DNA of 64,000 nt, from assembly GCA_964597545.1 (NCBI GenBank), contig CAZQXN010000001.1, positions 5,655-69,654 on the forward strand. Direction: 5' to 3'. Made by a program: the position numbers and the translations under genes. The DNA is from an uncultured Planctomycetia bacterium. GTDB taxonomy: Bacteria; Omnitrophota; Gorgyraeia; 1-14-0-20-64-10. The notes under the pieces are model-generated. The model made no database searches. It had not been told where the DNA came from and saw nothing but the letters and a program-made list of their open reading frames with translations. Of the stretch, positions 1 to 64,000 are shown one piece after another. Numbering within the stretch: the stretch's first letter is position 1; the number at the start of each line of letters is the position of its first letter.

Positions 1-47
1 CCTCCAGGTTCGAAGCCTGTCACTCTATCCAATTGAGCTACGGGCGC
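1..47 (-). tRNA. partial tRNA (5' portion; 3' part lies beyond window start), possibly tRNA-Arg(UCG)
   Basis: Revcomp reads GCGCCCGUAGCUCAAUUGGAUAGAGUG-ACAGG-CUUCGAA-CCUGG: acceptor 5' strand, D-arm, anticodon stem-loop with UCG. Closely resembles the E. coli tRNA-Arg D-arm. Truncated by the window edge. Confidence 0.4.
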
Positions 48-95
48 ATTGGTGCCTGGAGGATACGGAGAATGATTGGCGGCAAAGCCCCTATT

Positions 96-890
96 TTACG
101 CCTTTTTAGACCCTTTGGGAGCCCCTTTTAACGCAACCACCTCGGGAGGGGTGAGATACCGCCCGTGCCCTTCGGGCAGGCTCCCCAACTTCAAGGGCCC
201 CATGGAAATGCGGCAGAGGGCCCGGACGCCAATTTCAAGCTCGGAAAAGATCCGCCGGATCTCCCGCTTCTTCCCTTCCCGAAGCAGGAGCTGCAGACGC
301 CTCGGGGAGACCGTCCGAATCCGCTCCACCCGAGCCACTCCTTCTTCTAACCGAATCCCGCGGAGCAGCCGCTTGCACTCAAGAGGAGTTGGCAAGCGGT
401 GGAGCTCAACCTCGTACCATTTCTCCACCTCGTGACGGGGGTGAATCAATCGCTGGGCAAGATCCCCATCATTGGTGAATAGGATCAGGCCCGTAGAGTC
501 CCGATCCAACCGGCCTACAGGAAAAACCCGCCTTGGGGTCTGGCTCCCGCCAGAATCTTGGCGGGTGCCTGACCCCTTTTTGCCTTTAACCAGGGTGGAC
601 GTCAGGGCCGCGGGCAGAAGTTCATAAACCGTTTTCTTGGCAAAGCGGTCAGAAGCGGTGGTGGTGAAACCGGCCGGCTTGTTCAGGAGGAAGTAAACCA
701 ACTCCTCCCAATGGACCCGCTCTCCCCGGAAGATCACCTGATCCTGCTCAGGGTCCACCTGGCGGCCGAGATCGCGGACAACCTCGCCGTTGACAGTAAC
801 CTGGCCTGCCCGGATGAATGTTTCACACTTCCTGCGGGCGGCAATGCCTGCCAGTGCCAGGGCGCGTGCGATGCGCATGGAGTTACCCAT
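96..890 (-). CDS. pseudouridine synthase, RsuA/RluB family (S4 RNA-binding domain + PSU catalytic domain)
   Basis: N-terminal S4-like MRIARALALAGIA-RR and central catalytic motif VGRLDRDSTGLILFTNDG. Probable true start at the second Met. Confidence 0.8.
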   Translation of the reverse strand: MGNSMRIARALALAGIAARRKCETFIRAGQVTVNGEVVRDLGRQVDPEQDQVIFRGERVHWEELVYFLLNKPAGFTTTASDRFAKKTVYELLPAALTSTLVKGKKGSGTRQDSGGSQTPRRVFPVGRLDRDSTGLILFTNDGDLAQRLIHPRHEVEKWYEVELHRLPTPLECKRLLRGIRLEEGVARVERIRTVSPRRLQLLLREGKKREIRRIFSELEIGVRALCRISMGPLKLGSLPEGHGRYLTPPEVVALKGAPKGSKKA

Positions 891-1539
891 CTCGCTTTTT
901 CAAGATGACCCGGGCAGGGGCAGCATCCCCGCCTGCGACCTTCAATGGCAGGCAACAGAGGTGGTAGCGCCCGGGCCGCACCTCGGCGAGGTTCAACCCC
1001 TCAACGATCCAGATGCCGGCCTTGAGGAGGAGGCGATGCGCGTCAGCCCGGTTGTTGTTCCGGAAGCCCCCAACCGAAAGATAATCGATACCTACCATGC
1101 GCACCGGAAGTGCAGCCAAAAACTGCGCTGCAGCTGTTGAGAGATAGACATAATTCTCGCTGAAGCGCTTGGATTTCCAGACCTTCAAGGAGTTACGGGT
1201 TTTGAATAAAATCCGTTCTCCTTTGCGGATGCGGCTTAAGCGCAGCGCGGCAGGCTGGATGGCGTCCGCACTTGGGATCTCGATGACGCGAGCTGGCCCC
1301 ACCGCAGCCTCCAGGGGCAGGTGATCCACCCCGCAGCCTGAGGGGAAATAATGGCGCGGGGCATCCACATGGGTGCCGGCGTGACAGCCCATGACAAGCT
1401 CTGAGACCGTCGAGGAGCCGCCCCGGATAACATCTTTGATGCGGCGGATACGGGTTTTGGGGCTGCCGGGCCAGCGCACCATACCGTTGTGAACGGGGAC
1501 GGTGATGTCGATCCAACCTCTTTTTTGAGATGAAGGCAT
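883..1539 (-). CDS. cyclase-family protein / kynurenine formamidase-like
   Basis: HAGTHVDAPRH motif typical of the cyclase/arylformamidase family. 218 aa. Confidence 0.65.
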   Translation of the reverse strand: MPSSQKRGWIDITVPVHNGMVRWPGSPKTRIRRIKDVIRGGSSTVSELVMGCHAGTHVDAPRHYFPSGCGVDHLPLEAAVGPARVIEIPSADAIQPAALRLSRIRKGERILFKTRNSLKVWKSKRFSENYVYLSTAAAQFLAALPVRMVGIDYLSVGGFRNNNRADAHRLLLKAGIWIVEGLNLAEVRPGRYHLCCLPLKVAGGDAAPARVILKKRDG

Positions 1540-1731
1540 TTGTGCTCCTTAAGGGTTGACCGCCCGAAATTCTAGCACAGATCCCCAGGAGGCTGCGGCT
1601 CGATCAACCAGGGGTTGACACATTAGGGGATTTTTCTTTATTCTGAGCAAAATTGGAGTTACCATAACTTAGCACAAATAAGCACAACTGAGCATTAGAG
1701 CATCTCGCCAGGCAACACAAAGAGAGGGTGT

Positions 1732-1971
1732 ATGTCGACAGAAGACCGCCTGATGAGTCTAAAAGAGGTTGCAGAGTACCTTTCGATCCACGAGATGACC
1801 CTCTACACTTTGATCCAAGAAACCAATATCCCTGCTATGAAGCTCGGGGGGCAGTGGCGGTTCAAAAAGAGCCTGCTGGACAAGTGGGTCTCTGAAGAGA
1901 TGAACCGCAAGCACCTCGCCATCGAGACAAAGACAGAAGAAAAGGGCTGCGACGAAACACCGCAGCCCTAA
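1732..1971 (+). CDS. small helix-turn-helix DNA-binding protein (excisionase/MerR-like HTH_17 family)
   Basis: LKEVAEYLSIHEMTLYTLIQETNIPAMKLGGQWRF matches the HTH_17 pattern. Only plus-strand gene in the first 17 kb, preceded by an AT-rich region containing TTGACA. Confidence 0.55.
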   Translation: MSTEDRLMSLKEVAEYLSIHEMTLYTLIQETNIPAMKLGGQWRFKKSLLDKWVSEEMNRKHLAIETKTEEKGCDETPQP

Positions 1972-1993
1972 CCATAAACCAACAAACTTAAAA

Positions 1994-2019
1994 GCAGCCC
2001 ATCGGCTGCTTTTTCTTTT
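1994..2019. terminator. rho-independent terminator, likely bidirectional, between convergent HTH gene and peroxiredoxin gene
   Basis: GCAGCC-catc-GGCTGC hairpin followed by a TTTTTCTTTT run. Confidence 0.6.
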
Positions 2020-2617
2020 AGGGCACCTGGATCGTTTTCTGCCCCGGTTTCCAGCTGCAGGGGGTCAACCCCCCGGTCTGGAGGGCATCCAAGACCCTTA
2101 ACACCTCTTCTGGATTGCGCCCGACGCTTAAGTCGGTCACCATGGAAAAGCGGATGATGCCATCGGGATCCACCAGGAAGGTGGCGCGCTGTGCCACTCC
2201 CTCCTTGCGGTCGATGATCCCCAGGGCGGTTGAGAGTTCCCGCTTTAAATCCGCCAGCATCGGAAAGGGCAGTGTGGCAAGTTCCTCCTTCTGCTGCCGC
2301 CAGGCCAGATGCACAAACTCTGAGTCGGTGCTCCCGCCCAACACCTGAGCCCCTCGCTTGGAGAATTCAGGTGTGATCTTGCCGAAAGCCTCAATCTCTG
2401 TCGGGCAAACAAAGGTGAAGTCCTTCGGCCAGAAGAAGACCACCAGCCACTTGCCTTTGGTGGTATCGTTGCTGACCTCGACAAAGGCATCTTTAGCGCT
2501 GTTGGAGACAACCCCTTTAAGGCGAAACTCAGGAAACCGATCACCAACACTCAACATAGAATGAACCTCCTTGATATTGCGAGAGAGAAAAACGACGGGA
2601 TTGAAGGATAGACTCAA
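2018..2617 (-). CDS. peroxiredoxin (AhpC/TSA family)
   Basis: FTFVCPTE peroxidatic-cysteine motif and thioredoxin fold. A more likely start is the internal Met at MLSVGDRF, about 2560. Confidence 0.8.
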   Translation of the reverse strand: MSLSFNPVVFLSRNIKEVHSMLSVGDRFPEFRLKGVVSNSAKDAFVEVSNDTTKGKWLVVFFWPKDFTFVCPTEIEAFGKITPEFSKRGAQVLGGSTDSEFVHLAWRQQKEELATLPFPMLADLKRELSTALGIIDRKEGVAQRATFLVDPDGIIRFSMVTDLSVGRNPEEVLRVLDALQTGGLTPCSWKPGQKTIQVP

Positions 2618-2657
2618 TCCCGTCGATGTAACTGCTTGAAAACAAAAGAATTATGAC

Positions 2658-2998
2658 TAGCGGGGCCTGGATTCGAACCAGGGACCTTCAGGTTATGCGT
2701 ACCACTTCAGCTTTCGCTGCCTCGCCAAAGCTACCGGCAAGTTTGTGGTCTGGACTATCTCTTCGCCCCATGAGATCACATCAATCCCACGGGGTGCCCA
2801 TCGTTTAGTCTCTACACCTCTCCGCCAAAAACGAGATTGCTTCGTCCCGCTGCAAGCGGGCCTCGCAATGACAGGCGGATTTGGCTCGGGATTCCCAGTG
2901 AAGGGTTCCCCGAATTTGACAGGTGATCTTTCCCTGCATTGCTGCAGGGACGCCCATTGACTTGAGCCTGACGAGCTACCAGACTGCTCCACCCCGCA
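2658..2998 (-). tRNA. initiator-like tRNA-Met(CAU) gene interrupted by a group I intron (exons 2965-2998 and 2658-2697)
   Basis: The spliced sequence UGCGGGGUGGAGCAGUCUGGUAGCUCGUCAGGCU|CAUAACCUGAAGGUCCCUGGUUCGAAUCCAGGCCCCGCUA folds as a 74-nt cloverleaf, nearly identical to bacterial tRNA-fMet (A11:U24, 1:72 mismatch). The 5' exon ends in U33 and the intron ends in G. Confidence 0.75.
2698..2964 (-). ncRNA. group I self-splicing intron (267 nt) in the anticodon loop between U33 and C34
   Basis: Contains P-like GUCAAAUUCGGGGAACC, Q-like AAUCCGCCUG, R-like GUGUAGAGACUAAACG and S-like AAGAGAUAGUCC. It resembles Azoarcus/cyanobacterial tRNA introns. The ORFs predicted across it are spurious. Confidence 0.7.
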
Positions 2999-3043
2999 AT
3001 GGTAACTGTGTATTATAGACCTGACCTGGGGGCCATGCAAGGG

Positions 3044-3853
3044 TTACCCCGATAGCAGCCGGCAAACAGCGCAGTTCCAGCCCGCAGGCCCAACTCCTTC
3101 GGACCGCTCAAGGTGGCTTACATGGATCTTGTCCCAGGCGCCACCCGGCTTTTGAACCAACAGGGGCAGATCAACCGCCGCCAACATGGGTTCATCATTG
3201 CGGCTGTCTCCAATCCCTACGGTCCTGATCGCTCCGAACTGCTGCCTGAACAAACCGCTTAAGAGGGTAACGGCCTTGCCCTTGTCATTCGGGCCCATGG
3301 CATGGTGAAAGATGCCGCCGTGCACTCCCTGGAGCCCCTTGCGCTCCAGAGCCTCAAGAAAAGCCTTCTCTTGCTCTTGCGGAGAATCCAGCTTGACAGT
3401 TTCATCGTATTCCCGCGCCTTGGCCCGTTCGGCGTCGTCCAGGGCAAGGCCGGTTGCTCTGGCAACCTCTTCGGGAGACATCTCTCCAAATCCGGTAAAG
3501 GAGAGGGGGGTCTCAGCCTGAATCTCCTTTAAGCGCCTGCGGATTTCAGGGTAGGGTAAGCCGATTTCGATGACATCAAATCCCTCTAGGGAGCGCTGGA
3601 ACAGGTAAGGGGCCTGAAAATATCCTTTCGGAATGAAGATGGCGCCGCCATTCTCAGAGATAAAGGGGTGGTGAATTTGGAGCTTCTCCTGGATGACAAC
3701 CAGCTCCGCCCGCGTCTTGGCAGAGCAGAAGATAAGGGGCACTTGCCGCGAACGGACGAGCTCCAGCCCCTCCTGAGCCTGGGTGTGGGAATAGGTTTTG
3801 TACTCCAGGAGGGTGCCATCCAGATCGGTAAAGAGGATTAGCTGTGCGTCCAT
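3044..3853 (-). CDS. mpgP: mannosyl-3-phosphoglycerate phosphatase (HAD-IIB)
   Basis: Start taken at MDAQLILFTDLDGTLL, the HAD motif I. GIGDSRNDEPML is motif III. Sits in a cluster with mpgS. Confidence 0.75.
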   Translation of the reverse strand: MDAQLILFTDLDGTLLEYKTYSHTQAQEGLELVRSRQVPLIFCSAKTRAELVVIQEKLQIHHPFISENGGAIFIPKGYFQAPYLFQRSLEGFDVIEIGLPYPEIRRRLKEIQAETPLSFTGFGEMSPEEVARATGLALDDAERAKAREYDETVKLDSPQEQEKAFLEALERKGLQGVHGGIFHHAMGPNDKGKAVTLLSGLFRQQFGAIRTVGIGDSRNDEPMLAAVDLPLLVQKPGGAWDKIHVSHLERSEGVGPAGWNCAVCRLLSG

Positions 3854-5472
3854 TGGATAAGCAAGCAGACCAAGAGGATGAAACCAAAGTAGAGGAGGAT
3901 CAGCCGGTAGCGGCTGCCCCAGGCAATGCGCGAAACCGAGGCGCCGGTATCCCACTGCACCCAGGGAGCCCCAGCTTGAGCAAGCCTCGCCAGGGAACAG
4001 AGCGCGGCTACCCCAACGACTGTGATAAAACCGGTCACATTCCACCAAAGCCAGGAGATCTCGGTGAATTGCCAGAGACAAATGTTGACTGCAATTCCGG
4101 CGACCACCCCAAGCTTCACTGCCCCCGCATGGACCCAGCGCGTGGCAACCCCCAACAGAAAGGCCGCCAGGATCGGTCCATACAGCAGGGATCCCACCGC
4201 ATTGATAAGAACGAGGGTGGTTTGCCGGGTCGCTTCACCGATGGCTGCGAATTGCAGGGCTGCCGCAACACAGAAGAGGCCCCACAAACCGGTGCAGAGC
4301 TTGGAAACCTTAATGAGCTCCGCTTCCCCTGCGTGGGGTCTTAAATGCCTCTGATAGAAATCCTTGACCGTCACCGCACTTAAGGAATTTAACGCCGAAT
4401 CAAGGCTCGACATCAGTGCCGCCATGATCGCTACAAAGATCAGCCCGATCACCCCGTGAGGTAAGAATCCCAGGATAAAGAAGGGGAGCATCCGGTCTGG
4501 ATCGCGTCCCAGGGCTTCGGAGACGGCGGCGGTATCCATCTGCAGTGCTGAGGCAATCCTGGGCAGGGTTTCCGGCAAAGTAAAAACTGCTCCCACGAAA
4601 ACACCCACGAGGCAGTAGGCCAACACAACAGGAAAGCGGCCCAAGGCATTCACCATGAGGGATTGGCGGCTCCCATCCAGGGAGGGGACGCTGATCTCCC
4701 GCTGCATCTGGCTCTGATCGCAGCCATAGTAAGAGGCATAGAGAAAGATCCCGCCGATCAACATGGGCCAAAAACCGTACTTGCCCTCTGGGGTAAGGCC
4801 CCACTGGTGAAAATGAAGGATTTGGGCTCGCCCCGGCTCGAAAGCCGCCCAGGCCCCTTCCCAGCCGACAATCGAGAGGGCGGTCGCACCGCAGATCAGG
4901 ACCCCAACAACGATGATCCCCATCTGGAGCACATCGGTCAGGATCACCACCCTTAAGCCTCCTAAAATGTCATAGAGGATGGTGATTGCTCCAACGAGAA
5001 CAATGGCGGTTGCCGTCGGAATGGATAAAACCGTTGAGAGCACCAATCCCCCTGCCAGCACCGCCACCGCAGTGGCCAAACCCCGCCCCAGCAGAAAGAG
5101 GAAGCTCACCAGCGTTCGGGTGGAGCTGTCGAAGCGTTGCTCAAGATAGCTGTAGATGCTGACCCGATTCCTTTGATGCAGAGTAGGCAGCAAAACAGCC
5201 ATCACCAGCAAAAGCCCCAAGGGGACGCCAAACTCATAGCAGAGCCACTTGAGCCCCCCTCCGGGTTTCAGGGCCACAAAGGCAGGGGCCGAGATGAAAC
5301 TGATGGCAGACAGCTGCGTTGCCATCGTGGAAAGCCCGGACTGCCATCCAGGAGTTTGACGGCCGGCCAAATAATAATCTTGAAGGGTGCGCTGGGAAGT
5401 GCTCAGGCGTGCAGCAATCCAGAGGATGACAACGATGTAAAGCAGGAGGGCAGTCCAGTCGAGGAAGTTCAT
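3838..5472 (-). CDS. sodium:solute symporter (SSS family) permease
   Basis: 544 aa polytopic membrane protein with the SSS-family N-terminal pattern (YYLAGR, many TM helices). Located between mpgS and mpgP. Confidence 0.75.
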   Translation of the reverse strand: MNFLDWTALLLYIVVILWIAARLSTSQRTLQDYYLAGRQTPGWQSGLSTMATQLSAISFISAPAFVALKPGGGLKWLCYEFGVPLGLLLVMAVLLPTLHQRNRVSIYSYLEQRFDSSTRTLVSFLFLLGRGLATAVAVLAGGLVLSTVLSIPTATAIVLVGAITILYDILGGLRVVILTDVLQMGIIVVGVLICGATALSIVGWEGAWAAFEPGRAQILHFHQWGLTPEGKYGFWPMLIGGIFLYASYYGCDQSQMQREISVPSLDGSRQSLMVNALGRFPVVLAYCLVGVFVGAVFTLPETLPRIASALQMDTAAVSEALGRDPDRMLPFFILGFLPHGVIGLIFVAIMAALMSSLDSALNSLSAVTVKDFYQRHLRPHAGEAELIKVSKLCTGLWGLFCVAAALQFAAIGEATRQTTLVLINAVGSLLYGPILAAFLLGVATRWVHAGAVKLGVVAGIAVNICLWQFTEISWLWWNVTGFITVVGVAALCSLARLAQAGAPWVQWDTGASVSRIAWGSRYRLILLYFGFILLVCLLIQWTHS

Positions 5473-5499
5473 CCCGGAACCGCCAGAACGACCAGGGGG

Positions 5500-6688
5500 T
5501 TAAACCTTCCCCTCCTTAACCAACCTGGCATAGGGGGTAGGCTCAAGGTCCTTTAAGAACGCATCCAGGTTGATGGAGGACAGCGGCGGATAGCGGCGAG
5601 GCTGTGGGGGTTTTTGTCCGCGCCGCAGGAAGCGGAAGCGGACCATCTCGTCATACACCTCTTCCCGAACACTCTTGGGGCAAGCGGGGGAGTGGTAGAT
5701 CACCTGCATGGCAGCGTAGAGCATGCCGCCAACATGATCGTCATCCCCGGCCTCATGGAGGTGGGGGTTGCGAGATTCAATCTGGCTGACCTGAACCTTG
5801 TGCTTCATCACATCCGGATCCGGCCCCACTGAAAGCCCGCCGAACTTCTCAATGAGATTCATGATGTGATACGGCTCAATGGAGTAGCCTCCGGAGTAAT
5901 CCAAGCGCATGGCCAGATCCGTGGTCATGGCATGCTCGCCGGAGTTTCCGGTCTTGATGATCTCGGTCTCATAGCCGGTGTAGGCGCTGATCAAGCGGTT
6001 GAGGAGGCGGTTGGTGTGGCTGGAGGTCCGCCCCCACTTATGGAAAAAGATCTTGGACTCGGCAATCTTGGGCTTGCTGTTCCAAGAGATTCGAACCTTG
6101 GCATAGGGAGATTTGTTCATGATGAAGCCGGCGGCATACTCCCGGATGTACTCCTCCACCGCTCCCGGAAAGTAGTTGTCGGCATCGACAAAACCGACGT
6201 ACTTCTTGCCGGCAAGCTTGGCCAACAGCATCCCGATCAGCATCCCCTCTCCCTTACCGTCAAAAATCCGCCCCTCTTGATCCAAGATCTTCTGGTAGCC
6301 AACCATCTCAAAGGCCTTGGCCAAGATCGGATCCTTCTGGTGGATGATGAGGGCATGCTTGTTGACGAAGAGGCAGAAGTCCCTGAGGGCATCCTTCTCC
6401 ATGCTGAAGCGGTCTACCGGAGTGCGGGGGCTGTTGGAGACGATGATGATGAGACACGGATGCGGAATTCCGGTTAAGACCCCCTCGACCAGCTTCAAGC
6501 GCTCAGAGCGGACCGGGACCACAATCGCCATCTCCCGCATCACTTCATGGAGGGCTTCGTAGGGAATCTGCTGAATGGCAGAGCCCTTTAAGGGGGTCTG
6601 CTCGCGCCTGAGGCCCGAATCAAGCTCAAGCACCTTCTGGAGCCCTCCGAAGCGGATCGCCCCAAACCGCTCAACCTCTCTGGGAAGT

Positions 6689-6699
<11 letters not shown>
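5500..6699 (-). CDS. mpgS: mannosyl-3-phosphoglycerate synthase (GT55)
   Basis: 399 aa with GFVDADNYFPGAVEEYIREYAAGF and end-to-end similarity to Thermus/Pyrococcus MpgS. Confidence 0.85.
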
Positions 6700-8891
<2,192 letters not shown>

Positions 8892-8934
8892 GTGGGTTTA
8901 CTCATTGTGAGCAGTGATGACAGTTGTGTAATGC

Positions 8935-9264
8935 TTAATCTGTCAATTTCTGAATCTTTTCCTCAAGCTGGTTCTTGGGCTGGACGCCTATGACCCGATC
9001 GACCTCTTCACCGCCCTTGAAGAAGATGAGGGTCGGGATATTCATCACACCAAACTTGGCTGCCAGGTCCGGATCCTCATCCACATTGACTTTGCCGACG
9101 GTGAACTTCCCTTGATAGTTTTGCGCTAATTCATCGAGGACCGGCCCCACCGCTCGACAGGGTGCACACCACTCGGCCCAGAAATCGATGAGTGCAGGGG
9201 TCTTGGACTGAAGGATCTCGGTTTCAAAGTTGGATTGCGTGACGGCAACAGTCGCTGTGCTCAT
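8935..9264 (-). CDS. trxA: thioredoxin
   Basis: WCAPC active site. Start set at ATG 9262-9264, which has an AAGGAG RBS 7 nt upstream. The tracked ORF begins at an upstream GTG. Confidence 0.9.
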   Translation of the reverse strand: MSTATVAVTQSNFETEILQSKTPALIDFWAEWCAPCRAVGPVLDELAQNYQGKFTVGKVNVDEDPDLAAKFGVMNIPTLIFFKGGEEVDRVIGVQPKNQLEEKIQKLTD

Positions 9265-9313
9265 GAAAATCTCCTTTACGGGCACCCGGTATCGCGTACC
9301 CGGTACCGATGGT

Positions 9314-10540
9314 TTATCGAGATGTCAGATGCAGGTGGGTTCTGCCCGTATAGTATAACAGAGCGATCCCAGCCAGGGCAAAGGATCCGCCGACAACCCC
9401 CAAGACCACGGCCTCGCCCCATCGCTCGGCCATGCTACCGCTGGCCAGCATGGCCGCAATCAAACTGGCATTGACTACTACCCCGAGACTGCTGAAGATT
9501 CGGCCGTGGAGCCGCTCGGGGTGTGCCTCGTGAATCAGGGTGTTGGTCACAATGCCGGCAGGGGTGATAAAGAAGCCCAGGAAGGCCACCGCCAAGGAGG
9601 CCAACGCACGAGACTCGAACCCTGCCACAGCTGCGACAAAGAAGAGGAGGGCCGCGCTGCAGCCCACGAAGGTGATCCCTAAAACCAGCTTGTGGGGCCA
9701 ACGTGTGGCCCACCGGCCATAGGCCAGCGCACCGGTCAACATCCCCCACCCCAGCCACAGCCCCAAGAAACCCAGATCCTTGGTCACCGAGCCCAGGGAC
9801 TGCTGTACCAGCACCGTTCCGGCCACAATGCTGGCTCCTGCGCCGGCCATCAGCAGTCCCAAGAGGCCGATGATCCAGCGGGTGGAGTGATGCAGCCACA
9901 ATTCCTGAATCCCCTCAACGATCTGGTGAAAGATCTTCCTGGCGGTTTCGCCTCGCCGTTTGCGGCCGCGGTGCCTCCGCACAATGAGCGCAATAAAGAA
10001 TGCCGAGGTCAGGTAGCCGGCAGCATTGGCCCAACTGGTTCGGGTGGTCCCCACCCACTCCACCAACAGCGCCCCCACTAAGAGAATGAGCGCCGCTCCA
10101 GTCATCCCCGAGGTCGTAAAGAGGGCATTGGCTTTGGCCAACCGGCTCCTGGAGACCAAATCCGGAATCATGGCAAGCCGGGCCGGAACAAAGAAACTTG
10201 AGAGGGCAAAGAGGGTGAAGATCGCCAAGTAAAAAGAGAACTGGTTGGGGGCTTGTGCTAAGAAGGGCAAAGCAAGGATGGTCCCGGCCCGAATCAAATC
10301 GCAGATGATCATGGTGCGCTTGCGGTCCCAGCGGTCCACATAGGCACCGGCAAAAGGGCTGATCAGCAAAGCCGGAAGCGAGGTCAGTGCCAAAACCTTG
10401 GCCAGGCTCATCGTTGAGCCCGAGGCGCGGGCCGCTGCCAGGGCCACCAACAAAAGCTGGGTCAGTCGATCCCCGCACTGGGAGCAGAGTTGTCCGAGCC
10501 AGAGAAGCCGGAAGTTTCTGTTCTTGAGAAGGGCCAGCAC
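9314..10540 (-). CDS. MFS transporter
   Basis: About 12 TM helices with the MFS loop motif. Start proposed at GTG 10538-10540, which has a GGAGG RBS and abuts the upstream gene's stop. Confidence 0.7.
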   Translation of the reverse strand: MLALLKNRNFRLLWLGQLCSQCGDRLTQLLLVALAAARASGSTMSLAKVLALTSLPALLISPFAGAYVDRWDRKRTMIICDLIRAGTILALPFLAQAPNQFSFYLAIFTLFALSSFFVPARLAMIPDLVSRSRLAKANALFTTSGMTGAALILLVGALLVEWVGTTRTSWANAAGYLTSAFFIALIVRRHRGRKRRGETARKIFHQIVEGIQELWLHHSTRWIIGLLGLLMAGAGASIVAGTVLVQQSLGSVTKDLGFLGLWLGWGMLTGALAYGRWATRWPHKLVLGITFVGCSAALLFFVAAVAGFESRALASLAVAFLGFFITPAGIVTNTLIHEAHPERLHGRIFSSLGVVVNASLIAAMLASGSMAERWGEAVVLGVVGGSFALAGIALLYYTGRTHLHLTSR

Positions 10541-10541
10541 G

Positions 10542-11162
10542 CTATGCCTCCGAAAAAGCTCTGTGGCTCTCTCGAAGGATGATGGGCAGCATCGCCAAGG
10601 CTGCCACAGGGTCGGCCCACCACCAGCCCAACCAAGCATTCAGCACCAGACCCACCAAGAGGGCAACAGAGAGATAGCCGCAGATTAAGGTCTCCATGGC
10701 ATCAGCGGCAAGGGCCCGGCTTTTGATTCTTTGGGCAACCCGCAGCTTGCGCAGCACCAGATACGGCATGATCAGGGCCGAGAGAACGGCTAAAACCATG
10801 CCGACATGGCTGACCTGGGGAGCCTCTCGGTGCCACAACATCGTCCCTGCCTCGTAGCCGATATAGCCGGCCAACAGCAAGAAGGTCACGCCGATCACGC
10901 GCAGGGCCCGACGCTCCTGATCTGTGTGCTTGGAATGTGAGCAGCCCAGCTCACAGCGAAGCCTCCAAAGGACCGCGCTGGCGGCTGTGACCTCAATGAC
11001 GCTGTCCAACCCGAAACCCACCAGGGCAATGGAGCCGGCCAGATACCCTGCAATGAGTGCCACCGCCGCCTCGATGACATTCCAGCCGATGGTGACATAC
11101 TCCAACCAAAGGGCCTGCTGGATGAGGTGCCTGGGATTACCCGAGGAGGTCTGTTGTGACAA
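10542..11162 (-). CDS. cation-efflux (CDF-like) membrane protein, transmembrane domain only
   Basis: 206 aa with about 6 TM helices and the His/Asp-containing TM pattern of the cation_efflux family. No cytoplasmic CTD is present. Confidence 0.5.
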   Translation of the reverse strand: MSQQTSSGNPRHLIQQALWLEYVTIGWNVIEAAVALIAGYLAGSIALVGFGLDSVIEVTAASAVLWRLRCELGCSHSKHTDQERRALRVIGVTFLLLAGYIGYEAGTMLWHREAPQVSHVGMVLAVLSALIMPYLVLRKLRVAQRIKSRALAADAMETLICGYLSVALLVGLVLNAWLGWWWADPVAALAMLPIILRESHRAFSEA

Positions 11163-11171
11163 AGAGGCGCC

Positions 11172-11930
11172 TTAAGTCTTCTTGCTGTGTGACGCCTCTG
11201 TAAAAGCTCTTAAGACATCTATCGGCAGAGGAAAGATGGTGGTGGTGTTATTCGTCTTGCCGATCTCAACCAAGGTCTGCAGATAGCGCAGCTGCAGCGC
11301 CATGGGGGCCTCCTGCATCTTCTCTGCCGCCTGGCAGATCCGCTCAGCCGCTTGGAACTCCCCCTCCGCTGAGATCACCTTGGCCCGGCGCTCCCGCTCG
11401 GCTTCGGCTTGGCGGGCGATGGCCTTCCTGAGCTCCTCAGAGATGTCAACATCCTTGACCTCAACGTTGGAGACCTTGATCCCCCAAGGATCGGTCTGTT
11501 TGTCGAGAATGGTCTGAAGCATCTCGTTGATCCGGTCCCGCTTGGCGAGCAGATCATCCAAATCCATTTGTCCCACCACCGAACGCAGGGTGGTCTGTGC
11601 CATCTGGCTGACCGCGTAGGCGTAGTTCTCCACCTCCACAATGGATTTGATGGAATCGACCACCCGGAAGTAGCAGACTGCGTTGATCTTGACCGATATG
11701 TTGTCCTTGGTGATGATGTCCTGCGGGGGGACATCCATGGTCACGGTTCTCAGGTTCACCGTAACCGCCCGGTCGATCGGCCAGAAGATGAGGACCAATC
11801 CCGGCCCCTTGGGCTTGCCCAACACGCGCCCCAACCGGAAGATCACCCCGCGCTGATACTCGTTAAAGATCTTGATGCAGTTGGCGAGATAAAGCACAAC
11901 CAAGAAGATCAACAACCCCGGCCCTGTCAT
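11172..11930 (-). CDS. SPFH/band-7 (stomatin-like) protein
   Basis: N-terminal TM helix followed by the SPFH core (RVTMDVPPQDIITKDNISVKINAVCYFRV). Forms the classic NfeD pair. Confidence 0.85.
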   Translation of the reverse strand: MTGPGLLIFLVVLYLANCIKIFNEYQRGVIFRLGRVLGKPKGPGLVLIFWPIDRAVTVNLRTVTMDVPPQDIITKDNISVKINAVCYFRVVDSIKSIVEVENYAYAVSQMAQTTLRSVVGQMDLDDLLAKRDRINEMLQTILDKQTDPWGIKVSNVEVKDVDISEELRKAIARQAEAERERRAKVISAEGEFQAAERICQAAEKMQEAPMALQLRYLQTLVEIGKTNNTTTIFPLPIDVLRAFTEASHSKKT

Positions 11931-11933
11931 CGC

Positions 11934-13337
11934 TTATCCTCCCTTTTTTACTTTAAGTACCATGCCGTCAAGCTCCACAATCCGGACCTTCTGGCCCTTG
12001 CGGATCTGCGCCTCTGATACGGCATTCCACAGCTCACCATGAACAAAGACCTTGCCCTCCTTGCCGGAAGTTAGCGCAGTGCGCGCGATACCCATCTCAC
12101 CTACCAAACCTTCCGGCCCGCCGACTTTTTTCCTCTGGCGGGAAGCCAGGGCCGCTTGAATCAAGAAGAGGGTGATCACCGCCGTTGCCCCGGAGAAGGC
12201 AAAGATGAGACTCCTTGAAACCTGTACCAGCTCCTGCGGAGCATCAAAAAGAATAAAGGAACCCAGCACCATGCAGGTCAAGCCCCCCAGGGTCAGCAGT
12301 CCAATCCCAGGGACCATCACCTCAGCAATGAAGAGGGTGCCGCCCAAAAGCATCAGGGCTAAACCCGCATAGTTTGTCGGAAGCATCTGCATCCCAAAGA
12401 AGGCCAGGATCAGGAAGATGGCACCCGCCACGCCGGGAACTCCAATCCCGGGATGGGTCACCTCAAAGAGCAGCCCGTAGAACCCGAGCATGAGCAAGAG
12501 ATAGGCAATGTTGGGGTCGGCCAAGACATTGAGGATCCGCTGCCTAAAATCCATCTGAATCACCTGAAGGGGTACCTGCTGGGTGCGAAGGGTCACGGTT
12601 CGACCCCCTAAGTCCACACCGCGGCCGTCGAGCTGTTCCATAAGGGCTGCGCGATCCTTGGCGATGAAATCAATGACCCCTTGCTCCAGCGCCTCGTCGG
12701 ATGAGATGGAGACGCTCTGTCGCACAGCGGACTCAGCCCACTCGGCATTGCGTCCCCGCTCGGCAGCAATGCCTTTGATGAAGGCCACGGTATCCTCCAG
12801 GATTTTCCCCGCTACAACATCCCCTGCCTCCTCTGGTTTGGGTTCTTCCTGGTCCTGGCCGCGGATCGTCCAGTTCTTCTTGTCCCCCTTCTTCCGGAGC
12901 GCATCCTTGCCCTTCTCCAACCACCCGGGCCGGCGCTGCCCTCCCATCTCAACCGGATGGGCCGCCCCGATGTTGGTTGAAGGGGCCATGGCCAGCAGGT
13001 GGCTGGCATAGGAGATAAAGACCCCGGCCGATCCGGCCCGAGATCCTTGAGGGGCGATGTAGACCACCAGCGGAATGCGAGCTGCCAGCATCCTCTTAAC
13101 AATCAAACGGGTGGAGCTTAAGAGCCCGCCGGGTGTATCCAGCTCAATCACCAGGCAGAGCGCTTGAGCCTCTTCTGCTCGGTCAATGGCCTGGATGATG
13201 TAGTCAGCGGTAACCGGGTTGATCGACTGGCCATCGATTTGAATGAGGTGTGCCTCTTCGGCCCAGGCTAAACCCTGCCCCACACCAAAAGAGAGCAACG
13301 CACAGAGGGCTAAGAGGAGGCGGATGCGGGTCATCAT
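11934..13337 (-). CDS. NfeD-family membrane-bound ClpP-class serine protease (long form)
   Basis: Start set at MMTRIRLLLALCALL, a signal peptide. ClpP-like domain, TM segments and a C-terminal OB domain. Sits upstream of the stomatin gene. Confidence 0.8.
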   Translation of the reverse strand: MMTRIRLLLALCALLSFGVGQGLAWAEEAHLIQIDGQSINPVTADYIIQAIDRAEEAQALCLVIELDTPGGLLSSTRLIVKRMLAARIPLVVYIAPQGSRAGSAGVFISYASHLLAMAPSTNIGAAHPVEMGGQRRPGWLEKGKDALRKKGDKKNWTIRGQDQEEPKPEEAGDVVAGKILEDTVAFIKGIAAERGRNAEWAESAVRQSVSISSDEALEQGVIDFIAKDRAALMEQLDGRGVDLGGRTVTLRTQQVPLQVIQMDFRQRILNVLADPNIAYLLLMLGFYGLLFEVTHPGIGVPGVAGAIFLILAFFGMQMLPTNYAGLALMLLGGTLFIAEVMVPGIGLLTLGGLTCMVLGSFILFDAPQELVQVSRSLIFAFSGATAVITLFLIQAALASRQRKKVGGPEGLVGEMGIARTALTSGKEGKVFVHGELWNAVSEAQIRKGQKVRIVELDGMVLKVKKGG

Positions 13338-13546
13338 GATGCAGCGGGCGGAAGAGGGCTCTTTTCCTCTCGGCAGCACTCTGGGGTGCCGCAGTTGCGG
13401 ACTTGCATTTGAACAACACATCCGCTTTTGTCCAAGGTGGCCTCGAACTCCGCCCTGCAGCCGGTGCAGACCCACCGGTCTTCCGGGTTGGCCGCAAGGC
13501 GGCTGCCGCAGAAGAAACAGTGCCAGCGGCTTTCGTGCTGCTTCAC
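13334..13546 (-). CDS. small Cys-rich zinc-ribbon protein (hypothetical)
   Basis: CFFC...CTGC pairs. 4-bp overlaps with both neighbours suggest translational coupling in an operon. Confidence 0.4.
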   Translation of the reverse strand: MKQHESRWHCFFCGSRLAANPEDRWVCTGCRAEFEATLDKSGCVVQMQVRNCGTPECCREEKSPLPPAAS

Positions 13547-14952
13547 GTCGCAGCCTCCCGCACAGCAAAGAGACGCTCTCCGTCATCGATTAAGATCGTC
13601 CAGCGCGCCTGAGCTTCGGGTTCCAGCAGATCCCACTCCCGGTGGCCGATAAAGCAGTAGCGGCGCACATAGCGCGTAGCCCCCAGGAATTCGCCATAGT
13701 GCGGCCAGTTGTGGGCGCTGGTGACCCGTGTAATTGCATCGGAATAGATGAGGAGGGAGGCCACATCCTGTCGGACCACAACGACCTGGCCGGGCGCCTG
13801 TCTGACGATCGGATCGATCAGAGGGGCCCAGCGTACGCTCACTTCATAGCGCGCAGGGTGCACCGAGATCGGAGAGAAAGCCAGCCCCACCGCTGCAATG
13901 AAAGCCAAAGCGGTTGTGCCCCAGAACAGGCGCTGCTTCCAAAGGTTAGAGATCCACCGATCGCAGGCCAGCCCCACCCACAAGGCCGTGGCTGCATAGG
14001 TCGGCAGGATATAGTAATGGACCTTGTGGTGTGCCAGAGAGAAACCCAGCGGAAAGGCCACCGCCCATAAGAAGATCAGCAGCCATCTGGGTTCCTCTGC
14101 TCGACGGATCTTCCCCCAAGCCAACCATCCTCCTGCCAGCGCCAACGGCAAGAAATACCAGTATTTATCCAGGATCGCCCAACCGTAGTAATACCAGGGG
14201 GTCAGCGACTCCCTGCGCTGCAGCAGATGGCTAAAGTTCTGCGCATAGTAGTTGTTCCAGAGGGTGTCCTGATAGAAAAGCTGTTCCGCTCCCATCCAGG
14301 CTAACACCGGCAGGATCGCTACCGCCCAAGCCGCTAAGAAGGCCGGTTGAATCAGCTCTCTCCAGTTGCGCCGCAGCACCAGGTAAGCAACCGCTGCCAC
14401 CAGGGGCACCAACCCCACAAACTCCTTGGTCATGATCGCCCCGAAAGAAGCTGCACCGGTCAAGAGGTACCACCGCTTGGAGCCCTTTGCAGCTAAGGCC
14501 AATCCCACAAAGGCCCAAGTGATAAAGGCGATAAGCGGCAAGTCCGGCCGGCACTGGCGCGCAATCTTCATCACATGATCGGTCAGCAGGAAGCCCATCC
14601 CTGAAAACCACCCCACCCAGGGGCCCGCCAGAGTCCTCCCCAGTACAAAGATTCCCCCCACCGCCACTAGGGTCATGACGCTTGAGAAGAGCTTGGCCAC
14701 CGCAGGGGTCACTCCGAACCATTGAAAGAACAGAGCCGTTGGCCAGATCGTCATTGGGAAGTGCCAGTAGTGCGGGGTGTTGGTGACCGGATCAAAGGGA
14801 AGCAGCCACCGGTTGGAGAGGGCAATCTCCCTGGCCACCGCGGCGTAATGGATGCCGTCGACATCCAGAGAGGGGGCGTGGGCCTGAATAAAGACTGCAA
14901 GGTAGGTCACGCCCAGAAGGGCAAAAAGCATGTATTTTTCAGAAAGTTTCAC
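13543..14952 (-). CDS. GT39/GT83-like (PMT_2/ArnT-like) membrane glycosyltransferase
   Basis: 469 aa polytopic protein with the ArnT/PMT-like N-terminal loop architecture. Confidence 0.6.
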   Translation of the reverse strand: MKLSEKYMLFALLGVTYLAVFIQAHAPSLDVDGIHYAAVAREIALSNRWLLPFDPVTNTPHYWHFPMTIWPTALFFQWFGVTPAVAKLFSSVMTLVAVGGIFVLGRTLAGPWVGWFSGMGFLLTDHVMKIARQCRPDLPLIAFITWAFVGLALAAKGSKRWYLLTGAASFGAIMTKEFVGLVPLVAAVAYLVLRRNWRELIQPAFLAAWAVAILPVLAWMGAEQLFYQDTLWNNYYAQNFSHLLQRRESLTPWYYYGWAILDKYWYFLPLALAGGWLAWGKIRRAEEPRWLLIFLWAVAFPLGFSLAHHKVHYYILPTYAATALWVGLACDRWISNLWKQRLFWGTTALAFIAAVGLAFSPISVHPARYEVSVRWAPLIDPIVRQAPGQVVVVRQDVASLLIYSDAITRVTSAHNWPHYGEFLGATRYVRRYCFIGHREWDLLEPEAQARWTILIDDGERLFAVREAAT

Positions 14953-16322
14953 TCGATTCCTTTGAGGCCGGCAACGAGGTTCGAGGCGGTCGCCTTGGCG
15001 TCTCCGAAGAGCATCCGGGCATTGGGGTGATAGAAAAGTGGATTCTCCACACCGGCAAACCCGGTCCTGAGGCTCCGTTTGATGATGATGATATTCTTGG
15101 CCCGGTCCACGTTTAAGATCGGCATTCCATAGAGGGGGCTGGATGGATCGGTACGGGCAGCCGGGTTGATCACATCATTGGCCCCAAGAACCAAGGCCAC
15201 GTCGGTCACGTCAAATTCAGGGTTGATCCGCTCCATCTCGTAGAGCTTGTCGTACGGCACATTGGCCTCAGCCAAGAGTACATTCATGTGGCCCGGCATG
15301 CGCCCGGCCACCGGATGGATAGCATACTTGACCTCCACCCCCTTGGCTTCCAGCATATCGGTCATCTCCTTAATGGCATGCTGGGCTTGAGCCACAGCCA
15401 TCCCATAACCCGGAACCACTACAACCATCTTGGAGTAGGCCATCAACACCGCCACATCCTCTGCGGTGACCTCCCGAACGGTTCGTTCCCCTTCTCCAGC
15501 ACCGGCGGCCACCTCCCCGCCTTTGACTCCGACGGCCCCGAAGAGTACATTCGCGAGGGAGCGGTTCATCGCCTCGCACATGATGCGTGTCAAGATCAGG
15601 CCCGAAGCCCCCACGAGGGACCCTGCAATGATCAGCATCTGGTTGTACAACACAAAACCGGTACAGGCGGCAGCCACACCCGAGAGGGAGTTCAGGAGCG
15701 CGATCACAACCGGCATATCTGCCCCGCCGATTGGAATCACAATTAAGACCCCCCAGACCAGAGCAAGGCCCAGAAGGGGATAGAACAGATAAGCACTGGC
15801 TGGATTCATCACGACAGCCACCGACAACCCCAGCAAAGCAATCAAGAGTGCGATGTTGAATAGATTCTGCCCGGGATAGGTGATGGGGCGGCCGGTCATG
15901 AGCTCCTGCAGTTTGGCAAAGGCGATGAGGCTTCCGGTTAAGGTGGCACCTCCTACTGCGATACTGGCCATGATGGCAATCATCACATCCAGGGATTTGG
16001 CGATGGGGCGCAGGTGCTCTGCCCAGGCCACCAGCATCGAGGCCCCACCCCCCAACCCGTTTAAGAGGGCTACCATCTGCGGCATTGCAGTCATCTTGAT
16101 GAGCCGAGCTGCCGCCACGCCTATAAGAGAGCCAACAATCAACCCTGCGATGATCATCGAGAAGTCGACGATCTGCCGATCGAGGAGGGTAACGACAATG
16201 GCCAGCAGCATGCCGACCGCCCCCATGAGATTGCCCCGGCGGGCAGTCGCAGGAGAGGAGAGCTGCTTGAGCCCCAAGATAAAGAGGCTGGCCGCAACGA
16301 GGTAAAGGAGGGTAGTAATCAT
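14949..16322 (-). CDS. pntB: NAD(P) transhydrogenase subunit beta
   Basis: Membrane domain plus the C-terminal NADP(H)-binding dIII (VVVPGYGMAVAQAQHA...HPVAGRMPGHMNVLLAEA). Confidence 0.9.
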   Translation of the reverse strand: MITTLLYLVAASLFILGLKQLSSPATARRGNLMGAVGMLLAIVVTLLDRQIVDFSMIIAGLIVGSLIGVAAARLIKMTAMPQMVALLNGLGGGASMLVAWAEHLRPIAKSLDVMIAIMASIAVGGATLTGSLIAFAKLQELMTGRPITYPGQNLFNIALLIALLGLSVAVVMNPASAYLFYPLLGLALVWGVLIVIPIGGADMPVVIALLNSLSGVAAACTGFVLYNQMLIIAGSLVGASGLILTRIMCEAMNRSLANVLFGAVGVKGGEVAAGAGEGERTVREVTAEDVAVLMAYSKMVVVVPGYGMAVAQAQHAIKEMTDMLEAKGVEVKYAIHPVAGRMPGHMNVLLAEANVPYDKLYEMERINPEFDVTDVALVLGANDVINPAARTDPSSPLYGMPILNVDRAKNIIIIKRSLRTGFAGVENPLFYHPNARMLFGDAKATASNLVAGLKGIE

Positions 16323-16600
16323 TTCTTTTTCTTGAACATCTGAAGCATGCGATCGGTGACCAAGAAACCGCCCACCACATTCACCATGGCCAGCGCCACC
16401 GCGATCACCCCCAGCAGACCCGCGAGTCCAGCATCTGCACGGCCGGCTGCCAAGAGGGCTCCAACGATGGTGATGCCGGAGATGGCATTCGACCCTGACA
16501 TCAGCGGCGTGTGCAGAATGGCCGGAACCTTGGTGATGACCTCAAAACCGATAAATACAGCCAAGACAAAAACAGTGACCGCGGTCAGGAAGGGTTCCAT
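16319..16600 (-). CDS. pntAB: NAD(P) transhydrogenase subunit alpha part 2 (membrane)
   Basis: Start at MEPFLTAV, followed by three TM helices typical of PntA-II. Start overlaps the pntAA stop. Confidence 0.8.
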   Translation of the reverse strand: MEPFLTAVTVFVLAVFIGFEVITKVPAILHTPLMSGSNAISGITIVGALLAAGRADAGLAGLLGVIAVALAMVNVVGGFLVTDRMLQMFKKKK

Positions 16601-17718
16601 CAGATGCGCTTCTCCCCTTGGTGCGCGACACAAGTTTCACCGATGACCTGATCTTCAAAATTGAGATTGAGCTTGCCTTCCTTGAGTAGGACCTCCAAAA
16701 AGGCAGTGATGTTCTTGGAATACATTTGGCTGGAATGAAAGGCAAGCGCGCTCGGCAGATTCAAGGGCCCCAAGATCTGAATCTGTCCGGGCAGGGTTAC
16801 GGTTTGGCCGGCCTGAGTCAGCTCACAATTGCCTCCCTGCTCGGCCGCCAGATCAACAATCACAGAACCGGGTTTCATCGCTTCTGCCATCTGACGGGTA
16901 ATCAGCCGGGGAGCCGGTTTGCCTGGAATAAGGGCCGTCGTAATCACCACATCAGCCTTTTGCAGCCGCTCGGCAATCAAGGCCTGCTCCTTGCGGTGAC
17001 TCTCCTCAGAGAGCTCCTTGGCATATCCCCCTTTGCCCTCAGCCCCCTCCAAGGTCAAACCCACAAAGGAGGCGCCGAGACTCTCCACCTGTTCTTTGAC
17101 GGCCGGTCGAACATCAAAGGCCTCAACCCGAGCACCCAAGCGCCGAGCTGTGGCAATGGCTTGAAGTCCGGCGACACCGGCGCCCAGCACAAAGACCTTG
17201 GCGGGCGTGACGGTACCAGCCGCTGTCATCAGGAGGGGGAAAAACTTAGGGGAAGCCTGTGCAGCCAAGATGGCTGCCAGGTATCCAGCCGCAGTGCTTT
17301 GTGAGCTTAAGGCATCCATCTTCTGCGCCCTGGAGATCCTGGGGACTCGCTCCATGGCAAAGGCTGTGACCTTGCGGGTAAGCAGCTTCTGAAGAAGGGG
17401 TGAGTTGGAATCTGCAAAAAGGAAGGATATGATCGCAGCACCCTCCCGGAGGAGATCGGCCTCGTGCCCTACCCCCTGACGCTCTGCCGGCCCTTGGACC
17501 TTAAGCAGCAGGTCGGCGGCCTTAAAGAGCGCAGAAGCATCGGTGGCAATCTCAACACCGGCCTTGCGGTACTCCTCATCCGGGAAACCGGCTGCCTCTC
17601 CAGCCCCTGCTTCCAGTGCCACGCGCACACCGGTCTTAACGAGTCCGGCTGCCAACTCTGGCACCAAGGCCACCCGGCGCTCACCCGGAACTGCCTCTTT
17701 GGATATCGCGATTTGCAT
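16600..17718 (-). CDS. pntAA: NAD(P) transhydrogenase subunit alpha part 1 (dI, AlaDH-like)
   Basis: Alanine-dehydrogenase/PNT N- and C-domains with the Rossmann motif VFVLGAGVAGLQAIATA. Confidence 0.9.
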   Translation of the reverse strand: MQIAISKEAVPGERRVALVPELAAGLVKTGVRVALEAGAGEAAGFPDEEYRKAGVEIATDASALFKAADLLLKVQGPAERQGVGHEADLLREGAAIISFLFADSNSPLLQKLLTRKVTAFAMERVPRISRAQKMDALSSQSTAAGYLAAILAAQASPKFFPLLMTAAGTVTPAKVFVLGAGVAGLQAIATARRLGARVEAFDVRPAVKEQVESLGASFVGLTLEGAEGKGGYAKELSEESHRKEQALIAERLQKADVVITTALIPGKPAPRLITRQMAEAMKPGSVIVDLAAEQGGNCELTQAGQTVTLPGQIQILGPLNLPSALAFHSSQMYSKNITAFLEVLLKEGKLNLNFEDQVIGETCVAHQGEKRI

Positions 17719-17863
17719 GAGACACTATGATAACCTGTCTTTGGGCAATGGGGTAAGCTGAAATTAGAGGCCAGCTCATCACCGACTGTAGGGGCCTCGT
17801 ATTGCGAGGCCCCCGCCCCTGGCGGGGGACGAAGCAATCTGACTCGAAGAAGAGGCATCTAGC

Positions 17864-18436
17864 ATGTTTGAGACCCTCAAGGCTGACTACAACCGCTATT
17901 ACAAGCTCCTGCCAGCCAGCTATGGCCGATGGCAGCGCTTTATCTTCTTTCTAACCTGCCCAGGGATGTGGGCTCTGCTGGATTATCGCTACAGGAAGTG
18001 GGCACCCTTTCGGCCCCGCTGGTTTAGGCTCATCATGATGTGGCCCATGTTCTTTTTTCACATTTGGCTGAGCGTCTTCACCGGAATTGAGATTAAAACC
18101 GGGGCCAAGATCGGCAGGGGGCTCTACATCGGCCACTTCACTGGAATCTTTATCCATTCGGATGTTGTCATGGGGGAAAACTGCTCCATCTCTCAAGGGG
18201 TGACCATCGGCTTAGGCGGCAAGGATAAAACCTACGGCGTCCCCACGGTGGGAAAGAACGTCTATTTTGGAGCGGGGGCCAAGGTGCTGGGTAAGTTCAC
18301 CATCGGTGACGGTGCTGCAGTTGGCGCCAATGCCGTGGTCTTGACCTCAGTCCCTGCGGGGGCCACCGCGGTCGGGGTGCCGGCCCGCATCATTACCGTT
18401 GAAGAGAAAGCTGCAAAGAAACGTAAGGGCACCTGA
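17864..18436 (+). CDS. hexapeptide-repeat acyltransferase (serine O-acetyltransferase-like)
   Basis: Left-handed beta-helix repeats (IGRGLYIGHFTGIFIHSDVVMGENCSISQGVTIG). Confidence 0.65.
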   Translation: MFETLKADYNRYYKLLPASYGRWQRFIFFLTCPGMWALLDYRYRKWAPFRPRWFRLIMMWPMFFFHIWLSVFTGIEIKTGAKIGRGLYIGHFTGIFIHSDVVMGENCSISQGVTIGLGGKDKTYGVPTVGKNVYFGAGAKVLGKFTIGDGAAVGANAVVLTSVPAGATAVGVPARIITVEEKAAKKRKGT

Positions 18437-18443
18437 CCCCCTC

Positions 18444-19610
18444 ATGCGGATTGGTATCATCGGCAACATCCCCCCGCCAGTGGGGGGCGCAGAGGTGCTC
18501 CTCAAAGATTTCCTCCGCCATTTCCTCAAATCCCCTCGGCAAAACTGCACTTTGGTTCGCTGGCGAAAACAGGTCTTCATGTACCTGCCGGAACGCCTGG
18601 TGCGAGTTTATGCTCCCCGCGGCACGGTCAAGCGCTTACGCGGAATGCCAATCCATTATCTCTTTGAAGCACTGGAGCGACCGGCACGCCAGCGGCGCTC
18701 CCGCTTCGAGCAGGCGCTCATCGCCCATTACACCTGCCATGGTCTTCAAGCCGCTGAGATCTTCCATAAAACCAAAGTTCAATTGGTCCACGCCCACATG
18801 CTATTCCCCAATCTCTTCTTTGCCGCCACCGCAGCCCTAGCGCTGTCGGTACCACTGGTCCTGACCATCCATGGAATGCTGGAGTTTCGGATCTTAGACC
18901 GTTTTGGCAAACTGTACCCGCTCTTTTCAGGATGGGTCAACCGGCTGATCCGCCAAGCCCACCTGGTGGTGGTTGCGAGTCGAGAGATCGGCCGTGAGGC
19001 GCGACGCAGGGGTGCCAAGCGGGTGGTCCGGCTCTCCGGCGGAATCGACACCCACTGGTATCGACCCGCCCAGGCAGTCAGCCGCCGACAAGGAATTCTT
19101 TTTGTCGGAACCGTCCGCCAGGATAAAGGGGCTGCCCTCTTGATTCAGGCCTTTGAGCGGCTGAGCAGAAAGATTCCAGATAAGCTCACCTTCATCGGAA
19201 ACCCCATCTTAAAGGGCCCGGTGATGTCTCGGGCCCGGCGCAACCCGCGCATCGTGTTTAGGGGGGTTCAAAGCCCTTCTCAAGTTCGCCATGCCCTTCA
19301 GCGGGCAAAGCTCTTGGTTCTGCCTTCCCGCAGCGAGGGACTCTCTCTTTCGGTCTTAGAGGCGATGGCCTGCGAAACGCCGGTCCTGGCCACGGCAACT
19401 GGAGAGCTTGCAACACTCATCCGCCACAACCAGAACGGTTTCCTGATTCGCCGCCGGAGCCCCCGCGGACTGGCAGATCAGATGCGAGAAATCCTAGCCC
19501 GTAAAGATCTCCCTTGCGTGGGGCGGCACGCTCGGGGTGCAGCTGTGCCTTTCGATATTCGGTCAGTCGTGAGACAATACGAGTCGCTCTACCGCAACCT
19601 CATCCGATGA
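18444..19610 (+). CDS. GT4 family glycosyltransferase
   Basis: GT-B fold with the C-terminal Glycos_transf_1 motif (EGLSLSVLEAMACETPVLAT). Start at MRIGIIGN. Confidence 0.7.
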   Translation: MRIGIIGNIPPPVGGAEVLLKDFLRHFLKSPRQNCTLVRWRKQVFMYLPERLVRVYAPRGTVKRLRGMPIHYLFEALERPARQRRSRFEQALIAHYTCHGLQAAEIFHKTKVQLVHAHMLFPNLFFAATAALALSVPLVLTIHGMLEFRILDRFGKLYPLFSGWVNRLIRQAHLVVVASREIGREARRRGAKRVVRLSGGIDTHWYRPAQAVSRRQGILFVGTVRQDKGAALLIQAFERLSRKIPDKLTFIGNPILKGPVMSRARRNPRIVFRGVQSPSQVRHALQRAKLLVLPSRSEGLSLSVLEAMACETPVLATATGELATLIRHNQNGFLIRRRSPRGLADQMREILARKDLPCVGRHARGAAVPFDIRSVVRQYESLYRNLIR

Positions 19611-20740
19611 AATCATCCCGAGCCCGTATCTTGCTGGTCCGAGACAGCTTCCCCTATTTGGGAGGCTCAAGCACCTATCTCTATTTGCTTTTTGAGACCC
19701 TCAAGAAACGTTTCCCCGCCCTCGAGTGCTGGAACATTATCACCTCTCACACCTGGAAGGTGGGCAGCCGCCATTACGGCCCCCACTGGCCCAACCCCAA
19801 GGGCTTTGACGATGTGAGAACCTTTGTCTTGGACGGCCGAAGGGGAGTCACCAAAATCCGTCATGCCCTGCGGGAAAAACCGGTCAGCGCCATCCTCTCC
19901 AAATCCAGGAAGACCTCCGCCCTCTTGAAACAGCTTGAGCCGGCTGCCACCCTCTGGCACCTCACCAGCACCTGCAGCATCATCAAATCCGGAATTGCCA
20001 CCGGACGGTTCTCCTCCATGGAGAGTGCGATCCGGCGCCTGCACACAGACGGCATCCCCAAGCGGGGTTCCTTAGAAGAGCAGGCGGCGGTCAAAGCGGC
20101 TGATCGGATCCTCTGCCACACCAATTCCATGAAGCTGTGGTACTACACCTTTTATCCGGAGCATCGGGATAAGATCGAGGATGAGGTCTTCTGGGACTAT
20201 CCCCTGCTCCAGAAGCATTTCCATCACGTGGCCACCAAGACCCTTTGGAAGAAGCGGCCGATTGATCTGCTCTTTGTGGCCAGCGATTGGCGCAGGCCCG
20301 AGAAGAATTTTCCTTTGATGAAGAAACTCTGCCAAAGCTTCCATGACAAGAAGATCATGGTGGTGGGATTCCTGCCCAAGCCCTTACCCAACGAGGTCAT
20401 TACCTTTGACGCGATGTCTCAGGAGAAGGTGGTCGAGGCCATGGGTCAAGCCAAGGTGGTGATCTGCCCCTCCCGCTACGACGAGGGACCCAATGTCCTT
20501 TTTGAGGCGGCCCTGGCCGGCTCCAACATTGTCTGCTCGCGCAACTGCGGAAATTTCCAGCTCACCCCGAAGGAGCTGCTGGCAAAGCTTGAGTTGCCGG
20601 ACTTTGTTCGCAAGGTCAAACGGGCGCTCCAGGAGCAGCGCCCGCACAATACCGCTTACTTCTCAAAGACAGAGATGGTGGCGTGGATCTGCGATCAGCT
20701 CTCAGGCAAGGGAGCGCTTGCGTCGGAAGGTTCTACGTAG
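19607..20740 (+). CDS. glycosyltransferase (GT-B, GT4-like)
   Basis: Start at MKSSRARILLVRD with an ATGA overlap to the previous gene. C-terminal motif ...CPSRYDEGPNVLFEAALAGSNIV. Confidence 0.55.
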   Translation: MKSSRARILLVRDSFPYLGGSSTYLYLLFETLKKRFPALECWNIITSHTWKVGSRHYGPHWPNPKGFDDVRTFVLDGRRGVTKIRHALREKPVSAILSKSRKTSALLKQLEPAATLWHLTSTCSIIKSGIATGRFSSMESAIRRLHTDGIPKRGSLEEQAAVKAADRILCHTNSMKLWYYTFYPEHRDKIEDEVFWDYPLLQKHFHHVATKTLWKKRPIDLLFVASDWRRPEKNFPLMKKLCQSFHDKKIMVVGFLPKPLPNEVITFDAMSQEKVVEAMGQAKVVICPSRYDEGPNVLFEAALAGSNIVCSRNCGNFQLTPKELLAKLELPDFVRKVKRALQEQRPHNTAYFSKTEMVAWICDQLSGKGALASEGST

Positions 20741-20766
20741 GATGTCATCCTCGACTGGATCGAGGA

Positions 20767-21873
20767 TCAATCTTTAGAGAGCGCTTGCGCCAAGCGCTTG
20801 ACGGCAGCTGCATACAGCTTGGCATTCTCAACCACCGTGTAGTGAGCAGCGGCCAACGAGACATCGCCGACAGCCGCATAGCAATCCCCCATATAGAAAT
20901 GCGCCCACTCGGTGTTCGGCTTTTCGTCCAGTACCTGCGTTAAGACGTCACGGGTCTCTTTGAATCGCCCCTCCCGAATGAGGATTTGAGCCAAGAAAAG
21001 GGCGGCGCGCTCCCGGTAGGATCCGGCATTGCGGTGCTTGAAGATCTTCCAGTAGATCTGCTCTGCTCGGAGGAACCGTCCATGCAAATGCAGACTCCTT
21101 CCTTCTACCCAGAGCCGCTCAACTGGATTGGAGATTCTCGGAAGCACGCCGGCCAGGTATCGATCCTGAACCCAATGGCTGAACAGAGGCCCGAAGCGCT
21201 TCACATACCCCCGAGCCATCCAGTCCAAGATGTGCTTCTCCTCAAGAAAAATGTCAGAGCGCTGCGGCGGATTGGGCAGCGGATAAACCCGCTCGGCGGT
21301 CCCAAGGATTGATTGATAGGCATCCTCATTGCCGCTGGCAAGCTTGACGTCGGCAAGACTGGCAATGAACTGCGGCGTCACCTCCTCTAAGGTGCGCCAC
21401 GGCTCCCCGGCTGAGGAAAAGATCAAGTTGAAATACGGATCGCACGCCCGCCATGCCCCATCCAGGTAGACTTCCACAACGGTATGGGGAGAACTGCCGC
21501 TCTTGTCCACCAGATAGCTGTACCGCGCTGCAATGTCTCGAACCGCCGCAAGCTCACAGAGAACCTGCGCGTAGTAGTCGCACCAGCCGATTCCGGTGAC
21601 CAAGTAATCCCAGGGCTTGCCGTCGTAGGGGTGGGAATTGGGAAAGAGCCAGAGATTCTCCTGGATGTAATCCATGGCGGCCGTAAGATACGCTTCATCT
21701 GAAACCTCCTGGGGCAGGTTGTTCTGCGCAATGACCTCAAAGGAGACCTCATGGTAGGTGTGACGCTTGAGGGAATCCGACAAGAACAAGGAGAGAATCG
21801 GGGTCAGCAGAAGGACCAAAAGAAGGGAGATTACAACCTTGGAAAAAACAGTTACAATCTTCTTGAGTTTCAT
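20767..21873 (-). CDS. membrane-anchored transglutaminase-like protein with C-terminal TPR-like repeats
   Basis: N-terminal TM helix. The GWCDYYAQV Cys motif is typical of the transglutaminase-like core. Confidence 0.5.
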   Translation of the reverse strand: MKLKKIVTVFSKVVISLLLVLLLTPILSLFLSDSLKRHTYHEVSFEVIAQNNLPQEVSDEAYLTAAMDYIQENLWLFPNSHPYDGKPWDYLVTGIGWCDYYAQVLCELAAVRDIAARYSYLVDKSGSSPHTVVEVYLDGAWRACDPYFNLIFSSAGEPWRTLEEVTPQFIASLADVKLASGNEDAYQSILGTAERVYPLPNPPQRSDIFLEEKHILDWMARGYVKRFGPLFSHWVQDRYLAGVLPRISNPVERLWVEGRSLHLHGRFLRAEQIYWKIFKHRNAGSYRERAALFLAQILIREGRFKETRDVLTQVLDEKPNTEWAHFYMGDCYAAVGDVSLAAAHYTVVENAKLYAAAVKRLAQALSKD

Positions 21874-21902
21874 GATGAATATTATCGTAACATACGACGC
21901 CG

Positions 21903-22694
21903 ATGCCTGAAGCGCTCCTTTTGGGTTTAATCCAGGGGATCGCCGAATGGCTTCCGGTCAGCTCCGAAGGGATTATCGTCCTGGTTCATACCAACCTCTT
22001 CGGGGGCCGGGCCGGGCTGACCCACCTATTGGAATACGCCCTCTTTCTCCATGCCGGAACTTTCCTGGCAGCCTTCATCTATTTGAGGCGTGACGTCTGG
22101 CGAATTTTAAAATCGGCCTTCTCTTCGTCGGATGTTGAGGCCAGGCAGCTGCTGAAGTTCTTGAGCGCCACCACCCTGATGAGTGGCGGCATTGGTTTTG
22201 CCTTCTTAAGGGCAATCTCTGGGCTGGAGGGGGAGCTTATCCTTCCAGGAAGGGCCATTACCGTTACGGTAGGTGTTCTGCTCCTCATCACCGGCTTCCT
22301 GCAGCGAACCGCCCCGCAGAGCGGAACCCGTGAGGCCGTGGGATTGATCTGGAAAGATGCTTTACTCTTAGGGATCGCTCAGGGGCTGGCTGTTTTGCCG
22401 GGGCTGTCCCGATCGGGGCTGACCATCTCGGCCCTCTTGCTCAGGGGCATGGCGAAAAAGGAGGCGCTGCGCGTGAGCTTCCTGATGAGCCTTCCGATTG
22501 TATTGATCGGCAACTTAGCACTCAATGCGGAGTTTTGTTCCATCACGCTGGCCAGCTGGGCAGGGTTGGGGGTCGCGTGCGTGGCGGGGCTGGCAACAAT
22601 CCGGCTGCTCTTCTATTGGGCGAGAAGAGTGGACTTCAGTGCCTTTGTCTTTGGCTTTGGTCTCTTAACCCTTCTGGTCGCCGCTTTCCAATAA
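21903..22694 (+). CDS. uppP: undecaprenyl-diphosphate phosphatase
   Basis: BacA/UppP family, 263 aa, with GIAEWLPVSSEG and the PGLSRSG motif. Confidence 0.85.
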   Translation: MPEALLLGLIQGIAEWLPVSSEGIIVLVHTNLFGGRAGLTHLLEYALFLHAGTFLAAFIYLRRDVWRILKSAFSSSDVEARQLLKFLSATTLMSGGIGFAFLRAISGLEGELILPGRAITVTVGVLLLITGFLQRTAPQSGTREAVGLIWKDALLLGIAQGLAVLPGLSRSGLTISALLLRGMAKKEALRVSFLMSLPIVLIGNLALNAEFCSITLASWAGLGVACVAGLATIRLLFYWARRVDFSAFVFGFGLLTLLVAAFQ

Positions 22695-22699
22695 TCCCT

Positions 22700-22942
22700 T
22701 CACTCAACGTCGAAAGAGATCACCTGAACGCTTGAGCCGGGAAAACGCTTGATCTCAAGCTCAGCCTTCTCCAAGAGGGTTCCGGCGGCTTGAAGCGCAA
22801 AGGCCTCGCGCAGTGCAGTATCATCAGTGCCCAGCCAATCCCCCACCTTCAAACGAACCTTGGTTACGGCTCGCGCCCCTTCTTTCCGGGCATGCTCTGC
22901 GATGCCCTTGAGCACAGGCTCAATCAGGTGCGACTCATGCAC
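22700..22942 (-). CDS. HypA-like hydrogenase nickel-incorporation protein, short form lacking the Zn-ribbon
   Basis: Begins with the MHE nickel-binding motif and matches the HypA N-domain. Ends after 80 aa with no CxxC pairs. Confidence 0.5.
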   Translation of the reverse strand: MHESHLIEPVLKGIAEHARKEGARAVTKVRLKVGDWLGTDDTALREAFALQAAGTLLEKAELEIKRFPGSSVQVISFDVE

Positions 22943-23405
22943 CGAGAAGCTCCTCTAGGGTCTGAGCCACAGATTCCATCGCTTGTTTAACCGGCTCAGA
23001 GAGCTCCTCACCAAAATCAAGCTGCTGTGGCTGGATCCCTAAGAGATACACTTGGGCCTTGATGTGCTCTTCCAGGTAATCGATGAAGAGGTGCGGCGAG
23101 AGGGTGTGGGTGGAAAAACCGGTATTGATGAGCTCTTGCTTTCTCAAGAGCGAGATTTCGCCCGGGGCGAGATCCAGGCAGACGGCATCCACTAAGAGGA
23201 TGGTGTCGGGCTGCTCCCGAATCAAGGTGCCGCTGTAACGCTCTGGGGCAGTGCCCACATCCAGACAGAGGGCTTTGAGGCGATCACGGACGCGTTCAAT
23301 CAGCAGGGGCCCTACGCCGTCATCGCCGCGCAAGAGATGTCCCATGCCGACGATGGCGACCTTCCCCTTAAGGGCTTTGGAAAGGTCTGCCTTGATTTGG
23401 GTCAC
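22935..23405 (-). CDS. hydrogenase maturation endopeptidase (HycI/HybD family)
   Basis: The VGMGHLLRGDDGVG motif and its size (156 aa). Confidence 0.8.
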   Translation of the reverse strand: MTQIKADLSKALKGKVAIVGMGHLLRGDDGVGPLLIERVRDRLKALCLDVGTAPERYSGTLIREQPDTILLVDAVCLDLAPGEISLLRKQELINTGFSTHTLSPHLFIDYLEEHIKAQVYLLGIQPQQLDFGEELSEPVKQAMESVAQTLEELLGA

Positions 23406-23409
23406 GTCT

Positions 23410-24051
23410 TTAAGTCTGGGGGGCGAGGCTCGGCGGGTTGTCTGATGTGGTTAGGGTGGTACCGCGGCGGCAGCGAGCACAGAGAACCTTGAACCGGTCG
23501 GAGCGCCACTTGTCGTAAGTGCTGGGTTCCAAGTTCTCATCCACCAGCCCCAGGGCGCGCAGACGCGTCAGATACAGCGTGGGGCTGGAGTAGGACAGCT
23601 CACCGAGTTTCTCGGCAACGTGCTTGATGTGGTCTTCACATGCAACCGTCTCACCGCAAAGCTCGCATAACGTCAGTTTCTTCTCAATGGTTTCATGCGA
23701 CTGAGTGCGGTCAAAGAAGGACAGTTCCCAGTCGTTGGAGAGCTTGATCCCTTCGTGGTCGGCAATGCAGGCGGCTTCACACTCCCCGCAGAAAATGCAG
23801 GTGTCGGTATAGTGATAGAGGACCCGCTTAGGACTGTCGCCCTCGGTGACATCCTGATGCCCGATCGCCTCTGCCGGGCAGACCTGCTCGCAGGCGAGGC
23901 AGCCGACACACTTGTCTTGATTGAACTTGGGCTGGCCCCGGAAATTCGGATGGGGAACATGGGGTTCCTTGGGAAAGCGCGAGGTATAGGGGCCCTTAAT
24001 CAGCGCCTTGATCGCCTCGACGAGCTCCCGGATCTTCGGCAAGGGAATCAT
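23410..24051 (-). CDS. 2x[4Fe-4S] ferredoxin-like subunit of the membrane-bound hydrogenase (NuoI/MbhN-like)
   Basis: Two CxxCxxCxxxCP motifs. Start at MIPLPKIREL, overlapping the upstream stop. Confidence 0.7.
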   Translation of the reverse strand: MIPLPKIRELVEAIKALIKGPYTSRFPKEPHVPHPNFRGQPKFNQDKCVGCLACEQVCPAEAIGHQDVTEGDSPKRVLYHYTDTCIFCGECEAACIADHEGIKLSNDWELSFFDRTQSHETIEKKLTLCELCGETVACEDHIKHVAEKLGELSYSSPTLYLTRLRALGLVDENLEPSTYDKWRSDRFKVLCARCRRGTTLTTSDNPPSLAPQT

Positions 24052-24404
24052 GATTTGTCTCGTTTGGGTTCGTAGGTGTCCACGATGCTTCCCTTCCAAA
24101 GGGCAATTCCTGCGCGGTGCGCGCCCCGAGCAATGGCGTGCGCTCCGGCCGGAACCGTCAAGGCCACAAAGAAGATACACAGCAGTGCCTTTATCCCCGT
24201 GGCGCTAAAGCCAGTCATCAGGAAGACCCCAAAGAGGATGCTGCAGGTGCCTAAGGTCACACACTTGGTGGATGCCTGAAGACGGTTGTAGACATCGGGC
24301 AGACGCACCAACCCTAAGCATCCCAGGAGATTAAAGACAAGCCCCACGGCGATGAAGCCTACGCCCACCACATCCCCAAGAAAAAGGTTCGCAAGGTTAC
24401 TCAT
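24048..24404 (-). CDS. Na+/H+ antiporter subunit G (MrpG/MnhG-like)
   Basis: MSNLANLFLGDVVGVGFIAVGLVFNLLG is characteristic of MnhG. Confidence 0.7.
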   Translation of the reverse strand: MSNLANLFLGDVVGVGFIAVGLVFNLLGCLGLVRLPDVYNRLQASTKCVTLGTCSILFGVFLMTGFSATGIKALLCIFFVALTVPAGAHAIARGAHRAGIALWKGSIVDTYEPKRDKS

Positions 24405-24765
24405 CAAATCCCTTGCCTTCCAAGTATTTGGCCAACGCCAAGGTTCCCACAAAGCTCTGAAGCGCCCAGGCCATTCCGATATCAAGGTACCAAGCCCGAT
24501 CGGTGACCACCGCCAGCACTGCGCACAGACCCACGATCAAGATTCCCAAGATGTCGATGGCAATAATCCGGTCGGCCGGTGTGGGACCTTTGATCACGCG
24601 GTAGAGACACAGCAGCCCCGCCAAAAGCAGGATGTAGAACGCCCGGCTCAACAGGCCCGTCAGGGGCAGCAGGGGCGAAAGAACCGGCAGGGGCCTGAGC
24701 ACAATCAAGGTAATCGCCCCCACCAAAACCACCAACCCTACCCACCACCGCAGCATGCTGTTCAT
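24397..24765 (-). CDS. Na+/H+ antiporter subunit F (MrpF-like)
   Basis: Three-TM protein with the MrpF/PhaF pattern (RVIKGPTPADRIIAIDILG). Confidence 0.7.
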   Translation of the reverse strand: MNSMLRWWVGLVVLVGAITLIVLRPLPVLSPLLPLTGLLSRAFYILLLAGLLCLYRVIKGPTPADRIIAIDILGILIVGLCAVLAVVTDRAWYLDIGMAWALQSFVGTLALAKYLEGKGFDE

Positions 24766-24769
24766 CGGT

Positions 24770-25264
24770 TTAATGGAATATCCTCTTTAAGATCTTCTCA
24801 AACCGCTCCACCACGCACTGGGTTACTGTTTGGGCATCCTTGCCCTTGACGTCAATCCAGTGAATGTAGAGGAGTCCCTTGTTTTTATCGACATCAACAC
24901 TTAAGGTCCCTGGGGTCAAGGTGATGGAGTTGGCCAAAAATGTAAGCCCTAACTCCGAGGTTAACGTGGTGTTGGCCTTGACGATGCCTGGATGAATCGG
25001 CATCCGGGGTCGAACCACCCGTTGCGCCACATCCAGATTGGCCATCACAACCTCTTTCAAGAGGACCGGGAGGTACCAGAAGAGGAAAAGGACACAGCGT
25101 CGAATCAGATTCTTCCAGGGGGGCTGCGCAAAGAGGCCCCAGGTGAGCCACGTCACGACGCCGGCTACGACCAACCCCACGAGCAGGTGCTGGTTATCCG
25201 GCACCCAGTTGAAACCGCACCAGGTGAGGAAGGCTACAAGGAAAATCAGAACAGGTCCCATCAT
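24770..25264 (-). CDS. Na+/H+ antiporter subunit E (MrpE-like)
   Basis: Start at MMGPVLIF with an ATGA overlap to MrpD. MnhE-like. Confidence 0.6.
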   Translation of the reverse strand: MMGPVLIFLVAFLTWCGFNWVPDNQHLLVGLVVAGVVTWLTWGLFAQPPWKNLIRRCVLFLFWYLPVLLKEVVMANLDVAQRVVRPRMPIHPGIVKANTTLTSELGLTFLANSITLTPGTLSVDVDKNKGLLYIHWIDVKGKDAQTVTQCVVERFEKILKRIFH

Positions 25265-26760
25265 GATGATCCACCCAATACCATTTGGGCATACCCAACA
25301 CCGGACAGCAGCGCCTCTGCTGCCGGCTTCAAAAAGGCCTCTTGGATACAGGGCAGCCAAATGAGCCCCCCTGCGATACAGACCACCGCCAGTATCACTA
25401 AGCTCAAGCACATGGCAAAGGGGACCTCCTTAATCTTTGCCAGGCGCCGAGGAAAATCCCCCTGGAAGGCAAACTTCATCACCTTCATAAAGGAGGCAAG
25501 GGTCAAAACGCTTCCCAGCACCGCCCAAGCGGCATAGCCGAATCGGTTCGCTTGAATGGCCGCCAGGATGATGATCAGTTTGCTCCAGAAACCGTTAAAG
25601 GGCGGAATCCCGGCAATGGACATGGAGGCCACCAAGGTGGTGCCGCTGGTCACCGGCATCTTTTGAGCCAGCCCCCCCATCTTCTTAAGTTCCCGGGTTC
25701 CGGTGGCATATTCCACCGCACCGGAGTTCAGGAAGAGAAGGGCCTTGAAGACCGAGTGATTCAACAGGTGAAAGAGCCCTCCGGCAATCCCAAGCGGGGT
25801 CCCCAGCCCAATCCCTAAGATGACATATCCAATCTGGCTGATGGAATGATAGGCCAAAAGCCGCTTGAAATCCCACTGGCCGATGGCGAGCAGCACCCCG
25901 ACCATCATCGAGAGGGTGCCGAGAACCAAGAGAATGGAGGAGTGCATGGCGGTGAAACCGATCACGTTGAACAAGAGGCGGCAGAGGGCATAGATCCCAA
26001 GGGACTTGATGAGCACCCCGGAGAGCATCGCTGAGATCGGCGCCGGGGCCGAGGGGTGGGCATCGGGAAGCCATGCGTGAAACGGAACGACCGCGGCCTT
26101 CAAACCAAAACCCATGATAAAGAGGACCGTCACCAGGCGCACGAGGTTGCTCGAATCATGACCGGCCAAGACCCGGGCGATGTCTGCCATGTTAAGGGTC
26201 GAGGTCATGCTGTAGAGCAGCACCACCCCCAAGAGCACAAACAAAGAGCCCACGGTGCTCATTACCGCATACTTGAAAGCCGCCTCCAACTCGTGGCGCT
26301 CTGTGCCAAAAGCCACCAGGGCGTAGCTGGCCACCGAGGCCAGTTCCAAAAAGACATACAGGTTAAAGAGGTCGCCGGTTATCACGACTCCATTCATGCC
26401 GGCCAGCATCAACAAGAAGAGGGAGTAGAACTTCCACTTGGAGGAATAGGTCTCCATGTAGGCGATGGCATAGATGGCAATGGCAAAGGAGACAACGTTG
26501 ACCGTCACCAGCATAAAGGCGGTAAGCCCATCGAGCACCAGGGCAATCCCGATGGGGGCAGGCCAACCGCCCACCCCATAGGCGATGGTTCCGCTGGCAT
26601 TTGAAAGCCCCACCGCTGCCAAGGAGAGGAGGGCCAGGCTGCCGGTGGCGACAAAGCCCATGGCATCCGGAAGCCAGCGCAGCCGGTGCCCAATCAAGGC
26701 AATGACAAAAGCCCCGGCCAGCGGTATGGCAACGACCAGCGGAATCAGATCCAGTTCCAT
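25261..26760 (-). CDS. MrpD/NuoN-like proton-translocating antiporter subunit
   Basis: 499 aa proton-antiporter-like membrane subunit (NADH_Q_OR_M family motifs). Confidence 0.85.
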   Translation of the reverse strand: MELDLIPLVVAIPLAGAFVIALIGHRLRWLPDAMGFVATGSLALLSLAAVGLSNASGTIAYGVGGWPAPIGIALVLDGLTAFMLVTVNVVSFAIAIYAIAYMETYSSKWKFYSLFLLMLAGMNGVVITGDLFNLYVFLELASVASYALVAFGTERHELEAAFKYAVMSTVGSLFVLLGVVLLYSMTSTLNMADIARVLAGHDSSNLVRLVTVLFIMGFGLKAAVVPFHAWLPDAHPSAPAPISAMLSGVLIKSLGIYALCRLLFNVIGFTAMHSSILLVLGTLSMMVGVLLAIGQWDFKRLLAYHSISQIGYVILGIGLGTPLGIAGGLFHLLNHSVFKALLFLNSGAVEYATGTRELKKMGGLAQKMPVTSGTTLVASMSIAGIPPFNGFWSKLIIILAAIQANRFGYAAWAVLGSVLTLASFMKVMKFAFQGDFPRRLAKIKEVPFAMCLSLVILAVVCIAGGLIWLPCIQEAFLKPAAEALLSGVGYAQMVLGGSS

Positions 26761-26762
26761 GC

Positions 26763-27101
26763 TTATCCCTTCAGATCCCGAATTCGGTTAATGTCACAGG
26801 TGCCGTATTTCTGGTAGATCCGCATGGCAACGGCCACCAAAAGCGCTGTGGTCGCCAGCCCAATGACGATGGCGGTCAGCACCAGTGCCTGGGGCAAGGG
26901 ATCTACCATGGGGAATGTGTCGACCTTAAGTGCCTGAATCGGGGCATGCCCGGCATGCCGGTAGGCCACCAAGATAAAGAAGAGATTGACTGCGTGCTCG
27001 GCGATGATGATTCCGAGGATGATCTTAATGAGATTGCGCTGGCGCAGAACCCCAAAGATCCCGACACAAAAGAGCACCAGACACAACAGATAGATCATCA
27101 T
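26763..27101 (-). CDS. MrpC/NuoK-like subunit
   Basis: 112 aa three-TM protein similar to NuoK/MnhC. Confidence 0.8.
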   Translation of the reverse strand: MMIYLLCLVLFCVGIFGVLRQRNLIKIILGIIIAEHAVNLFFILVAYRHAGHAPIQALKVDTFPMVDPLPQALVLTAIVIGLATTALLVAVAMRIYQKYGTCDINRIRDLKG

Positions 27102-27104
27102 GCG

Positions 27105-27548
27105 CTATTCATCCTCTACATGAAGCAGGACCAGTGCTACCACAACCGCAAAAAGCCCTGCCCCAACTTTTAAGCTGATGGCGATATTGCCCAAGGGAAT
27201 CATCCCGCCGCTTAACAGATGAAACGGCTCCCCCTTGGCAAACCAGTTAAAGAAGAAGACGCCCCCCACAGAACCTAAGAGGGCGAGCCCCAAAAACATG
27301 AGTGCCCCCAGTCCCTCTACAGTCTCCATCGTTGCCCTCGGCAGGCGGTGGAGTGTCCATTCCCGGCCAAAAGCCAAAAGCAGCAGGACAAAACCGAGTG
27401 CAATGATGACCCCGCCGGCAAAGCCTCCGCCCGGGGAGAGGTGCCCGTGCAGGATGATGTGTAGCCCATACACAAAGATAAGCCCCACCGTCCAGCGTGC
27501 GATGGTCTTGACGATCAAAGACATGCCGGCATCACGTTTGGGCGCCAT
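27105..27548 (-). CDS. MrpB-like subunit
   Basis: The C-terminal 147 codons of the tracked ORF (MAPKRDAGMSLIVKTIARW...) carry the MnhB domain. The upstream part of that ORF is out-of-context read-through. Confidence 0.65.
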   Translation of the reverse strand: MAPKRDAGMSLIVKTIARWTVGLIFVYGLHIILHGHLSPGGGFAGGVIIALGFVLLLLAFGREWTLHRLPRATMETVEGLGALMFLGLALLGSVGGVFFFNWFAKGEPFHLLSGGMIPLGNIAISLKVGAGLFAVVVALVLLHVEDE

Positions 27549-28099
27549 CAGGACTGGCCCTCCTCTTCTTCCACCTTGTGCGACTGGCGCCGGCCGATCC
27601 TGCGAACCACTGCCAGCACGCCAATCACTGCCGTAAAGAGGACGGTGGCTTCGCCTAAGGTATCCAAAGCTCGGTAGTCCAAAATGACTGCGGCCACTGC
27701 GTTGGCGGCTCCGGTATCCGCCAAACCATATTGCGTGTATCGGCTGGCCACCCGCATCAACGGCTCCCCAAAGGGGGCCAACTCCTGGAAGCATCGAACC
27801 GACACCCACACCAACAGGGCAATGAAGCCCAGCGACACCCACGCCTGAGGCTTCCATCGGCTGCGCCCCGTCATGCGCAGATCCCGCCTGATGGTCGCGC
27901 GGATCAAGATCACCAGGGCCAAGAGCTCCACCACAAGCTGCGTGATCGCTACATCGGGGGCCTGCAGGATCAGGAAGGTGATACACAACAAGAGCCCCAC
28001 TGCTCCCACCGCCACGACGGATGAGATTAAACTCCTCATCTCAAGGGCCGCGATGGAGCCAATGATCATCAATACCAAAAGAATGGTGAGCTCTGTCAT
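27548..28099 (-). CDS. MrpA C-terminal-domain-like (MnhB/DUF4040) membrane subunit
   Basis: 183 aa membrane protein resembling the MrpA C-terminal extension/MbhE-like. Confidence 0.55.
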   Translation of the reverse strand: MTELTILLVLMIIGSIAALEMRSLISSVVAVGAVGLLLCITFLILQAPDVAITQLVVELLALVILIRATIRRDLRMTGRSRWKPQAWVSLGFIALLVWVSVRCFQELAPFGEPLMRVASRYTQYGLADTGAANAVAAVILDYRALDTLGEATVLFTAVIGVLAVVRRIGRRQSHKVEEEEGQS

Positions 28100-28103
28100 G
28101 GTC

Positions 28104-29762
28104 TTATCCGCAACACAACAAAATGATTAATAGGATGCCCGCACCCAGCAGACACCATGCCAAATAGGTCTGCAGCCGGCCGCTGTGCCGCACCCCAAGA
28201 AGATCATGCAGGGTAAAGGTGATCCGGCGCCCATCCTCGTAAGGGTCAAACCATTTTCGCTCGGCCAGCGCATAGCAGCGTTTCAAGAATGGCAGCTCCC
28301 GAATCGTATTGTAAAATTCGGTACCGGAAAGGCGCATCTGAGGGTGCTTCTTCAAGGGTTCTCCGCCCACAAAGGCGCCGGTTACGCGCGCAGTACGGAT
28401 GGTCCCCAAAAGATAGACCAGGCCGCCGATTCCTAAACCTGCCAAGATAAGCAGCGTGGCCAAACCGGGTTGCCACAAACCGATAAAATTCGTCTCCCCG
28501 CCCACTGCCGGAAAGATCCACTTCGTCAGCGGTACCTGGTAAGCCCACACACCCAAGATGACGCACAGGGCCGCTAAGATCACCTGAGGCACCCAGAGGA
28601 GGGGGGCTACTTCTTTGGGGGCTGGGCGCCTGCCCTGCAGCTCTCGAGACGGCTGCCCGAGGAAAACAGCGTGGAGCAGTTTCATGAAGCTGGCAAGGGT
28701 CAAGGCGCTGCCGAACATCGCTGCCACCAACCAGAGGATCCATGTCCATCCCCCTTGCCGCCCCACCGAAATGATGCCCTGATAGATCATCCACTTGGAG
28801 GCAAAACCATTGAAGGGGGGCACCCCGGAGATCGCCAGCGCTGCCAACAAGAAAGCAACAAAGGTCACCGGCATCCACCGGGCCAATCCGCCCAGGCCGT
28901 TCAGCTCGCTGGTTCCGGCCTGCTGCTCGACAGCACCCCCGGACAAAAAGAGGGCCGACTTGTAGAGGGCGTTGTTGAGCATGTGGAAGAGCCCCCCGGC
29001 AACCCCGATCAGGGTGCCGGTGCCGATCCCTAAGACCATGTAGCCCACCTGACTGACAGCGTGATACCCCAAGAGGCGCTTTAAGTCATGCTGAACCAAG
29101 GCCATCATGACCGCTGCCACAATGGTCACCGCTCCCAGAGCCATGAGCAGGGTATTCATGGCCGGTGTCATCACAAAGATATCCAGCGAGATGCGCGCCA
29201 ACAGATAAATCCCCAAGAGTTTATCCAGTGAGGCCGGCAAAAAGGCAGTTACAGGGACCGGAGCATCTTCTGCAGTGTCCGGAACCCATGTGTGGAACGG
29301 CATCGCTCCTGCCTTGGCCAGGGCCCCTGCTGCCAAGCAGAGGTAGGCTGCTACAGCCGTTTTGCTGGTTAAGGGAATGGTCAGCGTATCCATCCAGAAG
29401 GTGCCGGTCATCTTCCAGATGAGCCCCACCCCAAGCAACATCAAGGCGTCGCTGGTTCCGATGATAATAAAGGTCTTCTTGGCAGTCGCCGGAGTGCGCT
29501 CTTGGGTGCCGTAGCCGATTAACAGATACAACAACATCCCCAGGAATCCCCAGAAGATCACCAGCAGAATCAGGTGGTTGGTCCAAACCGCAGCCAGGGA
29601 GGCCACCAGGGTCAGAACCACAGAGAGGTAGAAGCCTGCCTTTTGGCGCCCGCGCAGGAACCCTATCGCATAGATGAGGGTCAGCACCGTGAAGAAGAGG
29701 ACGAATCCGGCCACAAAACCAGCCAGAGGATCTATCGTCAGATACGGCGCGATCAGCTTCAT
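28104..29762 (-). CDS. MrpA/NuoL-like (MbhH-like) antiporter subunit
   Basis: 552 aa with proton-antiporter core motifs (WVPDTAEDAPVPVTAFL, GYHAVSQVGYM). Confidence 0.85.
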   Translation of the reverse strand: MKLIAPYLTIDPLAGFVAGFVLFFTVLTLIYAIGFLRGRQKAGFYLSVVLTLVASLAAVWTNHLILLVIFWGFLGMLLYLLIGYGTQERTPATAKKTFIIIGTSDALMLLGVGLIWKMTGTFWMDTLTIPLTSKTAVAAYLCLAAGALAKAGAMPFHTWVPDTAEDAPVPVTAFLPASLDKLLGIYLLARISLDIFVMTPAMNTLLMALGAVTIVAAVMMALVQHDLKRLLGYHAVSQVGYMVLGIGTGTLIGVAGGLFHMLNNALYKSALFLSGGAVEQQAGTSELNGLGGLARWMPVTFVAFLLAALAISGVPPFNGFASKWMIYQGIISVGRQGGWTWILWLVAAMFGSALTLASFMKLLHAVFLGQPSRELQGRRPAPKEVAPLLWVPQVILAALCVILGVWAYQVPLTKWIFPAVGGETNFIGLWQPGLATLLILAGLGIGGLVYLLGTIRTARVTGAFVGGEPLKKHPQMRLSGTEFYNTIRELPFLKRCYALAERKWFDPYEDGRRITFTLHDLLGVRHSGRLQTYLAWCLLGAGILLIILLCCG

Positions 29763-30943
29763 CGAATCCCCATCTTATTTTTTACGGTTTGGGTCTTGGC
29801 CTGAGAGAGTTTCACCAGGTCCTGCCCGCTGTACAGCTTGCGACCCTTGGTATCGCGCACCCCAACCCGCTCGGTGCAGCAGTAGCACGGGTCAATCGCC
29901 GCCAAGATGATGGTGGCATCCGACAGGGTAGCCCCCACCACTGTTTCCTTGTAGGTCGGCAGATTCATGAAGGTGGGAGCGCGCACCTTATGTCGGGCCG
30001 GGCGGTTGGTGCCGTCACTGCGAACATAATGGAAGGTCTCCCCTCGGGGGGCCTCGATGTGCCCAATCCCCTCACCCGGAGGGATGTCGGTGATCTTGGC
30101 ATCGATCGGGCCATCCGGCAAGTGGGTCAAGCAGTGCTTGATGATCTTGACCGACTCAAACATCTCCAGTACCCGAAGCACCACCTTGTCAAAGACATCC
30201 CCGTTTTGGGTGACGATCATCTTCCAGTCCACCTGATCGTACGCCCCGTAGGAGGAGTCTTTGCGCACATCCCGCGCCACCCCTGAAGCCCGCGAGGTCG
30301 GTCCCAATGCGCTGTAGTTAATCGACTGCTCACGGGTCAAGACCCCTACCCCTCGAGTTCTGGCGTGAAGGACCGGATCGTCCATCACCGCCTTCTTAAG
30401 CAGGATGAGTGTCGGAACAATGGAGTCGATCTTCTTCAAGCAGATCGGGATGTCCTCTGCCTTCAAGTCCCGGCGCACCCCGCCGGGCTTGAACATTGCA
30501 TAGTTGTTGCGGTTGCCTGAGAGGATCTCCATGACATCGAGGATCTCTTCTCTCAGCTTCCAGGCCCACATGAAGACGGTGTTGTAGCCCAGGAAATGGC
30601 CGGCCAGCCCCAACCACAACAGGTGCGAGTGAATCCGCTCCCCCTCGGCAATGATCGTCCGGATGTACTTGGCGCGCAGCGGCACCTCCATGGGGAAGAT
30701 GTCCTCGACCGCCCGAACATAGGCAAAGGGGTGACTGGTCGAGCAGATCCCGCAGATCCGCTCAATGACAAAGGTTACCTGATCAAAGTTCTTGGTCTCA
30801 CAGAGCTTCTCGATTCCCCGGTGGTTGTAGCCAACATGGACATCGATGTCCACCACCCGCTCACCATCCACCGTGAGCGAGAAGAACTCCGGCTCCTCCT
30901 GGAGGGGGTGGTACGGGCCGATCGGAACAATGGTTCTAGCCAT
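29759..30943 (-). CDS. [NiFe] hydrogenase large subunit, group 4 (NuoD/MbhL/EchE-like)
   Basis: N-terminal RICGICSTSH and C-terminal DPCYCCTER Ni-Fe ligand motifs, plus a ~30-aa C-terminal extension as substrate for the HycI-like protease. Start at MARTIVPIGPYHP. Confidence 0.9.
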   Translation of the reverse strand: MARTIVPIGPYHPLQEEPEFFSLTVDGERVVDIDVHVGYNHRGIEKLCETKNFDQVTFVIERICGICSTSHPFAYVRAVEDIFPMEVPLRAKYIRTIIAEGERIHSHLLWLGLAGHFLGYNTVFMWAWKLREEILDVMEILSGNRNNYAMFKPGGVRRDLKAEDIPICLKKIDSIVPTLILLKKAVMDDPVLHARTRGVGVLTREQSINYSALGPTSRASGVARDVRKDSSYGAYDQVDWKMIVTQNGDVFDKVVLRVLEMFESVKIIKHCLTHLPDGPIDAKITDIPPGEGIGHIEAPRGETFHYVRSDGTNRPARHKVRAPTFMNLPTYKETVVGATLSDATIILAAIDPCYCCTERVGVRDTKGRKLYSGQDLVKLSQAKTQTVKNKMGIR

Positions 30944-31416
30944 CAGACCCCCCGATCCCGGATCGCATCTGGATCCCATTCTTTATAGTCGCGCCTTAAG
31001 GGATAGACCCCCTCCGGCCATTCATCCGGCAGGAGCAGGCGCTTCAAGTTCGGATGCCCTTTAAAGCGGATCCCTAAGAGCTCATGGATCTCCCGCTCAA
31101 TCCAGTTGGCCGCCGCAAAGGTATGGGCCAAGGAATCCACCTCCAGATTCCTCTTGGACAGGGTAACGCGCAGCGAGATCAGCAGATTGATCCCCTCCAA
31201 GGTGAAGTGATAGAGAATCTCCATGTGGCTGCGGCAATCCACACCGGAGGCAATGTTAAAACGGGCTCCAAGGGTCTTGAAGATGTAGGTGGCCACAGAA
31301 ACCAGCGCTCCGGACTTGATGTCCAGATAGAGTCGCTTTGAGGATTTCTCGGTGGCCCCGGTGATCTCCGCGGCAAAGCGAGTTTTAAGATCGTTAATAA
31401 TGATTTCTCTCTGCAT
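30943..31416 (-). CDS. NuoC-like (30 kDa) subunit of the hydrogenase
   Basis: 157 aa with the Complex1_30kDa pattern (ERE..ELLGI.F.GHP). Confidence 0.8.
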   Translation of the reverse strand: MQREIIINDLKTRFAAEITGATEKSSKRLYLDIKSGALVSVATYIFKTLGARFNIASGVDCRSHMEILYHFTLEGINLLISLRVTLSKRNLEVDSLAHTFAAANWIEREIHELLGIRFKGHPNLKRLLLPDEWPEGVYPLRRDYKEWDPDAIRDRGV

Positions 31417-31426
31417 GACCTTCAGG

Positions 31427-31876
31427 TTACCCTTCTTGCTTCTGGGGTTTCTTCAACTGTTCCTGGATCTTGCCGATGAGCTTGACTGCCCCGGCAATGA
31501 TCGCCTCAGGCTTGGGCGGGCAGCCCGGGATGTAAGCATCCACCGGGATGACCTTGTCCAGCGGCACGGGGCAATTGTAGCTTTGAATGAACAGCCCTCG
31601 GGACAAGGAACACTCGCCGATGGCAACCACCAGGCACGGTTTGGGTACCTGGTCATAGAGGGCCTTGACCCGATGCATGGACTTTCGGTTGCAGGAACCG
31701 GTCACCAACAGCACATCGGCATGCTTGATGCTTCCGGCCAGCAACATTCCAAAGCGCTCCACGTCAAAGCGCGGAGTCAGACAATCTAAGATCTCAATGT
31801 CGCAGTTGTTGCAGCTGCCGGTCGAGAGGTGAAAAACCCACGGCGATTGTGTGAGGGCCTTAAGCTTCACACTCAT
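31427..31876 (-). CDS. [NiFe] hydrogenase small subunit, NuoB-like (MbhJ/EchC-like)
   Basis: The GSCNNCD...CPP[K] cysteine set for the proximal 4Fe-4S cluster. Confidence 0.85.
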   Translation of the reverse strand: MSVKLKALTQSPWVFHLSTGSCNNCDIEILDCLTPRFDVERFGMLLAGSIKHADVLLVTGSCNRKSMHRVKALYDQVPKPCLVVAIGECSLSRGLFIQSYNCPVPLDKVIPVDAYIPGCPPKPEAIIAGAVKLIGKIQEQLKKPQKQEG

Positions 31877-31878
31877 CT

Positions 31879-32793
31879 CTACCTCCCCACCCAGGCCAGC
31901 ACCACGGCCACCACGGCGAGTCCTGTCATCGGTCCCCAGAAGAATCGGACGGCTTGATCAATCCGCACCCTCGGGTTGGTATTGCGGATCACCGTGATCA
32001 GGGCCACTAAGCCTACGACCTTCAGGATCCCCACAAGGGGATTGGAACCGAGGCCGCCCAAAAAGAGGAGCGTCAGCAGCAAGGGCAACACAAACAAGAG
32101 CATGTTCTTAGTCAGTCGATAAATGGCAAGCCCGGGCCCAGAGTAGTCGATGATCAGTCCCCCTGCAATTTCAGTCTCGGCCTCAGGGGCGTCAAAGGGG
32201 ACCAGGGCGAGTTTCGCCTGAATGCACAGGAGGGCCACGATCAGCGCCAGCGTTCCAGAGAGAGAGCCGGCCACCAACCCTTGGGCCTGCTGTGCCGCCA
32301 CAATGTCGCTTAAGCGGATGGAAAACCCCGATTGCATGATCGGAACCAACAGGGCCAGCACAAAGGGCAGCTCGTAGCTTAAGACCAGCTTCATCTCCCG
32401 GGAAGCCCCCAGGCTTGCATAGGGATTTCCTGAGGCAAAACCGCCCAGGATGAGGCTGATGGAGGGTATGGCCAGCAGGTAAACCACCACGATCAGATCC
32501 CCCACAAATCCCTCCGAAGGGGCCAAGATGTTGACCCAGAGCATGCTCGCCACCAAGATGGTGCTCGCCAATCCCAGTACAGGGGCCAAGAGAAAGATCC
32601 CCCGGGAGGCAGTCTCTGGGATCAAGGTTTCCTTGCCCAAGAGCTTCACCAGATCGATCAAGGGCTGGAGCAGCGGGGGTCCTACGCGATACTGCACCCG
32701 GGCGGTGACCTTTCGGTCCACCCAGCTAAAAACCAGCCCCAATACGGCTGTCGCGAGGAACCCGAACCCTAAGACAGTGACCGCCAGGTTCAT
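31879..32793 (-). CDS. NuoH-like membrane subunit (MbhM/EchB-like)
   Basis: 304 aa NADHdh-family membrane protein (VQYRVGPPLLQPLIDLVKL). Confidence 0.85.
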   Translation of the reverse strand: MNLAVTVLGFGFLATAVLGLVFSWVDRKVTARVQYRVGPPLLQPLIDLVKLLGKETLIPETASRGIFLLAPVLGLASTILVASMLWVNILAPSEGFVGDLIVVVYLLAIPSISLILGGFASGNPYASLGASREMKLVLSYELPFVLALLVPIMQSGFSIRLSDIVAAQQAQGLVAGSLSGTLALIVALLCIQAKLALVPFDAPEAETEIAGGLIIDYSGPGLAIYRLTKNMLLFVLPLLLTLLFLGGLGSNPLVGILKVVGLVALITVIRNTNPRVRIDQAVRFFWGPMTGLAVVAVVLAWVGR

Positions 32794-33347
32794 GCCTTGC
32801 TCCGATCCCAGTGGGTGGAATGCACGATCAAGTGGTCTCCAACCAAGAAGGTGTTCTCATCCAGTTTTTTGTCGCCCCGCTCCAGGCGCAGGGCGCCCTC
32901 GGGGCAGCTCTTCACGCACAGGGGCTCTCCGGCCTTCTCCTGGCGGTCCAAGCAATAATCGCAGTTGTGTGTCAGCTGCGGAAGATTCTCAGGGTAAATG
33001 GTCCCATAGGGACAAGCCACCGAACAGGATTTGCAGCTGACACAGCGCATGGCGTGGCGAACCAAGAGCTTGCCTTTATCCTTCTGCTGCTCCAGCGCCT
33101 CCGCCGGACAAGCGTTAACGCAGTGGGGCTCCTCGCAGCGCCGGCACACCAAAGCATAGGTCGCCAGCTCCGCCACCGAGAAAACACCGTTGTTGTCCGG
33201 ATGATAGAAGTAGCTGCACTGAATCTTGCACCCGCTGCACTCGCCGGTGGGGCAGCGATCCAGATCAACGAAGAGTCTCAGATCCCCTCCCGGCTTGGGG
33301 GCTGGGTTCAATTTTTCCTGGTGCAGTTCTTCAGCGCTTGTTCCCAT
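32790..33347 (-). CDS. 4Fe-4S dicluster ferredoxin-like electron-transfer subunit
   Basis: Several CxxCxxCxxxCP motifs. Start at MGTSAEEL. Confidence 0.6.
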   Translation of the reverse strand: MGTSAEELHQEKLNPAPKPGGDLRLFVDLDRCPTGECSGCKIQCSYFYHPDNNGVFSVAELATYALVCRRCEEPHCVNACPAEALEQQKDKGKLLVRHAMRCVSCKSCSVACPYGTIYPENLPQLTHNCDYCLDRQEKAGEPLCVKSCPEGALRLERGDKKLDENTFLVGDHLIVHSTHWDRSKA

Positions 33348-33357
33348 GTGGCGTTCC

Positions 33358-34179
33358 CTAGTCCCAAATCTCAGGTAAATGTTGGATCTGATCGAATTGA
33401 AAGACTGGCCCGTCCTCGCAGCAGTAGAAGTTGCCCAATCGGCAATGGCCGCACTTGCCGATCCCGCACGACATGTTCTTCTCCATGGAGACGTAAAGTC
33501 GGTCAGGCCGAATGCCCATCTCAAGGAGTTTCCGGGTTGTATGCTTCATCATGACCGGCGGTCCGCAGACCACGGCGATGCCGGAGTCGAAATCCATCCT
33601 GATGTCATCTAGGATGGTTGTCACCACCCCCACCGATCCCTTCCAGCCGGGGTCTCCCACATCGACGCTGAGCTTCAGATCCAAATCCTTGCGCTTACCC
33701 CAAGTCTCCATCTCTTCCCGGTAAACCAGCTCCTTGGAGGAGCGGCATCCCCCTCGGAAGTAGAGCCGGCGCAGCTGGCCGCTCATGGCAAAGAACTCAT
33801 ACATGAGGCTGCGCAGGGGGGCAAATCCACACCCTCCGCCGACCACCAACACCTCTTGATCTTTGAACTTGTCTAAGGGGTAGGCCGATCCCAGGGGGCC
33901 ACGCAGCCCCACGGTCTCGCCGACTTTAAGCTTGTGGACACGCTCGGTCACCTTGCCCACCTTCATGATGGTCAGCTGAATCAGATCCTTCTCAGCCGGA
34001 GGCGAGGAAGGGGTAAAGGGAGCCTCCCCTACACCCGGGATGGTCAGCGCCACAAACTGCCCAGCGGCAAAAGAGATCGGGCGGCTGGGACGCAGTTTGA
34101 TGGTCCGGATGGTGGGGGTCTCTTGGGTTGTCTCCACCACCTGGGTCTCAATTAAGCTATACGGATTGGCAGAGTTCAT
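33358..34179 (-). CDS. FAD/NAD(P)-binding oxidoreductase subunit with C-terminal [2Fe-2S] (sulfhydrogenase gamma HydG / AsrB / PyrK-like)
   Basis: FNR-like FAD and NAD(P) domains plus a C-terminal CGIGKCGHCRLGNFYCC iron-sulfur motif. Confidence 0.75.
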   Translation of the reverse strand: MNSANPYSLIETQVVETTQETPTIRTIKLRPSRPISFAAGQFVALTIPGVGEAPFTPSSPPAEKDLIQLTIMKVGKVTERVHKLKVGETVGLRGPLGSAYPLDKFKDQEVLVVGGGCGFAPLRSLMYEFFAMSGQLRRLYFRGGCRSSKELVYREEMETWGKRKDLDLKLSVDVGDPGWKGSVGVVTTILDDIRMDFDSGIAVVCGPPVMMKHTTRKLLEMGIRPDRLYVSMEKNMSCGIGKCGHCRLGNFYCCEDGPVFQFDQIQHLPEIWD

Positions 34180-35233
34180 CTTTGCCGATGAGCCTCCTTA
34201 AGACCTTGCGAATATCAATCTTGGCCGGACAGGCCGTGATGCACCGGCCGCAGCCGGTACAGGCCGTCACCCCGGACACCTTGGGGAAAAAGTCGAATTT
34301 CTTCTCAAAGCGGTTGCGCAGCCGGGAAGCCAGCTCAGGCCTCGGGTTTCCCCCGCCGGCCACCCGGGCATAATCTTTGAGCATGCAGGAATCCCAAGCC
34401 CGCATCCGGGCCATTTGGCTTTGCGAGAGTTGGTCATATATAAGGAAGCAATGGCAGGTGGGGCAAATGGCGGTGCAGGCTGCGCACTCGACACAGGTTT
34501 GGGCCTCATCCTTCCAGAGGAGAGCATCGTACTGGCGCTCAATGGTCCCTTTGAGTGTCCCTTCGGAAGGAACCTGAAACTGGGCCAGATTCTCCTGGAC
34601 ACTCTCGGTCACGCCGGCCCGCTGCCGGTCTCGCGCTTGGATGTGCCCCTCATTTGCCCGCTCGAACAGATCTGCATGGGTCTGAGTAAGGGCCTGCCCT
34701 TTTTCAGAGCCCACGGCGACCAAGAACTGGCCCTGAAGCTCAGAGAGATTGAGGTCAAAATCACCCTCAGGGTTCGGTCGAATGCCCATGGCCAAACAGA
34801 AGCAGGTCTCAATCGCACAGGTGCAGTCGGCGCTCACAATAAGGCTTTTTTCGCGCAGGTCAACGTACAGGGGGTCGGGGCGGTTGTTGTTTCGAAAGAC
34901 GAAATCCTGGATCCGGAAGCCCTTGAGGTCGCAGGCCTTCACCCCTACGATGGCAACCGGTTTTTCTTGGGTCCCAGGCGGCTCTGCTGAGAACCCTTGG
35001 GCCACACACTCCCGTGCCGGTGAGAAAAAGCTTTTTAAGGGCTCAAAGGGGCGAACCTCGCCAATGACCATCTCTTCGGCCGGTATCGGAAAGCGGGCAT
35101 AACAGCGCTGATCTTGGCGTCGGGTGGGAAGATAAACGTTGTAGGAACCGGACAGGCGGGTGAGCAGCTCGACCAGCTTTTCCTGCGAGAGAAGAAGAGG
35201 GTGGTTATCTGTCTGGTTTTGTCCGAAATCCAT
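34157..35233 (-). CDS. FeS subunit (sulfhydrogenase beta HydB / anaerobic sulfite reductase AsrA-like)
   Basis: Conserved Cys clusters (CVECAACTAICPTCHC, CTGCGRCITACP) in AsrA/HydB arrangement. Confidence 0.75.
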   Translation of the reverse strand: MDFGQNQTDNHPLLLSQEKLVELLTRLSGSYNVYLPTRRQDQRCYARFPIPAEEMVIGEVRPFEPLKSFFSPARECVAQGFSAEPPGTQEKPVAIVGVKACDLKGFRIQDFVFRNNNRPDPLYVDLREKSLIVSADCTCAIETCFCLAMGIRPNPEGDFDLNLSELQGQFLVAVGSEKGQALTQTHADLFERANEGHIQARDRQRAGVTESVQENLAQFQVPSEGTLKGTIERQYDALLWKDEAQTCVECAACTAICPTCHCFLIYDQLSQSQMARMRAWDSCMLKDYARVAGGGNPRPELASRLRNRFEKKFDFFPKVSGVTACTGCGRCITACPAKIDIRKVLRRLIGKDELCQSV

Positions 35234-35292
35234 GTTACAAGAGGAGAAAGGTAACGACGAAAATGTCTGCTGCGTGCTGCCTTAGGTCAGGT

Positions 35293-35308
35293 AGATCATA
35301 TATGATCT
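35293..35308. promoter_or_regulatory. perfect 16-bp palindrome AGATCATATATGATCT upstream of the hydrogenase/FeS operon
   Basis: Lies in the 118-bp gap between the GT4 gene stop and the AsrA-like gene start. Candidate operator. Confidence 0.3.
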
Positions 35309-35351
35309 ATATCATAGAAGCAAGCAAGAAAAAGACAGCCCTCCAACCCGA

Positions 35352-36635
35352 TTAAGAGGACACAGCTTGAGTTTCTGTTACCTTCCGCTGGGACCTCTCG
35401 CGGGTGCGGGAGCGGGTGGTGGCTGGATGGTGAGCTTTGAGGGCCTGCTCGTAGACACCCAGGGTGTGATCGGTCACGTCCTGAATTTTGTAATGCTGCT
35501 CCACCATCTGGCGCCCGGTGTATCCCAAGCGCTTTCGCAACCGGTCATTGTGCAGCAGTTCGGTGGTCCGCCACGCCAGCGCCTCAAAATCACGCACCGG
35601 GATCACAAAACCGTTGATGCCATCCTTGACGATCTCCGGCATCCCGCCCATCTCGGTCACAATCATCGGTCGTTCGGTCGCGAGCGCTTCCAGCATGGTC
35701 AACCCAAAGGGCTCCCCCACAGAGGAGGGATAAAGGCAGACCTCAGAGAGGCGGTAGAGCTCCGGCATCAGATCCAGCGGGAACGCATCGATCAGCACAT
35801 GTTTGCGCAGCTTGAAGAACTCCACCAAGTCCACCATGTAGGCAATTTCCTTCTGCTGGGTCGAGACCCAGTCGATGATATTCTTGGTGCCGGCCAAAAC
35901 CAGCATGATGTCTGGAATGCGCTCGCGCATGAGGTTGAGCGCCTTGATGCTGACGTCGCACCCCTTGGCCAAACCCATTCGGGCCGGATGGAAGATAACA
36001 CGCTTTCCTTTAAGCTGCGGATAAGCGGCCAGTGCCTTTGCGGTGGAGCCTTGGGCCGAGAAATCCTGATGGTCTACCCCATGATGGACGACGGTGATCT
36101 TGCGGTCGTCCACGCCGACTCCGATCATCTCCTTCTTGATGAAATGACTGACCGCGATGATCTGATCCCATTGGGTCTTCCGAATCAAATCGGTATAGAG
36201 GTTATCATCCCAAGTGTTGTGTGCGGTCAGGATCAGGGGGATTTTCCTTGCGCGAGCCTTGCGCTCCAGAATCTGAGTATGCAGCTTGCTGAAGTAATGC
36301 ATGTTGTGGGTATGGATGACATCCGGCTGGGTCTCCTTGAGAAACTTGGAGAGCACTCCGTCCACTTCGGCCTCGAGCCCATTCATGCCCCGTTTTTGGA
36401 GCCAGCTTAAGTCCATGATCGGTTCGCGGACAATAGAGGCCCCCTGGTACATCTCCCGGGCCGGCGCTCCCTCCACCGCTCCGGTTAATAGGGTGACCTG
36501 GTGCCCCATGGCCGCCAAGGCCGGCAGCACCATGGTCAGGTGGGTTTCCACCCCTCCGATGATGGGGGGGAAGCCCCAGTGCAAATGAACGATCCGGAGC
36601 TTTCTTGAAGAAAACGAGCTCTGCATTTTAATCAC
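35352..36635 (-). CDS. GT4 family glycosyltransferase (retaining, sugar-phosphate/nucleotide-sugar dependent)
   Basis: GT-B fold with the EPFGLTMLEALATERPMIVTEMGG motif. Confidence 0.75.
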   Translation of the reverse strand: MIKMQSSFSSRKLRIVHLHWGFPPIIGGVETHLTMVLPALAAMGHQVTLLTGAVEGAPAREMYQGASIVREPIMDLSWLQKRGMNGLEAEVDGVLSKFLKETQPDVIHTHNMHYFSKLHTQILERKARARKIPLILTAHNTWDDNLYTDLIRKTQWDQIIAVSHFIKKEMIGVGVDDRKITVVHHGVDHQDFSAQGSTAKALAAYPQLKGKRVIFHPARMGLAKGCDVSIKALNLMRERIPDIMLVLAGTKNIIDWVSTQQKEIAYMVDLVEFFKLRKHVLIDAFPLDLMPELYRLSEVCLYPSSVGEPFGLTMLEALATERPMIVTEMGGMPEIVKDGINGFVIPVRDFEALAWRTTELLHNDRLRKRLGYTGRQMVEQHYKIQDVTDHTLGVYEQALKAHHPATTRSRTRERSQRKVTETQAVSS

Positions 36636-38947
36636 CTGCCTTTAGAAGTTGCTTTTAATGGAAGGCGCAAGGAACTGTTGGCGCGCAGCGTGTAGCGCTT
36701 GCCCCCCACCTTCACAGGAACCCGAAGCTTGCTCTGCTTGGGGGTCAGTTGGATTTGAAGCGTGTTCTTCTTAATTTGAAATTCCAGCTGGGTGCCGCGC
36801 CAATAGAGTGAGAAGGAGAGCGCCTGCCAGGGCTTGGGCAGATGGGGATTCACCTCCAGCCCCTCCCGGAGGATGCGAACCCCCCCGAAACCATTGACCA
36901 CCGCCTGCCAGACCCCGCCCAAAGAGGCGCCATGGATGCCGGCGTGGGTATTGTCGTAGTGATTCTTGAGATCTGCATTGAGCGCAATCAAAAAGTATTT
37001 GTAGGCCCGTTCATGGTCTCCCACCTCGCTGCCGATGGCTGCATGCACCGGAAGGCTCAAAGAGGATTTGTGGAGCGTTCGGCGAAGGTAATAGTCGTAG
37101 TTGGCCTTCTTGGCTCGCTGGCTGAAGGCGGAGTTGAGCACATGCGTCAGCATCACCACATCGGCCTGCTTGATAAATTGGGTCTTGCCCACCTGGCTTA
37201 AATCCAATCCCACCGGGATTCCGGGAAGCCCGTGCTTGTTGAGCGAGGTGATCTGCACCGCTCGACGCTTGAAATAACCGCTGAACTGTTCGACCACGCC
37301 GTCCGGCCGGACGTTGATCTGCATGCGTGCGGCCACGCGTTTCCACTGCTTGACCTCATCGGCCTCGAGTTTCAACCGATGGATTAAGCTGCTCCATGCG
37401 CCTGGATGTCGGCGCTTGAGCACCCTGTAGACTGCAGCCGCCATGTGCAGGTTCCACTGCGCGAGGCAATTGGTGAAAGCGTTGTTGTTGATGTCCTCAT
37501 GAAACTCATCCGGTCCGATGACGTGGTGGATTTCGTAGGTGCGTCTTTTGCGGTCGTAGCGCACGCGGCTGGCCCAAAAGCGAGCAGTTTCCAACATGAT
37601 CTCGTAGCCATGCCGCAGCATGAACTCCTCATCGCCGGTAACGGTCGCATAGTAATACGCGGCATAGGCCACATCGGCAACGATGTGATGCTCAAATTCG
37701 CCAGTCCGCACCGGGATAATCCGCCCATCAAAGTCCTTGGCCCAGCTCGGGGTGGTCTCTTCGCCGGTATCTGCCGACTCCCAAGGAAACCGTGCCCCCT
37801 TAAAACCGGTCTCCTTGGCATAGCGGCGCGCTGCATCCAAACGATAATAACGGTACAGCAGCATGTTGCGGGCTGCTGTCGGCTGGGTGAGGATGTAGAA
37901 GGGCATCAAGAAAAGCTCGGTGTCCCAGAAGATATGGCCCCGATACCCCTCGCCGCTTAAGGTCTTGGCCCCCACACTGGCCTCCCCCTCCATTTCCGGG
38001 GCGCAGATCATCAAGTGATAGAGGGTAAAGCGGATCCCCTTCTGTGCTTCAGGGTCTCCCGAGATCTGGATGTCTGCGGTGTCCCACAAGCGATGCATGG
38101 CGCGCTGGTGACGCTTGAGCAGGGTATCAAACCCGCGCTGTGCCGCTTGAGTCAACAATGCAGTGGTTTTGCGCTCGGTCACACCCAGGCGAACATCCCG
38201 AACAGCCTGGAGACACACCAGCTTGGTAAAACGCGCGGTTTGACCCTTTTTAAGCTTGAGCAGCAACGTTTGTTCAGCGGTCGTTATATTCTTGCGGCCA
38301 ATCTCAACACCCAGCTGGGAGGCGTAAGCAATGAGGGCCTTGCCCTCCAAGGTCTTGACGCAGAGGTAGCGCATCTGGTCGGTTTCAAAGACCTGCGCCA
38401 ATTGAAAGTGCCGCTTGTTCCCCTCAGTCAGAACTCCACTGTTGGAAACAGAGTCGTCGATTCCACCCTTAACCGTAATCTCTGCGGCATGATCCAGCGG
38501 GGTGAAGCTTACCCGCATGCCGATGACCTGCTTGTCCGCCATGCTGATAAACCGCACCGATTGGTAATCGTACCTGCGCTTGTGGCGATCCTGGTAAACC
38601 GTGCGCCGAACCACCAACCCGTTTCTAAGATCCAACCAGCGCTTATGGCTGACAACCTTCATGGCCACCACGCCCACCTTCTCTCCTCCCACCATAAAAT
38701 TAAACTGCAGCGGGTTGGGGAGGTTGACCAATTCAGGCTCCTGGGCGGTTATTCGGTCGTAGAGCCCTGCGATATAGGTTCCGGGGCGCGCATCGTAGGG
38801 AAGCTCTTCAAGGATGCCGCGAACCCCCAGGATGCCATTGCCCTGAGCAAAGAGGGTCTCCTGTATCCCTTGGCGCTGCTTGTCCCATTGCTCTTCGGTG
38901 ATCAGCCAAGGGTTGCCGGAAAGATAATGGGTACAGCCGTTTGTCAT
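36632..38947 (-). CDS. GH65 family glycoside phosphorylase (maltose/trehalose/kojibiose phosphorylase-like)
   Basis: 771 aa with the GH65 N-terminal beta-sandwich, central (alpha/alpha)6 barrel and C-terminal domain. Confidence 0.85.
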   Translation of the reverse strand: MTNGCTHYLSGNPWLITEEQWDKQRQGIQETLFAQGNGILGVRGILEELPYDARPGTYIAGLYDRITAQEPELVNLPNPLQFNFMVGGEKVGVVAMKVVSHKRWLDLRNGLVVRRTVYQDRHKRRYDYQSVRFISMADKQVIGMRVSFTPLDHAAEITVKGGIDDSVSNSGVLTEGNKRHFQLAQVFETDQMRYLCVKTLEGKALIAYASQLGVEIGRKNITTAEQTLLLKLKKGQTARFTKLVCLQAVRDVRLGVTERKTTALLTQAAQRGFDTLLKRHQRAMHRLWDTADIQISGDPEAQKGIRFTLYHLMICAPEMEGEASVGAKTLSGEGYRGHIFWDTELFLMPFYILTQPTAARNMLLYRYYRLDAARRYAKETGFKGARFPWESADTGEETTPSWAKDFDGRIIPVRTGEFEHHIVADVAYAAYYYATVTGDEEFMLRHGYEIMLETARFWASRVRYDRKRRTYEIHHVIGPDEFHEDINNNAFTNCLAQWNLHMAAAVYRVLKRRHPGAWSSLIHRLKLEADEVKQWKRVAARMQINVRPDGVVEQFSGYFKRRAVQITSLNKHGLPGIPVGLDLSQVGKTQFIKQADVVMLTHVLNSAFSQRAKKANYDYYLRRTLHKSSLSLPVHAAIGSEVGDHERAYKYFLIALNADLKNHYDNTHAGIHGASLGGVWQAVVNGFGGVRILREGLEVNPHLPKPWQALSFSLYWRGTQLEFQIKKNTLQIQLTPKQSKLRVPVKVGGKRYTLRANSSLRLPLKATSKGR

Positions 38948-39597
38948 TGAGAAATAAGCCTCTCCAACATTGCAACATCCACTTCACTTAAATCCGCCAC
39001 CACCTGATCGGCCTGGGCAAGTCGCTGGGGCTGGCCGTATCGATCCACCCCCACACAGCGCATTTTTGCCCGCTTGGCTCCCTCCACACCCAAGACAGCA
39101 TCCTCCACAACCACAGACCCTTCTGGGCCGACACCCAAGCGCTCAGCCGCCATCAGGAAACATTGGGGATCAGGCTTACCTTTGGTGATTGCATGTCCAT
39201 CTACCACGGCGTCGAAACGATCCAACGCCCCGATCTTTGTCAAGATCGGCACGCAATTCTTGCTAGACGAGATGGCCGCCACCTTGATCCCCTTTGCCTT
39301 CAAAGCCCCTATTAAGGAAAGGGTAGATGTATACACCGGGATCGGCTGGCTCTCCAAGAATTCCAAGAAGAAAGCCTGTTTGCGGTTAGCCGCCTTTTCT
39401 AGGGCCTCGCCCGTCAAATCCGTTAAGATCGCCTTGGCACCGTCGAGGCGCGGGATCCCGTCCACCTTGGCCTTGTAATCTGCAAAGGTAAAAGCAATCC
39501 CGTACTCAGCAAACATCCGCTTCCAAGCTTCAAAATGGATCGGGACGGTGTCCACAATCACCCCATCCATATCAAAAATAACGGCTTGTAACTGCAA
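38944..39597 (-). CDS. pgmB: beta-phosphoglucomutase (HAD superfamily)
   Basis: Nucleophile motif VIFDMDGVIVDT, 217 aa. Sits downstream of the GH65 gene. Confidence 0.8.
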   Translation of the reverse strand: MQLQAVIFDMDGVIVDTVPIHFEAWKRMFAEYGIAFTFADYKAKVDGIPRLDGAKAILTDLTGEALEKAANRKQAFFLEFLESQPIPVYTSTLSLIGALKAKGIKVAAISSSKNCVPILTKIGALDRFDAVVDGHAITKGKPDPQCFLMAAERLGVGPEGSVVVEDAVLGVEGAKRAKMRCVGVDRYGQPQRLAQADQVVADLSEVDVAMLERLISQ

Positions 39598-39722
39598 ATC
39601 TCCCTCCAGGGATACTGCCTTTAAAGTGCGTAGCTGTGGTGCAAGTACGCAAGGCGGGGTCGAGCTAGATAATCTATTTTACCACGCAGCCAAGCAACTT
39701 CCTACTACACTAACGCGGTTGC

Positions 39723-39908
39723 TTATCCGGAAATTGGAGCAAAGAACTTGAGGATGCCCAACAGGATGAGTACCACCCCGCCAATCCGAAGCCACTTGGC
39801 TTTTTTCTCCCCCAGCTTTTCCTTGTTGTGGGCCGAGAAGTACAGGGCGTAGGCTCCAGCGGCAATCATAATCAGCTTGTCCAGTACCGCACCGATCGCT
39901 TCAAACAT
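39723..39908 (-). CDS. small two-TM membrane protein (hypothetical)
   Basis: 61 aa with two hydrophobic helices. Confidence 0.3.
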   Translation of the reverse strand: MFEAIGAVLDKLIMIAAGAYALYFSAHNKEKLGEKKAKWLRIGGVVLILLGILKFFAPISG

Positions 39909-39923
39909 GGCAGGGTTCTTCCT

Positions 39924-40571
39924 CTATAGCGCAGTGGTGAATCGGGTCGAGATACTTCTGATTTCGCTCACAAACCGTTGGAGTTGCGCGGGGTGCACAA
40001 GCTTGGCACCCTTACACATCACCAGCCAAGCGCCCTTGCCTTCGATCCACCAACCCGGCTGCCCCCCCAAGAACTGAACTAAGCCTAGCTGGAACAGCTC
40101 TCGAATGGCCGGCTCATCCGGACCCTCCAAGAGGTAATGCTTGGCAAAATCCTCTGAGGATTCAAAGTGTATGCCGCTTCCCTTGTCCTGCTGCGCATAT
40201 GCCTCGGTTACAGTGCGCAGCGAAAACTCAGGAGCCCGTTTCTCGGTAAAGGCAATGGCTGCCACTGTCTGGACGCAGGTACGAGTGCTGGGACCCGTGC
40301 TGCTGGTGCACTCATAATCAAAAATAACCACCATCTGCCCTTCTATGGAACCGCGCAGGACATGCTTGATGGTTTTGCGATTTCCCCAGCGCAGCAGCAG
40401 GTGCGAGAGGGCCTCATCGACAAAACTCTCGTCTTCTCCGGCAAAAGCAAGGCCAGCACGCATGGCCGCATCCGAGAGAACCACCCCGCGCCTCTTTGCC
40501 TGCATCACTCTGCTTACCAGGAAGGCGCCGATAAAACCGCCCAAGAGTGCCAAAACAAACCAAAGCTGCAT
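39924..40571 (-). CDS. hypothetical membrane-anchored protein
   Basis: Start at MQLW with an AGGAGGGAG RBS. One N-terminal TM helix. The promoter region carries an inverted repeat. Confidence 0.45.
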   Translation of the reverse strand: MQLWFVLALLGGFIGAFLVSRVMQAKRRGVVLSDAAMRAGLAFAGEDESFVDEALSHLLLRWGNRKTIKHVLRGSIEGQMVVIFDYECTSSTGPSTRTCVQTVAAIAFTEKRAPEFSLRTVTEAYAQQDKGSGIHFESSEDFAKHYLLEGPDEPAIRELFQLGLVQFLGGQPGWWIEGKGAWLVMCKGAKLVHPAQLQRFVSEIRSISTRFTTAL

Positions 40572-40651
40572 CGCTCTCTTACTCCCTCCTAACACCCGGT
40601 ACCGGGTACAGTTGTTAACAGCTGTGGATAAGTGTACCCGGTACCATGGTT

Positions 40652-43600
40652 TCAAGCATTATCTTTTTTGAAAGGAGCGTCGATCCAATCCGCATGGCCC
40701 TGCTGCATGTCAAACCGCCACTTCCATGCAGCATAGAGGGCAGGGTAAATGATGAGTCCCAACAGAAAGGCTGAAAGAATCCCCCCCACCATGGGGGCTG
40801 CGATCCGCTTCATGACATCTGCGCCGGCTTCGTGCGCACCGGCCCACATGATCGGCAGAAGCCCCATGAAGGTGGTGCCCACTGCCATGGTCATGGGGCG
40901 CACTCGCTTGACCGCGCCGCTCATGACTGCCTCCTTAAGATCCTCGAAAGTCCTCAGCCGCCCTTCTCCTTTGCGCTCCTCATACGCCAGATCCAGATAG
41001 AGCAGCATGATGACCCCTATCTCCGCCGCCACCCCTGCCAAAGCAATAAAGCCAACACCGGCTGCAATGCTGAGGTTGTAGCCCAAAAGAAACATGAGCC
41101 ATACCGAACCGATTAAGGAAAGGGGCACCATGAACAAGACGATGAACGTCTTAACGACCGAACGGGTGTTGAGGTAAAGCAGAACAAAGATGAGCAGCAA
41201 GGTCACAGGAAGCATCACCGCCAGCCGCTGCATGGCCCGCTCCATGTATTCAAACTGACCGCTCCATGCCAGGTAAAAGCCCGGAGGGATCTCCACCTGC
41301 TCGGCAATCAACGCTTTGGCTTCAGTGACGAAGCTACCGATATCCCGACCTGCAAGATCCACATAGATCCAGCCAGTCAGCATCCCGTTTTCATTTTTGA
41401 TGACCGGCGGCCCTGTGGTCAGCTGGATATCGGCCAGCTGCCCAACCGGCACTTGGACCCCTGTCGGAGTAGCCACCAGGACACGCTTTAATTTCTCGGG
41501 ATCATCCCTGAGCTCCCTGGCATAGCGAACGTTGACCGGATAGCGCTCGCGGCCCTCCACAGTCCAGGTGATGTTCTTGCCGCCTACCGCGGTTTCAATG
41601 ATCTCCTCCACATCTCCCACTGTGAGTCCATACCGGGCCGCCTCTTTTCTATGGATGTCAAAGTCCAGGAAATACCCGCCGGTGACCCGCTCAGCATAGA
41701 CCGAGCGCGTCCCTTTCACCTGTGGAAGGATCGCTTCGATCTGTTCTCCAATCTTCTGGATCCTGTCTAAATCCGGCCCGTAGATCTTGATGCCGATGGG
41801 CGTGCGGATACCGGTGGTGAGCATGTCGATCCGGGTCTTGATCGGCATGATCCAAGCGTTGGTGGTCCCAGGAAACTGCATGGCCTGGTCCATATCCTCA
41901 ATGAGCTCCTCCCACGTCCGCCGCCTTCCCCGGGTGCCATCAACCGGCCACTGCTCATGGGGCTTGAGCTTGATCACGGTTTCCACCATAGACAAGGGTG
42001 CCGGGTCTGTCGCAGTGCGGGCCCGCCCCACCTTTCCAAAGACAGTCTCTACTTCGGGAAAGGACTTGAGCACCTGGTCTTGGGCCTGGAGCCATTCTCG
42101 CGCGCTCTCAATGGAGATCCCCGGCAGGGTGGTGGGCATATAAAGGATGTCCCCTTCATTCAACGGCGGCATAAACTCTGAACCGAGTTTCAAAGAGACC
42201 GGAACGGTCAGCAGAAGCAGGATCGCAGCAGCCGCAAAAACTTGTTTGCGCCAGCGCAGAACCCGCTCCAGCACAGGGGCATAGAAGCGCTTGAGCATTC
42301 GGCTGACCGGATGCTGCTCTTCCGGATGGATCTTGCCGGCCACCACAAAGTTGACCAGTCGGCCCAACCATTTGGGCCCTGCCACCTTCCGCTCCCTGGT
42401 GGGTTTAAGCAGCCACTGCAGTAAAACCGGCACCAGGGTGATGGCGAGAACCGCTGCAAAGAACATGGCGTAGTTCTTGGTGAAGGCCAGGGGCGTGAAG
42501 AGCCGCCCCTCCTGGGCCTGCAGGGCAAAGACCGGCATGAAGGAAACTGCAATCACCAGCAGGGAGAAGAAGATGGGCCGTCCCACTTCCTGGGCTGCGC
42601 GCAAGAGCACCTCAGCAACCGGCTCTGTGCGCCCTGTGCCTTCCCATCGCTCCAAGCGTTTGTGCGCATTCTCAACCAACACAATGGAGGCATCCACCAT
42701 GGCCCCGATAGCGATGGCAATACCCCCTAACGACATGATGTTCGAGGTCAGCCCCATCCCGGCCATGGGGATAAAGGCAAAGAGGGCCGCAATGGGAAGG
42801 GTAACGATGGGAATGAGGGCCGAGCGGAAGTGCCACAGGAAGAGAATGATCACGAGACTGACCACCAACATCTCTTCGGTGAGCTTCCTTTTGAGGGTTG
42901 TGATGGAGCGGCGGATGAGATCCGAACGGTCGTAGGTGGTAACGAGCTCTACGCCTTCCGGAAAGGCAGATTTGACCTCCTCAAGTTTCGTCTTCACCCG
43001 GTCAATGACTTGAAGGGCATTCTCGCCGTAGCGCATCACGACAATGCCGCCGACCACCTCTCCTCTGCCGTTAAGCTCGGCGGCACCCCGGCGCATCTCC
43101 GGCCCGAACTGGACGATGGCGACATCACGCACCAGAATCGGTGTGCCAGTCTTCTCGTTGACCCCTATCGGAATCTGCTCTACGTCCTCCAAGGAGCGGA
43201 TGTAGCCCCGCCCGCGCACCATATACTCTGTTTCGGCCAACTCAATGACCCGCCCTCCCACATCGTTGTTGGAACGCTGGATCGCCATGATGACATGCTT
43301 AATCGGAATACCGAAAGCCAGGAGCGCATCGGGATTGATATTGACTTGATATTGGCGCACAAAGCCCCCGACTGAGGCCACCTCGGCCACACCCGGGACT
43401 GATTCCAGCCAGTAGCGCAGATACCAATCCTGAAAGGTTCTAAGCTCCGACAAGTCATTGCGGCCGCTCTCATCCACCAAGGCATATTCAAAAACCCACC
43501 CCACTCCGGTGGCATCGGGGCCGAGTGTGGGATTGACTCCTTGAGGAAGGTTGCCGGTGATCTTGTTTAAATATTCGAGCGTCCGGGAACGGGCCCAATA

Positions 43601-43909
43601 GATGTCGGTACCGTCCTTGAAGATGGCGTAGACAAAGGAAAGGCCAAAGAAGGAGTAGCCCCGGACCACCTTTACCTTTGGAGCTGCAATCATGGAGCTG
43701 ACAATCGGATAGGTCAACTGATCTTCCACCAGGTCCGGAGAGCGCCCGGGCCATTCGGTAAAGACGATCACTTGGACATCTGAGAGATCCGGGATCGCAT
43801 CCAAGGGAGTGTTGCGGACCGACCACACCCCCCAACCGATGGCGACAATCGTCCCCAACAGAACGAAGAAGCGGTTTTTACTGCACCAGGCAATGAGTTT
43901 TTCAATCAT
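40652..43909 (-). CDS. heavy-metal efflux RND transporter (CusA/CzcA family)
   Basis: 1085 aa HME-RND pattern (AcrB/CzcA family N-terminus MIEKLIAW...). Confidence 0.9.
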
Positions 43910-43914
43910 GGCGA

Positions 43915-45039
43915 TTAATGCTGATGGCCGCTGGCCGCAGCAGAAGAGGCAGCCCGAAGCCTGCTCTCAGAATCAATCAAGAAATTGCCGGAGGTGACAA
44001 CGCGCTGACCGGCCTCAAGCCCTTCTACAACGGCATGGTAACCCTCTGCCCGAGCTCCCAGCTGGACTTCGTGGGGCACAAATTGTCCCTCGCCTGTCTC
44101 GACAAAAACGATCTGGCGAGCCCCGGTATCCATGACAGCGCTCTCTGGAACCGCCAGATGCTCTCCCAATGAGGCTTGGATCTTGGCATTGGCAAACATC
44201 TGGGGCTTGAGCTTGCCCTCGGGGTTGGGAATGAGGACCCGGACCTTGGCGCTTCGGGTTTTAGGATCCAAGACGGTATCGATGGAGCCGATGGTGCCGT
44301 GAAAAATCTGTCCCGGGAAAGCGCGCACCTCTACGGCAACCGGATCCCCTTCCCGGACCAGGGGCACCTCATATTCATAGAGGGTGCCGTAGAGCCAGAC
44401 ATCGCCGGGTCCATCCGCCAACAGCAGGCGCTCGTCGGGTCCACTCCCTTGCGCCAACTGCTCAATCTGTTTGTCATTCAACCCCAGCAACCGCAGCCGC
44501 AGCCGGGCAGAACTTACAAGTTTCTTGGCGCGCTCCTGAATCTCCGGGATGGTGCTTTGGCTTACGCTGCTAAACCCTTTGAGGGCGGCCAAATATTCCT
44601 CTTGGGCATGGTAGAGATCCGGATCATAGGCAATGAGCCCCACGGTGCTGATCGTTTTGGTGAGCGCACGTCTTTGAATGACCTCGGTCTTGACCCCGAT
44701 AAGCTGTTGGCGTTGGGGGGTAATTCGAACCGGTGCATGACCTTCCGGCAAAGCGGCCTCTCCATGGCCCCCATGACTCTGATGGCCGGCCTGAGCCGCC
44801 TCTACGGCATGAGGCTCCTCTGGCTTGACCGGAACCAGCGTCATCCCACAGATGGGGCAATCTCCCGCTTGGTCCGACACGTAGGTCGGATGCATCGGGC
44901 AATGGTAAAGCGCTTGCTGCTGGCCGGAATGCATCCGGTGCGCTCCGGAATCATGTGAAGCGCGCCACCACAGCAAGCCAACCCCGGCCAATAGGACAAC
45001 AAGCAGAACAGCTGTTAACCGCTTAAGAAGCGCTTTCAT
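43915..45039 (-). CDS. RND efflux periplasmic adaptor (CusB-like) with N-terminal metal-binding motif
   Basis: YHCPMHP...CPICGM heavy-metal-associated segment followed by the MFP beta-barrel/biotinyl-like domains. Confidence 0.8.
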   Translation of the reverse strand: MKALLKRLTAVLLVVLLAGVGLLWWRASHDSGAHRMHSGQQQALYHCPMHPTYVSDQAGDCPICGMTLVPVKPEEPHAVEAAQAGHQSHGGHGEAALPEGHAPVRITPQRQQLIGVKTEVIQRRALTKTISTVGLIAYDPDLYHAQEEYLAALKGFSSVSQSTIPEIQERAKKLVSSARLRLRLLGLNDKQIEQLAQGSGPDERLLLADGPGDVWLYGTLYEYEVPLVREGDPVAVEVRAFPGQIFHGTIGSIDTVLDPKTRSAKVRVLIPNPEGKLKPQMFANAKIQASLGEHLAVPESAVMDTGARQIVFVETGEGQFVPHEVQLGARAEGYHAVVEGLEAGQRVVTSGNFLIDSESRLRAASSAAASGHQH

Positions 45040-46342
45040 CGTTTCCCCCCTGCGCATTAAGATCCATTCCGACAGCGCGCTCGAGTGCCGCAAACTGCTG
45101 TGCGGTGTCCGTATAGGCGCGCCAGTAGGTCAGTTGAGCGTTGAGCCACACCCGTTCGCCCTCGAGCAGGTTCAAAAAATCAGACTCCCCTGCTTGATAG
45201 GCCGCCTCTGCGGCATCTAAGACCTGCTCTGCTTGGGGAATAACCGCAGTCTTATACAGGGAGACAAGATTCCGGGCCGTTTCCCACCGCACATACGCAT
45301 CCGCCACTTCAAACTCCGCGGCATTCTCCAGTTGGCGCACCTGAGCCTCAGAGGAAGCGGCTTGGGCCTTGGCTTCATCTACGTTGGCACGCAAGCGCTT
45401 CTCCCAAATCGGAAGATTAAACTTAAAGGTGACGTTCCACGCATCGGTTCCATCATCCGCAGAGGAGGTGCTGCCTCCTCCGATGTCCATGTAATTGAAG
45501 CCAGCGGTCAAATCCGGAAAGCGCCGCCGCTTGGCCAGCCGCACCTGTGTCTCGTCCCGCCGGAGACGGTGCTGACCCGCAAGAACTTCTTGGCGGTGAT
45601 CCCGGGCCATCTGCTGGAGCTCCTCCAAAGAAAAAGCAAGGGCCGGCAGCGCAAAGATGCTGGGGGAGTCCATGGGGGCATTCTCCGGGCGGTCCAATAG
45701 GGCGTTCAGCTGAGCTTGGACGGTGGCAGCCTGCTGCTTTAAGCTCAGCAACCGGTCTATCGCCCGAGAAATCTCCACCTGCGCCTTGGAGACATCCTGG
45801 CTGCGACCCCCATGGGCTGCGAAGTGAGACCGAGCCACCTGCTCCAAGTGCTCGAGCAGGGTCTTGTCCTGTTCAGTAATCTCGATGGCGTTGCGGATCC
45901 AAAAGAGCTCGTAATACGTCTGTTTCACCTGCGCGAGGATCTCCTGTTCGGTCGCCCGGTAGAGTTGTCCCAGTGCCTTGGCCTCTTCGGCAGCCACCTG
46001 GCTCCGATCAGACAACTTGCCTGGAAAGGGCAGCTTTTGGCTGATCCCGAAGGCTTGCTCCTGCGGACCAACCCGCGTCTGCACCTCTTCACCAAAATAG
46101 GTGTAGCTCACCACCGGATCCTCCAGCCAGCCGACCTGCGCACCCTTCTCTCGAGCCGCCTGCCACTGGGCTCTGGCCGCTTGAATTTGAGGATTGTTGT
46201 CTCTGGCCTCATCCAACAGCGCTTCAATTGAGCCCTTCTGGGGCAGAGGGGCCTCTCCCCCTGCCTCAGCCGAAACAGCTGGGGCGAAGGCCGCATGGGC
46301 CAAACCCAATAACGCCAGCGCCGAGAAGAACAATCGCATCAC
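45023..46342 (-). CDS. outer-membrane efflux protein (TolC/CusC family)
   Basis: Signal peptide and two OEP repeats. Confidence 0.8.
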   Translation of the reverse strand: MMRLFFSALALLGLAHAAFAPAVSAEAGGEAPLPQKGSIEALLDEARDNNPQIQAARAQWQAAREKGAQVGWLEDPVVSYTYFGEEVQTRVGPQEQAFGISQKLPFPGKLSDRSQVAAEEAKALGQLYRATEQEILAQVKQTYYELFWIRNAIEITEQDKTLLEHLEQVARSHFAAHGGRSQDVSKAQVEISRAIDRLLSLKQQAATVQAQLNALLDRPENAPMDSPSIFALPALAFSLEELQQMARDHRQEVLAGQHRLRRDETQVRLAKRRRFPDLTAGFNYMDIGGGSTSSADDGTDAWNVTFKFNLPIWEKRLRANVDEAKAQAASSEAQVRQLENAAEFEVADAYVRWETARNLVSLYKTAVIPQAEQVLDAAEAAYQAGESDFLNLLEGERVWLNAQLTYWRAYTDTAQQFAALERAVGMDLNAQGGNDESAS

Positions 46343-46608
46343 TGCACAAATCGGTGAATGGTTTCCATGAGTTCATCCACCTTCTGCGTTCCGCCGCGAC
46401 CCTTGATTGCTTGGGAAACACAGTGATCCACATGGCCCCGCATGACCTTAAGGGACACCTCATCCACAGCCCGCCGGATGGCAGTCAGCTGCTGAATGAT
46501 ATCGATGCAGTAGCGCTGTTCCTGGATCATGCGCGCCACCCCTCGTACCTGACCCTCAATTCGATTGAGCCTTACCTCTACCCCTGTATGCTTAGCACCT
46601 TTTGGCAT
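46339..46608 (-). CDS. CsoR/RcnR-family metal-sensing transcriptional repressor
   Basis: 89 aa, DUF156 pattern with C-H-C ligand positions. Upstream of the efflux operon. Confidence 0.8.
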   Translation of the reverse strand: MPKGAKHTGVEVRLNRIEGQVRGVARMIQEQRYCIDIIQQLTAIRRAVDEVSLKVMRGHVDHCVSQAIKGRGGTQKVDELMETIHRFVQ

Positions 46609-46703
46609 GGTCTCCTCCTATACTCACCCCCAGTATGCCATACTCCGGGGGGGTATGTCAAGTGCAAAAATAAAAAAGCCGGAAACACGGCTTGCTGCCA
46701 GTT

Positions 46704-46741
46704 GGGCGTTTTGGCTCGTTTTGCTAGCACCCCGTTAGCAC
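46704..46741. repeat. GGGCGTTTTGGCTCGTTTTGCTAGCACCCCGTTAGCAC motif copy 1 (tandem TAGCAC half-sites)
   Basis: Near-identical to sequences at 48032-48069 and 58398-58422, which lie inside the ends of the integrated element. Confidence 0.6.
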
Positions 46742-46782
46742 AGGCCAGCATCCTTACTGAATAACCAGGGGGTACTCCATTT

Positions 46783-47823
46783 TCAAAAATACTTTCGCCT
46801 GAACCAAAGCGCGACGGCTACGAGACTGATCAAAATGGGAACCTCCACAAGTGGACCAATCACGGCTGCAAACGCTACCCCAGAATGAACACCGAATACC
46901 GCTACGGCTACCGCGATAGCAAGCTCGAAGTTATTGCTCGCCGCAGTAAAGGAGAGTGTGGCCGACTGGCCGTAAGAAGCGCCAATCTTCTTGCTCATGA
47001 AAAAGGAGATCAGGAACATCACGACGAAATAAATGAGCAGTGGAACTGCGATCCGAACGACATCCAACGGAATTCTGACGATGGTATCCCCTTTCAGAGA
47101 AAACATCACGACAATCGTAAACAGCAGCGCGATGAGCGTGATGGGGCTAATCGTCGGGATGAAGCGCGTCTCGTACCAAACCTTGCCCTTCGCTTTGAGT
47201 AGAACGAAGCGCGTCAAGGCACCCGCAAGGAATGGAATGCCCAGATAGATGAAAACGCTTTGGGCGATCTGGACAATCGTGATGTCGACAACCGCGCCTT
47301 GCAGGCCGAACCAACGCGGCAGGATCGTGATAAAAACCCAGGCGTAAAGTGAGAAGAAAAGCACCTGAAAGATCGAGTTGAACGCCACAAGCCCCGCACA
47401 ATATTCCGTATCCCCTTCGGCGAGCTCATTCCACACGATGACCATCGCAATGCAGCGGGCGAGACCAATCAGGATGAGCCCAATCATATATTCCGGATAA
47501 CCTCGGAGGAACAGGATCGCCAGCGCAAACATCAGGACAGGACCAATCACCCAGTTCTGGACCAGGGACAGGAGCAGGACTTTAGTGTTTTTGAACACAT
47601 CGCCAAGTTCTTCGTATTTCACCTTGGCGAGGGGTGGATACATCATGAGAATGAGGCCAACCGCGATCGGGACATTGGTCGTGCCCACCTGAAACTTGCT
47701 CCAAAAACCAACGACCGGCGGATAGAAATATCCGGCTGCGACGCCGACACCCATGCCCAGAAAGATCCAGAGCGTCAAAAACCGGTCTAGGAACGAAAGT
47801 TGTTTCTTGCCGCATCGACTCAT
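46783..47823 (-). CDS. ACR3-family arsenite efflux transporter
   Basis: 346 aa, about 10 TM helices, ACR3 signature region ([14 protein letters not shown]). Confidence 0.85.
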
Positions 47824-47889
47824 GAATCTCTCCTGTTAAAGACCGAAAGCATTCCCATGTGGGTTGGCGGTATTGCAACACAAAGGCGA

Positions 47890-47931
47890 AGCCGGCGACA
47901 GGAGTCGAACCTGCGACCCGCGCATTACGAA
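47890..47931 (-). pseudogene. 3' fragment of a tRNA-Thr(CGU) gene (anticodon loop to 3' end), displaced by the insertion
   Basis: Revcomp UUCGUAAUGCGCGGGUCGCAGGUUCGACUCCUGUCGCCGGCU. Pairs perfectly with the 5' half at 58519-58567. Confidence 0.7.
47914..47931. repeat. 18-bp direct repeat CGACCCGCGCATTACGAA (left att core)
   Basis: Identical copy at 58519-58536. Confidence 0.8.
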
Positions 47932-48031
47932 ATCCCCTTGGTATTTTAACGGTCTTTGCTGGTGTTGCGTAATGGTTTCTGCTGGTAGGAGTTAGGGGAA
48001 AGTGGTTTTGCTGCTGGTTGCTGGTGTTTCA

Positions 48032-48069
48032 GGGTGTTTTGGCTTGTTTTGTTAGCACCCTGTTAGCAC
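48032..48069. repeat. GGGTGTTTTGGCTTGTTTTGTTAGCACCCTGTTAGCAC motif copy 2 (tandem TGTTAGCAC), ~100 bp inside the left element end
   Basis: Direct-orientation copy of the motif at 58398-58422. Candidate integrase arm-type site. Confidence 0.6.
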
Positions 48070-48076
48070 GGGAAGA

Positions 48077-48472
48077 TTACCGCTCGGGCTGTCCTTCTTC
48101 CTTCTCTGGAGCCCTATATCGGGAAACTATTTTGGCGCCTTCCTTGTAGGCTTTATCGTGGTCAGAACTTATATAGAAAAGCACAGCATCCTCCATTGAG
48201 TGCTGTTCTGAACTACAAAAACTACAGTTTGGGACAATCACTGTCTTTGCGCAGTCTCTGCAGAGAATAAAAAGACTCCTAACTCCCTTCTGCCCGCGAG
48301 GGAAGCTTTTAAATGGGGAAAGTTCATGCTTCAGTTGCTCCCCTATTACGTGTCCCGAATCACTTTTTAGGAAGCGTTTTAACTTCTCAGCTTCTTTGAC
48401 TTGAACTGCATCTTTTGAATCGTGGGCTGCTTGAAATTCGGGATGTTCGTGAACTGAGGGACAACCGCCCAT
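48077..48472 (-). CDS. hypothetical protein (131 aa, Cys-containing), AT-rich cargo gene
   Basis: No recognisable family. Contains CRDC...CSFC. Translationally coupled (TGATG) to the upstream gene. GC content is well below the genome background. Confidence 0.45.
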   Translation of the reverse strand: MGGCPSVHEHPEFQAAHDSKDAVQVKEAEKLKRFLKSDSGHVIGEQLKHELSPFKSFPRGQKGVRSLFILCRDCAKTVIVPNCSFCSSEQHSMEDAVLFYISSDHDKAYKEGAKIVSRYRAPEKEEGQPER

Positions 48473-48927
48473 TACCTGTTGGCGAAACGGGACCTGACCT
48501 TCTCAAGAAGATTCTGGTCAACTCGAATCTTCTTCTCAGAATCAAGCTCGATACCGTATTGCCTCTCCGCATTCGCACAGTAGTTGCTGTAGTGTTCTAT
48601 TAAACGAGCAAATGGTGGGCAATTGTTGAGGATGAGTACATAGAAATCAACATTGACATCATTCTCACAAAATGCCAGAAAGTTATAGGTTTCTTTATAG
48701 CAATCTAGCTGGAATTTATCCCGGGCCTTGAGGTCTTTTAGTTTGGCAAGCGACATCTGGAGTTCGTTAAAGGCTTCGTAGCAGTGTTCGGAACTTTCAC
48801 CTATTTTCCTGATTCGAATTTCCTGTTCCCAGCGCTTGACATCTTTTTCAAGTTGCTCAACGTCGATCTTAAATTCTCTTACCTTGCTCTTAACAGCCCT
48901 CTCTTGAACATTGAGCATGGTTGACAC
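48472..48927 (-). CDS. hypothetical protein (151 aa), AT-rich cargo gene
   Basis: No recognisable family. First gene of a two-gene cassette between the element tRNA and the left att site. Confidence 0.45.
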   Translation of the reverse strand: MSTMLNVQERAVKSKVREFKIDVEQLEKDVKRWEQEIRIRKIGESSEHCYEAFNELQMSLAKLKDLKARDKFQLDCYKETYNFLAFCENDVNVDFYVLILNNCPPFARLIEHYSNYCANAERQYGIELDSEKKIRVDQNLLEKVRSRFANR

Positions 48928-49026
48928 CCTCCTTTCTTCTGTGCCATGGAGACTTAGGTGGCGAATCCCATAGATAAGTATACCTGATGAACTATCGCGA
49001 GGAGCTACACGTATATTATATCAAAA

Positions 49027-49100
49027 AAGCCGCCGAGAGGAATCGAACCTCCGACCCGTCGCTTACGAAGCGACTGCTCTACCAAACTGAGCTACGGCGG
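49027..49100 (-). tRNA. tRNA-Thr(CGU), intact, element-borne
   Basis: GCCGCCGUAGCUCAGUUUGGUAGAGCAGUCGCUUCGUAAGCGACGGGUCGGAGGUUCGAUUCCUCUCGGCGGCU forms a perfect 74-nt cloverleaf. Sequence differs from the split host copy in the anticodon and T stems. Lies 11 bp downstream of int. Confidence 0.8.
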
Positions 49101-49111
49101 CGTAAGGCTGA

Positions 49112-50320
49112 TTATAGCGCGTGAGGGACAGCTAGAGCCAGATTAGGATCCGATGCGCTTTCTGACTGGAATAATTGCGCATCTAATTTCTCCCCTGCCC
49201 CAGCTTGTGCTTCCGGAAGGAGATGTCCATATCTGTCTAGCGTTGTTTGAATAGAGGCGTGGCCAAGCTGGCTCTGGATAAACTTGGCGTGAAACCCTTG
49301 AGCAATAAGAAGGGCAGCATAGGTATGCCTGAGATCATGAAAACGAATCTTCCGAAGCCCGGCGCCGTCCAGAGCTGGCTCAAACTCTCGCCGAATCAGA
49401 TTTCGGTATTGGATAGGGGTTCCTTTGGGGGTACAAAAAACAAGCTCGTGTGGGCTTACGGGACACCGAAGGCGGTGAAGTTCGAGTGCCTCTCTCAACT
49501 TGGGGGACATAACAATGGACCTTTTAGAGCGTTTGGATTTGGGAGAGGTAAACCGCCAAAGCTCGGATCCTTCTTGGCCAAACTCCTCAGCTTCCCGTTT
49601 CCGATACCAGAAAATACTGCGTTGGACATAGATCCGATTGGCGTTCCAGGCAATATCTCCCCACTGTAACGCCTGTAGCTCTCCCACCCGCATCCCAGTA
49701 AGCACCCCTGACAAAAACAGGGTTCTATAAGGTTCATCAGAGTGTCTCAGCAATAAGCGGATCTCGTCGGGCGAAAGATAGGCCATTTCTTTCTGCTCAA
49801 CCCTGGCATGTTTAATATCCTGGGCGGGATTCTCCCGTAGATACCCCCATTGCTTGGCACACTTCAAGATATGCTTCAGAAGAACCAGTGTTTTGTTAAT
49901 TGTTGCAGGAGCGTTTGGCTTTTCTCTGATCGATTTTGCCATGTACGCCTGAATCTGATCCGGAGCGATGTCCACCAGGCGTTGCGAGCCAAAGACGGGA
50001 TCCAAATGCCACCTGACGATGCCTCGGTATGCCCTGTAGGTAAGGGGCTTAACCCGGGCAGAAACGTAGTCCTTGAGCCATCTCCGTGCGAAGTCGTCGA
50101 AGGTGATGTGCCGGATTGACCGGTAGGAGCCGGAATGAACCTGAGCCATGATCTCGGCCAGTCGTCTTTCAGCAGTTTTCTTGCTTCGCCCAACCGCCTC
50201 CCACTTCTGACGTTTACCGACTCGGTAGGTAATGGAGTAGCCAGCCCGCGGGTGCTTGCAAGATCCCGAGGATTTGTTGCCACACTTGCGACACCGCCAG
50301 ATGATACTTCCCTGTGCCAT
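49112..50320 (-). CDS. int: tyrosine-type site-specific integrase
   Basis: C-terminal catalytic R...HDLRHTYA...LGHASIQTTLDRYGHL (R-H-R-Y). N-terminal arm-binding/SAM-like region. Confidence 0.9.
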   Translation of the reverse strand: MAQGSIIWRCRKCGNKSSGSCKHPRAGYSITYRVGKRQKWEAVGRSKKTAERRLAEIMAQVHSGSYRSIRHITFDDFARRWLKDYVSARVKPLTYRAYRGIVRWHLDPVFGSQRLVDIAPDQIQAYMAKSIREKPNAPATINKTLVLLKHILKCAKQWGYLRENPAQDIKHARVEQKEMAYLSPDEIRLLLRHSDEPYRTLFLSGVLTGMRVGELQALQWGDIAWNANRIYVQRSIFWYRKREAEEFGQEGSELWRFTSPKSKRSKRSIVMSPKLREALELHRLRCPVSPHELVFCTPKGTPIQYRNLIRREFEPALDGAGLRKIRFHDLRHTYAALLIAQGFHAKFIQSQLGHASIQTTLDRYGHLLPEAQAGAGEKLDAQLFQSESASDPNLALAVPHAL

Positions 50321-50377
50321 ATCAATGGTCTCCTTGGCAATCAGAGAAAGTATAACATAAATAGTCCCAGTTGGGAC

Positions 50378-50587
50378 TTATTTCTTCTTGGAAGGGCGCC
50401 CTTTCTTTCTGGGGAGAGACAGATACTTCTTCAACGATCCAGCACTGATTAACCAAATATCTCCTGCCTTCCGCCCATCTATCTTTCTCGAAGAAGCTAG
50501 GCGGACAAGATGTCGGCGGGAAATGCGGAAGCGCTGCTCTGCCTCTGGTGCTGTAAGTACCAGGCGAATAGGGGAACGAACGTTCAT
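50378..50587 (-). CDS. small HTH DNA-binding protein (excisionase-like)
   Basis: 69 aa with HTH_17-like ISRRHLVRLASSRKIDGRKAGDIWLI and a basic C-terminal tail. Confidence 0.45.
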   Translation of the reverse strand: MNVRSPIRLVLTAPEAEQRFRISRRHLVRLASSRKIDGRKAGDIWLISAGSLKKYLSLPRKKGRPSKKK

Positions 50588-50592
50588 AGCTG

Positions 50593-50799
50593 TTATGATA
50601 CGTCATCTTCCGCGCAGTTTCCATCAGCCCCGTTCCTACGGAAGAAAGCCAGGACCTCCTGCGGATCGAACCTCACATACTTACCCACTTTGATGAATGG
50701 AATGGCAGACGATCCCAGCCGAGTACGCTGATAAATCCAGGTAGCTGGAACACCTAAAATCCGGGCCAACTCCTTCACATCTATCCATCTTTCCATCAT
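50593..50799 (-). CDS. AlpA/Xis-family phage transcriptional regulator/excisionase
   Basis: IDVKELARILGVPATWIYQRTRLG...FIKVGKYVRFDPQEV is the AlpA/HTH_17 pattern. Confidence 0.6.
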   Translation of the reverse strand: MMERWIDVKELARILGVPATWIYQRTRLGSSAIPFIKVGKYVRFDPQEVLAFFRRNGADGNCAEDDVS

Positions 50800-51401
50800 C
50801 GCCTCGCAGATCTTTTCCGAGTGGCTCCTTCTGGTGAACGGTATGTTCTATCAGGAGCAAGAAGTTGGCTGAGGGTTTGGCTCATGGTTTCTTCTCTCTT
50901 GGCTCTCACTTTGAGATCAGGGTCTTTTATAGTTCGGGAAACGCTCGTTCTCTGTCGGAATTTCTCGGCACCCTTGTGGGGTGGTTTTTCTGACACACAC
51001 CTACTCGCATCCCTTCGCACCCCCTTTTGGAGATATGTGACGGAGTTTTTCCGCAGCATATCGATGGACAGAGCGACCTGATAGTATCGGATGAAACCCC
51101 GATCTGTATTTCTCCACCAGAATTTGACTAGCCCACATTTCGCCAGGAAGGTACATGCTTCGCCGATCGTGTCCCGGCACAATCCCGTTTCGTGTTCGAT
51201 TCTCCTCCTGCCAATTCTGCCGTTTCCTGTCGTCCAGTTGGCATATTTCTGGAGACAGGAAAACACCAGGTAAATGCTGCCCCCTTTCCTCTGCATAAAA
51301 ATGCCAGATTCCCAAACCCAGTAGGGGATGCGAATGGTTCTTTCGTGTGGCTGTTTTCGCAATTTTTCCTCATCTCCCAATGGGGTATTCTTACCGTTCA
51401 A
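50796..51401 (-). CDS. winged-helix protein, possibly replication-initiator-like (hypothetical)
   Basis: wHTH-like segment (GLCRDTIGEACTFLAKCGLVKF). Sits between the xis-like and downstream genes. Confidence 0.35.
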   Translation of the reverse strand: MNGKNTPLGDEEKLRKQPHERTIRIPYWVWESGIFMQRKGGSIYLVFSCLQKYANWTTGNGRIGRRRIEHETGLCRDTIGEACTFLAKCGLVKFWWRNTDRGFIRYYQVALSIDMLRKNSVTYLQKGVRRDASRCVSEKPPHKGAEKFRQRTSVSRTIKDPDLKVRAKREETMSQTLSQLLAPDRTYRSPEGATRKRSARR

Positions 51402-51687
51402 ACACGTAATCCTTGAGGGTTCGGTAGGCGTCCGTCAGCTTTTTGGCTTCAATCCGCCCACCGTTGTAGAACCCCAGGGCAATCTCCCTTGCGCTAAATC
51501 CTTCAAAGATAACTGAGACCTTTCTCCCCTCCCGAACTTTCCCTGTAAGCTTCAGCCCCTTGCATAAGCAGAAAGCCGCCTCATAAAGATTTTGGGTGGT
51601 ATGAACTTCTGGTGGACTTATTTGGGAGTGCACTCTTTGGTCCTCATTTATCTCCCTTCTTCTTAAAAAATAAAAACCCGCAATCAA
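51391..51687 (-). CDS. hypothetical protein
   Basis: 98 aa with no recognisable motifs. Confidence 0.3.
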   Translation of the reverse strand: MIAGFYFLRRREINEDQRVHSQISPPEVHTTQNLYEAAFCLCKGLKLTGKVREGRKVSVIFEGFSAREIALGFYNGGRIEAKKLTDAYRTLKDYVFER

Positions 51688-51771
51688 CAGTTTTTCCGTT
51701 GTGCGGGTTCCACTCTAGTTAAATGTCACCTAGAACTCTAGGTCGAATATGTCAGAACATTTGAATAGGTC

Positions 51772-52464
51772 CTAACTCATTTCTTTAGAAGCTCTTATGT
51801 CGCGCTTGGCTCGCTCAAGATAGCTGTCGTAGTTCAAATACGAAGGGGAAATTTCTGCCTTACTCATCAGCTGCTTACGGATGAAACTGTCTGCGTGACC
51901 CAATTTCCTTAGGATGTAAGCCTGATAGCGGCTAAACTGTGAGTCCATGCGGGGCTTACCTCGCTTAATCTTGTAGGCACGCCGAACTCTTTTGAGATGA
52001 TCCCCGATTATTGCCTGTATCACACCGATTGGCCGGGTTGGATCAATGGCATATACAATTCTCTCGGGCGCTCCCGATAGCTGTTTCCGACGAGCAAGGG
52101 ACATCCTTGGTGACGCGTTGAGTCCATCTTCTTCATATGTGCGAGTCAACTCTGTGTGGATCATCACCGCGTCCGTCCTAAATGCTGCCGTAAGCATCGC
52201 GGTGAAAGCAGAGGATGGCCAAGCAATCTTGGGATCATCCAAGGGATAGAAACCCCAGAGCTGCGTTACATGTTCTCGAAATTCGTCCTTGGGCTGTTCA
52301 GAGGTAAGAATCGTTTCGCCAGGAGGTGGATAAGGAGGTAGAGAGGCTCTGTGTTTACGCATTTTCATGAAGTCTGCCTTATATTCCGGCAACTTTCTGA
52401 CCCAGTTCCATGTTTTTTGGATTTGTTGGGTTATTTCTCTAGAAGTATAAACTTTGACTGCCAC
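51772..52464 (-). CDS. hypothetical protein (230 aa)
   Basis: Long ORF with coding-like composition and no assignable domain. Confidence 0.4.
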   Translation of the reverse strand: MAVKVYTSREITQQIQKTWNWVRKLPEYKADFMKMRKHRASLPPYPPPGETILTSEQPKDEFREHVTQLWGFYPLDDPKIAWPSSAFTAMLTAAFRTDAVMIHTELTRTYEEDGLNASPRMSLARRKQLSGAPERIVYAIDPTRPIGVIQAIIGDHLKRVRRAYKIKRGKPRMDSQFSRYQAYILRKLGHADSFIRKQLMSKAEISPSYLNYDSYLERAKRDIRASKEMS

Positions 52465-52497
52465 AATCTCTCCTCATCTGGTGAAACAAGCGTGGAA

Positions 52498-52785
52498 TTA
52501 CTGTGTACCCGAGTAGCGCAAACCGTTGCCCACCGCCCCTATCGCATTCTCATCAGAGGCCGAACCCGCTACAAGCTCCTCCAACGTAAGACCACTGCTG
52601 TGCTGCAGCTTCGCCGGCATCATTTTCTTGACGATTTCGAGTGCTACACGGACTCTGGCCGCTTCGCTCACACGTTGGTTGCTCAAGTAGCCTAGGACGA
52701 TAGGAACGGCCCGGTCCCAGAGCTTTTTACTGTCCCGTTCTTTATCCCATGACTTGCGCCCTGATCGGCCTTTGATTCCAGCCAT
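52498..52785 (-). CDS. hypothetical protein (95 aa)
   Basis: ORF with basic N-terminus. Confidence 0.3.
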   Translation of the reverse strand: MAGIKGRSGRKSWDKERDSKKLWDRAVPIVLGYLSNQRVSEAARVRVALEIVKKMMPAKLQHSSGLTLEELVAGSASDENAIGAVGNGLRYSGTQ

Positions 52786-53071
52786 ATTAAAATCCCCTAA
52801 CCACTATTGTATCGTGAAGTTACGCCGAATGCCCAGACTTATGTCTACTTCTTGTATAGCGCGCTGGGCTGCCGTTGGGGGAATTGTGGCCAGCTTGGGA
52901 AGGCCGCGGGCAAGAAGAAAACGCGGGATGGCCCTAGGGATCTGCGCTTAGGGGACCCATGAATGGAAAGCTCCTAGGAGAATTAAGGCAGGCGCGACAA
53001 CCGAAGGGGGCGAAAAAGTCCGCCCGGAGGAAATAGCGAGTGAGGGGAAGGTGGTGATCGCTTAATGCGAT

Positions 53072-53377
53072 CTATTCGATCTTTTCGTCGTCTGGGTGCG
53101 GACCGTCTATCAAAAGGTCATTTAGCTTTTCTCCGCCATATTTGCGAACCCACTTGTGCCACTGCAGACTTGCCCTTTTATGTCCCTTCGAGAGACCAAC
53201 AAACCACGCGGCGAGCCCAGCCGCGATCATTCCAAGAAACTTGTCGCTGGCTCCGTCCCCTGCCAATTCGAGACAAACACCGAATCCGATCACTGCGAGA
53301 ATAACCAACCCCCATTTGAAGATCGTGACCCACTCACGGGTTTTTTCTTCTATTTCGCTGGATCGGTGCTTTCCCAT
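53072..53377 (-). CDS. small membrane protein (hypothetical)
   Basis: Two predicted TM helices. Confidence 0.35.
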   Translation of the reverse strand: MGKHRSSEIEEKTREWVTIFKWGLVILAVIGFGVCLELAGDGASDKFLGMIAAGLAAWFVGLSKGHKRASLQWHKWVRKYGGEKLNDLLIDGPHPDDEKIE

Positions 53378-53625
53378 CTTCCGAACGAAACCACCTTTCC
53401 GTCTTTCAGTTCAACGTAGTAGGGGGTCGAAAAACTCCCGCCTTCATAGAGATCGTAATTCATGTATTCCGTCTCATCTTGCAGACCCCTCCCGGCCGGC
53501 GGACCGAGGATCTCAACCGCCTGCGTTCTCGTCATCCCGATTTCAAGCTGATGTGTCAAGCGGGCAGACCTAGCGCACCCAACAATGAAGATTGCGACAG
53601 CCAATATGTAAGCAACTCTGCCCAT
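53350..53625 (-). CDS. putative lipoprotein (hypothetical)
   Basis: Start at MGRVAYILAVAIFIVGCA, a signal peptide with a lipobox-like VGC. Confidence 0.4.
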   Translation of the reverse strand: MGRVAYILAVAIFIVGCARSARLTHQLEIGMTRTQAVEILGPPAGRGLQDETEYMNYDLYEGGSFSTPYYVELKDGKVVSFGRWESTDPAK

Positions 53626-53727
53626 TTTCTCTTCTCTGCCTGTGCACCCCGCATAGCCACCCCACGCTAGCCCTGCATCTGGGGACATATATTAACACGG
53701 TGTCGTGGTACCGTGGTGCCTTAAACC

Positions 53728-53967
53728 GTGCTCCTCGAGAATGGGGGTATGGCTATTCCGCGGATACGGTTGCAGTTTGCGCAGAAGCTCCGACGACTGC
53801 GTGCGAAACGAGGACTGACGCAGGAAGCGATGGCGGAGAAGGCAGGGATGGATCCTCGGTATTACCAGAGACTTGAATCAAAAAAGCCCGGTGCCGTCAA
53901 GATCGATACGATCGGCAGGATCGCGGCGGCCCTCAATACGGCACCCTCCGAACTGCTTAAGTTTTAG
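53728..53967 (+). CDS. XRE-family helix-turn-helix transcriptional regulator
   Basis: LRRLRAKRGLTQEAMAEKAGMDPRYYQRLE is the canonical HTH_XRE motif. Confidence 0.7.
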   Translation: MLLENGGMAIPRIRLQFAQKLRRLRAKRGLTQEAMAEKAGMDPRYYQRLESKKPGAVKIDTIGRIAAALNTAPSELLKF

Positions 53968-54058
53968 TCGGCGCGACCCTCTTGTTCAACTCAAAACAAA
54001 GGCGGAGAGCTGTCGGCTCCCCACCTTGGAGATTCAACGTGTTTTTCGTGGTCTTCAC

Positions 54059-55690
54059 CTAAAGCTTAGCATCAGGTGGAGGTTCCAATCGAGGCAATGC
54101 TTGCCTGATCACTTCTTCGCCAACTACCTTGACGCATTCATCCCGCCCCAGGAGGTCAAGAAGCCGTTGAATCGCCCAGTCCCGCAGTTCCTGATTATCC
54201 CCTTCCAGATGCGTGCGGAAACCGTTTACATCATCCTCGATTTCTCTTAGGACCTCTTTGCGAACAACCTCACGGTACTTCTCTGCCAACCGCGTCAACC
54301 ATGCTCGTGCGCGCGGAGGCGTCGAAGGATCGTTGACAACTTGGAGGATGTCTTGTCGGCATCTTCCGAGGTGTACTGAATGCTCTCCTTTAATCATTGA
54401 CCCGACGTGCTCAATCCCCGAACTCAGATATGCTAGGACATCTTCGTTCTCCGGATAACGCTCAAGGAGATGTACAGCGATGGGCCAAAATCCGGGTCGC
54501 GCTGCAGTCAAACTCCTAGAGATAATCTCTGCCATTTTCTCGTCTTGATCAGAAAATTCCATCAAGAGTCCACCATCCTCGACCTGATCTAGAATCTCTT
54601 GGAGATCCCAGCTGAGCCGAAAGCTCAGCGCATCAGTATCGAGACAAAGTCGGAATAACATGGTCAGAGCTTTTCGGCGATCTGCCCGAATTAATGCTTC
54701 CCAGGCGCTCCGTTGCTGAAACTGGTCGACAGGATTCCAGCACTCCTCCTTGTGGTCGGTTCTGAGGAGATCTTCTGTCAATTTAAGCCCCCTGACTGGA
54801 TCTTGCGCAAAGAGCTTCGCCGCAAGCTCATCATAATGCCAAGCATCTCCGTGCCTAGCAATGGGACGCTTGGCTTCCAGGGCCCTCCAGCAGAGCTCCG
54901 CCAGACCACCCGTCAAAGATCGTCCCAAGTGCCTCCACATTCCAACCATGTCAATGGCTGCCGCCACACCGCTGAAATCTGGACGTGCTATCGCTGTTAC
55001 CAAAACACAAAATTCTTCATCGCTCAAGGGTTCCATCCACCGACCACCCATCAGAGCTCCCCTGACATGATCCGGTGTGACTTGCCCTGCATCCAGTAAT
55101 TCCGTGGCACGCTCAACAGATCGCCGATCTGCAGGAAGGTAGCTAGTTGCCCATAGCACCGCGTAAGGATGAAGCACCCCCTGACCATAGAGCGAATCGA
55201 TCAAATCGACGATCTTCGGATCGTGTATTTTCTGCCCTGAGCAATAACTGGCGAATGCGTAGGCCCCCGTATCTGTGCGTCCAAGTTCCTGCATTTTGGC
55301 CAACCACTTCTTCCCAGTATCATGTTGTCCAAGTTGGGAAAAAAATTCCATCGCCTTCTGGGCTTCTGGACCGCACAGCCACTCAATGGTCCCCTTATCC
55401 AACTTCGCAGGATTAGCTACGGCCTCCTGGGCCAATTGACCCAATTCTTGCTGGTAGCGGTATCGCCTGCCCCTCCCCGGCTCCTCGCCATCATCCTCAA
55501 GCAGCCATTGCCCAGCCCATCGCCTAACTCGGGTCGAAAATGAGCTCTCTCCCAACAGCTGTATCAGTTGATTCAAATCCGCTACGTATTTTTCAAGTTT
55601 TTGACGGTTCACTCTCTCGCACCCCTTCCTTGAATAACCGATCGCGGAATACATCACGAGCAAGACGGATCGCTCGCGTAACCTCAGCAA
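54059..55690 (-). CDS. hypothetical alpha-helical (HEAT/ARM-like?) protein, partner of the upstream STAND NTPase
   Basis: 543 aa with no known catalytic motifs. Same strand, and overlaps the 3' end of the 909-aa gene. A GTG at 55610-55612 would leave only a 20-bp overlap. Confidence 0.5.
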   Translation of the reverse strand: MLRLRERSVLLVMYSAIGYSRKGCERVNRQKLEKYVADLNQLIQLLGESSFSTRVRRWAGQWLLEDDGEEPGRGRRYRYQQELGQLAQEAVANPAKLDKGTIEWLCGPEAQKAMEFFSQLGQHDTGKKWLAKMQELGRTDTGAYAFASYCSGQKIHDPKIVDLIDSLYGQGVLHPYAVLWATSYLPADRRSVERATELLDAGQVTPDHVRGALMGGRWMEPLSDEEFCVLVTAIARPDFSGVAAAIDMVGMWRHLGRSLTGGLAELCWRALEAKRPIARHGDAWHYDELAAKLFAQDPVRGLKLTEDLLRTDHKEECWNPVDQFQQRSAWEALIRADRRKALTMLFRLCLDTDALSFRLSWDLQEILDQVEDGGLLMEFSDQDEKMAEIISRSLTAARPGFWPIAVHLLERYPENEDVLAYLSSGIEHVGSMIKGEHSVHLGRCRQDILQVVNDPSTPPRARAWLTRLAEKYREVVRKEVLREIEDDVNGFRTHLEGDNQELRDWAIQRLLDLLGRDECVKVVGEEVIRQALPRLEPPPDAKL

Positions 55691-58322
55691 CCTCGAATCG
55701 CCCAGGACATTCCGTCACCTCCCGAACAAGCGCTCGGAGGAGTTCGATCCCCTCATCGGGACGGGCTTGAATCGTATACTCAGCAAGCACCATGGGCAGC
55801 TCATGGCGAGCCTTCTTGCTCACCTGGACATCCTCATCGTTTGACAAATTTAGCATGAGCCTAACCACACCATCCAGATAACGCCACATGTCTCCCCAGG
55901 TCATCGAGGGGCAAGTGTCCAAAGGTTCATATGATTCACTTCGCCTAAGGAAATATGAACCCATCCGATCAAACGCCCCGCTAGCTGCCTTGACCACTAA
56001 AAAACGCTGCATCAGCGGATACGATGGCTTACAAAGCTCCTGCAAGATAGCCAGTCGGTCATCGAGCAACAACGGCACCTGCGGATGTAGCGGATGGAAA
56101 GCTGGACAGAAGAGGCTGTTCGTACTGCTCAACCTGGTATTTTCATCGGGCTGCGCGAAAATACAAGAGAGACGTAGCGCTTCTGCCGAAGTTCGCCTCC
56201 TGAGAAGCAGTTGGTTGATAATCGAGACAAACTCCTGTCGAGGGCCATCTTCTATCTTTTCAACTTGGTCTGTCGAAAGCGGCTCTACGTGTTGCTTCAA
56301 AACGGCGAGGACCCGCTCTGGAACAGCACCTGCGATCAGGCGAAGTACCCGTACACTCCTCAAAAGCGCAGGCAGACTACTAAACAAACCGCGGCTACCA
56401 AACAATTCGTCCCAGAACGGCCCAATCTCCTCACTTTTCAACGTATTGAGGCGGCGCAGGAGCCGCGTTTGAGCAGGCGATTGGAGCCGCACAAAGAGTG
56501 CCAGTAGCGCTTCGGGTTTTTGACAAAACAGCCGCGTGCATAGGCGAGATGCCAAGATGGGCAGTGATACCTCTACAAAAACGCCATTAACCTTCAGGAA
56601 CCCAGCTTGTTGAAGTTTACCAACCGAATCCAAGACTTGGCCCACATCCAGATCGGGCGCAAAGAACTCACGGATGATTTTAGTTTCAGCCACAAACGAC
56701 CCTGCCACACCCACTTGGGACAGTGCCGAAAAGAGCTGTAGAACACGCAAGCGCTGTTCACCCAACTGCTTTCGGACTTGACCTTCGAATCGAACACCTA
56801 CCTTTTCGACAAGTCCACCTACCTCCCGTGTAGTAATATCCGTCTCAGCGGCAGCAAGAAGAACGCTGGGGTTTCCTCCTGCTTGCTCAACAATCCACGT
56901 CATCAACCCATAGTCAAATCGTTTGCCCGCTGCCTTCAGGAATTCCTCAGACTGCTGGAGACTCAGAGGCTCTAGCTTATGGACAAAGATGCGTTGATCG
57001 GTTCCGAACGCGGGGAGGAGTGCGTCTGAAGCCGTGGGGAGCGTGATAATGACCTTCACGTGTGACCGCGACAGAGCTTCATCAATGAACGGCCTGACGT
57101 CCTCCTCCGCTGAATCTTCAACCACAACTATGACATAAGGGCCATCTCCCTCAAATTTTTCAAGATTCCCAGGTCTAACAGACTGAGGATCATCAACAAC
57201 AATCGTTCTCAAGAGTTGGCTCCTGGTTGCTTCAAGGACGATCCGAGATTTACCGATTCCTGGAGACCCAGCAAGAACGATGGCTTTCACGGAGGAATTT
57301 TCGATAGCCCCCTTCAATTTCGCCAAGTCCCCCTCTCGCCCTATAAGAGGGATCGTTTGCCATGGTTTGGCCCTCTCGTGCTTCTCGGCAAATCGATGCC
57401 ATGAAAGACACTTTGATAAGGAGAAGAACGAGGAGCGCAAGTACGGAATGCTGTTAAGCATCGGTGCCAACTCAGCCGAACCGATCACGGCAACTTTCAC
57501 TTTCACGCTTTCAGGCTCCCCATACCCTTCCCTCACAGCTTCTTCAAGCCGTTTCTTATTCTTCGAATCGACATTGAAGTTAACGAAGAGGACATAGTTC
57601 TGAGGTTGAACACCTGTACGCTGTTGAATCTGCACCAAGGCCTTGCGGACCTTACTGCGAACGTCATTTATGACGTCACTCGGCTTTCGGCTGGAACAGT
57701 TTCGCACCTTGTACTGAAAAACGTTCAGGCCCTCTGTCAGCAGAAGCGTACTTGGCACCGCTCCATGTTCGATGTTGCGCTCCCAGGAAGCATCGATTCC
57801 GTCATCCGAAGCATTCACGTTCTCTGTAAAGTCGGGAGGAAAATTGGCCTGGCTACGAGCAGAAGCCCACGCCAGGGAGTTACACAATCGAGCAAAGTGT
57901 CTGGCAGACCATCTGCTGGTTTGGGACTGAATGTGGTCTCCGGAAATTGCGTCCCCTAGGGCAAGGTCCCTGATGATCAACCCGGTGGCTAGGTCGCTGT
58001 GCTTCCAATAAAGCGGCTTGGATACATGATAAAGAGGATGGCTGACATCCAAGGCATACTGCTTCTCTAAACCCTGCACAGATGAGACGACGAGACCATC
58101 GTCCTCCAGCTCGACAAGGGTCCTGGAAAGGTTGCCTGGATCGATCCCTAGCGCCCTTGCAAGACCACGAACAGAGCATTTCTGAGACGGGGTTGTGTGA
58201 AGATACTCCAGAGCGCGAGCACTCAGCCCTTTGACTGCTGGGTGTATCAGCTTTTTTCTATGTTGTCTTCTAGGCATCGGCATGTTGTATATTTTACAAC
58301 ACATTGCTAGTCTGTCAAGCAA
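55593..58322 (-). CDS. wHTH + PD-(D/E)xK/Mrr-like nuclease + STAND/AAA P-loop NTPase + C-terminal helical repeats (Avs-like candidate antiviral protein)
   Basis: Winged helix GLARALGIDPGNLSRTLVELEDDGLVV. Nuclease-like DDGIDA...FQYK. Walker A LAGSPGIGKS and Walker B YVIVVVEDSAEE. About 450 aa of C-terminal helical repeats. Start is ambiguous (TTG or ATG at M7/M14/M16). Confidence 0.65.
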   Translation of the reverse strand: MLDRLAMCCKIYNMPMPRRQHRKKLIHPAVKGLSARALEYLHTTPSQKCSVRGLARALGIDPGNLSRTLVELEDDGLVVSSVQGLEKQYALDVSHPLYHVSKPLYWKHSDLATGLIIRDLALGDAISGDHIQSQTSRWSARHFARLCNSLAWASARSQANFPPDFTENVNASDDGIDASWERNIEHGAVPSTLLLTEGLNVFQYKVRNCSSRKPSDVINDVRSKVRKALVQIQQRTGVQPQNYVLFVNFNVDSKNKKRLEEAVREGYGEPESVKVKVAVIGSAELAPMLNSIPYLRSSFFSLSKCLSWHRFAEKHERAKPWQTIPLIGREGDLAKLKGAIENSSVKAIVLAGSPGIGKSRIVLEATRSQLLRTIVVDDPQSVRPGNLEKFEGDGPYVIVVVEDSAEEDVRPFIDEALSRSHVKVIITLPTASDALLPAFGTDQRIFVHKLEPLSLQQSEEFLKAAGKRFDYGLMTWIVEQAGGNPSVLLAAAETDITTREVGGLVEKVGVRFEGQVRKQLGEQRLRVLQLFSALSQVGVAGSFVAETKIIREFFAPDLDVGQVLDSVGKLQQAGFLKVNGVFVEVSLPILASRLCTRLFCQKPEALLALFVRLQSPAQTRLLRRLNTLKSEEIGPFWDELFGSRGLFSSLPALLRSVRVLRLIAGAVPERVLAVLKQHVEPLSTDQVEKIEDGPRQEFVSIINQLLLRRRTSAEALRLSCIFAQPDENTRLSSTNSLFCPAFHPLHPQVPLLLDDRLAILQELCKPSYPLMQRFLVVKAASGAFDRMGSYFLRRSESYEPLDTCPSMTWGDMWRYLDGVVRLMLNLSNDEDVQVSKKARHELPMVLAEYTIQARPDEGIELLRALVREVTECPGRFEVAEVTRAIRLARDVFRDRLFKEGVRESEPSKT
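58283..58301. promoter_or_regulatory. inverted repeat TGTTGTA-tattt-TACAACA overlapping the start region of the 909-aa gene
   Basis: Perfect 7-bp arms. Candidate (auto)operator. Confidence 0.3.
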
Positions 58323-58397
58323 AAAAGTTAAAAATTTTTGTAGCGGCTGGAATATCCTAAGGGGGCAATTTTACGTCGTTCAGCGCGGGTCGGGGTG

Positions 58398-58422
58398 GGT
58401 TTTGTTAGCACCATGTTAGCAC
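58398..58422. repeat. GGGTTTTGTTAGCACCATGTTAGCAC motif copy 3, ~100 bp inside the right element end
   Basis: Same tandem TGTTAGCAC arrangement and same orientation as copy 2. Confidence 0.6.
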
Positions 58423-58518
58423 GACACCAAAAAGGCCCCGAGGCATCAGCCAAGGGACCTTCACAACCTGTTGCAATACTTCAAGAAAGAATGACGCCGC
58501 TACTCAAAAATCCCTCGC

Positions 58519-58567
58519 CGACCCGCGCATTACGAATGCGCTGCTCTACCAACTGAGCTACGCCGGC
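58519..58567 (-). pseudogene. 5' fragment of tRNA-Thr(CGU) (acceptor stem through variable loop), includes right att core 58519-58536
   Basis: Revcomp GCCGGCGUAGCUCAGUUGGUAGAGCAGCGCAUUCGUAAUGCGCGGGUCG. The sequence that follows is not tRNA-like. Confidence 0.7.
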
Positions 58568-58577
58568 TTGGAAAACC

Positions 58578-58625
58578 GGTACCGGGTACAATGTACCCGG
58601 TACCGCAATGCGGGTACCGCAATGG
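58578..58625. repeat. GGTACCGGGTACA/TGTACCCGGTACC inverted-repeat motif (copy C) plus GCAATG-CGGGTACC-GCAATG
   Basis: Same 13-bp arms occur at 40598-40610/40633-40645, 9300-9312 (plus a degenerate arm) and 63131-63144. Confidence 0.6.
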
Positions 58626-58626
58626 A

Positions 58627-59163
58627 CTACAGGGCGGAGAGGACCTCTTTGAAGTGGCCGTCCACCGTGACCTTGGGGAAGACCTTGGAGATCTTTCCGG
58701 TCTCGTTGATCAAGAAGGTGGCCCGGTCCAGCCCCACGTACCGCTTGCCGTAAAGGGACTTCTGTCTCCAGACATCGTAGGACTTGAGCATCTCCTTGTT
58801 CTCGTCACTGAGGAGCGGGAAGTTGAGATCATGTTTTTGCTTGAAGCTGCGGTGAGAAGAGACCGGGTCGGCACTGACTCCCAACACCACCGCCCCGCGG
58901 CGCTTGAGCTGATGCGCTCCGTCTCGAAAAGCACAGGCCTGCCGCGTGCAGCCCGGGGTGTGGTCCTTGGGATAGAAGTAGAGCACCACCTTCTTGCCCC
59001 GGTAATCAGTGAGGTTGACGCGGCTTCCGGCGTCACTCAACAGGGTAAAGTCCGGCGCCTTGCGCCCAGCCTTGAGTGTAGTGCTGTTGGCGCCGTTGCT
59101 CTTCGATTTGGAAGTGGCTCGTTTCTTGGATGTCGTATTGCGCTTGCTGCTTGTTTTTGCCAT
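58627..59163 (-). CDS. bcp: thiol peroxidase Bcp (peroxiredoxin Q type) with Lys/Ser/Thr-rich N-terminal extension
   Basis: YFYPKDHTPGCTRQACAFRD active-site motif. First ~25 aa are basic low-complexity. Confidence 0.85.
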   Translation of the reverse strand: MAKTSSKRNTTSKKRATSKSKSNGANSTTLKAGRKAPDFTLLSDAGSRVNLTDYRGKKVVLYFYPKDHTPGCTRQACAFRDGAHQLKRRGAVVLGVSADPVSSHRSFKQKHDLNFPLLSDENKEMLKSYDVWRQKSLYGKRYVGLDRATFLINETGKISKVFPKVTVDGHFKEVLSAL

Positions 59164-59182
59164 GAGTCTCTCCTGTTTGTTC

Positions 59183-60540
59183 TTATTTTAATTGAAGTAA
59201 GAGTAGTCCAAAGGCGAGTGCCAAAGTCGGCAGGGTGATGGCCAAGCCTGGGGCCAGCCATCGGGCAAAGGTGATTTTTTCTTTCTCGCGCTCGAGCATA
59301 CCGATGGCCACAATGTTGGCGGTGGAGCCAATCATCGTGGCATTGCCCCCAAAGGTCCCACCGAAGAGGAGTGCCCACCAGAGAAAATCAATCGGAAAGC
59401 CAGCCGTTCCCAAGTCAGCGACCACCGGCACAAAGATGGCCACCGCCAAAACGTTGTCCAGGAAGGCGGTTAAGAGGGCCGAGACGCCAAGGACCAGCCC
59501 CATCAAGACCCCCTGGCTGGAGCCGGCAACACCGGCTAAGCCCTCAGCCATCCGGTCGGTGACCCCAACGTACTGAAGGGTGCCCACCGAGGAAAAGAGC
59601 AGAAGAAAGAACATCAGCGTCCACCAATCGACCCGCCGCTCCACCAGCTCTCTGGCCTTCTCCCGGGTAATCAGCAAGGCCACCCCAGCCATAAAGAGGG
59701 GGACCCCCAAGAGCAGGGTGTTCTTGGGCAGGTGGAGGATGTGCTCCATCTGATGGTGGAGGACAAGCCCTGCAATGGTAAGGACAAAGATGATCCCTGC
59801 CTGCCGAAAGTCCTTGCGGTCGTACTGCTCAACGGTAATGGTCTCATCTTTGGTTTTTCGGATGTTCCGAACCAGCTCTCCCAGGGGCTTTCTGAAGTAG
59901 AGGTAGCTGATTCCGATGGTCGTCACCAGGCCCACCAAGGCAATGGGGGTCGCCCAGCGCAGGAAATCCGCAAAGCTCAAGCCCGCCCGCAAGGCAATCA
60001 ACACCCCAACCGGGTTACCCACCACAGTCGCCGAGGAGCCGATGTTGGTGGCAAAGACGATCATGACCACAAAAGGGAAAGGGGGCAGCTTCAGCTTCCT
60101 CACCAGCTGAAGCGTTAAGGCAGTCATGAAGAGGATGGAGGTCACCTCATCCACCAGGGCCGCCGAGATAAAAGCCAGGCACATCATTGCCGGAAAGAGG
60201 AGCCCCGCCCGGTGGCTGACTGCGGCCAGCAATCGCTCCAGCAGAACATCAAAGAATTTCCGCTCCTCCAAGAAGCCGATGATGATCATCATCGCCACCA
60301 AGAAGAGGATGATGTCGAGATTGGCAAAGTGGATGAGGTTGGGAATGTCTATCAACTGGGTGGCCAGCAGACAGGTAATGCCGATCAAGGCAAAGGCCAA
60401 ACGGAACTGCCAGTAAAAGAGGGTCCCCAAGATAAAGCAGGAAAAGATCCCAACTGCCATCACCTGCTGGGGGTTGAGCTGTGCGATCGAGGCGCGGGTG
60501 ATGATGATCGCCAGTATTCCAAAGAACCACGGGAGTTTCT

Positions 60541-60544
<4 letters not shown>
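59183..60544 (-). CDS. ArsB/NhaD-family (DASS-like) anion/cation permease
   Basis: Start at MKKLPWFF with an ATGA overlap to atpC. About 12 TM helices. CitMHS/ArsB superfamily pattern. Confidence 0.65.
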
Positions 60545-63117
<2,573 letters not shown>

Positions 63118-63125
63118 GAAGGGTC

Positions 63126-64000
63126 CTAGTGGGTACCCGGTACCAGCGTTGACTTAAACTTCTCGACTGCTGAGTCCAGCTTCTTGGCCAAATTGTCGTC
63201 TAACACCTGCTTGCTCTCAATCTCATGCATGAGCTCAGGATGCTTCTTCTCCAGGAAGATCAGGAGCTTTTCCTCAAAGGAGGGGATGCGCTTAACCTCG
63301 CAATCGTCAAGATACCCCTCGATCCCGGCAAAGAGGGCCACCACCTGATGGGCAAGTGGCTTGGGGGCATATTGACCCTGCTTGAGCACCTCCACCATCC
63401 GCTCGCCGCGGGCAAGCTGTTTCTGGGTGGCGCGGTCCAAGTCCGAGCCAAACTGGGCAAAGGCAGCCAACTCTCGATACTGGGCCAGATCCAACCGGAG
63501 ACGCCCCGCAACCCGCTTCATCGCTTGGGTCTGGGCGTTGCCGCCGACGCGCGAAACCGACAACCCCACGTTGATGGCCGGCCGCACCCCGGAATAGAAG
63601 AGGTCGGGCTCCAAGTAAATCTGGCCGTCGGTAATGGAGATGACGTTGGTGGGAATGTAAGCAGCGATGTCTCCGGCTTGCGTCTCGATGATGGGCAGCG
63701 CCGTGAGTGAGCCTCCACCTTGTTTGTCAGAAAGCTTGGCAGCCCGCTCCAGTAAGCGGGAGTGGAGATAAAAGACATCCCCGGGATAGGCCTCGCGCCC
63801 TGGGGGGCGCTTGAGCAACAGGGAAAGCTGTCGGTAGGCCTGCGCATGCTTGGAGAGGTCATCGTACATGACCAGGGCATGTCCGCCGTTGTACAGGAAG
63901 TGCTCACCCATGGCACAACCGCTGTAGGGTGCTAAGAACTGCAGCGGGGCCGGATCTTCAGCGGTGGCGCTGACGATGATCGTGTGGTCCATCGCACCGT
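63126..64000 (-). CDS. atpA: F0F1 ATP synthase subunit alpha (C-terminal part; N-terminus beyond window end)
   Basis: Alpha-subunit C-terminal nucleotide-binding and helical domains. The ORF runs off the window. Confidence 0.9.

What the first reader, a model, noticed from the sequence alone, without database searches (positions are those of the whole stretch)
2658..2998. Initiator-like tRNA-Met(CAU) gene split by a 267-nt group I intron in the anticodon loop
Read on the minus strand, the locus has a complete tRNA 5' half (acceptor, D-arm, 5' anticodon stem ending CU) and a complete 3' half (CAUAA, 3' anticodon stem, T-arm, acceptor). They are separated by 267 nt that carry group-I P, Q, R and S consensus-like blocks: GUCAAAUUCGGGGAACC, AAUCCGCCUG, GUAGAGACUAAACG, AAGAGAUAGUCC. 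The 5' exon ends in U and the intron ends in G, as group I splicing requires. The spliced product is nearly identical to bacterial tRNA-fMet (A11:U24, 1-72 mismatch). tRNA group I introns are rare in bacteria and are mainly known from cyanobacterial and a few proteobacterial tRNA genes. The surrounding gene content does not look cyanobacterial. The two ORFs predicted across this region are artefacts.
Basis: partly seen in the sequence, partly recalled or inferred. Interest (0 to 1): 0.75.

Follow-up and report, generated by a model that had tools for sequence, protein, structure and literature searches.

The report
Self-splicing intron in initiator tRNA gene
The gene for the tRNA that starts protein synthesis is interrupted here by a 267-base self-splicing (group I) RNA intron; this is a real but already well-documented kind of bacterial tRNA intron, seen here in what looks like a planctomycete.

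Summary
On the minus strand, 2998..2658 reads as a 34-nt tRNA 5' half, a 267-nt insert, then a 40-nt 3' half. Joining the halves gives a 74-nt tRNA-Met(CAU) with initiator marks: U1·U72 mismatch, A11:U24, 85% identity to enterobacterial tRNA-fMet. The insert is a group I intron. Rfam Intron_gpI scores 49.6 bits (curated cut-off 50; E 1e-9 to 1e-11). The free-energy fold and a 13-sequence alignment both support P1-P9: 88% of cells paired, 32 pairs with compensatory changes, and U·G at the 5' splice site and a terminal G in 13/13. It sits at anticodon-loop position 33/34. That is the classical "fMet.2Ug" IC3 class, first found in cyanobacteria. Published surveys already list this class in Bacteroidota, Desulfobacterota, Nitrospirota and Omnitrophota. 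I found homologues in Planctomycetota and Omnitrophota MAGs and in Desulfonema magnum. Gene order (enolase upstream of tRNA-fMet) suggests the window is planctomycete. Intron-less counterparts exist in the same gene order. There is no homing endonuclease, and the ORFs across the locus are artefacts. Its "Q" block is mis-assigned and its view of rarity is outdated. This is a new member of a known kind, of low to moderate interest.

The parts
3012..3017 (-). Possible -10 promoter box TATAAT. A weak -35-like TTGCAT lies at 3040..3035 (17-nt spacer). The -10 box ends 13 nt upstream of the tRNA 5' end.
   Evidence: Read directly from the sequence. The consensus scan does NOT call it, because the -35 matches only 3 of 6. 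Suggestive only.
2965..2998 (-). tRNA-fMet 5' exon (positions 1-33): acceptor 5' strand, D arm, 5' anticodon stem and C32-U33. It ends in U(-1) at 2965.
   Evidence: U(-1) is invariant in 13/13 homologues.
2698..2964 (-). Group I (IC3-type) intron, 267 nt, with no ORF for a homing endonuclease. The terminal G (omega-G) is at 2698.
   Evidence: Rfam RF00028 scores 49.6 bits, E 1.8e-11, over model positions 1-253. Fold z = -3.98. Covariation is shown. The intron is homologous to introns labelled IC3 in PMC13011429 Table S5.
2952..2967 (-). P1: exon/intron GCU^CA (2967..2963) pairs with the internal guide UGGGC (2956..2952). U2965·G2954 is the splice-site wobble. The AUG of the guide (2957..2955) can pair with the 3' exon CAU (P10).
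   Evidence: (helix 1 is 96.9% paired; U·G in 13/13).
2932..2949 (-). P2 hairpin CCCUGCA-GCAA-UGCAGGG with a GNRA tetraloop.
   Evidence: The MFE fold recovers it. All 13 homologues have a GNRA-capped hairpin here by eye. The MAFFT columns are not in structural register, so the count (50%) understates it.
2797..2923 (-). P3: CCUGUC (2923..2918) pairs with GAUGGG (2802..2797). It encloses P4-P6 and the 5' strand of P7.
   Evidence: helix 3: 100% paired, with 2 pairs showing compensatory changes.
2886..2913 (-). P4 (UCGGGG 2913..2908 / UCCCGA 2891..2886) and a minimal P5 (CCC 2905..2903 / GGG 2896..2894).
   Evidence: helix 4: 98.3% paired, with 3 pairs showing compensatory changes. Also.
2816..2885 (-). 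P6 (GCC/GGU), P6a (UCCGCC 2879..2874 / GGCGGA 2826..2821) and a distal hairpin at 2872..2835 (GUCAUUGCGAGG...CGAAGCAAUC).
   Evidence: helices 5 and 6 (97% and 87% paired; all 6 P6a pairs covary). The distal hairpin is shared only with L009.
2753..2810 (-). P7 pseudoknot: GACUA (2810..2806) pairs with UAGUC (2757..2753). By homology this is the guanosine-binding helix. It spans P3' and P8.
   Evidence: helix 7: 100% paired, 4 pairs invariant and 1 compensatory. The guanosine-binding role is inferred from established group I knowledge.
2766..2794 (-). P8 hairpin CCCCGUGGGA / UCUCAUGGGG.
   Evidence: helix 8: outer pairs are conserved or compensatory; inner pairs are not alignable.
2701..2749 (-). 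P9 three-way domain: P9 ACCAC/GUGGU, P9a CUUGCC/GGCGAG, P9b CAGC-GAAA-GCUG.
   Evidence: helices 9, 10 and 12 (98.5%, 89.7% and 100% paired, with compensatory changes).
2658..2697 (-). tRNA-fMet 3' exon: anticodon CAU, A37-A38, 3' anticodon stem, variable loop, T arm, acceptor 3' strand and discriminator A73. CCA is not encoded.
2593..2625 (-). Intrinsic-terminator-like hairpin (13 pairs) followed by UUUUUCUCUC, 33 nt downstream of the tRNA.

Best explanation
This is a functional initiator tRNA-Met(CAU) gene interrupted between anticodon-loop positions 33 and 34 by a 267-nt IC3-type group I intron. This is the classical 'fMet.2Ug' or 'fMet 33/34' class.

Proposed mechanism. Every step is inferred, either from the sequence or from established group I chemistry; none was observed here.
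1. The gene is transcribed as a roughly 340-nt precursor. It may have its own promoter (a possible one is seen). An intrinsic-terminator-like hairpin follows the gene.
2. The intron folds into the P1-P9 architecture. P1 pairs the exon end GCU with the internal guide UGGGC. This presents U(-1)·G as the 5' splice site.
3. An external guanosine bound in P7 attacks after U2965.
4. The guide then holds the 3' exon (P10: CAU/AUG). The terminal G2698 takes the guanosine site.
5. The freed 3'-OH of U33 attacks after G2698 and joins the exons into a 74-nt tRNA.
6. RNase P, 3' trimming and CCA addition complete the tRNA.

The intron carries no endonuclease gene. It is therefore most likely inherited vertically and sometimes lost, rather than actively homing. 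The host is most likely a member of Planctomycetota.
For: - Exact exon and intron anatomy.
- ARAGORN finds the split gene when introns are allowed. The spliced product is called tRNA-Met(cat).
- The spliced tRNA is 63/74 identical to uninterrupted enterobacterial tRNA-fMet. Most of the differences fall at paired stem positions (29:41, T stem).
- Rfam Intron_gpI matches the full model at 49.6 bits, with E 1.8e-11 and 1.3e-9.
- The MFE fold independently returns P2, P3, P4, P5, P6, P6a, P8, P9, P9a and P9b, with z = -3.98 and 0/200 shuffles as stable.
- Covariation across 13 homologous fMet introns: 88.3% of cells paired against 28-47% for slid controls. 32 pairs have compensatory changes (0/500 shuffles reach this). 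P3, P7 and P9b are 100% paired. U(-1), its G partner and omega-G are invariant.
- The same insertion site and clear sequence homology link it to introns published as fMet(CAT) 33/34, IC3. These come from Cyanobacteriota including Gloeobacter, Bacteroidota, Nitrospirota, Omnitrophota and Desulfonema magnum.
- Seven genome loci carry homologous interrupted tRNA-fMet genes: 4 Planctomycetota MAGs, 2 Omnitrophota MAGs and Desulfonema magnum.
- The enolase-purN-MFS gene order is shared with the Planctomycetia MAG L009 at 64-75% amino-acid identity.
- A terminator-like hairpin follows the gene.
- No Pfam match for any ORF over the locus.
Against: - The Rfam score is 0.4 bits below the curated cut-off, so a default annotation run does not report the intron.
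- No expression or splicing data exist for this locus.
- The promoter scan calls no sigma-70 site.
- Only 2 of the 3 canonical initiator G-C pairs are present in the anticodon stem (A29:U41). The same variant occurs in uninterrupted counterparts.
- P5 is unusually short (3 bp), so folding or activity may depend on the extended P6 or on a protein.
- Only 64 kb of the genome is visible, so a second, uninterrupted initiator gene cannot be excluded.
- The host assignment rests on synteny and similarity to MAGs, not on a marker-gene phylogeny.
Confidence: 0.88

Rival explanations
1. Decaying or inactive copy. The intron has lost catalytic competence, so the locus is a tRNA pseudogene. Initiation would then rely on another, uninterrupted tRNA-fMet gene elsewhere in the genome.
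For: - Only 64 kb is visible, so a second copy cannot be ruled out (searches cover this window only).
- P5 is minimal.
- P6 holds an extra hairpin that also occurs outside introns.
- The Rfam score is just under the cut-off.
Against: - The window keeps every position that is invariant across the 13 aligned introns, including U(-1), the G of the wobble, P7 and omega-G. The window is itself one of those 13.
- Every helix of the window's model (P1-P9b) is fully made of Watson-Crick or G·U pairs.
- Both exons retain a perfect cloverleaf.
- The minimal P5 is shared with L009, L002 and L004, so it is a lineage feature rather than damage.
- A terminator-like hairpin and a perfect -10 box flank the gene.
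Confidence: 0.07
2. The intron is a true group I intron, but splicing in the cell needs a protein helper such as a tRNA synthetase-like or chaperone factor. It would not be fully autonomous.
For: - P5 is short and there is no obvious 11-nt tetraloop receptor. The conserved GAAA loop of P9b and the GNRA loop of P2 may therefore lack strong docking sites. This rests on reading and on general group I knowledge.
Against: - Classical tRNA IC3 introns self-splice in vitro. This covers Azoarcus tRNA-Ile and cyanobacterial tRNA-Leu and tRNA-fMet (established literature, from my own knowledge). Patescibacterial tRNA introns were also shown to self-splice (PMC13011429 abstract).
- No candidate helper gene lies next to the locus.
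Confidence: 0.1
3. The spliced tRNA is not the initiator. It would instead be an elongator tRNA-Met, or a tRNA-Ile2 whose CAU is modified to lysidine.
For: - The anticodon CAU is shared by all three tRNA types.
- The tFind software labelled several homologous genes 'Ile2' or 'Met' (Table S5 of PMC13011429).
- Only 2 of the 3 initiator G-C pairs are present.
Against: - The 1:72 mismatch, A11:U24 and G30:C40/G31:C39 are initiator marks (established knowledge).
- The tRNA is 85% identical to enterobacterial tRNA-fMet.
- The authors of PMC13011429 assign the homologues to fMet by best intron-less match.
- An elongator tRNA-Met in L075 shares only 47/74 positions.
Confidence: 0.03

Closest known systems
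Cyanobacterial tRNA-fMet group I intron (class 'fMet.2Ug' of Williams 2020; 'fMet (CAT) 33/34, IC3' of PMC13011429), e.g. Gloeobacter violaceus GCF_000011385.1
   Same: - Same host gene and same insertion site (after U33). U(-1) and omega-G are both present.
- Same helix order.
- Conserved blocks are shared: AUGGGC (guide), CCUGYCAAAUUCGGGGAAGCC, GGUAAUCCCGAGCCAAGC, GAAGGUGUAGAGACU, AGUCCAGACC(A/C)CAAAC and GCAGCGRAAGCUGUAGUGGUAMG|CAUAACC.
- 64-70% identity over 171 gap-free columns.
- Similar length (244-267 nt).
   Different: - The host is not a cyanobacterium.
- The last P7 pair is A-U here and G-C or U-A in the cyanobacterial introns.
- P5 is shorter.
- There is no P1 extension hairpin.
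- P6 carries an extra distal hairpin.
- Some cyanobacterial copies carry an endonuclease ORF (654-655-nt introns). This one does not.
Interrupted tRNA-fMet genes of Omnitrophota and Planctomycetota MAGs (L002, L004, L009, L003, L014, L012) and Desulfonema magnum (L010 = GCF_017377395.1 in PMC13011429 Table S5)
   Same: - These are the nearest relatives: 78% identity (L002, L004) and 72.5% (L009) over gap-free columns.
- L009 shares the short P5 and the GUCAUUGCGAG...GAAGCAAUC hairpin in P6.
- The enolase gene lies upstream of the tRNA in the six MAG loci, not in Desulfonema magnum L010.
   Different: - In the window, a 4-kb mannosylglycerate gene block lies between enolase and the tRNA.
- The peripheral helices (P1 extension, P2, P6, P8, P9a) differ in length and sequence.
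Azoarcus sp. BH72 pre-tRNA-Ile(CAU) intron, the structural model of IC3 introns
   Same: - Same subgroup and the same core motifs, such as GUCAAAUUCGG, CCGAGCCAA, GUGUAGAGACUA and AUAGUCCAG. The Azoarcus sequence is recalled from memory and was not retrieved here.
- It is also a tRNA with a CAU anticodon and GNRA-capped P2 and P9 hairpins.
   Different: - Different tRNA (Ile2) and different insertion site: class Ile2.5Ug, after position 36.
- The Azoarcus intron is shorter (about 205 nt).
- It has a long P5 with a tetraloop receptor.
- Its P9 domain is simpler.

Membership tests
Group I intron (Rfam RF00028 Intron_gpI) | Covariance-model score at or above the curated gathering score | tested here: inconclusive
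   49.6 bits against a cut-off of 50 in Rfam 15. The match is absent from the gathering run. It is present with E 1.8e-11 and 1.3e-9 over the full model 1-253. Williams 2020 cites an earlier cut-off of 40 bits.
Group I intron | P1 helix presenting a U·G wobble at the 5' splice site, formed with an internal guide sequence | tested here: met
   GCU^CA pairs with UGGGC, and U2965·G2954 is the wobble. U·G is present in 13/13 homologues and the helix is 96.9% paired.
Group I intron | Terminal guanosine (omega-G) at the 3' splice site, and P10 pairing of the guide with the 3' exon | tested here: met
   G2698 is invariant in 13/13. The 3' exon CAU can pair with the AUG of the guide (read from the sequence).
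Group I intron | Conserved core with P3-P8 and P4-P6 domains and the P3/P7 pseudoknot | tested here: met
   P3, P4, P5, P6, P7 and P8 are all present. P3 and P7 are 100% paired with compensatory changes. Overall, 32 pairs covary and 0/500 shuffles reach this. The MFE fold returns the nested helices.
Group I intron | Guanosine-dependent self-splicing activity | not testable with these tools
   This needs an in vitro transcript with GTP and Mg2+, or RNA from the organism.
Subgroup IC3 tRNA introns, class fMet 33/34 (fMet.2Ug) | Insertion between positions 33 and 34 of an initiator tRNA, with U(-1) and omega-G | tested here: met
   The junctions read CU|c...g|CAUAA. This is the same site as in the published fMet (CAT) 33/34 rows.
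Subgroup IC3 tRNA introns, class fMet 33/34 (fMet.2Ug) | Sequence homology to recognised members of the class | tested here: met
   The intron aligns along its whole length with 8 published fMet 33/34 IC3 introns: 5 in alignment A1, plus 3 cyanobacterial ones in the 22-sequence alignment (one further published row, Desulfonema, is the same sequence as L010). It has 60-78% identity to the fMet introns, against 55-57% to the cyanobacterial Arg and Leu introns. A formal subgroup classifier was not run.
Bacterial initiator tRNA (tRNA-fMet) | CAU anticodon and a cloverleaf after exon ligation | tested here: met
   ARAGORN calls tRNA-Met(cat) over 1-74 on the spliced sequence.
Bacterial initiator tRNA (tRNA-fMet) | No Watson-Crick pair at 1:72 | tested here: met
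   U1 (2998) faces U72 (2659). The same U1·U72 occurs in L002, L004, L009, L010 and the intron-less L045.
Bacterial initiator tRNA (tRNA-fMet) | Purine11:pyrimidine24 (A11:U24) in the D stem | tested here: met
   A11:U24, read.
Bacterial initiator tRNA (tRNA-fMet) | Three consecutive G-C pairs (29-31:39-41) in the anticodon stem | tested here: not met
   The pairs are A29:U41, G30:C40 and G31:C39, so two of three. At least 120 uninterrupted metagenomic tRNA genes carry the same anticodon-arm sequence. L045, L075a and the Planctomycetota homologues have A29:U41 too, so it is a lineage variant. From my own knowledge, variants with 2 G-C pairs are known in some bacteria.

The most novel reading that the evidence does not exclude
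This may be the only initiator tRNA gene of a planctomycete. Every round of translation initiation would then depend on a guanosine-requiring ribozyme step.

The Planctomycetota/Omnitrophota introns would form an old, vertically inherited lineage tied to the enolase-tRNA-fMet locus, with occasional loss (intron-less L045 and L075). They would also have picked up a small hairpin repeat in P6.

If splicing rate responds to guanosine nucleotide levels, the intron could act as a built-in throttle on initiation.
Probability: 0.1. Interest if true: 0.5.

Novelty: new member of a known kind. Interest (0 to 1): 0.2.

Why it matters
The main value is practical. Default tRNA finders and the Rfam gathering run both miss the gene. 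An automatic annotation of this genome would therefore appear to lack an initiator tRNA and would place spurious ORFs over the locus.

It also adds a planctomycete-type member to a class of tRNA-fMet introns that recent surveys have shown to be far more widespread than the older cyanobacteria-centred view. It gives a matched set of intron-containing and intron-less loci in the same gene order. That set could be used to study intron gain and loss.

It does not reveal a new mechanism.

Tried and rejected
- **Default tRNA and Rfam runs.** ARAGORN and the Rfam gathering run report nothing at the locus. The permissive run was needed.
- **Weak tRNA hit.** Rfam scores 24.6 bits for tRNA at 2658-2726. 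This is just the real T arm and acceptor joined to intron sequence, so I rejected it as a separate gene.
- **ARAGORN with introns.** It places the intron at the archaeal/eukaryotic 37/38 site and calls tRNA-Leu(caa). I rejected this because that placement gives neither U(-1) nor a terminal G. The problem is described in 10.1101/2020.01.27.920355.
- **Tandem-copy false positives.** Seven of the 14 genome hits were tandem uninterrupted tRNA-fMet copies (Enterobacteriaceae, Acinetobacter, Arcticibacter), not introns.
- **Cyanobacterial members missed by the pattern.** The search pattern required GACTA in P7, so it missed them. I took those sequences from the published table instead.
- **Source contig.** Exact-protein look-ups for the enolase and the MPG synthase found nothing.
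- **P9 model.** My first hand model paired AGCUUU with GAAAGCU. I dropped it in favour of P9a plus P9b after seeing the alignment.
- **P6 hairpin as a repeat.** I tested whether the P6 hairpin is a repeat within the window. It has no other copy there.
- **Promoter.** The promoter scan was negative.
- **Planctomycetota in the published survey.** I could not check whether Planctomycetota rows exist in PMC13011429 Table S5, because the stored file is cut after the first Patescibacteria row.

Full report
**1. What is in the sequence**

Read on the minus strand, 2998..2965 is UGCGGGGUGGAGCAGUCUGGUAGCUCGUCAGGCU. This is the acceptor 5' strand, D arm, 5' anticodon stem and C32-U33 of a tRNA. After 267 nt (2964..2698; CAAGUC...GGUACG), 2697..2658 reads CAUAACCUGAAGGUCCCUGGUUCGAAUCCAGGCCCCGCUA.

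Default ARAGORN and the Rfam gathering run do not see the gene. ARAGORN with introns allowed finds a split tRNA at c[2657,2999] with a 267-nt intron. It puts the intron at the 37/38 site and mis-names the gene Leu(caa), a known limitation (10.1101/2020.01.27.920355). Joining the exons at U|...G| gives a 74-nt RNA that ARAGORN calls tRNA-Met(cat) over its whole length.

The spliced tRNA is 63/74 identical to the uninterrupted enterobacterial tRNA-fMet present in L001. Most of the differences fall at paired stem positions (29:41, T stem). It has a U1·U72 mismatch and A11:U24. It has two of the three canonical initiator G-C pairs (A29:U41, G30:C40, G31:C39).

**2. The insert is a group I intron**

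A permissive Rfam scan gives Intron_gpI (RF00028) at 2974..2735 on the minus strand, covering model positions 1-253. The score is 49.6 bits against a cut-off of 50. E is 1.8e-11 for the region and 1.3e-9 for the whole window.

I derived a hand model with these helices:
- P1: GCU^CA/UGGGC
- P2: capped by GCAA
- P3: CCUGUC/GAUGGG
- P4: UCGGGG/UCCCGA
- P5: a 3-bp helix
- P6 and P6a
- P7: GACUA/UAGUC
- P8
- A three-way P9 domain, with P9b capped by GAAA

All coordinates were checked against the sequence. Thermodynamic folding of the intron alone returns all the nested helices of this model. The energy is -109.4 kcal/mol, z = -3.98, and 0/200 shuffles fold as well. The guide sequence can pair with the exon end, giving a U2965·G2954 wobble. 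It can also pair with the first three bases of the 3' exon (P10).

**3. Relatives and covariation**

I scanned one genome per GTDB species for the two tRNA-fMet exon ends separated by 230-290 nt with GACTA between them. This gave 14 loci.
- Seven are tandem uninterrupted tRNA-fMet genes and were discarded.
- Seven are true homologues: four Planctomycetota MAGs (L003, L009, L012, L014), two Omnitrophota MAGs (L002, L004) and Desulfonema magnum (L010).

I added five published fMet 33/34 introns (two Nitrospirota, one Omnitrophota, two Bacteroidota) from Table S5 of PMC13011429. This gave the 13-sequence alignment A1.

On that alignment, my structure gives these counts:
- 88.3% of cells are paired, against 28-47% when the 3' partners are slid by 1-3 columns.
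- 32 pairs have changes on both sides (0/500 shuffles reach this).
- The covariation score is 0.281, against 0.144 in shuffles.
- P3, P7 and P9b are paired in 100% of cells. P4/P5, P6 and P9 are paired in 97-98%.
- U(-1), its G partner and the terminal G are invariant.

P2 and the inner part of P8 score poorly only because MAFFT does not align these variable hairpins in register. Every sequence has a GNRA-capped P2 by eye.

**4. What it is called in the literature**

Williams (10.1101/2020.01.27.920355) lists four classical bacterial tRNA intron classes, all IC3. One is fMet.2Ug: the intron follows the second anticodon-loop base, with U(-1) and omega-G. That is exactly the arrangement here. 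That survey found 5,292 interrupted tRNA genes in about 80,000 genomes.

Nakagawa et al. (PMC13011429) found 333 tRNA group I introns in 18 phyla among 4,934 complete genomes. They name 33/34 in tRNA-fMet as a common site. Their Table S5 lists fMet (CAT) 33/34 IC3 introns in these groups:
- Bacteroidota
- Cyanobacteriota, including Gloeobacter
- Desulfobacterota (Desulfonema magnum, identical to my L010)
- Nitrospirota
- Omnitrophota

The stored copy of the table is cut before any Planctomycetota rows, so I cannot say whether that phylum is already listed.

The cyanobacterial fMet introns align with the window intron along its whole length and share all core blocks and the 3' terminal domain. 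Identity is 64-70% over 171 gap-free columns. A crude neighbour-joining tree puts the window with the Omnitrophota/Planctomycetia introns L002, L004 and L009, at 72-78% identity.

**5. Host and context**

The neighbouring genes are as follows (Pfam):
- A peroxiredoxin (2018..2557).
- A HAD phosphatase.
- A sodium:solute symporter.
- Mannosyl-3-phosphoglycerate synthase (the phosphatase, the symporter and this synthase together span 3044..6699).
- Enolase (6946..8247).

In L002, L003, L004, L009, L012 and L014, enolase lies directly upstream of the interrupted tRNA-fMet. L009 (an uncultured Planctomycetia MAG) also shares the enolase-purN-MFS order with the window at 64-75% amino-acid identity. 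The window is therefore most likely from Planctomycetota. It has a 4-kb mannosylglycerate block inserted between enolase and the tRNA. This host assignment is an inference from synteny, not from a marker phylogeny.

Two of these, L045 and L075, carry an uninterrupted tRNA-Met(cat) downstream of enolase. The L045 tRNA has the same U1·U72 and A29:U41 and is 65/74 identical to the window's spliced tRNA. Intron-containing and intron-less versions therefore exist in the same gene order. This fits vertical descent with occasional loss or gain. It also fits the absence of a homing endonuclease in this 267-nt intron.

**6. Expression signals**

A 13-pair hairpin followed by a U-run lies 33 nt downstream of the tRNA (2625..2593). 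A perfect TATAAT lies at 3017..3012, with a weak TTGCAT 17 nt upstream. The scan's criteria do not call this a promoter. The four ORFs that overlap the locus (115, 71, 51 and 50 aa) are best treated as artefacts. The three scanned have no Pfam match. They lie over an RNA whose conservation pattern is base-pairing, not coding.

**7. Mechanism**

Inferred from the sequence:
- P1 sets the 5' splice site.
- The terminal G and P10 set the 3' splice site.
- The core helices are intact.

Inferred from established group I chemistry:
- The two guanosine-dependent transesterifications.
- Later RNase P processing and CCA addition (CCA is not encoded here).

Not testable here:
- Actual splicing.
- Whether this is the only initiator gene.

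**8. Verdict**

Two corrections apply. The premise of rarity is outdated.

This is a new member, possibly from a phylum not yet highlighted, of a long-known and now widely catalogued intron class. Its interest is mainly for annotation.

Noticed in passing
window 58516-58567 (-), with palindromes at 58575-58620: This is the 5' part of a tRNA-Thr(CGU)-like gene: acceptor 5' strand, D arm, anticodon arm and variable loop. It breaks off in the T stem. Rfam scores it 30.5 bits as tRNA, but ARAGORN does not call it. It differs from the intact tRNA-Thr(CGU) at 49028-49101. No matching 3' half is found in the window. It may be a remnant of an integration or deletion event.
   Followed up: partly
window 3044-6699 (-): A mannosylglycerate (compatible-solute) block sits between enolase and tRNA-fMet. 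It comprises a HAD phosphatase, a sodium:solute symporter and mannosyl-3-phosphoglycerate synthase. In the related Planctomycetota and Omnitrophota loci, enolase is directly next to the tRNA, so the block looks like an insertion. The 345-aa phosphatase ORF overlaps the symporter's end. Its real start is probably near 3853.
   Followed up: partly
window 2835-2872 (-); L009 1806-1833; L012 1932-1971: The distal hairpin of P6 (GUCAUUGCGAGG...CGAAGCAAUC) is shared only with L009. The same flanking motif around a different hairpin lies outside the intron, about 60 nt upstream of the tRNA, in L012. This suggests a small hairpin repeat element that can settle in a peripheral intron loop. No other copy occurs in the window.
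   Followed up: partly
L002, L003, L004, L009, L012, L014, L045, L075: The gene order enolase then tRNA-fMet, on the same strand, is conserved across Planctomycetota and Omnitrophota loci. It holds whether or not the tRNA carries the intron.
   Followed up: partly
L006, L011, L013 (Acinetobacter): Between two intact tRNA-fMet copies lies a degenerate tRNA-fMet-like sequence (GTCGGGCTCAAC...GAAGGT.GTTGG.TCAA...CCGCTACCA). It appears to be a decayed third copy.
   Followed up: no

What the first reader, a model, noticed from the sequence alone, without database searches (positions are those of the whole stretch)
23410..35233. Group-4 membrane-bound [NiFe] hydrogenase fused to a complete Mrp antiporter and preceded by AsrA/AsrB-like NAD(P)H module
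Gene order on the minus strand is: AsrA/HydB-like FeS protein, AsrB/HydG-like FAD+[2Fe-2S] protein, polyferredoxin, NuoH-like, NuoB-like small subunit, NuoC-like, large subunit (CGIC / DPCYCC), MrpA-like, MrpA-C/MnhB-like, MrpB, MrpC, MrpD, MrpE, MrpF, MrpG, NuoI-like ferredoxin, HycI-like protease, HypA-like. This places the catalytic module before the full Mrp set. That differs from the Pyrococcus mbhA-N order. It also adds a sulfhydrogenase-type NAD(P)H-binding pair, implying an NAD(P)H:H+ oxidoreductase coupled to Na+/H+ translocation, or H2- and ion-gradient-driven NAD(P)+ reduction. No formate dehydrogenase or CO dehydrogenase partner is present.
Basis: partly seen in the sequence, partly recalled or inferred. 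Interest (0 to 1): 0.55.

Follow-up and report, generated by a model that had tools for sequence, protein, structure and literature searches.

The report
Hun-type membrane hydrogenase operon, NAD(P)H-linked?
This is a complete copy of the "Hun" operon, a membrane hydrogen-making enzyme built on a sodium/proton antiporter that was named in 2021 and is common in sediment bacteria; it is not new, but its fuel has never been tested and the evidence here points to NAD(P)H rather than the published guess of ferredoxin.

Summary
Eighteen tightly packed minus-strand genes (35233 to 22700) encode AsrA-like, AsrB-like and polyferredoxin proteins, NuoH/B/C-like subunits, a [NiFe] large subunit (RICGIC / DPCYCCTER), a full Mrp set with two antiporter-like subunits, a NuoI/HycF-like ferredoxin, HycI and a short HypA.

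The architecture is not new. It matches gene for gene the 16-subunit "Hun" complex (HunA-P, CGIC-CYCC motif, HydDB group 4g) described by Glass et al. 2021. At least 582 species genomes hold a relative of the large subunit. The whole cluster, HunAB included, is present in nearly all of the 80 best loci where the contig reaches.

Four new results favour it:
- HunA and HunB are full-length homologues of the beta and gamma subunits of the NADPH-dependent sulfhydrogenase I.
- The FAD and NAD(P) motifs of HunB are invariant in 70 homologues.
- HunAB co-vary with the large subunit as strongly as core hydrogenase subunits do.
- In relatives, but not in this window, the NADH sensor gene rex (17 of 80 loci) and Rex operator boxes (17 of 62 loci against 0.3 expected) sit at the operon start.

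Verdict: a new member of a known, biochemically uncharacterised family, of moderate interest.

The parts
34157..35233 (-). hunA: AsrA/sulfhydrogenase-beta-like FeS protein (358 aa)
   Evidence: Pfam Fer4_22, 3e-30. Full-length match to P. furiosus sulfhydrogenase I beta, 9nez_B, 1e-43, with all Cys motifs kept. Scores fall below every NCBIfam equivalog cut-off (ShyB 175/690, HydB 155/750, AsrA 131/323).
33358..34179 (-). hunB: AsrB/sulfhydrogenase-gamma-like flavoprotein with FAD, NAD(P) and [2Fe-2S] sites (273 aa)
   Evidence: Pfam FAD_binding_6 + NAD_binding_1 + DHODB_Fe-S_bind. Match to 9nez_C, 2.3e-51. The GGGxGxAP, CGPP and CGxGxCGHC motifs are invariant or nearly so in 70 homologues. Position 146 is K or R in 70 of 70.
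32790..33347 (-). hunC: HycB/CooF-type polyferredoxin with four [4Fe-4S] motifs (185 aa)
   Evidence: Pfam Fer4_11. Best solved relatives are HDCR HycB4 (7qv7_B) and Fdh-N beta. Start refined to the ATG at 33347.
31879..32793 (-). hunD: NuoH/MbhM-like membrane subunit
   Evidence: Pfam NADHdh, 1.5e-68.
31427..31876 (-). hunE: NuoB-like hydrogenase small subunit
   Evidence: Pfam Oxidored_q6, 7e-27.
30943..31416 (-). hunF: NuoC-like subunit
   Evidence: Pfam Complex1_30kDa, 8e-27.
29759..30943 (-). hunG: [NiFe] large subunit, RICGIC / DPCYCCTER, with a 35-residue C-terminal tail
   Evidence: Pfam Complex1_49kDa + NiFeSe_Hases. Best solved relatives are MbhL (6cfw_L, 1.6e-91) and HycE (7z0s_E, 4e-81). 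Both motifs are present in all 81 sequences compared.
28104..29762 (-). hunH: first antiporter-like subunit (552 aa), of the MrpA-N/NuoL/MbsH' type
   Evidence: Pfam Proton_antipo_M. PDB matches begin at about residue 70-80 of MbhH, MrpA and MbsH'.
27548..28099 (-). hunI: MbhD+MbhE fusion, equivalent to the C-terminal part of MrpA
   Evidence: Pfam MbhD + MbhE. NCBIfam matches cover residues ~600-800 of MrpA models.
27105..27548 (-). hunJ: MrpB (MnhB domain)
   Evidence: Pfam MnhB, 9e-26. The ATG at 27548 shares one base with the hunI stop codon.
26763..27101 (-). hunK: MrpC/NuoK-like
   Evidence: Pfam Oxidored_q2.
25261..26760 (-). hunL: MrpD/MbhH, the second antiporter-like subunit (499 aa)
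   Evidence: Pfam Proton_antipo_M + Proton_antipo_N. Full-length match to 6cfw_H, 7e-84, and to MrpD 7qru_D, 1e-82.
24770..25264 (-). hunM: MrpE
   Evidence: Pfam MNHE, 1e-41.
24397..24765 (-). hunN: MrpF
   Evidence: Pfam MrpF_PhaF.
24048..24404 (-). hunO: MrpG
   Evidence: Pfam PhaG_MnhG_YufB.
23410..24051 (-). hunP: NuoI/HycF-like 2x[4Fe-4S] subunit with a C-terminal extension carrying four conserved Cys
   Evidence: Pfam Fer4 families. Best solved relative is FHL HycF (7z0s_F, 2e-17), then MbhN. The CxxC...CxxC of the extension is conserved in at least 98% of 60 homologues.
22935..23405 (-). hycI: large-subunit C-terminal endopeptidase
   Evidence: Pfam HycI. NCBIfam hycI scores 117.9 bits against a cut-off of 119.1. 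This fits the cleavable tail after DPCYCCTER.
22700..22942 (-). Short hypA: 80 aa, MHESH N-terminus, no zinc-binding Cys
   Evidence: Pfam HypA, profile positions 1-69 of 112. The same 80-aa form (one of 82 aa) occurs in 28 related loci.
35234..35351 (-). Upstream intergenic region with a perfect 14-bp palindrome GATCATATATGATC (35294-35307); no Rex box
   Evidence: Sequence read. The palindrome is unique in the window, with 0.11 matches expected by chance, and is absent from related loci. No Rex box was found.

Best explanation
The region is a complete hun operon: hunA-P, followed by hycI and a short hypA. It encodes a membrane-bound group-4 [NiFe] hydrogenase (HydDB 4g type) built on a full Mrp-type antiporter.

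The electron-input side is wired like formate hydrogenlyase, with HycF-like HunP and HycB-like HunC. Where formate hydrogenlyase has formate dehydrogenase, Hun has HunA and HunB. These are homologues of the beta and gamma (diaphorase) subunits of the cytoplasmic NADP(H)-dependent sulfhydrogenase.

Most likely electron path:
1. NAD(P)H
2. FAD and [2Fe-2S] in HunB
3. [4Fe-4S] clusters in HunA
4. four [4Fe-4S] clusters in HunC
5. two [4Fe-4S] clusters in HunP
6. [4Fe-4S] in HunE
7. the Ni-Fe site in HunG, which makes or consumes H2

Electron flow would be coupled through HunD, the two antiporter-like subunits HunH and HunL, and the small Mrp subunits to H+/Na+ movement.

The reaction would be reversible. 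At the very low H2 levels of sediments it would dispose of NAD(P)H as H2, possibly conserving a little energy. At higher H2 it would either use the ion gradient to push NAD(P)H oxidation, or run backwards as an ion-pumping H2:NAD(P)+ reductase.

Shown here: gene content, homologies, conservation and co-inheritance across loci, and Rex association in relatives. Inferred: that HunABC dock on the complex, the identity of the donor, the direction, and the ion stoichiometry.
For: - The operon is tightly packed, with gaps of -23 to +10 nt.
- The whole cluster, HunA and HunB included, is conserved in nearly all of 80 loci from more than ten phyla where the contig reaches.
- Where the cluster is split or rearranged (L060, L063, L052/53/61), HunAB stay with HunC-G.
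- Pairwise identities of HunA (r = 0.85) and HunB (r = 0.75) track those of HunG. That is as strong as for NuoB (0.85), NuoI (0.88) and NuoH (0.79), and stronger than for MrpD (0.58).
- HunA and HunB are full-length homologues of sulfhydrogenase I beta and gamma (9nez_B 1e-43; 9nez_C 2.3e-51), with all cluster Cys kept.
- The FAD, NAD(P) and 2Fe-2S motifs of HunB are invariant or nearly so in 70 sequences.
- The residue after strand beta-2 is always K or R, followed by T/N/S. SH-I gamma has R at the aligned position.
- HunP is closest to HycF, and HunC to HycB-type wires.
- A true Rex gene (229 bits against a cut-off of 138) lies next to the cluster in 17 of 80 loci. In 13 of them it is directly upstream of hunA, and in most of those its reading frame runs into the hunA start.
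- Of 25 Rex-box matches in 1.35 Mb of related loci, 20 sit just upstream of rex or hunA. That is 17 of 62 testable loci against 0.3 expected.
Against: - There are no biochemical data for any Hun complex in the searched library.
- The only published model assumes ferredoxin as donor, and group 4g is annotated as putatively ferredoxin-coupled.
- HunC or HunP could accept ferredoxin directly, as MbhN does.
- NAD(P)H to H2 is endergonic under standard conditions (E0' -320 against -414 mV, established values). Ion pumping in that direction needs very low H2 or a very reduced NADPH pool.
- This window has no rex gene and no Rex box.
- By my own knowledge, Rex also controls ferredoxin-linked fermentation genes in other bacteria, so Rex control does not identify the substrate.
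- Docking of HunAB on the complex could not be modelled.
Confidence: 0.55

Rival explanations
1. Ferredoxin-driven Mbh-like hydrogenase, the published Hun model. Reduced ferredoxin donates to HunABC or HunP, H2 is evolved and Na+/H+ is pumped. HunB's flavin and nucleotide site would be vestigial or only structural.
For: - Glass et al. propose this model.
- HydDB labels group 4g as putatively ferredoxin-coupled.
- The closest solved large subunit is the ferredoxin-dependent MbhL.
- The reaction is thermodynamically straightforward.
Against: - A vestigial site should decay. Instead the FAD and NAD(P) motifs of HunB are invariant across 70 sequences from many phyla.
- Mbh needs no such module.
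- The published argument rests on AsrAB taking electrons from ferredoxin. AsrB-type proteins carry an NAD-binding domain (Pfam NAD_binding_1), and their solved relative is the NADPH-binding gamma subunit.
Confidence: 0.2
2. Three-way redox hub. The FeS chain connects ferredoxin (at HunC or HunP), NAD(P)H (at HunB) and H2 (at HunG). The complex would then act as an ion-coupled hydrogenase for either carrier, or as an ion-coupled ferredoxin:NAD(P)+ oxidoreductase, depending on the redox state of the cell.
For: - Two possible entry points exist: the NAD(P) site of HunB and the surface-exposed polyferredoxins HunC and HunP.
- Rex control fits a redox-balancing device.
- A pntAA-AB-B transhydrogenase lies 5 kb away in the window. 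That shows the pyridine-nucleotide pools are linked to the membrane potential in this organism.
Against: - No bifurcating-flavin family (Nfn large subunit, Bfu, Etf, HdrA) is present in the cluster.
- SH-I beta/gamma, the closest relative, is a simple diaphorase by established knowledge.
- The idea is not testable from sequence.
Confidence: 0.15
3. HunA and HunB form a separate soluble enzyme, for example an NAD(P)H:ferredoxin or sulfur/sulfite-related reductase. They would merely be co-transcribed with the hydrogenase.
For: Their closest named families are AsrAB and sulfhydrogenase beta/gamma. Some genome papers list a sulfhydrogenase separately from the membrane hydrogenase in the same phyla.
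Against: - No AsrC and no group-3 hydrogenase alpha/delta genes are in the cluster.
- Scores are below all AsrA/AsrB and Shy/Hyd equivalog cut-offs.
- Synteny is strict, the genes overlap, and HunAB co-vary with HunG.
- HunAB stay with HunC-G when the cluster is split.
Confidence: 0.05
4. Not a hydrogenase but an Mbs/Mbx-like sulfur or other reductase.
For: The second antiporter-like subunit HunH resembles MbsH'.
Against: Both CxxC Ni-Fe motifs are invariant in 81 sequences. A HycI protease, a cleavable tail and a HypA-like nickel chaperone accompany the operon.
Confidence: 0.03

Closest known systems
Hun supercomplex (hunA-P) of Atribacteria, Firmicutes, Omnitrophica, Elusimicrobia and Kosmotoga (Glass et al. 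2021, bioRxiv 10.1101/536078)
   Same: - The same 16 genes in the same order.
- HunAB are AsrAB-like, with no AsrC.
- HunG carries the CGIC-CYCC motif.
- It contains a Mrp module.
- It is classified as HydDB group 4g (compared).
   Different: There is nothing structural to separate them. The published model uses ferredoxin as donor. It does not mention the trailing hycI and short hypA, nor the Rex association found here in relatives.
Pyrococcus furiosus membrane-bound hydrogenase MBH (group 4d, PDB 6CFW)
   Same: - It holds the closest solved large subunit (1.6e-91) and MrpD-like subunit (7e-84).
- The peripheral arm has the same NuoB/C/D/H/I-like parts.
- A Mrp-derived membrane arm is present.
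   Different: - MBH has one antiporter-like subunit, whereas Hun has two.
- The MBH gene order is Mrp first.
- MBH has no HycB-like or beta/gamma-like input module.
- The deposited MbhL chain ends at DPCLSCTDR, whereas HunG has CYCC plus a 26-38 residue tail.
E. coli formate hydrogenlyase (group 4a, PDB 7Z0S), and by my own knowledge the Thermococcus onnurineus Fdh-Mfh-Mnh and CODH-Mch-Mnh clusters (group 4b)
   Same: - The input module is encoded ahead of the hydrogenase genes.
- HunP is closest to HycF, and HunC is of the HycB type.
- The large subunit has DPCY.CT.R plus a HycI-cleaved tail.
- In group 4b a Mrp set follows the hydrogenase genes (own knowledge; PMC4731540 is listed).
   Different: The input enzyme is not a formate or CO dehydrogenase. 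It is a flavin/NAD(P)-binding pair.
Beta and gamma subunits of Pyrococcus furiosus sulfhydrogenase I (group 3b, PDB 9NEZ)
   Same: Homology is full-length, with all FeS, FAD and NAD(P) motifs kept.
   Different: In SH-I they partner a soluble group-3 hydrogenase dimer. Here they sit in an operon with a membrane group-4 enzyme. Scores are far below the NCBIfam equivalog cut-offs.
Saganbacteria RX5A 'enigmatic' group-4 hydrogenase (Matheus Carnevali et al. 2019, PMC6349859)
   Same: It has asrA-like, asrB-like and cooF-like genes next to Mrp-Mbh-type hydrogenase genes. Its nearest relatives are in Omnitrophica.
   Different: That cluster also carries a molybdopterin oxidoreductase. None is present here or upstream of hunA in related loci.

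Membership tests
Hun supercomplex (Glass et al. 2021) | 16-gene operon in the order AsrA-like, AsrB-like, FeS protein, NuoH, NuoB, NuoC, large subunit, Mrp subunits, NuoI-like | tested here: met
   compared with the description.
Hun supercomplex (Glass et al. 2021) | Large-subunit metal motifs CGIC (L1) and CYCC (L2) | tested here: met
   RICGIC and DPCYCCTER in the window and in all 81 sequences compared.
Hun supercomplex (Glass et al. 2021) | AsrAB-like pair without AsrC | tested here: met
   No siroheme subunit in the cluster. The only sulfite_red_C hit is the ferredoxin part of HunP, at 29 bits against a cut-off of 324.
HydDB [NiFe] group 4g | Classification of the large subunit by the HydDB classifier | not testable with these tools
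   Indirect only. L058 (Nitrospinaceae bin1391, 76% identical) is called 4g in PMC10839748. HunG and the Omnitrophota Mrp-linked enzymes are also called 4g.
Group 4d MBH (Pyrococcus type) | mbhA-N gene order, a single antiporter-like subunit, no extra input module | tested here: not met
   The order differs, there are two antiporter-like subunits, and HunABC are present.
Group 4b (formate/CO-respiring, Mrp-linked) | Formate dehydrogenase or CO dehydrogenase encoded with the hydrogenase | tested here: not met
   None in the window. None upstream of hunA in related loci. The L078 insertion is not a molybdopterin protein.
Group 3b sulfhydrogenase | Beta/gamma pair associated with group-3 alpha/delta hydrogenase subunits; NCBIfam equivalog scores | tested here: not met
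   The large subunit is NuoD-like group 4. HunA and HunB are far below the ShyB/HydB/ShyC/HydG cut-offs.
Anaerobic sulfite reductase AsrABC | AsrC siroheme subunit; AsrA/AsrB equivalog scores | tested here: not met
   No AsrC. AsrA scores 131 against 323, and AsrB 215 against 289.
Mrp (CPA3) antiporter | Equivalents of MrpA (N- and C-terminal parts), B, C, D, E, F and G | tested here: met
   Pfam Proton_antipo_M x2, MbhD+MbhE, MnhB, Oxidored_q2, MNHE, MrpF_PhaF and PhaG_MnhG_YufB. PDB matches to MrpA and MrpD. Ion specificity is not testable.
MBS/Mbx (no Ni-Fe site) | Loss of the Ni-Fe cysteine ligands in the NuoD-like subunit | tested here: not met
   All four Cys are present and invariant. 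HycI and a HypA-like gene are present.
Rex regulon | Rex operator (TTGTGAAnnnnTTCACAA, consensus from my own knowledge) upstream of the operon | tested here: not met
   Not met in the window. Met in 17 of 62 related loci against 0.3 expected. rex is adjacent in 17 of 80 loci.

The most novel reading that the evidence does not exclude
Hun is an ion-translocating NAD(P)H:H+ oxidoreductase, in effect an "NAD(P)H hydrogenlyase". It would be a respiratory complex that links the pyridine-nucleotide pool directly to H2 and to the Na+/H+ gradient. In many lineages it would be switched on by the NADH sensor Rex. No such enzyme has been characterised, and the only published model assumes ferredoxin. It would explain how widespread sediment fermenters (Omnitrophota, Atribacterota, Fermentibacteria, Hydrogenedentota) re-oxidise NAD(P)H at low H2 without a bifurcating hydrogenase.
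Probability: 0.45. Interest if true: 0.7.

Novelty: new member of a known kind. Interest (0 to 1): 0.4.

Why it matters
Relatives of the large subunit occur in at least 582 species-level genomes, many from uncultured sediment and subsurface phyla. Genome papers routinely draw the enzyme as a ferredoxin-driven Mbh. If it instead couples NAD(P)H to H2 and to the ion gradient, the energy and redox budgets inferred for these organisms change. A missing type of complex-I relative, an NAD(P)H-fed, proton-reducing one, would then exist.

Cultured carriers make the question directly testable. Kosmotoga is named as a carrier by Glass et al. Desulfosarcina variabilis str. Montpellier carries the cluster in locus L048.

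Tried and rejected
- **Fdh/CODH or molybdopterin partner.** I looked upstream of hunA in 54 related loci. I found glycosyltransferases, lytic-transglycosylase-like TPR proteins, HypE-like proteins, NIL-ferredoxins and Rex, but no molybdopterin enzyme.
- **The 3.7-kb insertion between hunB and hunC in L078.** It encodes a pilin-like protein and proteins with no Pfam match, not a molybdopterin protein.
- **Rex box or rex gene in the window.** None found.
- **The upstream palindrome GATCATATATGATC.** It is not shared with related loci.
- **Promoter and terminator scans inside the operon.** They gave no more sites than shuffled sequence.
- **Exact look-up of the source contig.** The nearest large subunits are from Omnitrophota, but cross-phylum identity is too high for this to serve as a marker.
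- **The paper on the sulfhydrogenase I structure.** It was not in the library.
- **NADH versus NADPH preference.** It could not be settled. The only hint is the invariant K/R after strand beta-2.
- **Multimer modelling of HunAB docking.** The tools do not offer it.
- **HydDB classification.** It could not be run.

Full report
**1. Observation**

The minus strand between 35233 and 22700 carries 18 consecutive genes. Pfam assigns them as follows:
- an AsrA-like Fer4_22 protein
- an AsrB-like FAD_binding_6/NAD_binding_1/2Fe-2S protein
- a Fer4_11 polyferredoxin
- NuoH-, NuoB- and NuoC-like subunits
- a NuoD-like [NiFe] large subunit
- an antiporter-like protein of 552 aa
- an MbhD+MbhE fusion
- MnhB, MrpC, MrpD, MrpE, MrpF and MrpG
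- a NuoI-like 2x[4Fe-4S] protein
- HycI
- a HypA fragment

After refining start codons, every gap between neighbouring genes lies between -23 and +10 nt. Promoter-like and terminator-like sites inside the run are no more frequent than in shuffled sequence. The large subunit carries RICGICS and DPCYCCTER followed by 35 residues.

- HycI and HypA lie just outside the stated coordinates.
- The NuoI-like gene sits after the Mrp genes, so the catalytic module is split.
- "HypA" is only an 80-aa N-terminal part.

**2. What the parts are**

*Large subunit.* Its closest solved relatives are P. furiosus MbhL (6cfw_L, 1.6e-91) and E. coli HycE (7z0s_E, 4.3e-81). It shares with HycE the DPCY.CT.R signature and a C-terminal tail, which fits the HycI gene in the operon.

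*Antiporter-like subunits.* The 499-aa protein is a full-length MrpD/MbhH equivalent. The 552-aa protein is a second antiporter-like subunit whose matches to MbhH, MrpA and MbsH' start about 70 residues in. The complex therefore has two such subunits, like MBS and true Mrp and unlike MBH.

*Ferredoxin-type subunits.* The NuoI-like protein is closest to HycF of formate hydrogenlyase, then to MbhN. The polyferredoxin is closest to HycB-type electron wires.

*AsrA-like and AsrB-like proteins.* They are full-length homologues of the beta and gamma subunits of P. furiosus sulfhydrogenase I (9nez_B 1e-43, 9nez_C 2.3e-51). All cluster-binding Cys and the flavin/nucleotide motifs are aligned. NCBIfam places both far below the cut-offs of the AsrA/AsrB and ShyB/HydB/ShyC/HydG equivalogs. 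They are a sister family, not sulfite reductase or sulfhydrogenase subunits proper. No AsrC and no group-3 hydrogenase genes are present.

**3. Distribution and conservation**

Large-subunit homologues at 80-86% identity abound in metagenomes; the named ones are mostly Candidatus Omnitrophota.

The best 80 come from Omnitrophota, Fermentibacteria/Aegiribacteria, Hydrogenedentota, Elusimicrobiota, Spirochaetes, Nitrospinaceae, Nitrospirota, Atribacterota, Clostridia, Binatia and Acidobacteriota. They also include the cultured Desulfosarcina variabilis str. Montpellier.

tblastn of the 18 window proteins against these loci shows the whole cluster, AsrA-like and AsrB-like genes included, wherever the contig reaches. 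In rearranged or split versions (L052/53/61, L060, L063) the AsrAB-like pair stays with the polyferredoxin and the hydrogenase genes.

Pairwise identities were compared with those of the large subunit across 49 loci:

| Protein | r against the large subunit |
|---|---|
| AsrA-like | 0.85 |
| AsrB-like | 0.75 |
| Polyferredoxin | 0.79 |
| NuoB | 0.85 |
| NuoI | 0.88 |
| NuoH | 0.79 |
| MrpD | 0.58 |

All 81 large subunits compared have R[IV]CGIC and DPCYCCT[ED]R plus a 26-38 residue tail.

**4. Comparison with the literature**

The architecture has a name. Glass et al. [quoted passage not shown] They found it in Atribacteria, Firmicutes, Omnitrophica, Elusimicrobia, Bacteroidetes and cultured Kosmotoga.
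- HunAB are AsrAB-like, and AsrC is missing.
- HunEFGP form the hydrogenase.
- HunG carries CGIC-CYCC.
- HunG is classified as HydDB group 4g but is distant from other 4g sequences.

The window matches gene for gene.

Other published mentions:
- Matheus Carnevali et al. 2019 noted an "enigmatic" Saganbacteria cluster with asrA-, asrB- and cooF-like genes, Mrp-Mbh genes and a molybdopterin protein.
- Genome papers on Omnitrophota, Auribacterota and Nitrospinota list Mrp-linked group 4g enzymes and assume ferredoxin.
- One of those genomes, Nitrospinaceae bin1391, is my locus L058, 76% identical to the window's large subunit.
- HydDB itself calls 4g "undetermined role".

No paper in the library reports biochemistry on Hun. 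So the finding is a new member of a known but uncharacterised family.

**5. The donor question**

Glass et al. argue for ferredoxin on the ground that AsrAB pass ferredoxin electrons to AsrC. The sequence evidence points elsewhere.

*HunB.*
- It has an FNR-type FAD and NAD(P) module.
- Its nearest solved relative is the gamma subunit of SH-I. NCBIfam names that enzyme NADPH-dependent hydrogenase/sulfhydrogenase 1.
- GQF, PGxGEAPFT, GPLG, GGGxGxAP, CGPP and CGxGxCGHC are invariant or nearly so in 70 homologues.
- The position after strand beta-2 is K or R in 70 of 70, followed by T/N/S-P, and matches R in SH-I gamma. This is a weak hint of NADP(H).

*Rex, new here.*
- Many relatives carry a ~210-aa gene directly upstream of hunA, its reading frame usually running into the hunA start.
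- It has the Rex architecture, Put_DNA-bind_N + CoA_binding, and passes the NCBIfam Rex cut-offs (229 bits against 138).
- rex is adjacent to the cluster in 17 of 80 loci.
- I scanned 1.35 Mb of related loci for the Rex operator TTGTGAAnnnnTTCACAA (consensus from my own knowledge), allowing up to 2 mismatches. There were 25 matches.
- Twenty of the 25 lie just upstream of rex or hunA, in 19 loci from several phyla. That is 17 of 62 testable loci against 0.3 expected.

Hun expression is thus tied to the NADH/NAD+ ratio in a sizeable part of the family. This fits an enzyme that relieves NAD(P)H excess. Rex can also govern ferredoxin-linked fermentation genes, so it does not prove the substrate. 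The window itself has neither rex nor a Rex box. Its 118-nt upstream region holds a unique perfect palindrome, GATCATATATGATC.

**6. Mechanism proposed**

The peripheral arm looks like that of formate hydrogenlyase (HycF-like HunP, HycB-like HunC). Formate dehydrogenase is replaced by the beta/gamma-type diaphorase HunAB.

Electrons would run between NAD(P)H and the Ni-Fe site through an all-FeS chain. They would be coupled through HunD, two antiporter-like subunits and the small Mrp subunits to H+/Na+ movement.

Energetics (inference from standard values):

| Couple or condition | Potential |
|---|---|
| NAD(P)H, E0' | -320 mV |
| H+/H2 at 1 bar | -414 mV |
| H+/H2 at 10 Pa | about -296 mV |
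| H+/H2 at 1 Pa | about -266 mV |

- At the H2 levels of sediments, NAD(P)H-driven H2 formation becomes mildly exergonic. With a reduced NADPH pool it might just support translocation of one ion.
- At higher H2 the complex would need the ion gradient.
- Alternatively it would run as an ion-pumping H2:NAD(P)+ reductase.

Docking of HunAB, the donor, the direction and the stoichiometry are all inferred, not shown.

**7. Rivals**

- The published ferredoxin model (0.2).
- A three-way ferredoxin/NAD(P)H/H2 hub (0.15).
- A separate soluble HunAB enzyme (0.05).
- A non-hydrogenase reductase (0.03).

The evidence for and against each is given in the rival entries.

**8. Verdict**

Interest is moderate (0.4). 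The presence of the cluster is ordinary for these phyla. The open donor question is real and testable in cultured carriers.

Noticed in passing
window 22700-22942 (-); 28 related loci, e.g. L011 ~18222, L017 ~18654: An 80-aa HypA-like protein ends the operon. It has an MHE(T/S)H N-terminus but lacks the zinc-binding CxxC...CxxC domain. The same length (80 aa, one of 82) occurs in 28 loci. It is below the NCBIfam HypA cut-off (47.6 against 88.1 bits). This looks like a conserved HypA made of the nickel-site domain only.
   Followed up: partly
window 23410-~23700 (-), C-terminal ~90 residues of HunP: The NuoI/HycF-like subunit has a C-terminal extension with CxxC ... CxxC. The four Cys are conserved in at least 98% of 60 homologues. 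HycF and MbhN do not align to this extension. It could be an extra metal site or a docking element.
   Followed up: partly
window 35294-35307: A perfect 14-bp palindrome, GATCATATATGATC, lies 61-74 nt upstream of the hunA start. It is unique in the window (0.11 matches expected by chance) and is not found upstream of hunA in related loci. It is a candidate operator for an unknown regulator, at the place where relatives have a Rex box.
   Followed up: partly
related loci, e.g. L036 4222-4887, L011 5191-5730, L009 18110-18664; Rex boxes e.g. L009 4230, L030 5676, L047 5734, L068 5820, L078 1221: The redox-sensor gene rex is adjacent to the hun cluster in 17 of 80 loci. Rex-operator matches are concentrated immediately upstream of rex or hunA, accounting for 20 of 25 matches in 1.35 Mb. 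Both are absent from this window.
   Followed up: yes
window 14949-17718 (-): A three-gene membrane NAD(P) transhydrogenase lies about 5 kb from the hun operon: pntAA 16600-17718, pntAB ~16319-16600, pntB 14949-16322.
   Followed up: partly
window 48000-58500: A stretch of lower G+C (0.48-0.53 against ~0.58) starts at a tRNA-Thr (49028-49101), next to a phage-type integrase (49112-50320). It includes large ORFs with no or only a weak Pfam match (54059-55690, 55593-58322). It is probably an integrated mobile element.
   Followed up: no
window 40652-46342 (-): A CusCBA-like RND efflux system: an AcrB-family pump of 1085 aa, a HlyD/CusB-type adaptor with a heavy-metal-binding domain, and an outer-membrane factor. 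An SBF-family transporter follows at 46783-47823.
   Followed up: no
window 35352-39597 (-) and 5500-6699 (-): Directly upstream of hunA lie a GT4 glycosyltransferase, a GH65 glycoside phosphorylase/hydrolase-family protein and a HAD-family hydrolase, possibly a beta-phosphoglucomutase. A mannosyl-3-phosphoglycerate synthase lies further away. These are probably compatible-solute or disaccharide metabolism genes. The upstream neighbours are not conserved in related loci.
   Followed up: no
related loci L052, L053, L061, L060, L063, L078: Variant layouts occur.
- In the Spirochaete-type loci L052, L053 and L061, hunP sits right after hunG and hunD after that.
- In L060 and L063 the cluster is split onto two strands, with hunAB kept beside hunC-G.
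- L078 has a 3.7-kb insertion between hunB and hunC, holding a pilin-like gene and two ORFs with no Pfam match.
   Followed up: partly
HunG across loci L001-L063: The large subunit is 73-85% identical across many phyla (Omnitrophota, Fermentibacteria, Spirochaetes, Desulfobacterota, Nitrospinota, Binatia). MrpD identities track it less well (r = 0.58). This suggests lateral spread of the cluster, unusually strong constraint, or both.
   Followed up: no
window 60810-63992 (-): F-type ATP synthase genes run off the window end: an alpha/beta-family subunit (60810-62270), gamma (62242-63117), and a second alpha/beta-family subunit that is truncated (63126-63992).
   Followed up: no

Follow-up and report, generated by a model that had tools for sequence, protein, structure and literature searches.

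An apparently lambda-type island of 10,587 bp has split the chromosomal tRNA-Thr(CGU) gene of a member of Candidatus Omnitrophota, and a tRNA-Thr(CGU) gene of its own most likely supplies the lost decoding function for as long as the island is integrated. The case is built on an insertion that does not restore its target, an empty site in a close relative, an intact cognate tRNA within the insert and an att architecture that is conserved across relatives.

The window, meaning the whole 64-kb stretch of DNA that was analysed, holds two copies of the 18-bp direct repeat CGACCCGCGCATTACGAA (+ strand), one at either end of the insert (Table 1). This core is the sole exact direct repeat of at least 16 nt in the window, in which ~0.03 pairs of 18-mers would be expected by chance. 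The two parts of the host gene, both read from the minus strand, overlap by nt 32-49 of the tRNA, from the anticodon loop to the first base of the T stem. Joining the flanks in silico over one copy of the core yields a perfect tRNA-Thr(CGU) that is called by ARAGORN, which calls no tRNA at attL, attR or the reconstructed attP. At the 5'-half junction (58492-58567) the Rfam tRNA model gives a marginal score of 30.5 bits in Infernal, against 69.7 bits for the intact tRNA-Thr(CGU) of a relative; the entire T arm is unaligned and two of the seven acceptor pairs are broken, the element DNA beyond the core having no T arm and forming the other five pairs. The preliminary description was thus right that the gene is split around a shared core and that neither junction gives a complete tRNA: the host is left with two dead halves, neither of them usable because the T arm is missing.

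Table 1. Coordinates of the split host gene, the attachment sites and the genes of the island within the window.
Feature	Position	Strand
Host tRNA-Thr(CGU) 5' part, nt 1-49, core at its end	58519..58567	-
Core copy, 5'-half junction (CGACCCGCGCATTACGAA on + strand)	58519..58536	.
Element DNA where canonical relatives have the T arm and 3' acceptor strand; not tRNA-like	58492..58518	-
Paired arm-type sites of the P arm, GTGCTAACA-TG-GTGCTAACA; start 114 nt from the core start	58403..58422	-
ORF (cargo), 909 aa, N-terminal MarR-type winged helix and AAA_16 P-loop (STAND-like)	55593..58322	-
ORF (cargo), 543 aa, no family match	54059..55690	-
XRE-family HTH regulator (HTH_3/HTH_31)	53728..53967	+
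Six small ORFs (201, 98, 230, 95, 101 and 112 aa), no significant family matches	50796..53688	-
HTH_17 (excisionase/AlpA-type) protein, 68 aa	50593..50799	-
Second HTH_17 protein, 69 aa	50378..50587	-
Tyrosine integrase (int), 402 aa, Phage_int_SAM_3 and Phage_integrase domains	49112..50320	-
TATAAT box, 9 nt upstream of tRNA-B, overlapping the int stop codon (49114-49112)	49111..49116	-
Intact element-borne tRNA-Thr(CGU), tRNA-B	49028..49101	-
Two ORFs, 151 and 131 aa	48077..48927	-
Paired arm-type sites of the P' arm, GTGCTAACA-GG-GTGCTAACA; start 138 nt ahead of the core	48050..48069	-
Core copy, 3'-half junction	47914..47931	.
Host tRNA-Thr(CGU) 3' part, nt 32-73, core at its start	47890..47931	-

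A 97%-identical Bcp homologue led to the unoccupied site, on two metagenome contigs of a close relative (L090 and L091) that match the window at ~94% identity in the flanks. The halves are contiguous there and form one intact gene, 100% identical to window positions 58570-58519 and 47931-47890, two stretches that overlap by the core; the question whether the halves are ever contiguous in related genomes, raised in the preliminary description, is answered by this locus. A scan of GTDB for the intact tRNA junction returned four unrelated MAGs only, with no synteny. Neither the Bcp nor the integrase sequence of the window had an exact match on record.

Judged by its genes and sites, the insert has the complete anatomy of a lambda-type integrative element, with a tyrosine integrase, adjacent excisionase-type HTH genes and paired arm sites ~100 bp inside the cores. 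The arm-type motif matches with zero mismatches at the two arms only, apart from one 2-mismatch relic nearby, and the chance expectation is 0. The 68-aa HTH_17 protein adjoins int throughout the integrase clade. Homology of the integrase to its closest relatives stops at 49161, so that the last ~16 codons of int are unique to this element. The protein is only ~30% identical to mycobacteriophage integrases, and its best relative in IMG/VR reaches 44% identity, the best among GenBank phages 32%.

Related islands with integrases 60-62% identical to this one have the HTH_17-int module, the arm sites and their spacing in common with the window, and rebuild their targets: tRNA-Arg(CCU) with a 45-bp tRNA block in L018 and L180, and tRNA-Met(CAU) with a 48-bp block in L178. 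Two copies of GTGCTAACA occupy both arms of each, at core-to-arm spacings of 114-116/135-138 nt compared with 114/138 nt in the window. The crossover block begins at the anticodon loop in all of them, as it does in the window, but their attP carries 45-48 bp that reach the tRNA's 3' end, leaving the tRNA intact after integration, and unlike the window island they have no tRNA gene of their own. A restored target together with a displaced fragment, as in canonical tRNA-integrating islands, is thus found in these three and not in the window. All three agree with the anticodon-loop sublocation class described by Williams 2002.

The course of events suggested by this comparison is as follows. By means of its tyrosine integrase the island, with core copies now at its ends, would have recombined with the chromosomal tRNA-Thr(CGU), the crossover falling within nt 32-49. 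The attP of the rebuilding relatives carries the whole 3' half of the target tRNA, by which the target is rebuilt; that of the window matches the tRNA over 18 bp only, the ~27 nt for the T arm and acceptor strand having probably diverged in place, so that integration leaves two dead halves. The complete, sequence-distinct tRNA-Thr(CGU) with its TATAAT box just after int most likely replaces the decoding function during integration. The arrangement would follow the reasoning behind 'tRNA-dependent lysogeny', here in an element in which no phage genes can be recognised and which is probably still able to excise.

The carried gene, tRNA-B, scores 67.4 bits with the Rfam tRNA model, lies in the same orientation as int, is followed by a T6 run and has no encoded CCA. 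Of the 74 positions aligned with the host tRNA 14 are different, through changes in the acceptor stem, anticodon stem and T stem that are compensatory; the anticodon, G1-C72, C2-G71 and U73 are common to the two tRNAs. The preliminary description had correctly recognised a real, sequence-distinct tRNA close downstream of the integrase, although its coordinates (49027-49100) were one base off and the gene starts 10 nt past the last base of the stop codon instead of 11 bp. A TATAAT box placed as for tRNA-B, 9-14 nt upstream, precedes the chromosomal tRNA-Thr(CGU) gene at five loci in relatives. The region upstream of tRNA-B resembles the L090 promoter region in this box and a 7-mer at different spacing, and homology beyond the -10 box is not claimed. 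The 151-aa and 131-aa ORFs and tRNA-B form a module of ~1.05 kb, lying between int and the P' arm, with no counterpart in any relative examined, and tRNA-B itself had no exact match in IMG/VR or in any of the loci retrieved. A single-sequence AlphaFold model of the 131-aa ORF (pLDDT 41) was not used. On the preferred reading tRNA-B would be expressed and aminoacylated and would compensate for the lost host gene.

The remainder of the island is largely anonymous. G+C is 45-54% within the insert and 56-60% outside it, and the XRE regulator is the sole + strand gene. The integrase, the two HTH_17 proteins and the XRE regulator of the preliminary description stand; the winged-helix protein that it placed at 50796-51401 is without Pfam support, the clear winged helix being the N-terminus of the 909-aa protein. 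Searches of Pfam, PHROGs, PADLOC, NCBIfam and PDB sequences left 12 of the 15 ORFs without a useful match. Structural, lysis and packaging genes had no matches among the island ORFs in Pfam, PHROGs and NCBIfam, and DNA similarity to phages is limited to the tRNA. The island does not, then, appear to be a temperate phage. Families for primase or replication, capsid redirection, relaxase, oriT and T4SS were likewise not detected in any of the 15 ORFs, although most of these are orphans and absence is not proof; the earlier label of a phage satellite or integrative mobilisable element is unsupported, no phage, replication or transfer genes having been detected.

Several observations weigh against compensation by tRNA-B. 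No -35 element was found for it, ACG accounts for only 15% of the Thr codons in host ORFs, and a second tRNA-Thr(CGU) or an ACG-reading UGU isoacceptor could lie outside the 64-kb window. Above all, four elements with integrases 77-81% identical (L005/L006, L010, L093 and L094) break up tRNA-Thr(CGU) at this same position, leave it unrestored and carry no tRNA of their own within the DNA examined. Compensation may not be obligatory because of these four, which argue against strict essentiality: the host tRNA may be dispensable, and their hosts evidently either tolerate the loss or have another copy. An apparent T-arm-less 'tRNA' reported by Infernal at the L005 and L010 junctions was rejected because what looks like its 3' acceptor strand belongs to a hairpin of the element, and GCCGGC is self-complementary. 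No second core, arm sites, T-loop or tRNA was found within up to 10 kb past int in L005, L006, L010, L093 or L094. The closest relatives diverge from each other just past int, and L010 and L093 are 98% identical over 4.17 kb and then unrelated. Without a detectable right end, these tRNA-less relatives may be decayed or truncated remnants, or may simply be larger elements.

It is possible, if rather doubtful, that the island is fixed and immobile, with tRNA-B now serving as the host's working tRNA-Thr(CGU) gene, a xenologous replacement and not a reversible integration. The TATAAT box that precedes all related chromosomal copies was not found upstream of the host 5' half, which directly abuts the Bcp terminator hairpin. 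In L090 the gene has an encoded CCA and a terminator; both are lost from the 3' half in the window, next to which lies a metal-efflux islet of 7.2 kb. The gene reassembled by excision would therefore be one without an upstream TATAAT box. Immobility fits poorly with core copies that are identical at 18 of 18 positions, perfect arm-site pairs, intact int and HTH_17 ORFs and halves that are both still 100% identical to the intact L090 gene. A fixed island extends the preferred reading, compensation by the carried tRNA, and does not exclude it.

Less plausible is that tRNA-B is cargo and not a compensating device, tRNA-Thr(CGU) being dispensable (ACG read by another isoacceptor, or another copy present) and the carried gene kept for some other reason, such as translation of the element's ACG-rich genes or evasion of anticodon nucleases. 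ACG does make up 30% of the Thr codons in element ORFs against 15% in host ORFs, same-site relatives without a tRNA were recovered from several samples, and phage tRNAs have been proposed as a counter to tRNA-targeting defences (PMC10865867). The tRNA carried is, however, exactly the isoacceptor that the element destroys, a coincidence that accompanies non-reconstruction in a survey of actinophages, with Daredevil the one listed exception (PMC10865867), and the tRNA-less relatives, all of them without a detectable right end, may have decayed. An assembly artefact, a chimeric contig joined at a short repeat, is very improbable: the source is apparently a metagenome-assembled contig (208,633 bp), but both junctions lie on it in the correct orientation, an 18-bp repeat is shorter than the usual assembly k-mers, and a junction of this kind, in which a tRNA-Thr 5' half meets the same arm sites at an equal distance, recurs on independent contigs of other samples. 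That the halves, which together make a perfect tRNA, are a genuine split gene of the kind known from some archaea, with joining at the RNA level, is scarcely credible in a bacterium, given an 18-nt overlap that is the signature of site-specific recombination (archaeal-type halves do not overlap, have complementary leader and trailer and enclose no mobile element), an integrase element between them and a contiguous, intact gene in a close relative. Bacteria are not known to have the archaeal tRNA splicing endonuclease.

Compensation by the carried tRNA would extend a recently proven phage strategy, in which the target tRNA is destroyed and a replacement brought along, to a small island that is not a phage, in an uncultured phylum, and suggests that destroy-and-replace is open to tRNA-targeting integrases in general instead of being peculiar to actinophages. 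A single integrase clade occupies three states (rebuild, destroy and replace, destroy only) with the att architecture conserved across all three; the order of events, decay of attP or capture of the tRNA first, is therefore testable. Island finders that need a restored tRNA and a displaced fragment would miss such elements. Since the chromosomal gene is split and has neither TATAAT box nor encoded CCA, the island tRNA may now be the working gene, and the island may conceivably have taken over a core decoding function permanently in this Omnitrophota lineage. If so, both evolutionary steps would be documented outside phages and cultured phyla, the first an in-place decay of the tRNA-restoring segment of attP and the second the capture of a whole tRNA gene, and a route to xenologous replacement of tRNA genes would be in view, with sister elements that destroy the same tRNA without replacement.

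The closest precedent is found in actinobacteriophages, in which experiments have established non-restoration combined with a cognate phage tRNA as a strategy, named 'tRNA-dependent lysogeny' (Guerrero-Bustamante and Hatfull, mBio 2024, PMC10865867). Fionnbharth (K4), LeBron (L1), Cain (K6), Gaia (X) and others have cores of 8-17 bp, do not reconstruct the tRNA and require their cognate tRNA for lysogeny, and close relatives with similar integrases have a 43-52-bp core and rebuild it; a carried cognate tRNA goes with non-reconstruction in all listed phages but Daredevil (PMC10865867). The window island resembles them in having a tyrosine integrase and arm-type sites, an attB that lies within a tRNA gene, a short core (18 bp) that rebuilds no tRNA, and a carried tRNA, here tRNA-Thr(CGU). 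It differs in its host phylum and its tRNA-Thr(CGU) target, and in having no detectable phage genes, so that 'lysogeny' does not apply; the requirement for the phage tRNA is proven in actinophages, whereas in the window the role of tRNA-B is read from sequence. Prophage Lj965 of Lactobacillus johnsonii inactivates a tRNA gene and carries a replacement (cited in PMC10865867), and Lo5R7ANS-like prophages of Sinorhizobium meliloti disrupt and replace tRNA-Leu(UAG) (PMC11476347). Both are alike in disrupting the gene midway and holding a cognate tRNA of foreign sequence, but they are prophages, known from bioinformatic observation, with other tRNAs and in other phyla. Gordonia phage Daredevil, with neither reconstruction nor a phage tRNA, is in the same state as L005, L010, L093 and L094, yet it forms clear plaques, as its authors predicted for such a phage (PMC10865867), whereas the relatives in Omnitrophota exist as integrated copies, which points to a tRNA that can be dispensed with there or to copies that are old remnants. 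Destroy-and-replace is thus already known, and proven for mycobacterial phages; what is new here is its occurrence in a non-phage island and in a new phylum.

The host tRNA-Thr(CGU) gene is split by an integrase-bearing insert of 10,587 bp, hereafter the island, which is bounded by two copies of the 18-bp core CGACCCGCGCATTACGAA at 47914-47931 and 58519-58536. This pair is the sole exact direct repeat of at least 16 nt in the 64-kb window, in which about 0.03 18-mer pairs would be expected by chance. On the minus strand, 58567-58519 corresponds to nt 1-49 of the tRNA and 47931-47890 to nt 32-73, and the 18 nt common to both halves reach from the anticodon loop to the first base of the T stem, marking an integrase-type insertion into tRNA nt 32-49. 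When the outer flanks are joined over a single core copy, ARAGORN calls a tRNA; it finds none at attL, at attR or in the reconstructed attP, whose predicted junction reads ...CTCAAAAATCCCTCGC-core-ATCCCCTTGGTATTTT... The 5'-half junction scores 30.5 bits with the Rfam tRNA model, barely above the threshold of 29, with the entire T arm unaligned and two acceptor pairs broken, compared to 67.4 bits for the tRNA inside the island and 69.7 bits for the split gene in its intact form in a relative. At the only junction that keeps the tRNA 5' half, the T arm and acceptor strand are lost. Repeat, joined flanks and model scores thus bear out the preliminary description, which had the gene split by the insert and neither junction yielding a complete tRNA. 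The G+C content is 45-54% within the insert and 56-60% outside it.

An unoccupied site exists in related genomes. Two metagenome contigs, L090 and L091, carry a Bcp homologue 97% identical to that of the window and share ~94% nucleotide identity with it across the ATP synthase, permease and Bcp genes. Their tRNA-Thr(CGU) is contiguous and intact (12797-12872 in L090) and matches window 58570-58519 (52 nt) and 47931-47890 (42 nt) at 100% identity, the two matches overlapping by exactly the 18-bp core. The observation thus withstands the check proposed with the preliminary description, a search for the unoccupied site in related genomes. By sequence comparison the host is a Candidatus Omnitrophota bacterium: among the 23 best matches of ATP synthase beta with an organism name (76-84% identity), 22 are from this phylum and one is a Nitrospirae MAG.

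The surroundings of the tRNA have features of their own. Between its 3' end and the flank that directly follows the tRNA in L090 lies a 7.2-kb block (40651-47889) encoding an AcrB-family RND pump, a CusB-type fusion protein with a heavy-metal-binding domain, an outer-membrane efflux protein, a CsoR-type repressor and ACR3. This block, apparently another variable islet at the same tRNA, showed neither an integrase nor a direct repeat. Its ACR3-CsoR spacer (46700-46741, minus strand) contains a relic, GTGCTAACGGGGTGCTAGCAAAACGAGCCAAAACGCCC, of the P' arm (the island end at the tRNA 3' half), and its close resemblance to the P' arm of the island (48069-48030) suggests that the locus previously housed a related element. 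In L090 (10594-12793) and L091, a 2.2-kb MNT/HepT toxin-antitoxin pair and a Fic gene lie between Bcp and the tRNA, and the Fic-tRNA linkage is also present in the more distant contig L005. The corresponding window segment (58568-58626) is without this block and, with it, without a TATAAT box upstream of the tRNA, probably through a deletion in the window lineage. One hairpin stem, GGTACCGGGTACA ... TGTACCCGGTACC, with a T run after it, occurs at 58577-58605 and 40590-40645 in the window and at 12880-12935 in L090, as a terminator both after Bcp and after the tRNA locus; this repeated terminator-like hairpin could mediate rearrangements there. Elsewhere in the window, a tRNA(CAU) gene (2658-3000, minus strand; 5' exon GCGGGGTGGAGCAGTCTGGTAGCTCGTCAGGCTCA, 3' exon ending ...GGTTCGAATCCAGGCCCCGCTA) is interrupted in the anticodon loop by a group I intron, for which the Rfam Intron_gpI match at 2735-2974 reaches 49.6 bits (gathering score 50, E = 5e-11). 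ARAGORN does not call this intron-bearing gene; intron-bearing tRNA genes of this group I type are known in cyanobacteria and some proteobacteria. The window start cuts another tRNA gene, leaving its 5' part, GCGCCCGTAGCTCAATTGGATAGAGTGACAGGCTTCGAACCTGGAGG, at 1-47 (minus strand) with the anticodon loop CTTCGAA.

All island genes but one lie on the minus strand.

Features of the island, ordered from the tRNA 5' half to the tRNA 3' half
Feature	Position	Strand	Remark
Arm-type site pair GTGCTAACA-TG-GTGCTAACA	58422-58403	-	
909-aa protein, MarR-type winged helix and AAA_16 P-loop	after first arm pair	-	
543-aa orphan	after 909-aa protein	-	
XRE regulator	after 543-aa orphan	+	
Six small orphans	after XRE regulator	-	
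Two HTH_17 (excisionase/AlpA-type) proteins	before int	-	
Tyrosine integrase (int), 402 aa	after HTH_17 pair	-	
Intact tRNA-Thr(CGU) (tRNA-B)	49028-49101	-	ARAGORN; sole tRNA called in the window
Orphan ORFs of 151 aa and 131 aa (orf151, orf131)	after tRNA-B	-	
Second arm-type site pair	48069-48050	-	
Core, then tRNA 3' half	island end	-	

With up to two mismatches, the 20-nt arm motif occurs three times in the window versus zero by chance: two perfect copies, one per arm, and a two-mismatch relic outside the element. Among the island ORFs there was no match to a phage structural, lysis, replication, relaxase or defence family, and the integrase lacks close relatives both in IMG/VR (at best 44% identical) and in GenBank phages (at best 32%). 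For these reasons the insert is best called an integrative island without an assigned mobility class, rather than a prophage or a satellite, and the earlier label of a phage-satellite-like or integrative-mobilisable-element-like insertion is left without support.

By identity, the members of this large integrase family form three groups. In distant members (31-47% identical), int is convergent on an intact tRNA 60-170 bp away, which is the textbook layout. Members at 60-62%, whose two arms both carry the arm-type motif of the window, are canonical: L018 and L180/L181 occupy tRNA-Arg(CCU) with a repeat of 45 bp, and L178/L179 occupy tRNA-Met(CAU) with one of 48 bp. [quoted passage not shown] In each of the closest relatives (77-81%; L005/L006, L010, L093 and L094), element DNA follows the 5' half of tRNA-Thr(CGU) from the same tRNA position as in the window, likewise without a T arm, so that non-restoration is a trait of the subclade and not an accident of a single integration. 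From the start of the identity block to the motif of the P arm (the island end at the tRNA 5' half), the distance is 114 nt in the window, 113-114 nt in the closest relatives and 114-116 nt in canonical members; from the P'-arm motif to the right-hand core it is 138 nt in the window and 135-138 nt in canonical members. The window attP is therefore laid out like that of its canonical relatives, from which it differs in the ~27 nt for the T arm and 3' acceptor strand, kept in length but not in sequence, so that the tRNA-restoring segment has decayed in place. On this comparative reading, non-restoration is real and derived. No tRNA gene of their own is present in the sequenced DNA of the closest relatives; since their right ends were not found and they diverge from each other just past int, these may be truncated remnants.

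An inverted imperfect core copy, TCGTTCAGCGCGGGTCG, matches at 14 of 17 positions in the P arm of the window (58376-58392, plus strand), just past the arm-type sites, and may serve the integrase as an additional binding site or be a relic. In L178/L179 (2715-2810, with repeats at +9384 and +11790), two successive copies of the tRNA-Met 3' fragment downstream of one intact tRNA-Met imply tandem elements or a leftover fragment, and a fifth arm-motif copy lies at 12221. L010 contains a c-di-GMP-I-GGC riboswitch-like sequence (4298-4379, plus strand; 56.4 bits, gathering score 59, E = 1e-10) ~110 nt past its integrase, where it departs from its 98%-identical twin L093.

The carried tRNA-B is indeed intact and distinct from the host tRNA, as first described, differing at 14 of 74 aligned positions: a compensatory acceptor-stem pair, one additional U in the D loop, an anticodon stem that differs throughout and a different T stem. 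Both share G1-C72, C2-G71, the CGU anticodon and U73, and the main bacterial ThrRS identity elements are the first two acceptor pairs and anticodon positions 35-36. With 4 of 18 positions mismatched to the core of the element, tRNA-B would be poorly targeted by the island integrase and would recombine poorly with the host halves by homology. A TATAAT box (49116-49111) lies 9 nt upstream, overlapping the int stop codon, and a T6 run follows 3'; no -35 element was matched upstream, so that tRNA-B may be co-transcribed with int. The same box lies 9-14 nt upstream of the intact tRNA-Thr(CGU) of L090/L091 and of the 5' halves in L005, L010, L093 and L094, and is missing upstream of the window 5' half, which the Bcp terminator hairpin directly precedes. 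Homology of the window int to those of its closest relatives ends at 49161, orf151 and orf131 have no homologue in any fetched locus, and in L012 the P'-arm sites directly overlap the int 3' end; tRNA-B, orf151 and orf131 therefore look like a ~1.05-kb module, putatively inserted between int and the P' arm.

We infer that tRNA-B compensates for the split gene: it would be expressed and charged and would decode ACG in its place, and the host gene would be restored on excision, in which the HTH_17 proteins would act as directionality factors. ACG accounts for 30% of Thr codons in the element ORFs (35/115; 47932-58518) versus 15% in host ORFs (70/465), in which ACC is strongly preferred (65%), so the isoacceptor is in use, which does not imply that it is indispensable. 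The existence of relatives that only destroy the gene suggests that this lineage can do without tRNA-Thr(CGU) or has another copy of it elsewhere, the genome scope here being 64 kb. With no TATAAT box, no encoded CCA and a metal-efflux islet next to its 3' half, the split gene seems to be decaying, and the island tRNA may have replaced it permanently. For the element itself, the perfect cores, perfect arm sites and intact int argue that it is young or still active. Taken together, the initial interpretation of an island that splits a tRNA and has the cognate tRNA on board is supported.

The same logic underlies 'tRNA-dependent lysogeny' (PMC10865867), in which several groups of actinophages share merely an 8-17-bp core with a tRNA attB, do not rebuild the tRNA and encode a cognate tRNA needed for lysogens, while close relatives, whose cores measure 43-52 bp, do rebuild it and have no tRNA of their own; phage Daredevil neither rebuilds a tRNA nor carries one, and the Lj965 prophage of L. 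johnsonii is also cited there. In a survey of S. meliloti, prophages inactivate tRNA-Leu(UAG) and carry a foreign replacement (PMC11476347). Of the five features of tRNA-dependent lysogeny, the fifth of which is essentiality of the host tRNA, four were assessed: the attB of the island lies within a tRNA gene, its short core does not rebuild that gene, and the element carries a cognate tRNA, but the island does not qualify as a temperate phage. It therefore works like the known system without being a case of lysogeny, and differs in its carrier, an island with no detectable phage genes, in its host phylum, Omnitrophota, and in its target, tRNA-Thr(CGU). The clade displays the whole pattern, namely canonical cousins, a member that destroys and replaces, and members that only destroy. 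The phenomenon is thus already known, and what is new is the phylum and the non-phage carrier, together with a natural comparative series within one integrase clade.

Follow-up and report, generated by a model that had tools for sequence, protein, structure and literature searches.

The locus lies in a 64,000-nucleotide stretch of DNA (the window) from an uncultured Planctomycetia bacterium. Two overlapping open reading frames were observed on the minus strand, as an earlier note on this DNA had reported, and they are followed by a terminator-like hairpin.

55593-58322, minus strand: ORF1, 909 aa
54059-55690, minus strand: ORF2, 543 aa, overlapping ORF1 by 98 nt
55598-55602, minus strand: run of five A's with a +1 frame break; the frame is repaired by removing one A
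53999-54027, minus strand: intrinsic-terminator-like hairpin (12 pairs and a T tract), directly past the stop codon

The two frames are cargo of a 10.6-kb tyrosine-integrase element which splits a tRNA-Thr(CGT) gene of the host.

58519-58536, minus strand: right-hand att core TTCGTAATGCGCGGGTCG, inside the 5' portion of the interrupted host tRNA-Thr(CGT) (58567 to 58519)
49112-50320, minus strand: tyrosine integrase (Pfam Phage_integrase, E 3.6e-25; Phage_int_SAM_3, E 2e-13)
49028-49101, minus strand: intact tRNA-Thr(CGT) borne by the element (ARAGORN; Rfam tRNA, 67.4 bits)
47914-47931, minus strand: left-hand att core, identical over 18 bp, then the remaining 3' portion of the interrupted host tRNA, reaching about 47888

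Joined, the two halves give a tRNA whose acceptor stem is perfect. A tyrosine recombinase, insertion in a tRNA gene and flanking direct repeats, here perfect over 18 bp, are the marks of a tRNA-targeting integrative element, and a dip in G+C was found over the same region. The earlier view that both frames ride on such an element is therefore upheld. The element is atypical in that its target tRNA is left unrebuilt while a tRNA copy of its own is carried.

ORF1 ends at a TGA (55595-55593, minus strand) located 3 nt past the A5 run. With one A removed from the run, a single frame of 1420 codons passes through ORF1 and ORF2, reading ...SEPSKLEKYVADLNQL..., and this frame was found to be collinear with residues 873-880 of the relative P0002 and with P0191. 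Residues 12-873 of P0002 match ORF1 and its residues 880-1367 match ORF2 (35% identity, E 2e-104, BLASTP); ORF2 also matches residues 807-1246 of P0013 (E 1e-70, BLASTP). This homology begins at residue 29 of ORF2 and covers the C-terminal 490 residues of the single-protein relatives, of which about 60 were found with lengths of roughly 1250-1410 aa. All other members, four fused to a winged helix-turn-helix (wHTH) and about 60 without it, are single intact ORFs, and the short relatives P0008 and P0012 merely end at contig edges. What had been described as a separate 543-aa partner with no known motifs, and hence as half of a two-gene system, is the C-terminal half of the relatives' single protein, that is, its distal sensor severed by a one-base frameshift.

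The collinearity with P0002, the length of the relatives, the one-base repair, and the promoter and terminator which bracket the pair lead us to read 54059-58322 (minus strand) as one gene on the tRNA-Thr(CGT) element, encoding a divergent antiviral STAND NTPase of about 1400 aa from the Avs8 (PD-λ-4A) branch. We give this reading a probability of about three in four.

Nuclease, NTPase and sensor, and their relationship to Avs8

The order of domains is a wHTH, an Mrr-type PD-(D/E)xK nuclease, a P-loop NTPase, helical and winged-helix domains, and a helical sensor of about 800 aa.

57423-57941, minus strand: Mrr-like PD-(D/E)xK nuclease domain, residues 128-300
57789-57806, minus strand: nuclease residues D173/D177
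57708-57719, minus strand: nuclease residues Q203-x-K205
56823-57350, minus strand: STAND P-loop NTPase domain, residues 325-500 (AAA_16, Foldseek)
57246-57269, minus strand: Walker A GSPGIGKS, residues 352-359
57114-57137, minus strand: Walker B YVIVVVED, residues 396-403
56523-56822, minus strand: STAND helical and winged-helix domain, residues 501-600 (AF2, STAND fold matches)
55603-56522, minus strand: proximal helical sensor, ORF1 residues 601-907 (alignment, AF2, PADLOC PD-Lambda-4_A stretch 655-785)
54059-55597, minus strand: distal helical sensor, the former partner (BLASTP, hhalign)

The motifs DDGIDA (173-178) and FQYK (202-205) are present in ORF1, within an alpha-beta-beta-beta-alpha-beta core where acidic and lysine residues are located on strands 2 and 3, as in Mrr-like PD-(D/E)xK nucleases. 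An N-terminal Mrr-family nuclease with D...(E/Q)xK is also the mark of Avs8 / PD-λ-4A. The nuclease and Walker motifs occupy invariant or near-invariant columns among 60 family members, with G352, G357 and K358 invariant. The Pfam AAA_16 match (E 1.9e-5) was under the gathering score, and the ATPase_2 and nSTAND models were also sub-threshold. Foldseek placed Avs5 (1.8e-8), SAMD9, Apaf-1, SSO1545 (TM 0.55), NLRP9 and NLRC4 at the top, all STAND folds. The P-loop with its Walker A and B motifs is followed by a helical domain, a winged-helix domain (helices at 501-572 and a hairpin at 576-585 in the AF2 secondary structure) and a repeat sensor, which is the STAND arrangement. The effector-NTPase-sensor layout that had been likened to Avs proteins was thus confirmed, together with its Mrr-like nuclease, its STAND NTPase and its remainder, which is helical by AF2.

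A conserved region of the proximal sensor, AENE..NNATG.F, has diverged in the window to PDENTRLSSTNSLF. Overall, the window protein deviates at 26 of 113 family-conserved columns, including E179S, D208N and W199L, which is the most of any member. These departures from conserved residues could reflect relaxed selection.

The PADLOC scan suggested by the earlier note gave a divided answer. PDC-M05A matched the wHTH (E 2.5e-7), but PD-Lambda-4_A matched ORF1 only with E 0.0055 and the repaired 1420-aa protein with E 0.013, over about 130 residues (655-785) and thus short of a significant full-length match, and no Avs1-5 model matched the window protein or its relatives. Family members align collinearly to PD-Lambda-4_A (P0029, E 1.2e-23; P0013, E 3e-20), within profile positions of about 420-1030 only. 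The bridging proteins P0177, P0182 and P0185 match this model over its full length (positions 3-1279 of 1283, E 1e-74 to 1e-85), and hhalign aligned the family with the PD-λ-4A clade at a probability of 100% (E 1.6e-101, 1180 columns, template 8-1241 of 1244), within 3 positions of the C-terminus. DGGxDA...QxK, GxGK(S/T)RLxLE and AENE..NNATG.F are common to both alignments. The family is therefore, at the level of sequence profiles, a distant end-to-end homologue of proteins which match PD-Lambda-4_A in full. The evidence for this link comes from the family and from comparing profiles that are about 10% identical, and the ligand specificity may therefore differ from that of Avs8A. The claim of a novel defence system was not sustained, because the mechanism of this clade is already published: Avs8A binds the phage major capsid protein, after which its Mrr nuclease degrades DNA (PMC12236752; PMC13581612). 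In the former study the capsid protein was bound with a KD of 14-127 nM, dsDNA was degraded and Avs8B was dispensable (PMC12236752).

The closest known system is Avs8A / PD-λ-4A (E. coli ECOR07 WP_000963924.1; PADLOC PDLC03991), which likewise joins an Mrr-type nuclease (DGGxD...QxK) to a P-loop NTPase of STAND type and a long helical sensor, is found on mobile DNA or within defence islands, and works as a single-protein system since Avs8B can be dispensed with (PMC12236752). The window protein differs in its extra N-terminal wHTH with a matching operator candidate, and its family is found in environmental phyla whereas Avs8A is found in Gammaproteobacteria. The terminator-like hairpin right after the stop codon points to a single-gene transcription unit, with no Avs8B-like gene to complete a two-gene Avs8 operon; ORFs downstream of the terminator are small and membrane- or lipoprotein-like. 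The absence of this gene weighs little as a criterion because Avs8B is dispensable for defence (PMC12236752). Avs4 (EcAvs4/SeAvs4, PDB 8dgf) and the other Avs/AVAST proteins gave no sequence-level match, and the sensor of Avs4 differs and senses the portal protein.

The winged helix and its candidate operator

The wHTH is the receptor's one unusual feature, and what is new at this locus is a wHTH-operator module fused in front of it.

58313-58318, minus strand: -35 hexamer TTGACA (promoter scan)
58291-58296, minus strand: -10 hexamer TAAAAT, inside the palindrome (promoter scan)
58283-58301, minus strand: operator candidate, perfect inverted repeat TGTTGTA-aaata-TACAACA, covering the -10 box and the predicted transcription start
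58281-58283, minus strand: probable true start ATG, residue 14 of the mechanical ORF (from its spacing to the -10 box)
58050-58241, minus strand: MarR-like wHTH, residues 28-91, recognition helix DPGNLSRTL (Pfam, PADLOC, AF2)

The two hexamers, 16 nt apart, match the sigma-70 consensus, which is assumed to hold for this host, at 11 of 12 positions. The TTG that opens the mechanical ORF (58322) is located just upstream of the -35 box, and P0002 and P0003 start near the point equivalent to residue 25. Translation is likely to start at ATG 58283-58281 or at the next ATG, and the transcript may be leaderless or almost so.

The earlier note had placed the palindrome over the translation-start region. 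It is indeed there, perfect and alone in the window, but it is not merely a start-site feature as it spans the -10 box and the predicted transcription start. Its core pattern occurs once in 64 kb against 0.01 occurrences expected by chance. Of 12 other wHTH-bearing genes, 9 have the core TGTA-N5-TACA upstream, as against none of 84 wHTH-less relatives, which lends comparative support to the suggested autoregulation. The layout of promoter and palindrome recurs at L001, L010 and L091, which encode proteins with 32-35% identity to that of the window, and TTGACA was observed at the equivalent position in these and in L087.

The N-terminal domain itself is a MarR-like winged helix as first described (Pfam MarR_2 at residues 32-79, E 6e-8, above the gathering score; AF2 pLDDT > 90). 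It was found to be 46% identical (E 7e-18) to the wHTH of the wHTH-MNT antitoxin of HEPN-MNT modules (PADLOC candidate PDC-M05A), with a near-identical recognition helix, DPGNLSR(E/T)L. The HEPN-MNT loci also share the promoter-palindrome layout, with TTGACA-N16/17, a -10 box within (GT)TGTA-N5-TACA(AC) and often a second downstream site. The antitoxin gene combines the wHTH with a roughly 100-aa nucleotidyltransferase, and a HEPN gene comes next, whereas here the wHTH is joined to a 1300-aa nuclease-STAND receptor. The fusion is rare: five members were found here, and 2 of 150 top cluster representatives carry it. A wHTH together with a palindromic operator over its own promoter, kept across homologues, is the sequence pattern of a MarR-like autorepressor of the toxin-antitoxin (TA) antitoxin type. 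Most likely, then, the wHTH represses its own gene via the candidate operator. Promoter, operator and wHTH appear to form a cassette which is common to the wHTH-MNT antitoxins and was apparently borrowed from them.

The frame break and other readings of the gene

As sequenced, the gene encodes a receptor without its distal sensor and, separately, an orphan C-terminal piece; the full-length receptor may go unmade, and the gene is possibly inactivated in this genome. A real but lesser chance is that the break is a homopolymer error of sequencing or assembly and that the organism has an intact gene for a working 1407-aa wHTH-Avs8-like receptor. The break falls exactly in the A5 run, a one-base fix brings the frame into line with every relative, the 514 codons past the break are stop-free so that any real mutation would be recent, and the source resembles a metagenome-assembled genome. 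However, five A's are short for a systematic error and the assembly is not noisy, with long ORFs covering 95% of the window; of the adjacent gene pairs elsewhere in it, the five with the greatest overlap all consist of distinct complete genes. The NCBI annotation also carries the 903-aa product, and the divergence at conserved sites is above average.

It is improbable that the split is functional, with ORF2 restarting at the GTG at 55612 and the two polypeptides reassembling into a two-chain receptor, a reading that comes near the two-component proposal of the earlier note. This GTG is codon 27 of ORF2, 2 codons ahead of the homology to relatives, and a Shine-Dalgarno-like purine tract, AAGGAAGGGG, is located 9 nt upstream of it; the frame is broken within an inter-helix linker of low conservation, and ORF2 is free of stops. 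Against this, no other member of the family is split, and the purine tract is ordinary coding sequence (K-E-G).

We regard as very unlikely a STAND-type transcription factor which regulates other genes through its wHTH on binding a ligand and is no immune receptor. MalT, AfsR and GutR-type regulators are cited as non-immune STAND clades (PMC13581612). These regulators, and bacterial NACHT proteins with DNA-binding N-termini, share with the window protein a DNA-binding domain and a STAND NTPase in one polypeptide, followed in the regulators' general layout by a helical sensor, and wHTH domains have previously been named among the possible 'effectors' of bacterial NACHT proteins. In those proteins, however, the HTH is the output domain, whereas in the window protein the wHTH and the NTPase are separated by a nuclease effector. 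Nearly all members are without the wHTH while all retain the nuclease domain with D...QxK, and the family is homologous end to end to a validated defence protein. Furthermore, the sole operator candidate found in 64 kb is at the gene's own promoter. Relatives also adjoin restriction-modification and Abi genes: DpnII restriction-modification is located beside P0002 and AbiEii after P0045, and the surroundings of P0051 hold transposases and giant unknown genes.

A programmed +1 ribosomal frameshift or transcriptional slippage, setting a regulated ratio of short to full-length receptor, is hardly credible: on A-AAA-A a tRNA-Lys could shift its pairing to the +1 frame, with the zero-frame stop 2 codons on, but efficient transcriptional slippage needs a run longer than five A's, the site is without a stimulatory element, rare codon or stop codon, and none of the relatives shifts frame here.

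Proposed working of the receptor

For the single antiviral receptor gene, the working proposed here is modelled on that of Avs8A and Avs3/4, which have been characterised. The sensor would wrap a conserved phage protein; its homology to the Avs8A sensor, which extends along the entire length, makes the major capsid protein the foremost candidate. ATP-dependent oligomerisation would then gather the nuclease domains, and degradation of DNA would abort the infection. The wHTH most likely binds the (GT)TGTA-N5-TACA(AC) palindrome around the -10 box of its own near-consensus promoter, so that the receptor, which could be toxic, would limit its own amount and stay scarce.

A more speculative and rather doubtful extension is a feedback device, where the resting receptor sits on its own -10 box and keeps its amount low until oligomerisation on the phage protein frees the wHTH and transcription surges, the module being a portable cassette of TA systems and immune receptors. 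If this were true, transcription would rise exactly when extra receptor is needed, and a promoter-operator-wHTH cassette would be swapped between TA antitoxins and innate-immune receptors.

A single gene interrupted by a frameshift

The two minus-strand ORFs that the earlier note had claimed are present and were found to overlap by 98 nt:

55593-58322 (-): ORF1, 909 aa
54059-55690 (-): ORF2, 543 aa

Apart from the product of the window itself, a search of 5.8 billion proteins returned 66 relatives with 31-37% identity, and nearly all of them are 1250-1410 aa long. As an example, residues 12-873 of the homologous protein P0002 (1396 aa) align with ORF1 and residues 880-1367 with ORF2 (35% identity, E 2e-104), and the same two-ORF pattern was observed for the homologue P0013. 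On the coding strand the sequence at the junction is TCA AAA ACT TGA, with an A5 run at 55598-55602, and deleting one A from this run gives a single 1420-codon frame "...SEPSKLEKYVADLNQL..." which is collinear with all relatives. The two-ORF unit is flanked by an upstream promoter (11/12 matches) and by a terminator with a 12-bp stem directly 3' of the ORF2 stop codon. Because of the alignments of the relatives, the one-A repair and this placement of promoter and terminator, ORF1 and ORF2 are regarded as one gene; the locus is one frameshifted gene of an Avs8-related family. ORF2 had been proposed as a separate partner in a two-gene system but is the distal part of the same protein in relatives. 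Its description as lacking known motifs is borne out in so far as ORF2 alone has no match in Pfam, NCBIfam, PADLOC or PDB sequences, although it is homologous to the C-terminal part of P0002 and P0013. No PDB chain was matched significantly by the sequence of ORF1 or ORF2 or by the family profile. All four other members with an N-terminal winged helix (wHTH), namely P0002, P0003, P0191 (at locus L091) and P0201, are intact single ORFs. Two short relatives, P0008 (861 aa) and P0012 (843 aa), were rejected as independent natural splits since both genes run into contig ends.

The extra A may be a real mutation or an assembly error; an A5 run is short for an error. Elsewhere in the window, each of the five adjacent gene pairs with the largest overlaps consists of two distinct, complete genes, and therefore the assembly is not generally frameshift-prone. 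In favour of an error, ORF2 has 514 codons without a stop, so any real mutation would be recent. There is a small chance that the ORF2 fragment is translated on its own, as an in-frame GTG close to the break has a Shine-Dalgarno-like tract 9 nt upstream of it. A programmed frameshift was rejected because no relative shares the shift.

The window protein (55596-58322 (-), residues 118-797) departs from conserved residues in 26 of 113 columns, the highest value among 60 family members, with E179S, W199L, D208N and G486S as examples. These departures may have arisen because the wHTH sub-clade diverged as a lineage, or because selection was relaxed once the frame had shifted. E179S and D208N were considered as a loss of the nuclease active site, but were rejected as evidence of inactivation: D173, D177, Q203 and K205 are intact, and the Avs8A clade does not conserve position 179. 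We also noticed that two unrelated metagenomic contigs (L004 at 8586; L005/L006 at 8532) end less than about 100 nt from the point equivalent to the frameshift, at the start of the distal sensor; these ends may be assembly breaks from strain-level variation in the sensor. For annotation, the locus calls for caution, as what looks like a two-gene system can be a single gene broken at a homopolymer.

A remote member of the Avs8 (PD-λ-4A) lineage

The N-terminal MarR-like winged helix was recovered as Pfam MarR_2 at residues 32-79 (E 6e-8, above threshold). The P-loop NTPase was likewise found to be of STAND type, with Walker A at 352-359, Walker B at 396-403 and STAND NTPases as structure matches; Pfam AAA_16 matches the P-loop at residues 325-372, below threshold. 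AlphaFold2 models made with the family alignment were confident for residues 100-330 (pLDDT 81.5) and for the whole of ORF1 (pLDDT 87.3, pTM 0.78), and the whole-ORF1 model matched Avs5, SAMD9, Apaf-1, SSO1545, NLRP9 and NLRC4.

In the PADLOC scan the window protein by itself barely matches any system model (PD-Lambda-4_A, E 0.0055), and clear matches to PD-Lambda-4_A were observed in its relatives only. Full-length relatives are collinear with this model (P0029, 1.2e-23; P0013, 3e-20). P0067, the single distant match of the first search, matches it with E 1.5e-32, and proteins reached via P0067 cover its positions 3-1279 of 1283 with E 1e-74 to 1e-85. An hhalign comparison of the window's family with a profile of 18 such full-length proteins gave a probability of 100% (E 1.6e-101) over 1180 columns, from the nuclease through to three positions short of the C-terminus. 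Common to both groups are DGGxDA...QxK, GxGK(S/T)RLxLE around Walker A and, in the sensor, a conspicuous AENE..NNATG.F motif. A plasmid tblastn for E. coli Avs8A returned only other distant relatives; in its place, the Avs8A side of the comparison consists of PADLOC-validated full-length clade members.

The Avs-like reading of the gene is thus upheld by the collinear relatives, the profile alignment and the structure matches. The claim of a novel defence system is not, since this homology makes the window gene a remote member of a kind that is already characterised. Avs8A, the new name of PD-λ-4A, combines an Mrr nuclease with a STAND NTPase; after binding HK97-fold major capsid proteins at nanomolar affinity it degrades dsDNA, and its neighbour Avs8B is dispensable (PMC12236752; PMC13581612). 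By analogy, a ligand of the same class, capsid proteins, would be a reasonable first guess for the window receptor.

Exhaustive HMMER searching over 1.84 billion cluster representatives found 554 related ones (182 at E <= 1e-30), and scans of contig collections yielded 381 metagenomic relatives and 35 from species genomes. Hosts of the relatives from these scans include Nitrospira, Deltaproteobacteria, Planctomycetota, Acidobacteria, Cyanobacteria and Verrucomicrobia. The Avs8 lineage is therefore extended far beyond Gammaproteobacteria, to Omnitrophota, Nitrospirota, Cyanobacteria, Planctomycetota and other phyla. Some relatives adjoin a DpnII restriction-modification system, AbiEii or transposases. 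In Rubrobacter tropicus (L007, CP045119.1), the homologue P0051 is flanked by two giant genes at 5231-9622 and 14222-18310 (1463 and 1362 aa) with no Pfam match, together with transposases and a 2054-aa HTH/double-PIN protein; these surroundings possibly form a defence island whose large genes are unexplored. In three further relatives (P0254, P0265 and P0314) the alignment with the window protein begins only at about its residue 305, preceded by 320-430 residues that differ; this points to swapping of effector domains within the family.

The mobile element

The receptor gene lies at the far end of a 10.6-kb element whose mobile nature, asserted earlier, is supported by a tyrosine integrase, a split host tRNA-Thr(CGT), a perfect 18-bp repeat at both junctions and a G+C content of 0.45-0.54 between roughly 47 and 58.5 kb, down from about 0.58. 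Judged by its AtpD neighbours, the host belongs to Candidatus Omnitrophota.

58567-58519: 5' part of the host tRNA-Thr(CGT), with the 18-bp repeat
47913 to about 47888: 3' part of the same tRNA, with the 18-bp repeat

Besides the integrase and receptor genes, the insert carries its own intact tRNA-Thr(CGT) and several ORFs without a family match. The host tRNA is split within the anticodon-arm/variable region (47888-47931, 58492-58567). A convincing tRNA was rebuilt at neither junction (Rfam, 30.5 bits at the right junction; none called by ARAGORN), and the element-borne copy beside the integrase (49028-49101) is possibly a replacement. A 25-nt repeat, CGTGCTAACAnGGTGCTAACAAAAC, occurs 100-140 bp inside each element end (48046-48070, 58399-58423), with a third copy, 88% identical, outside the element at 46718-46742; possible explanations are arm-type sites of the integrase or a scar left by an earlier element. 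Past the terminator of the receptor gene, downstream, 53072-53688 (-) holds two small overlapping ORFs, one lipoprotein-like with a weak BamE match (112 aa) and one membrane-protein-like (101 aa).

A putative autorepressor module shared with HEPN-MNT genes

The unusual part of the locus is a putative fused autorepressor module. A wHTH at the start was found in only two of the best 150 of the 554 representatives, and in P0002, P0003 and the window protein. The palindrome TGTTGTA-aaata-TACAACA (58283-58301) was confirmed and occurs once in the window, against 0.01 expected by chance. It had been placed at the translation start, and the ATG at 58283-58281 does touch it, but it also encloses the -10 box of a TTGACA-N16-TAAAAT promoter. 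This ATG is probably the start, because the mechanical TTG start (58322) lies just upstream of the -35 box.

The same promoter-palindrome design was observed upstream of other wHTH-fused genes, at three loci, even though protein identity to the window's is only 32-35%. At L001, TGTTGTAatatTGACAAC spans the -10 box and a perfect GTTGTA-atcta-TACAAC follows a short way downstream, L010 has GTTGTAagattAACAAC across the -10 box, and L091 has TGTA-N5-TACA across TATAAT and again 25 nt downstream. Among all fetched loci, the TGTA-N5-TACA core occurs within 220 nt upstream of 9/12 wHTH-bearing genes against 0/84 wHTH-less relatives. The earlier suggestion of autoregulation gains comparative support from this, which is evidence and not proof that the wHTH binds the candidate operator and represses its own promoter. 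A wHTH at the N-terminus of bacterial NLR-like proteins has been noted earlier as a possible effector; no description of a promoter-operator-wHTH cassette on an Avs was found in the literature.

The same wHTH (46% identity, recognition helix nearly identical) was also found at the start of nucleotidyltransferases (about 185 aa) whose genes precede a HEPN gene. Such pairs are HEPN-MNT toxin-antitoxin modules, probably PADLOC candidate PDC-M05A (PDC-M05):

L080, 2927-4007: HEPN-MNT module, MNT protein with the same wHTH
L087, 561-1637: the same
L081, L082, L084-L086: the same

In their promoters, too, this TGTA-N5-TACA palindrome lies in the -10 box, and a second site often follows downstream. 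The antitoxins thus resemble the wHTH-fused receptors in all three parts, and this likeness in sequence suggests that promoter, operator and wHTH moved as one cassette, a testable case of the transfer of regulatory cassettes between toxin-antitoxin modules and defence genes. When over-produced, antiviral STAND receptors are toxic and, to our knowledge, little is known of how their level is set. The small Avs8-like sub-clade that gained a DNA-binding domain, promoter and operator would provide a concrete, predicted case of autorepression by an immune receptor.
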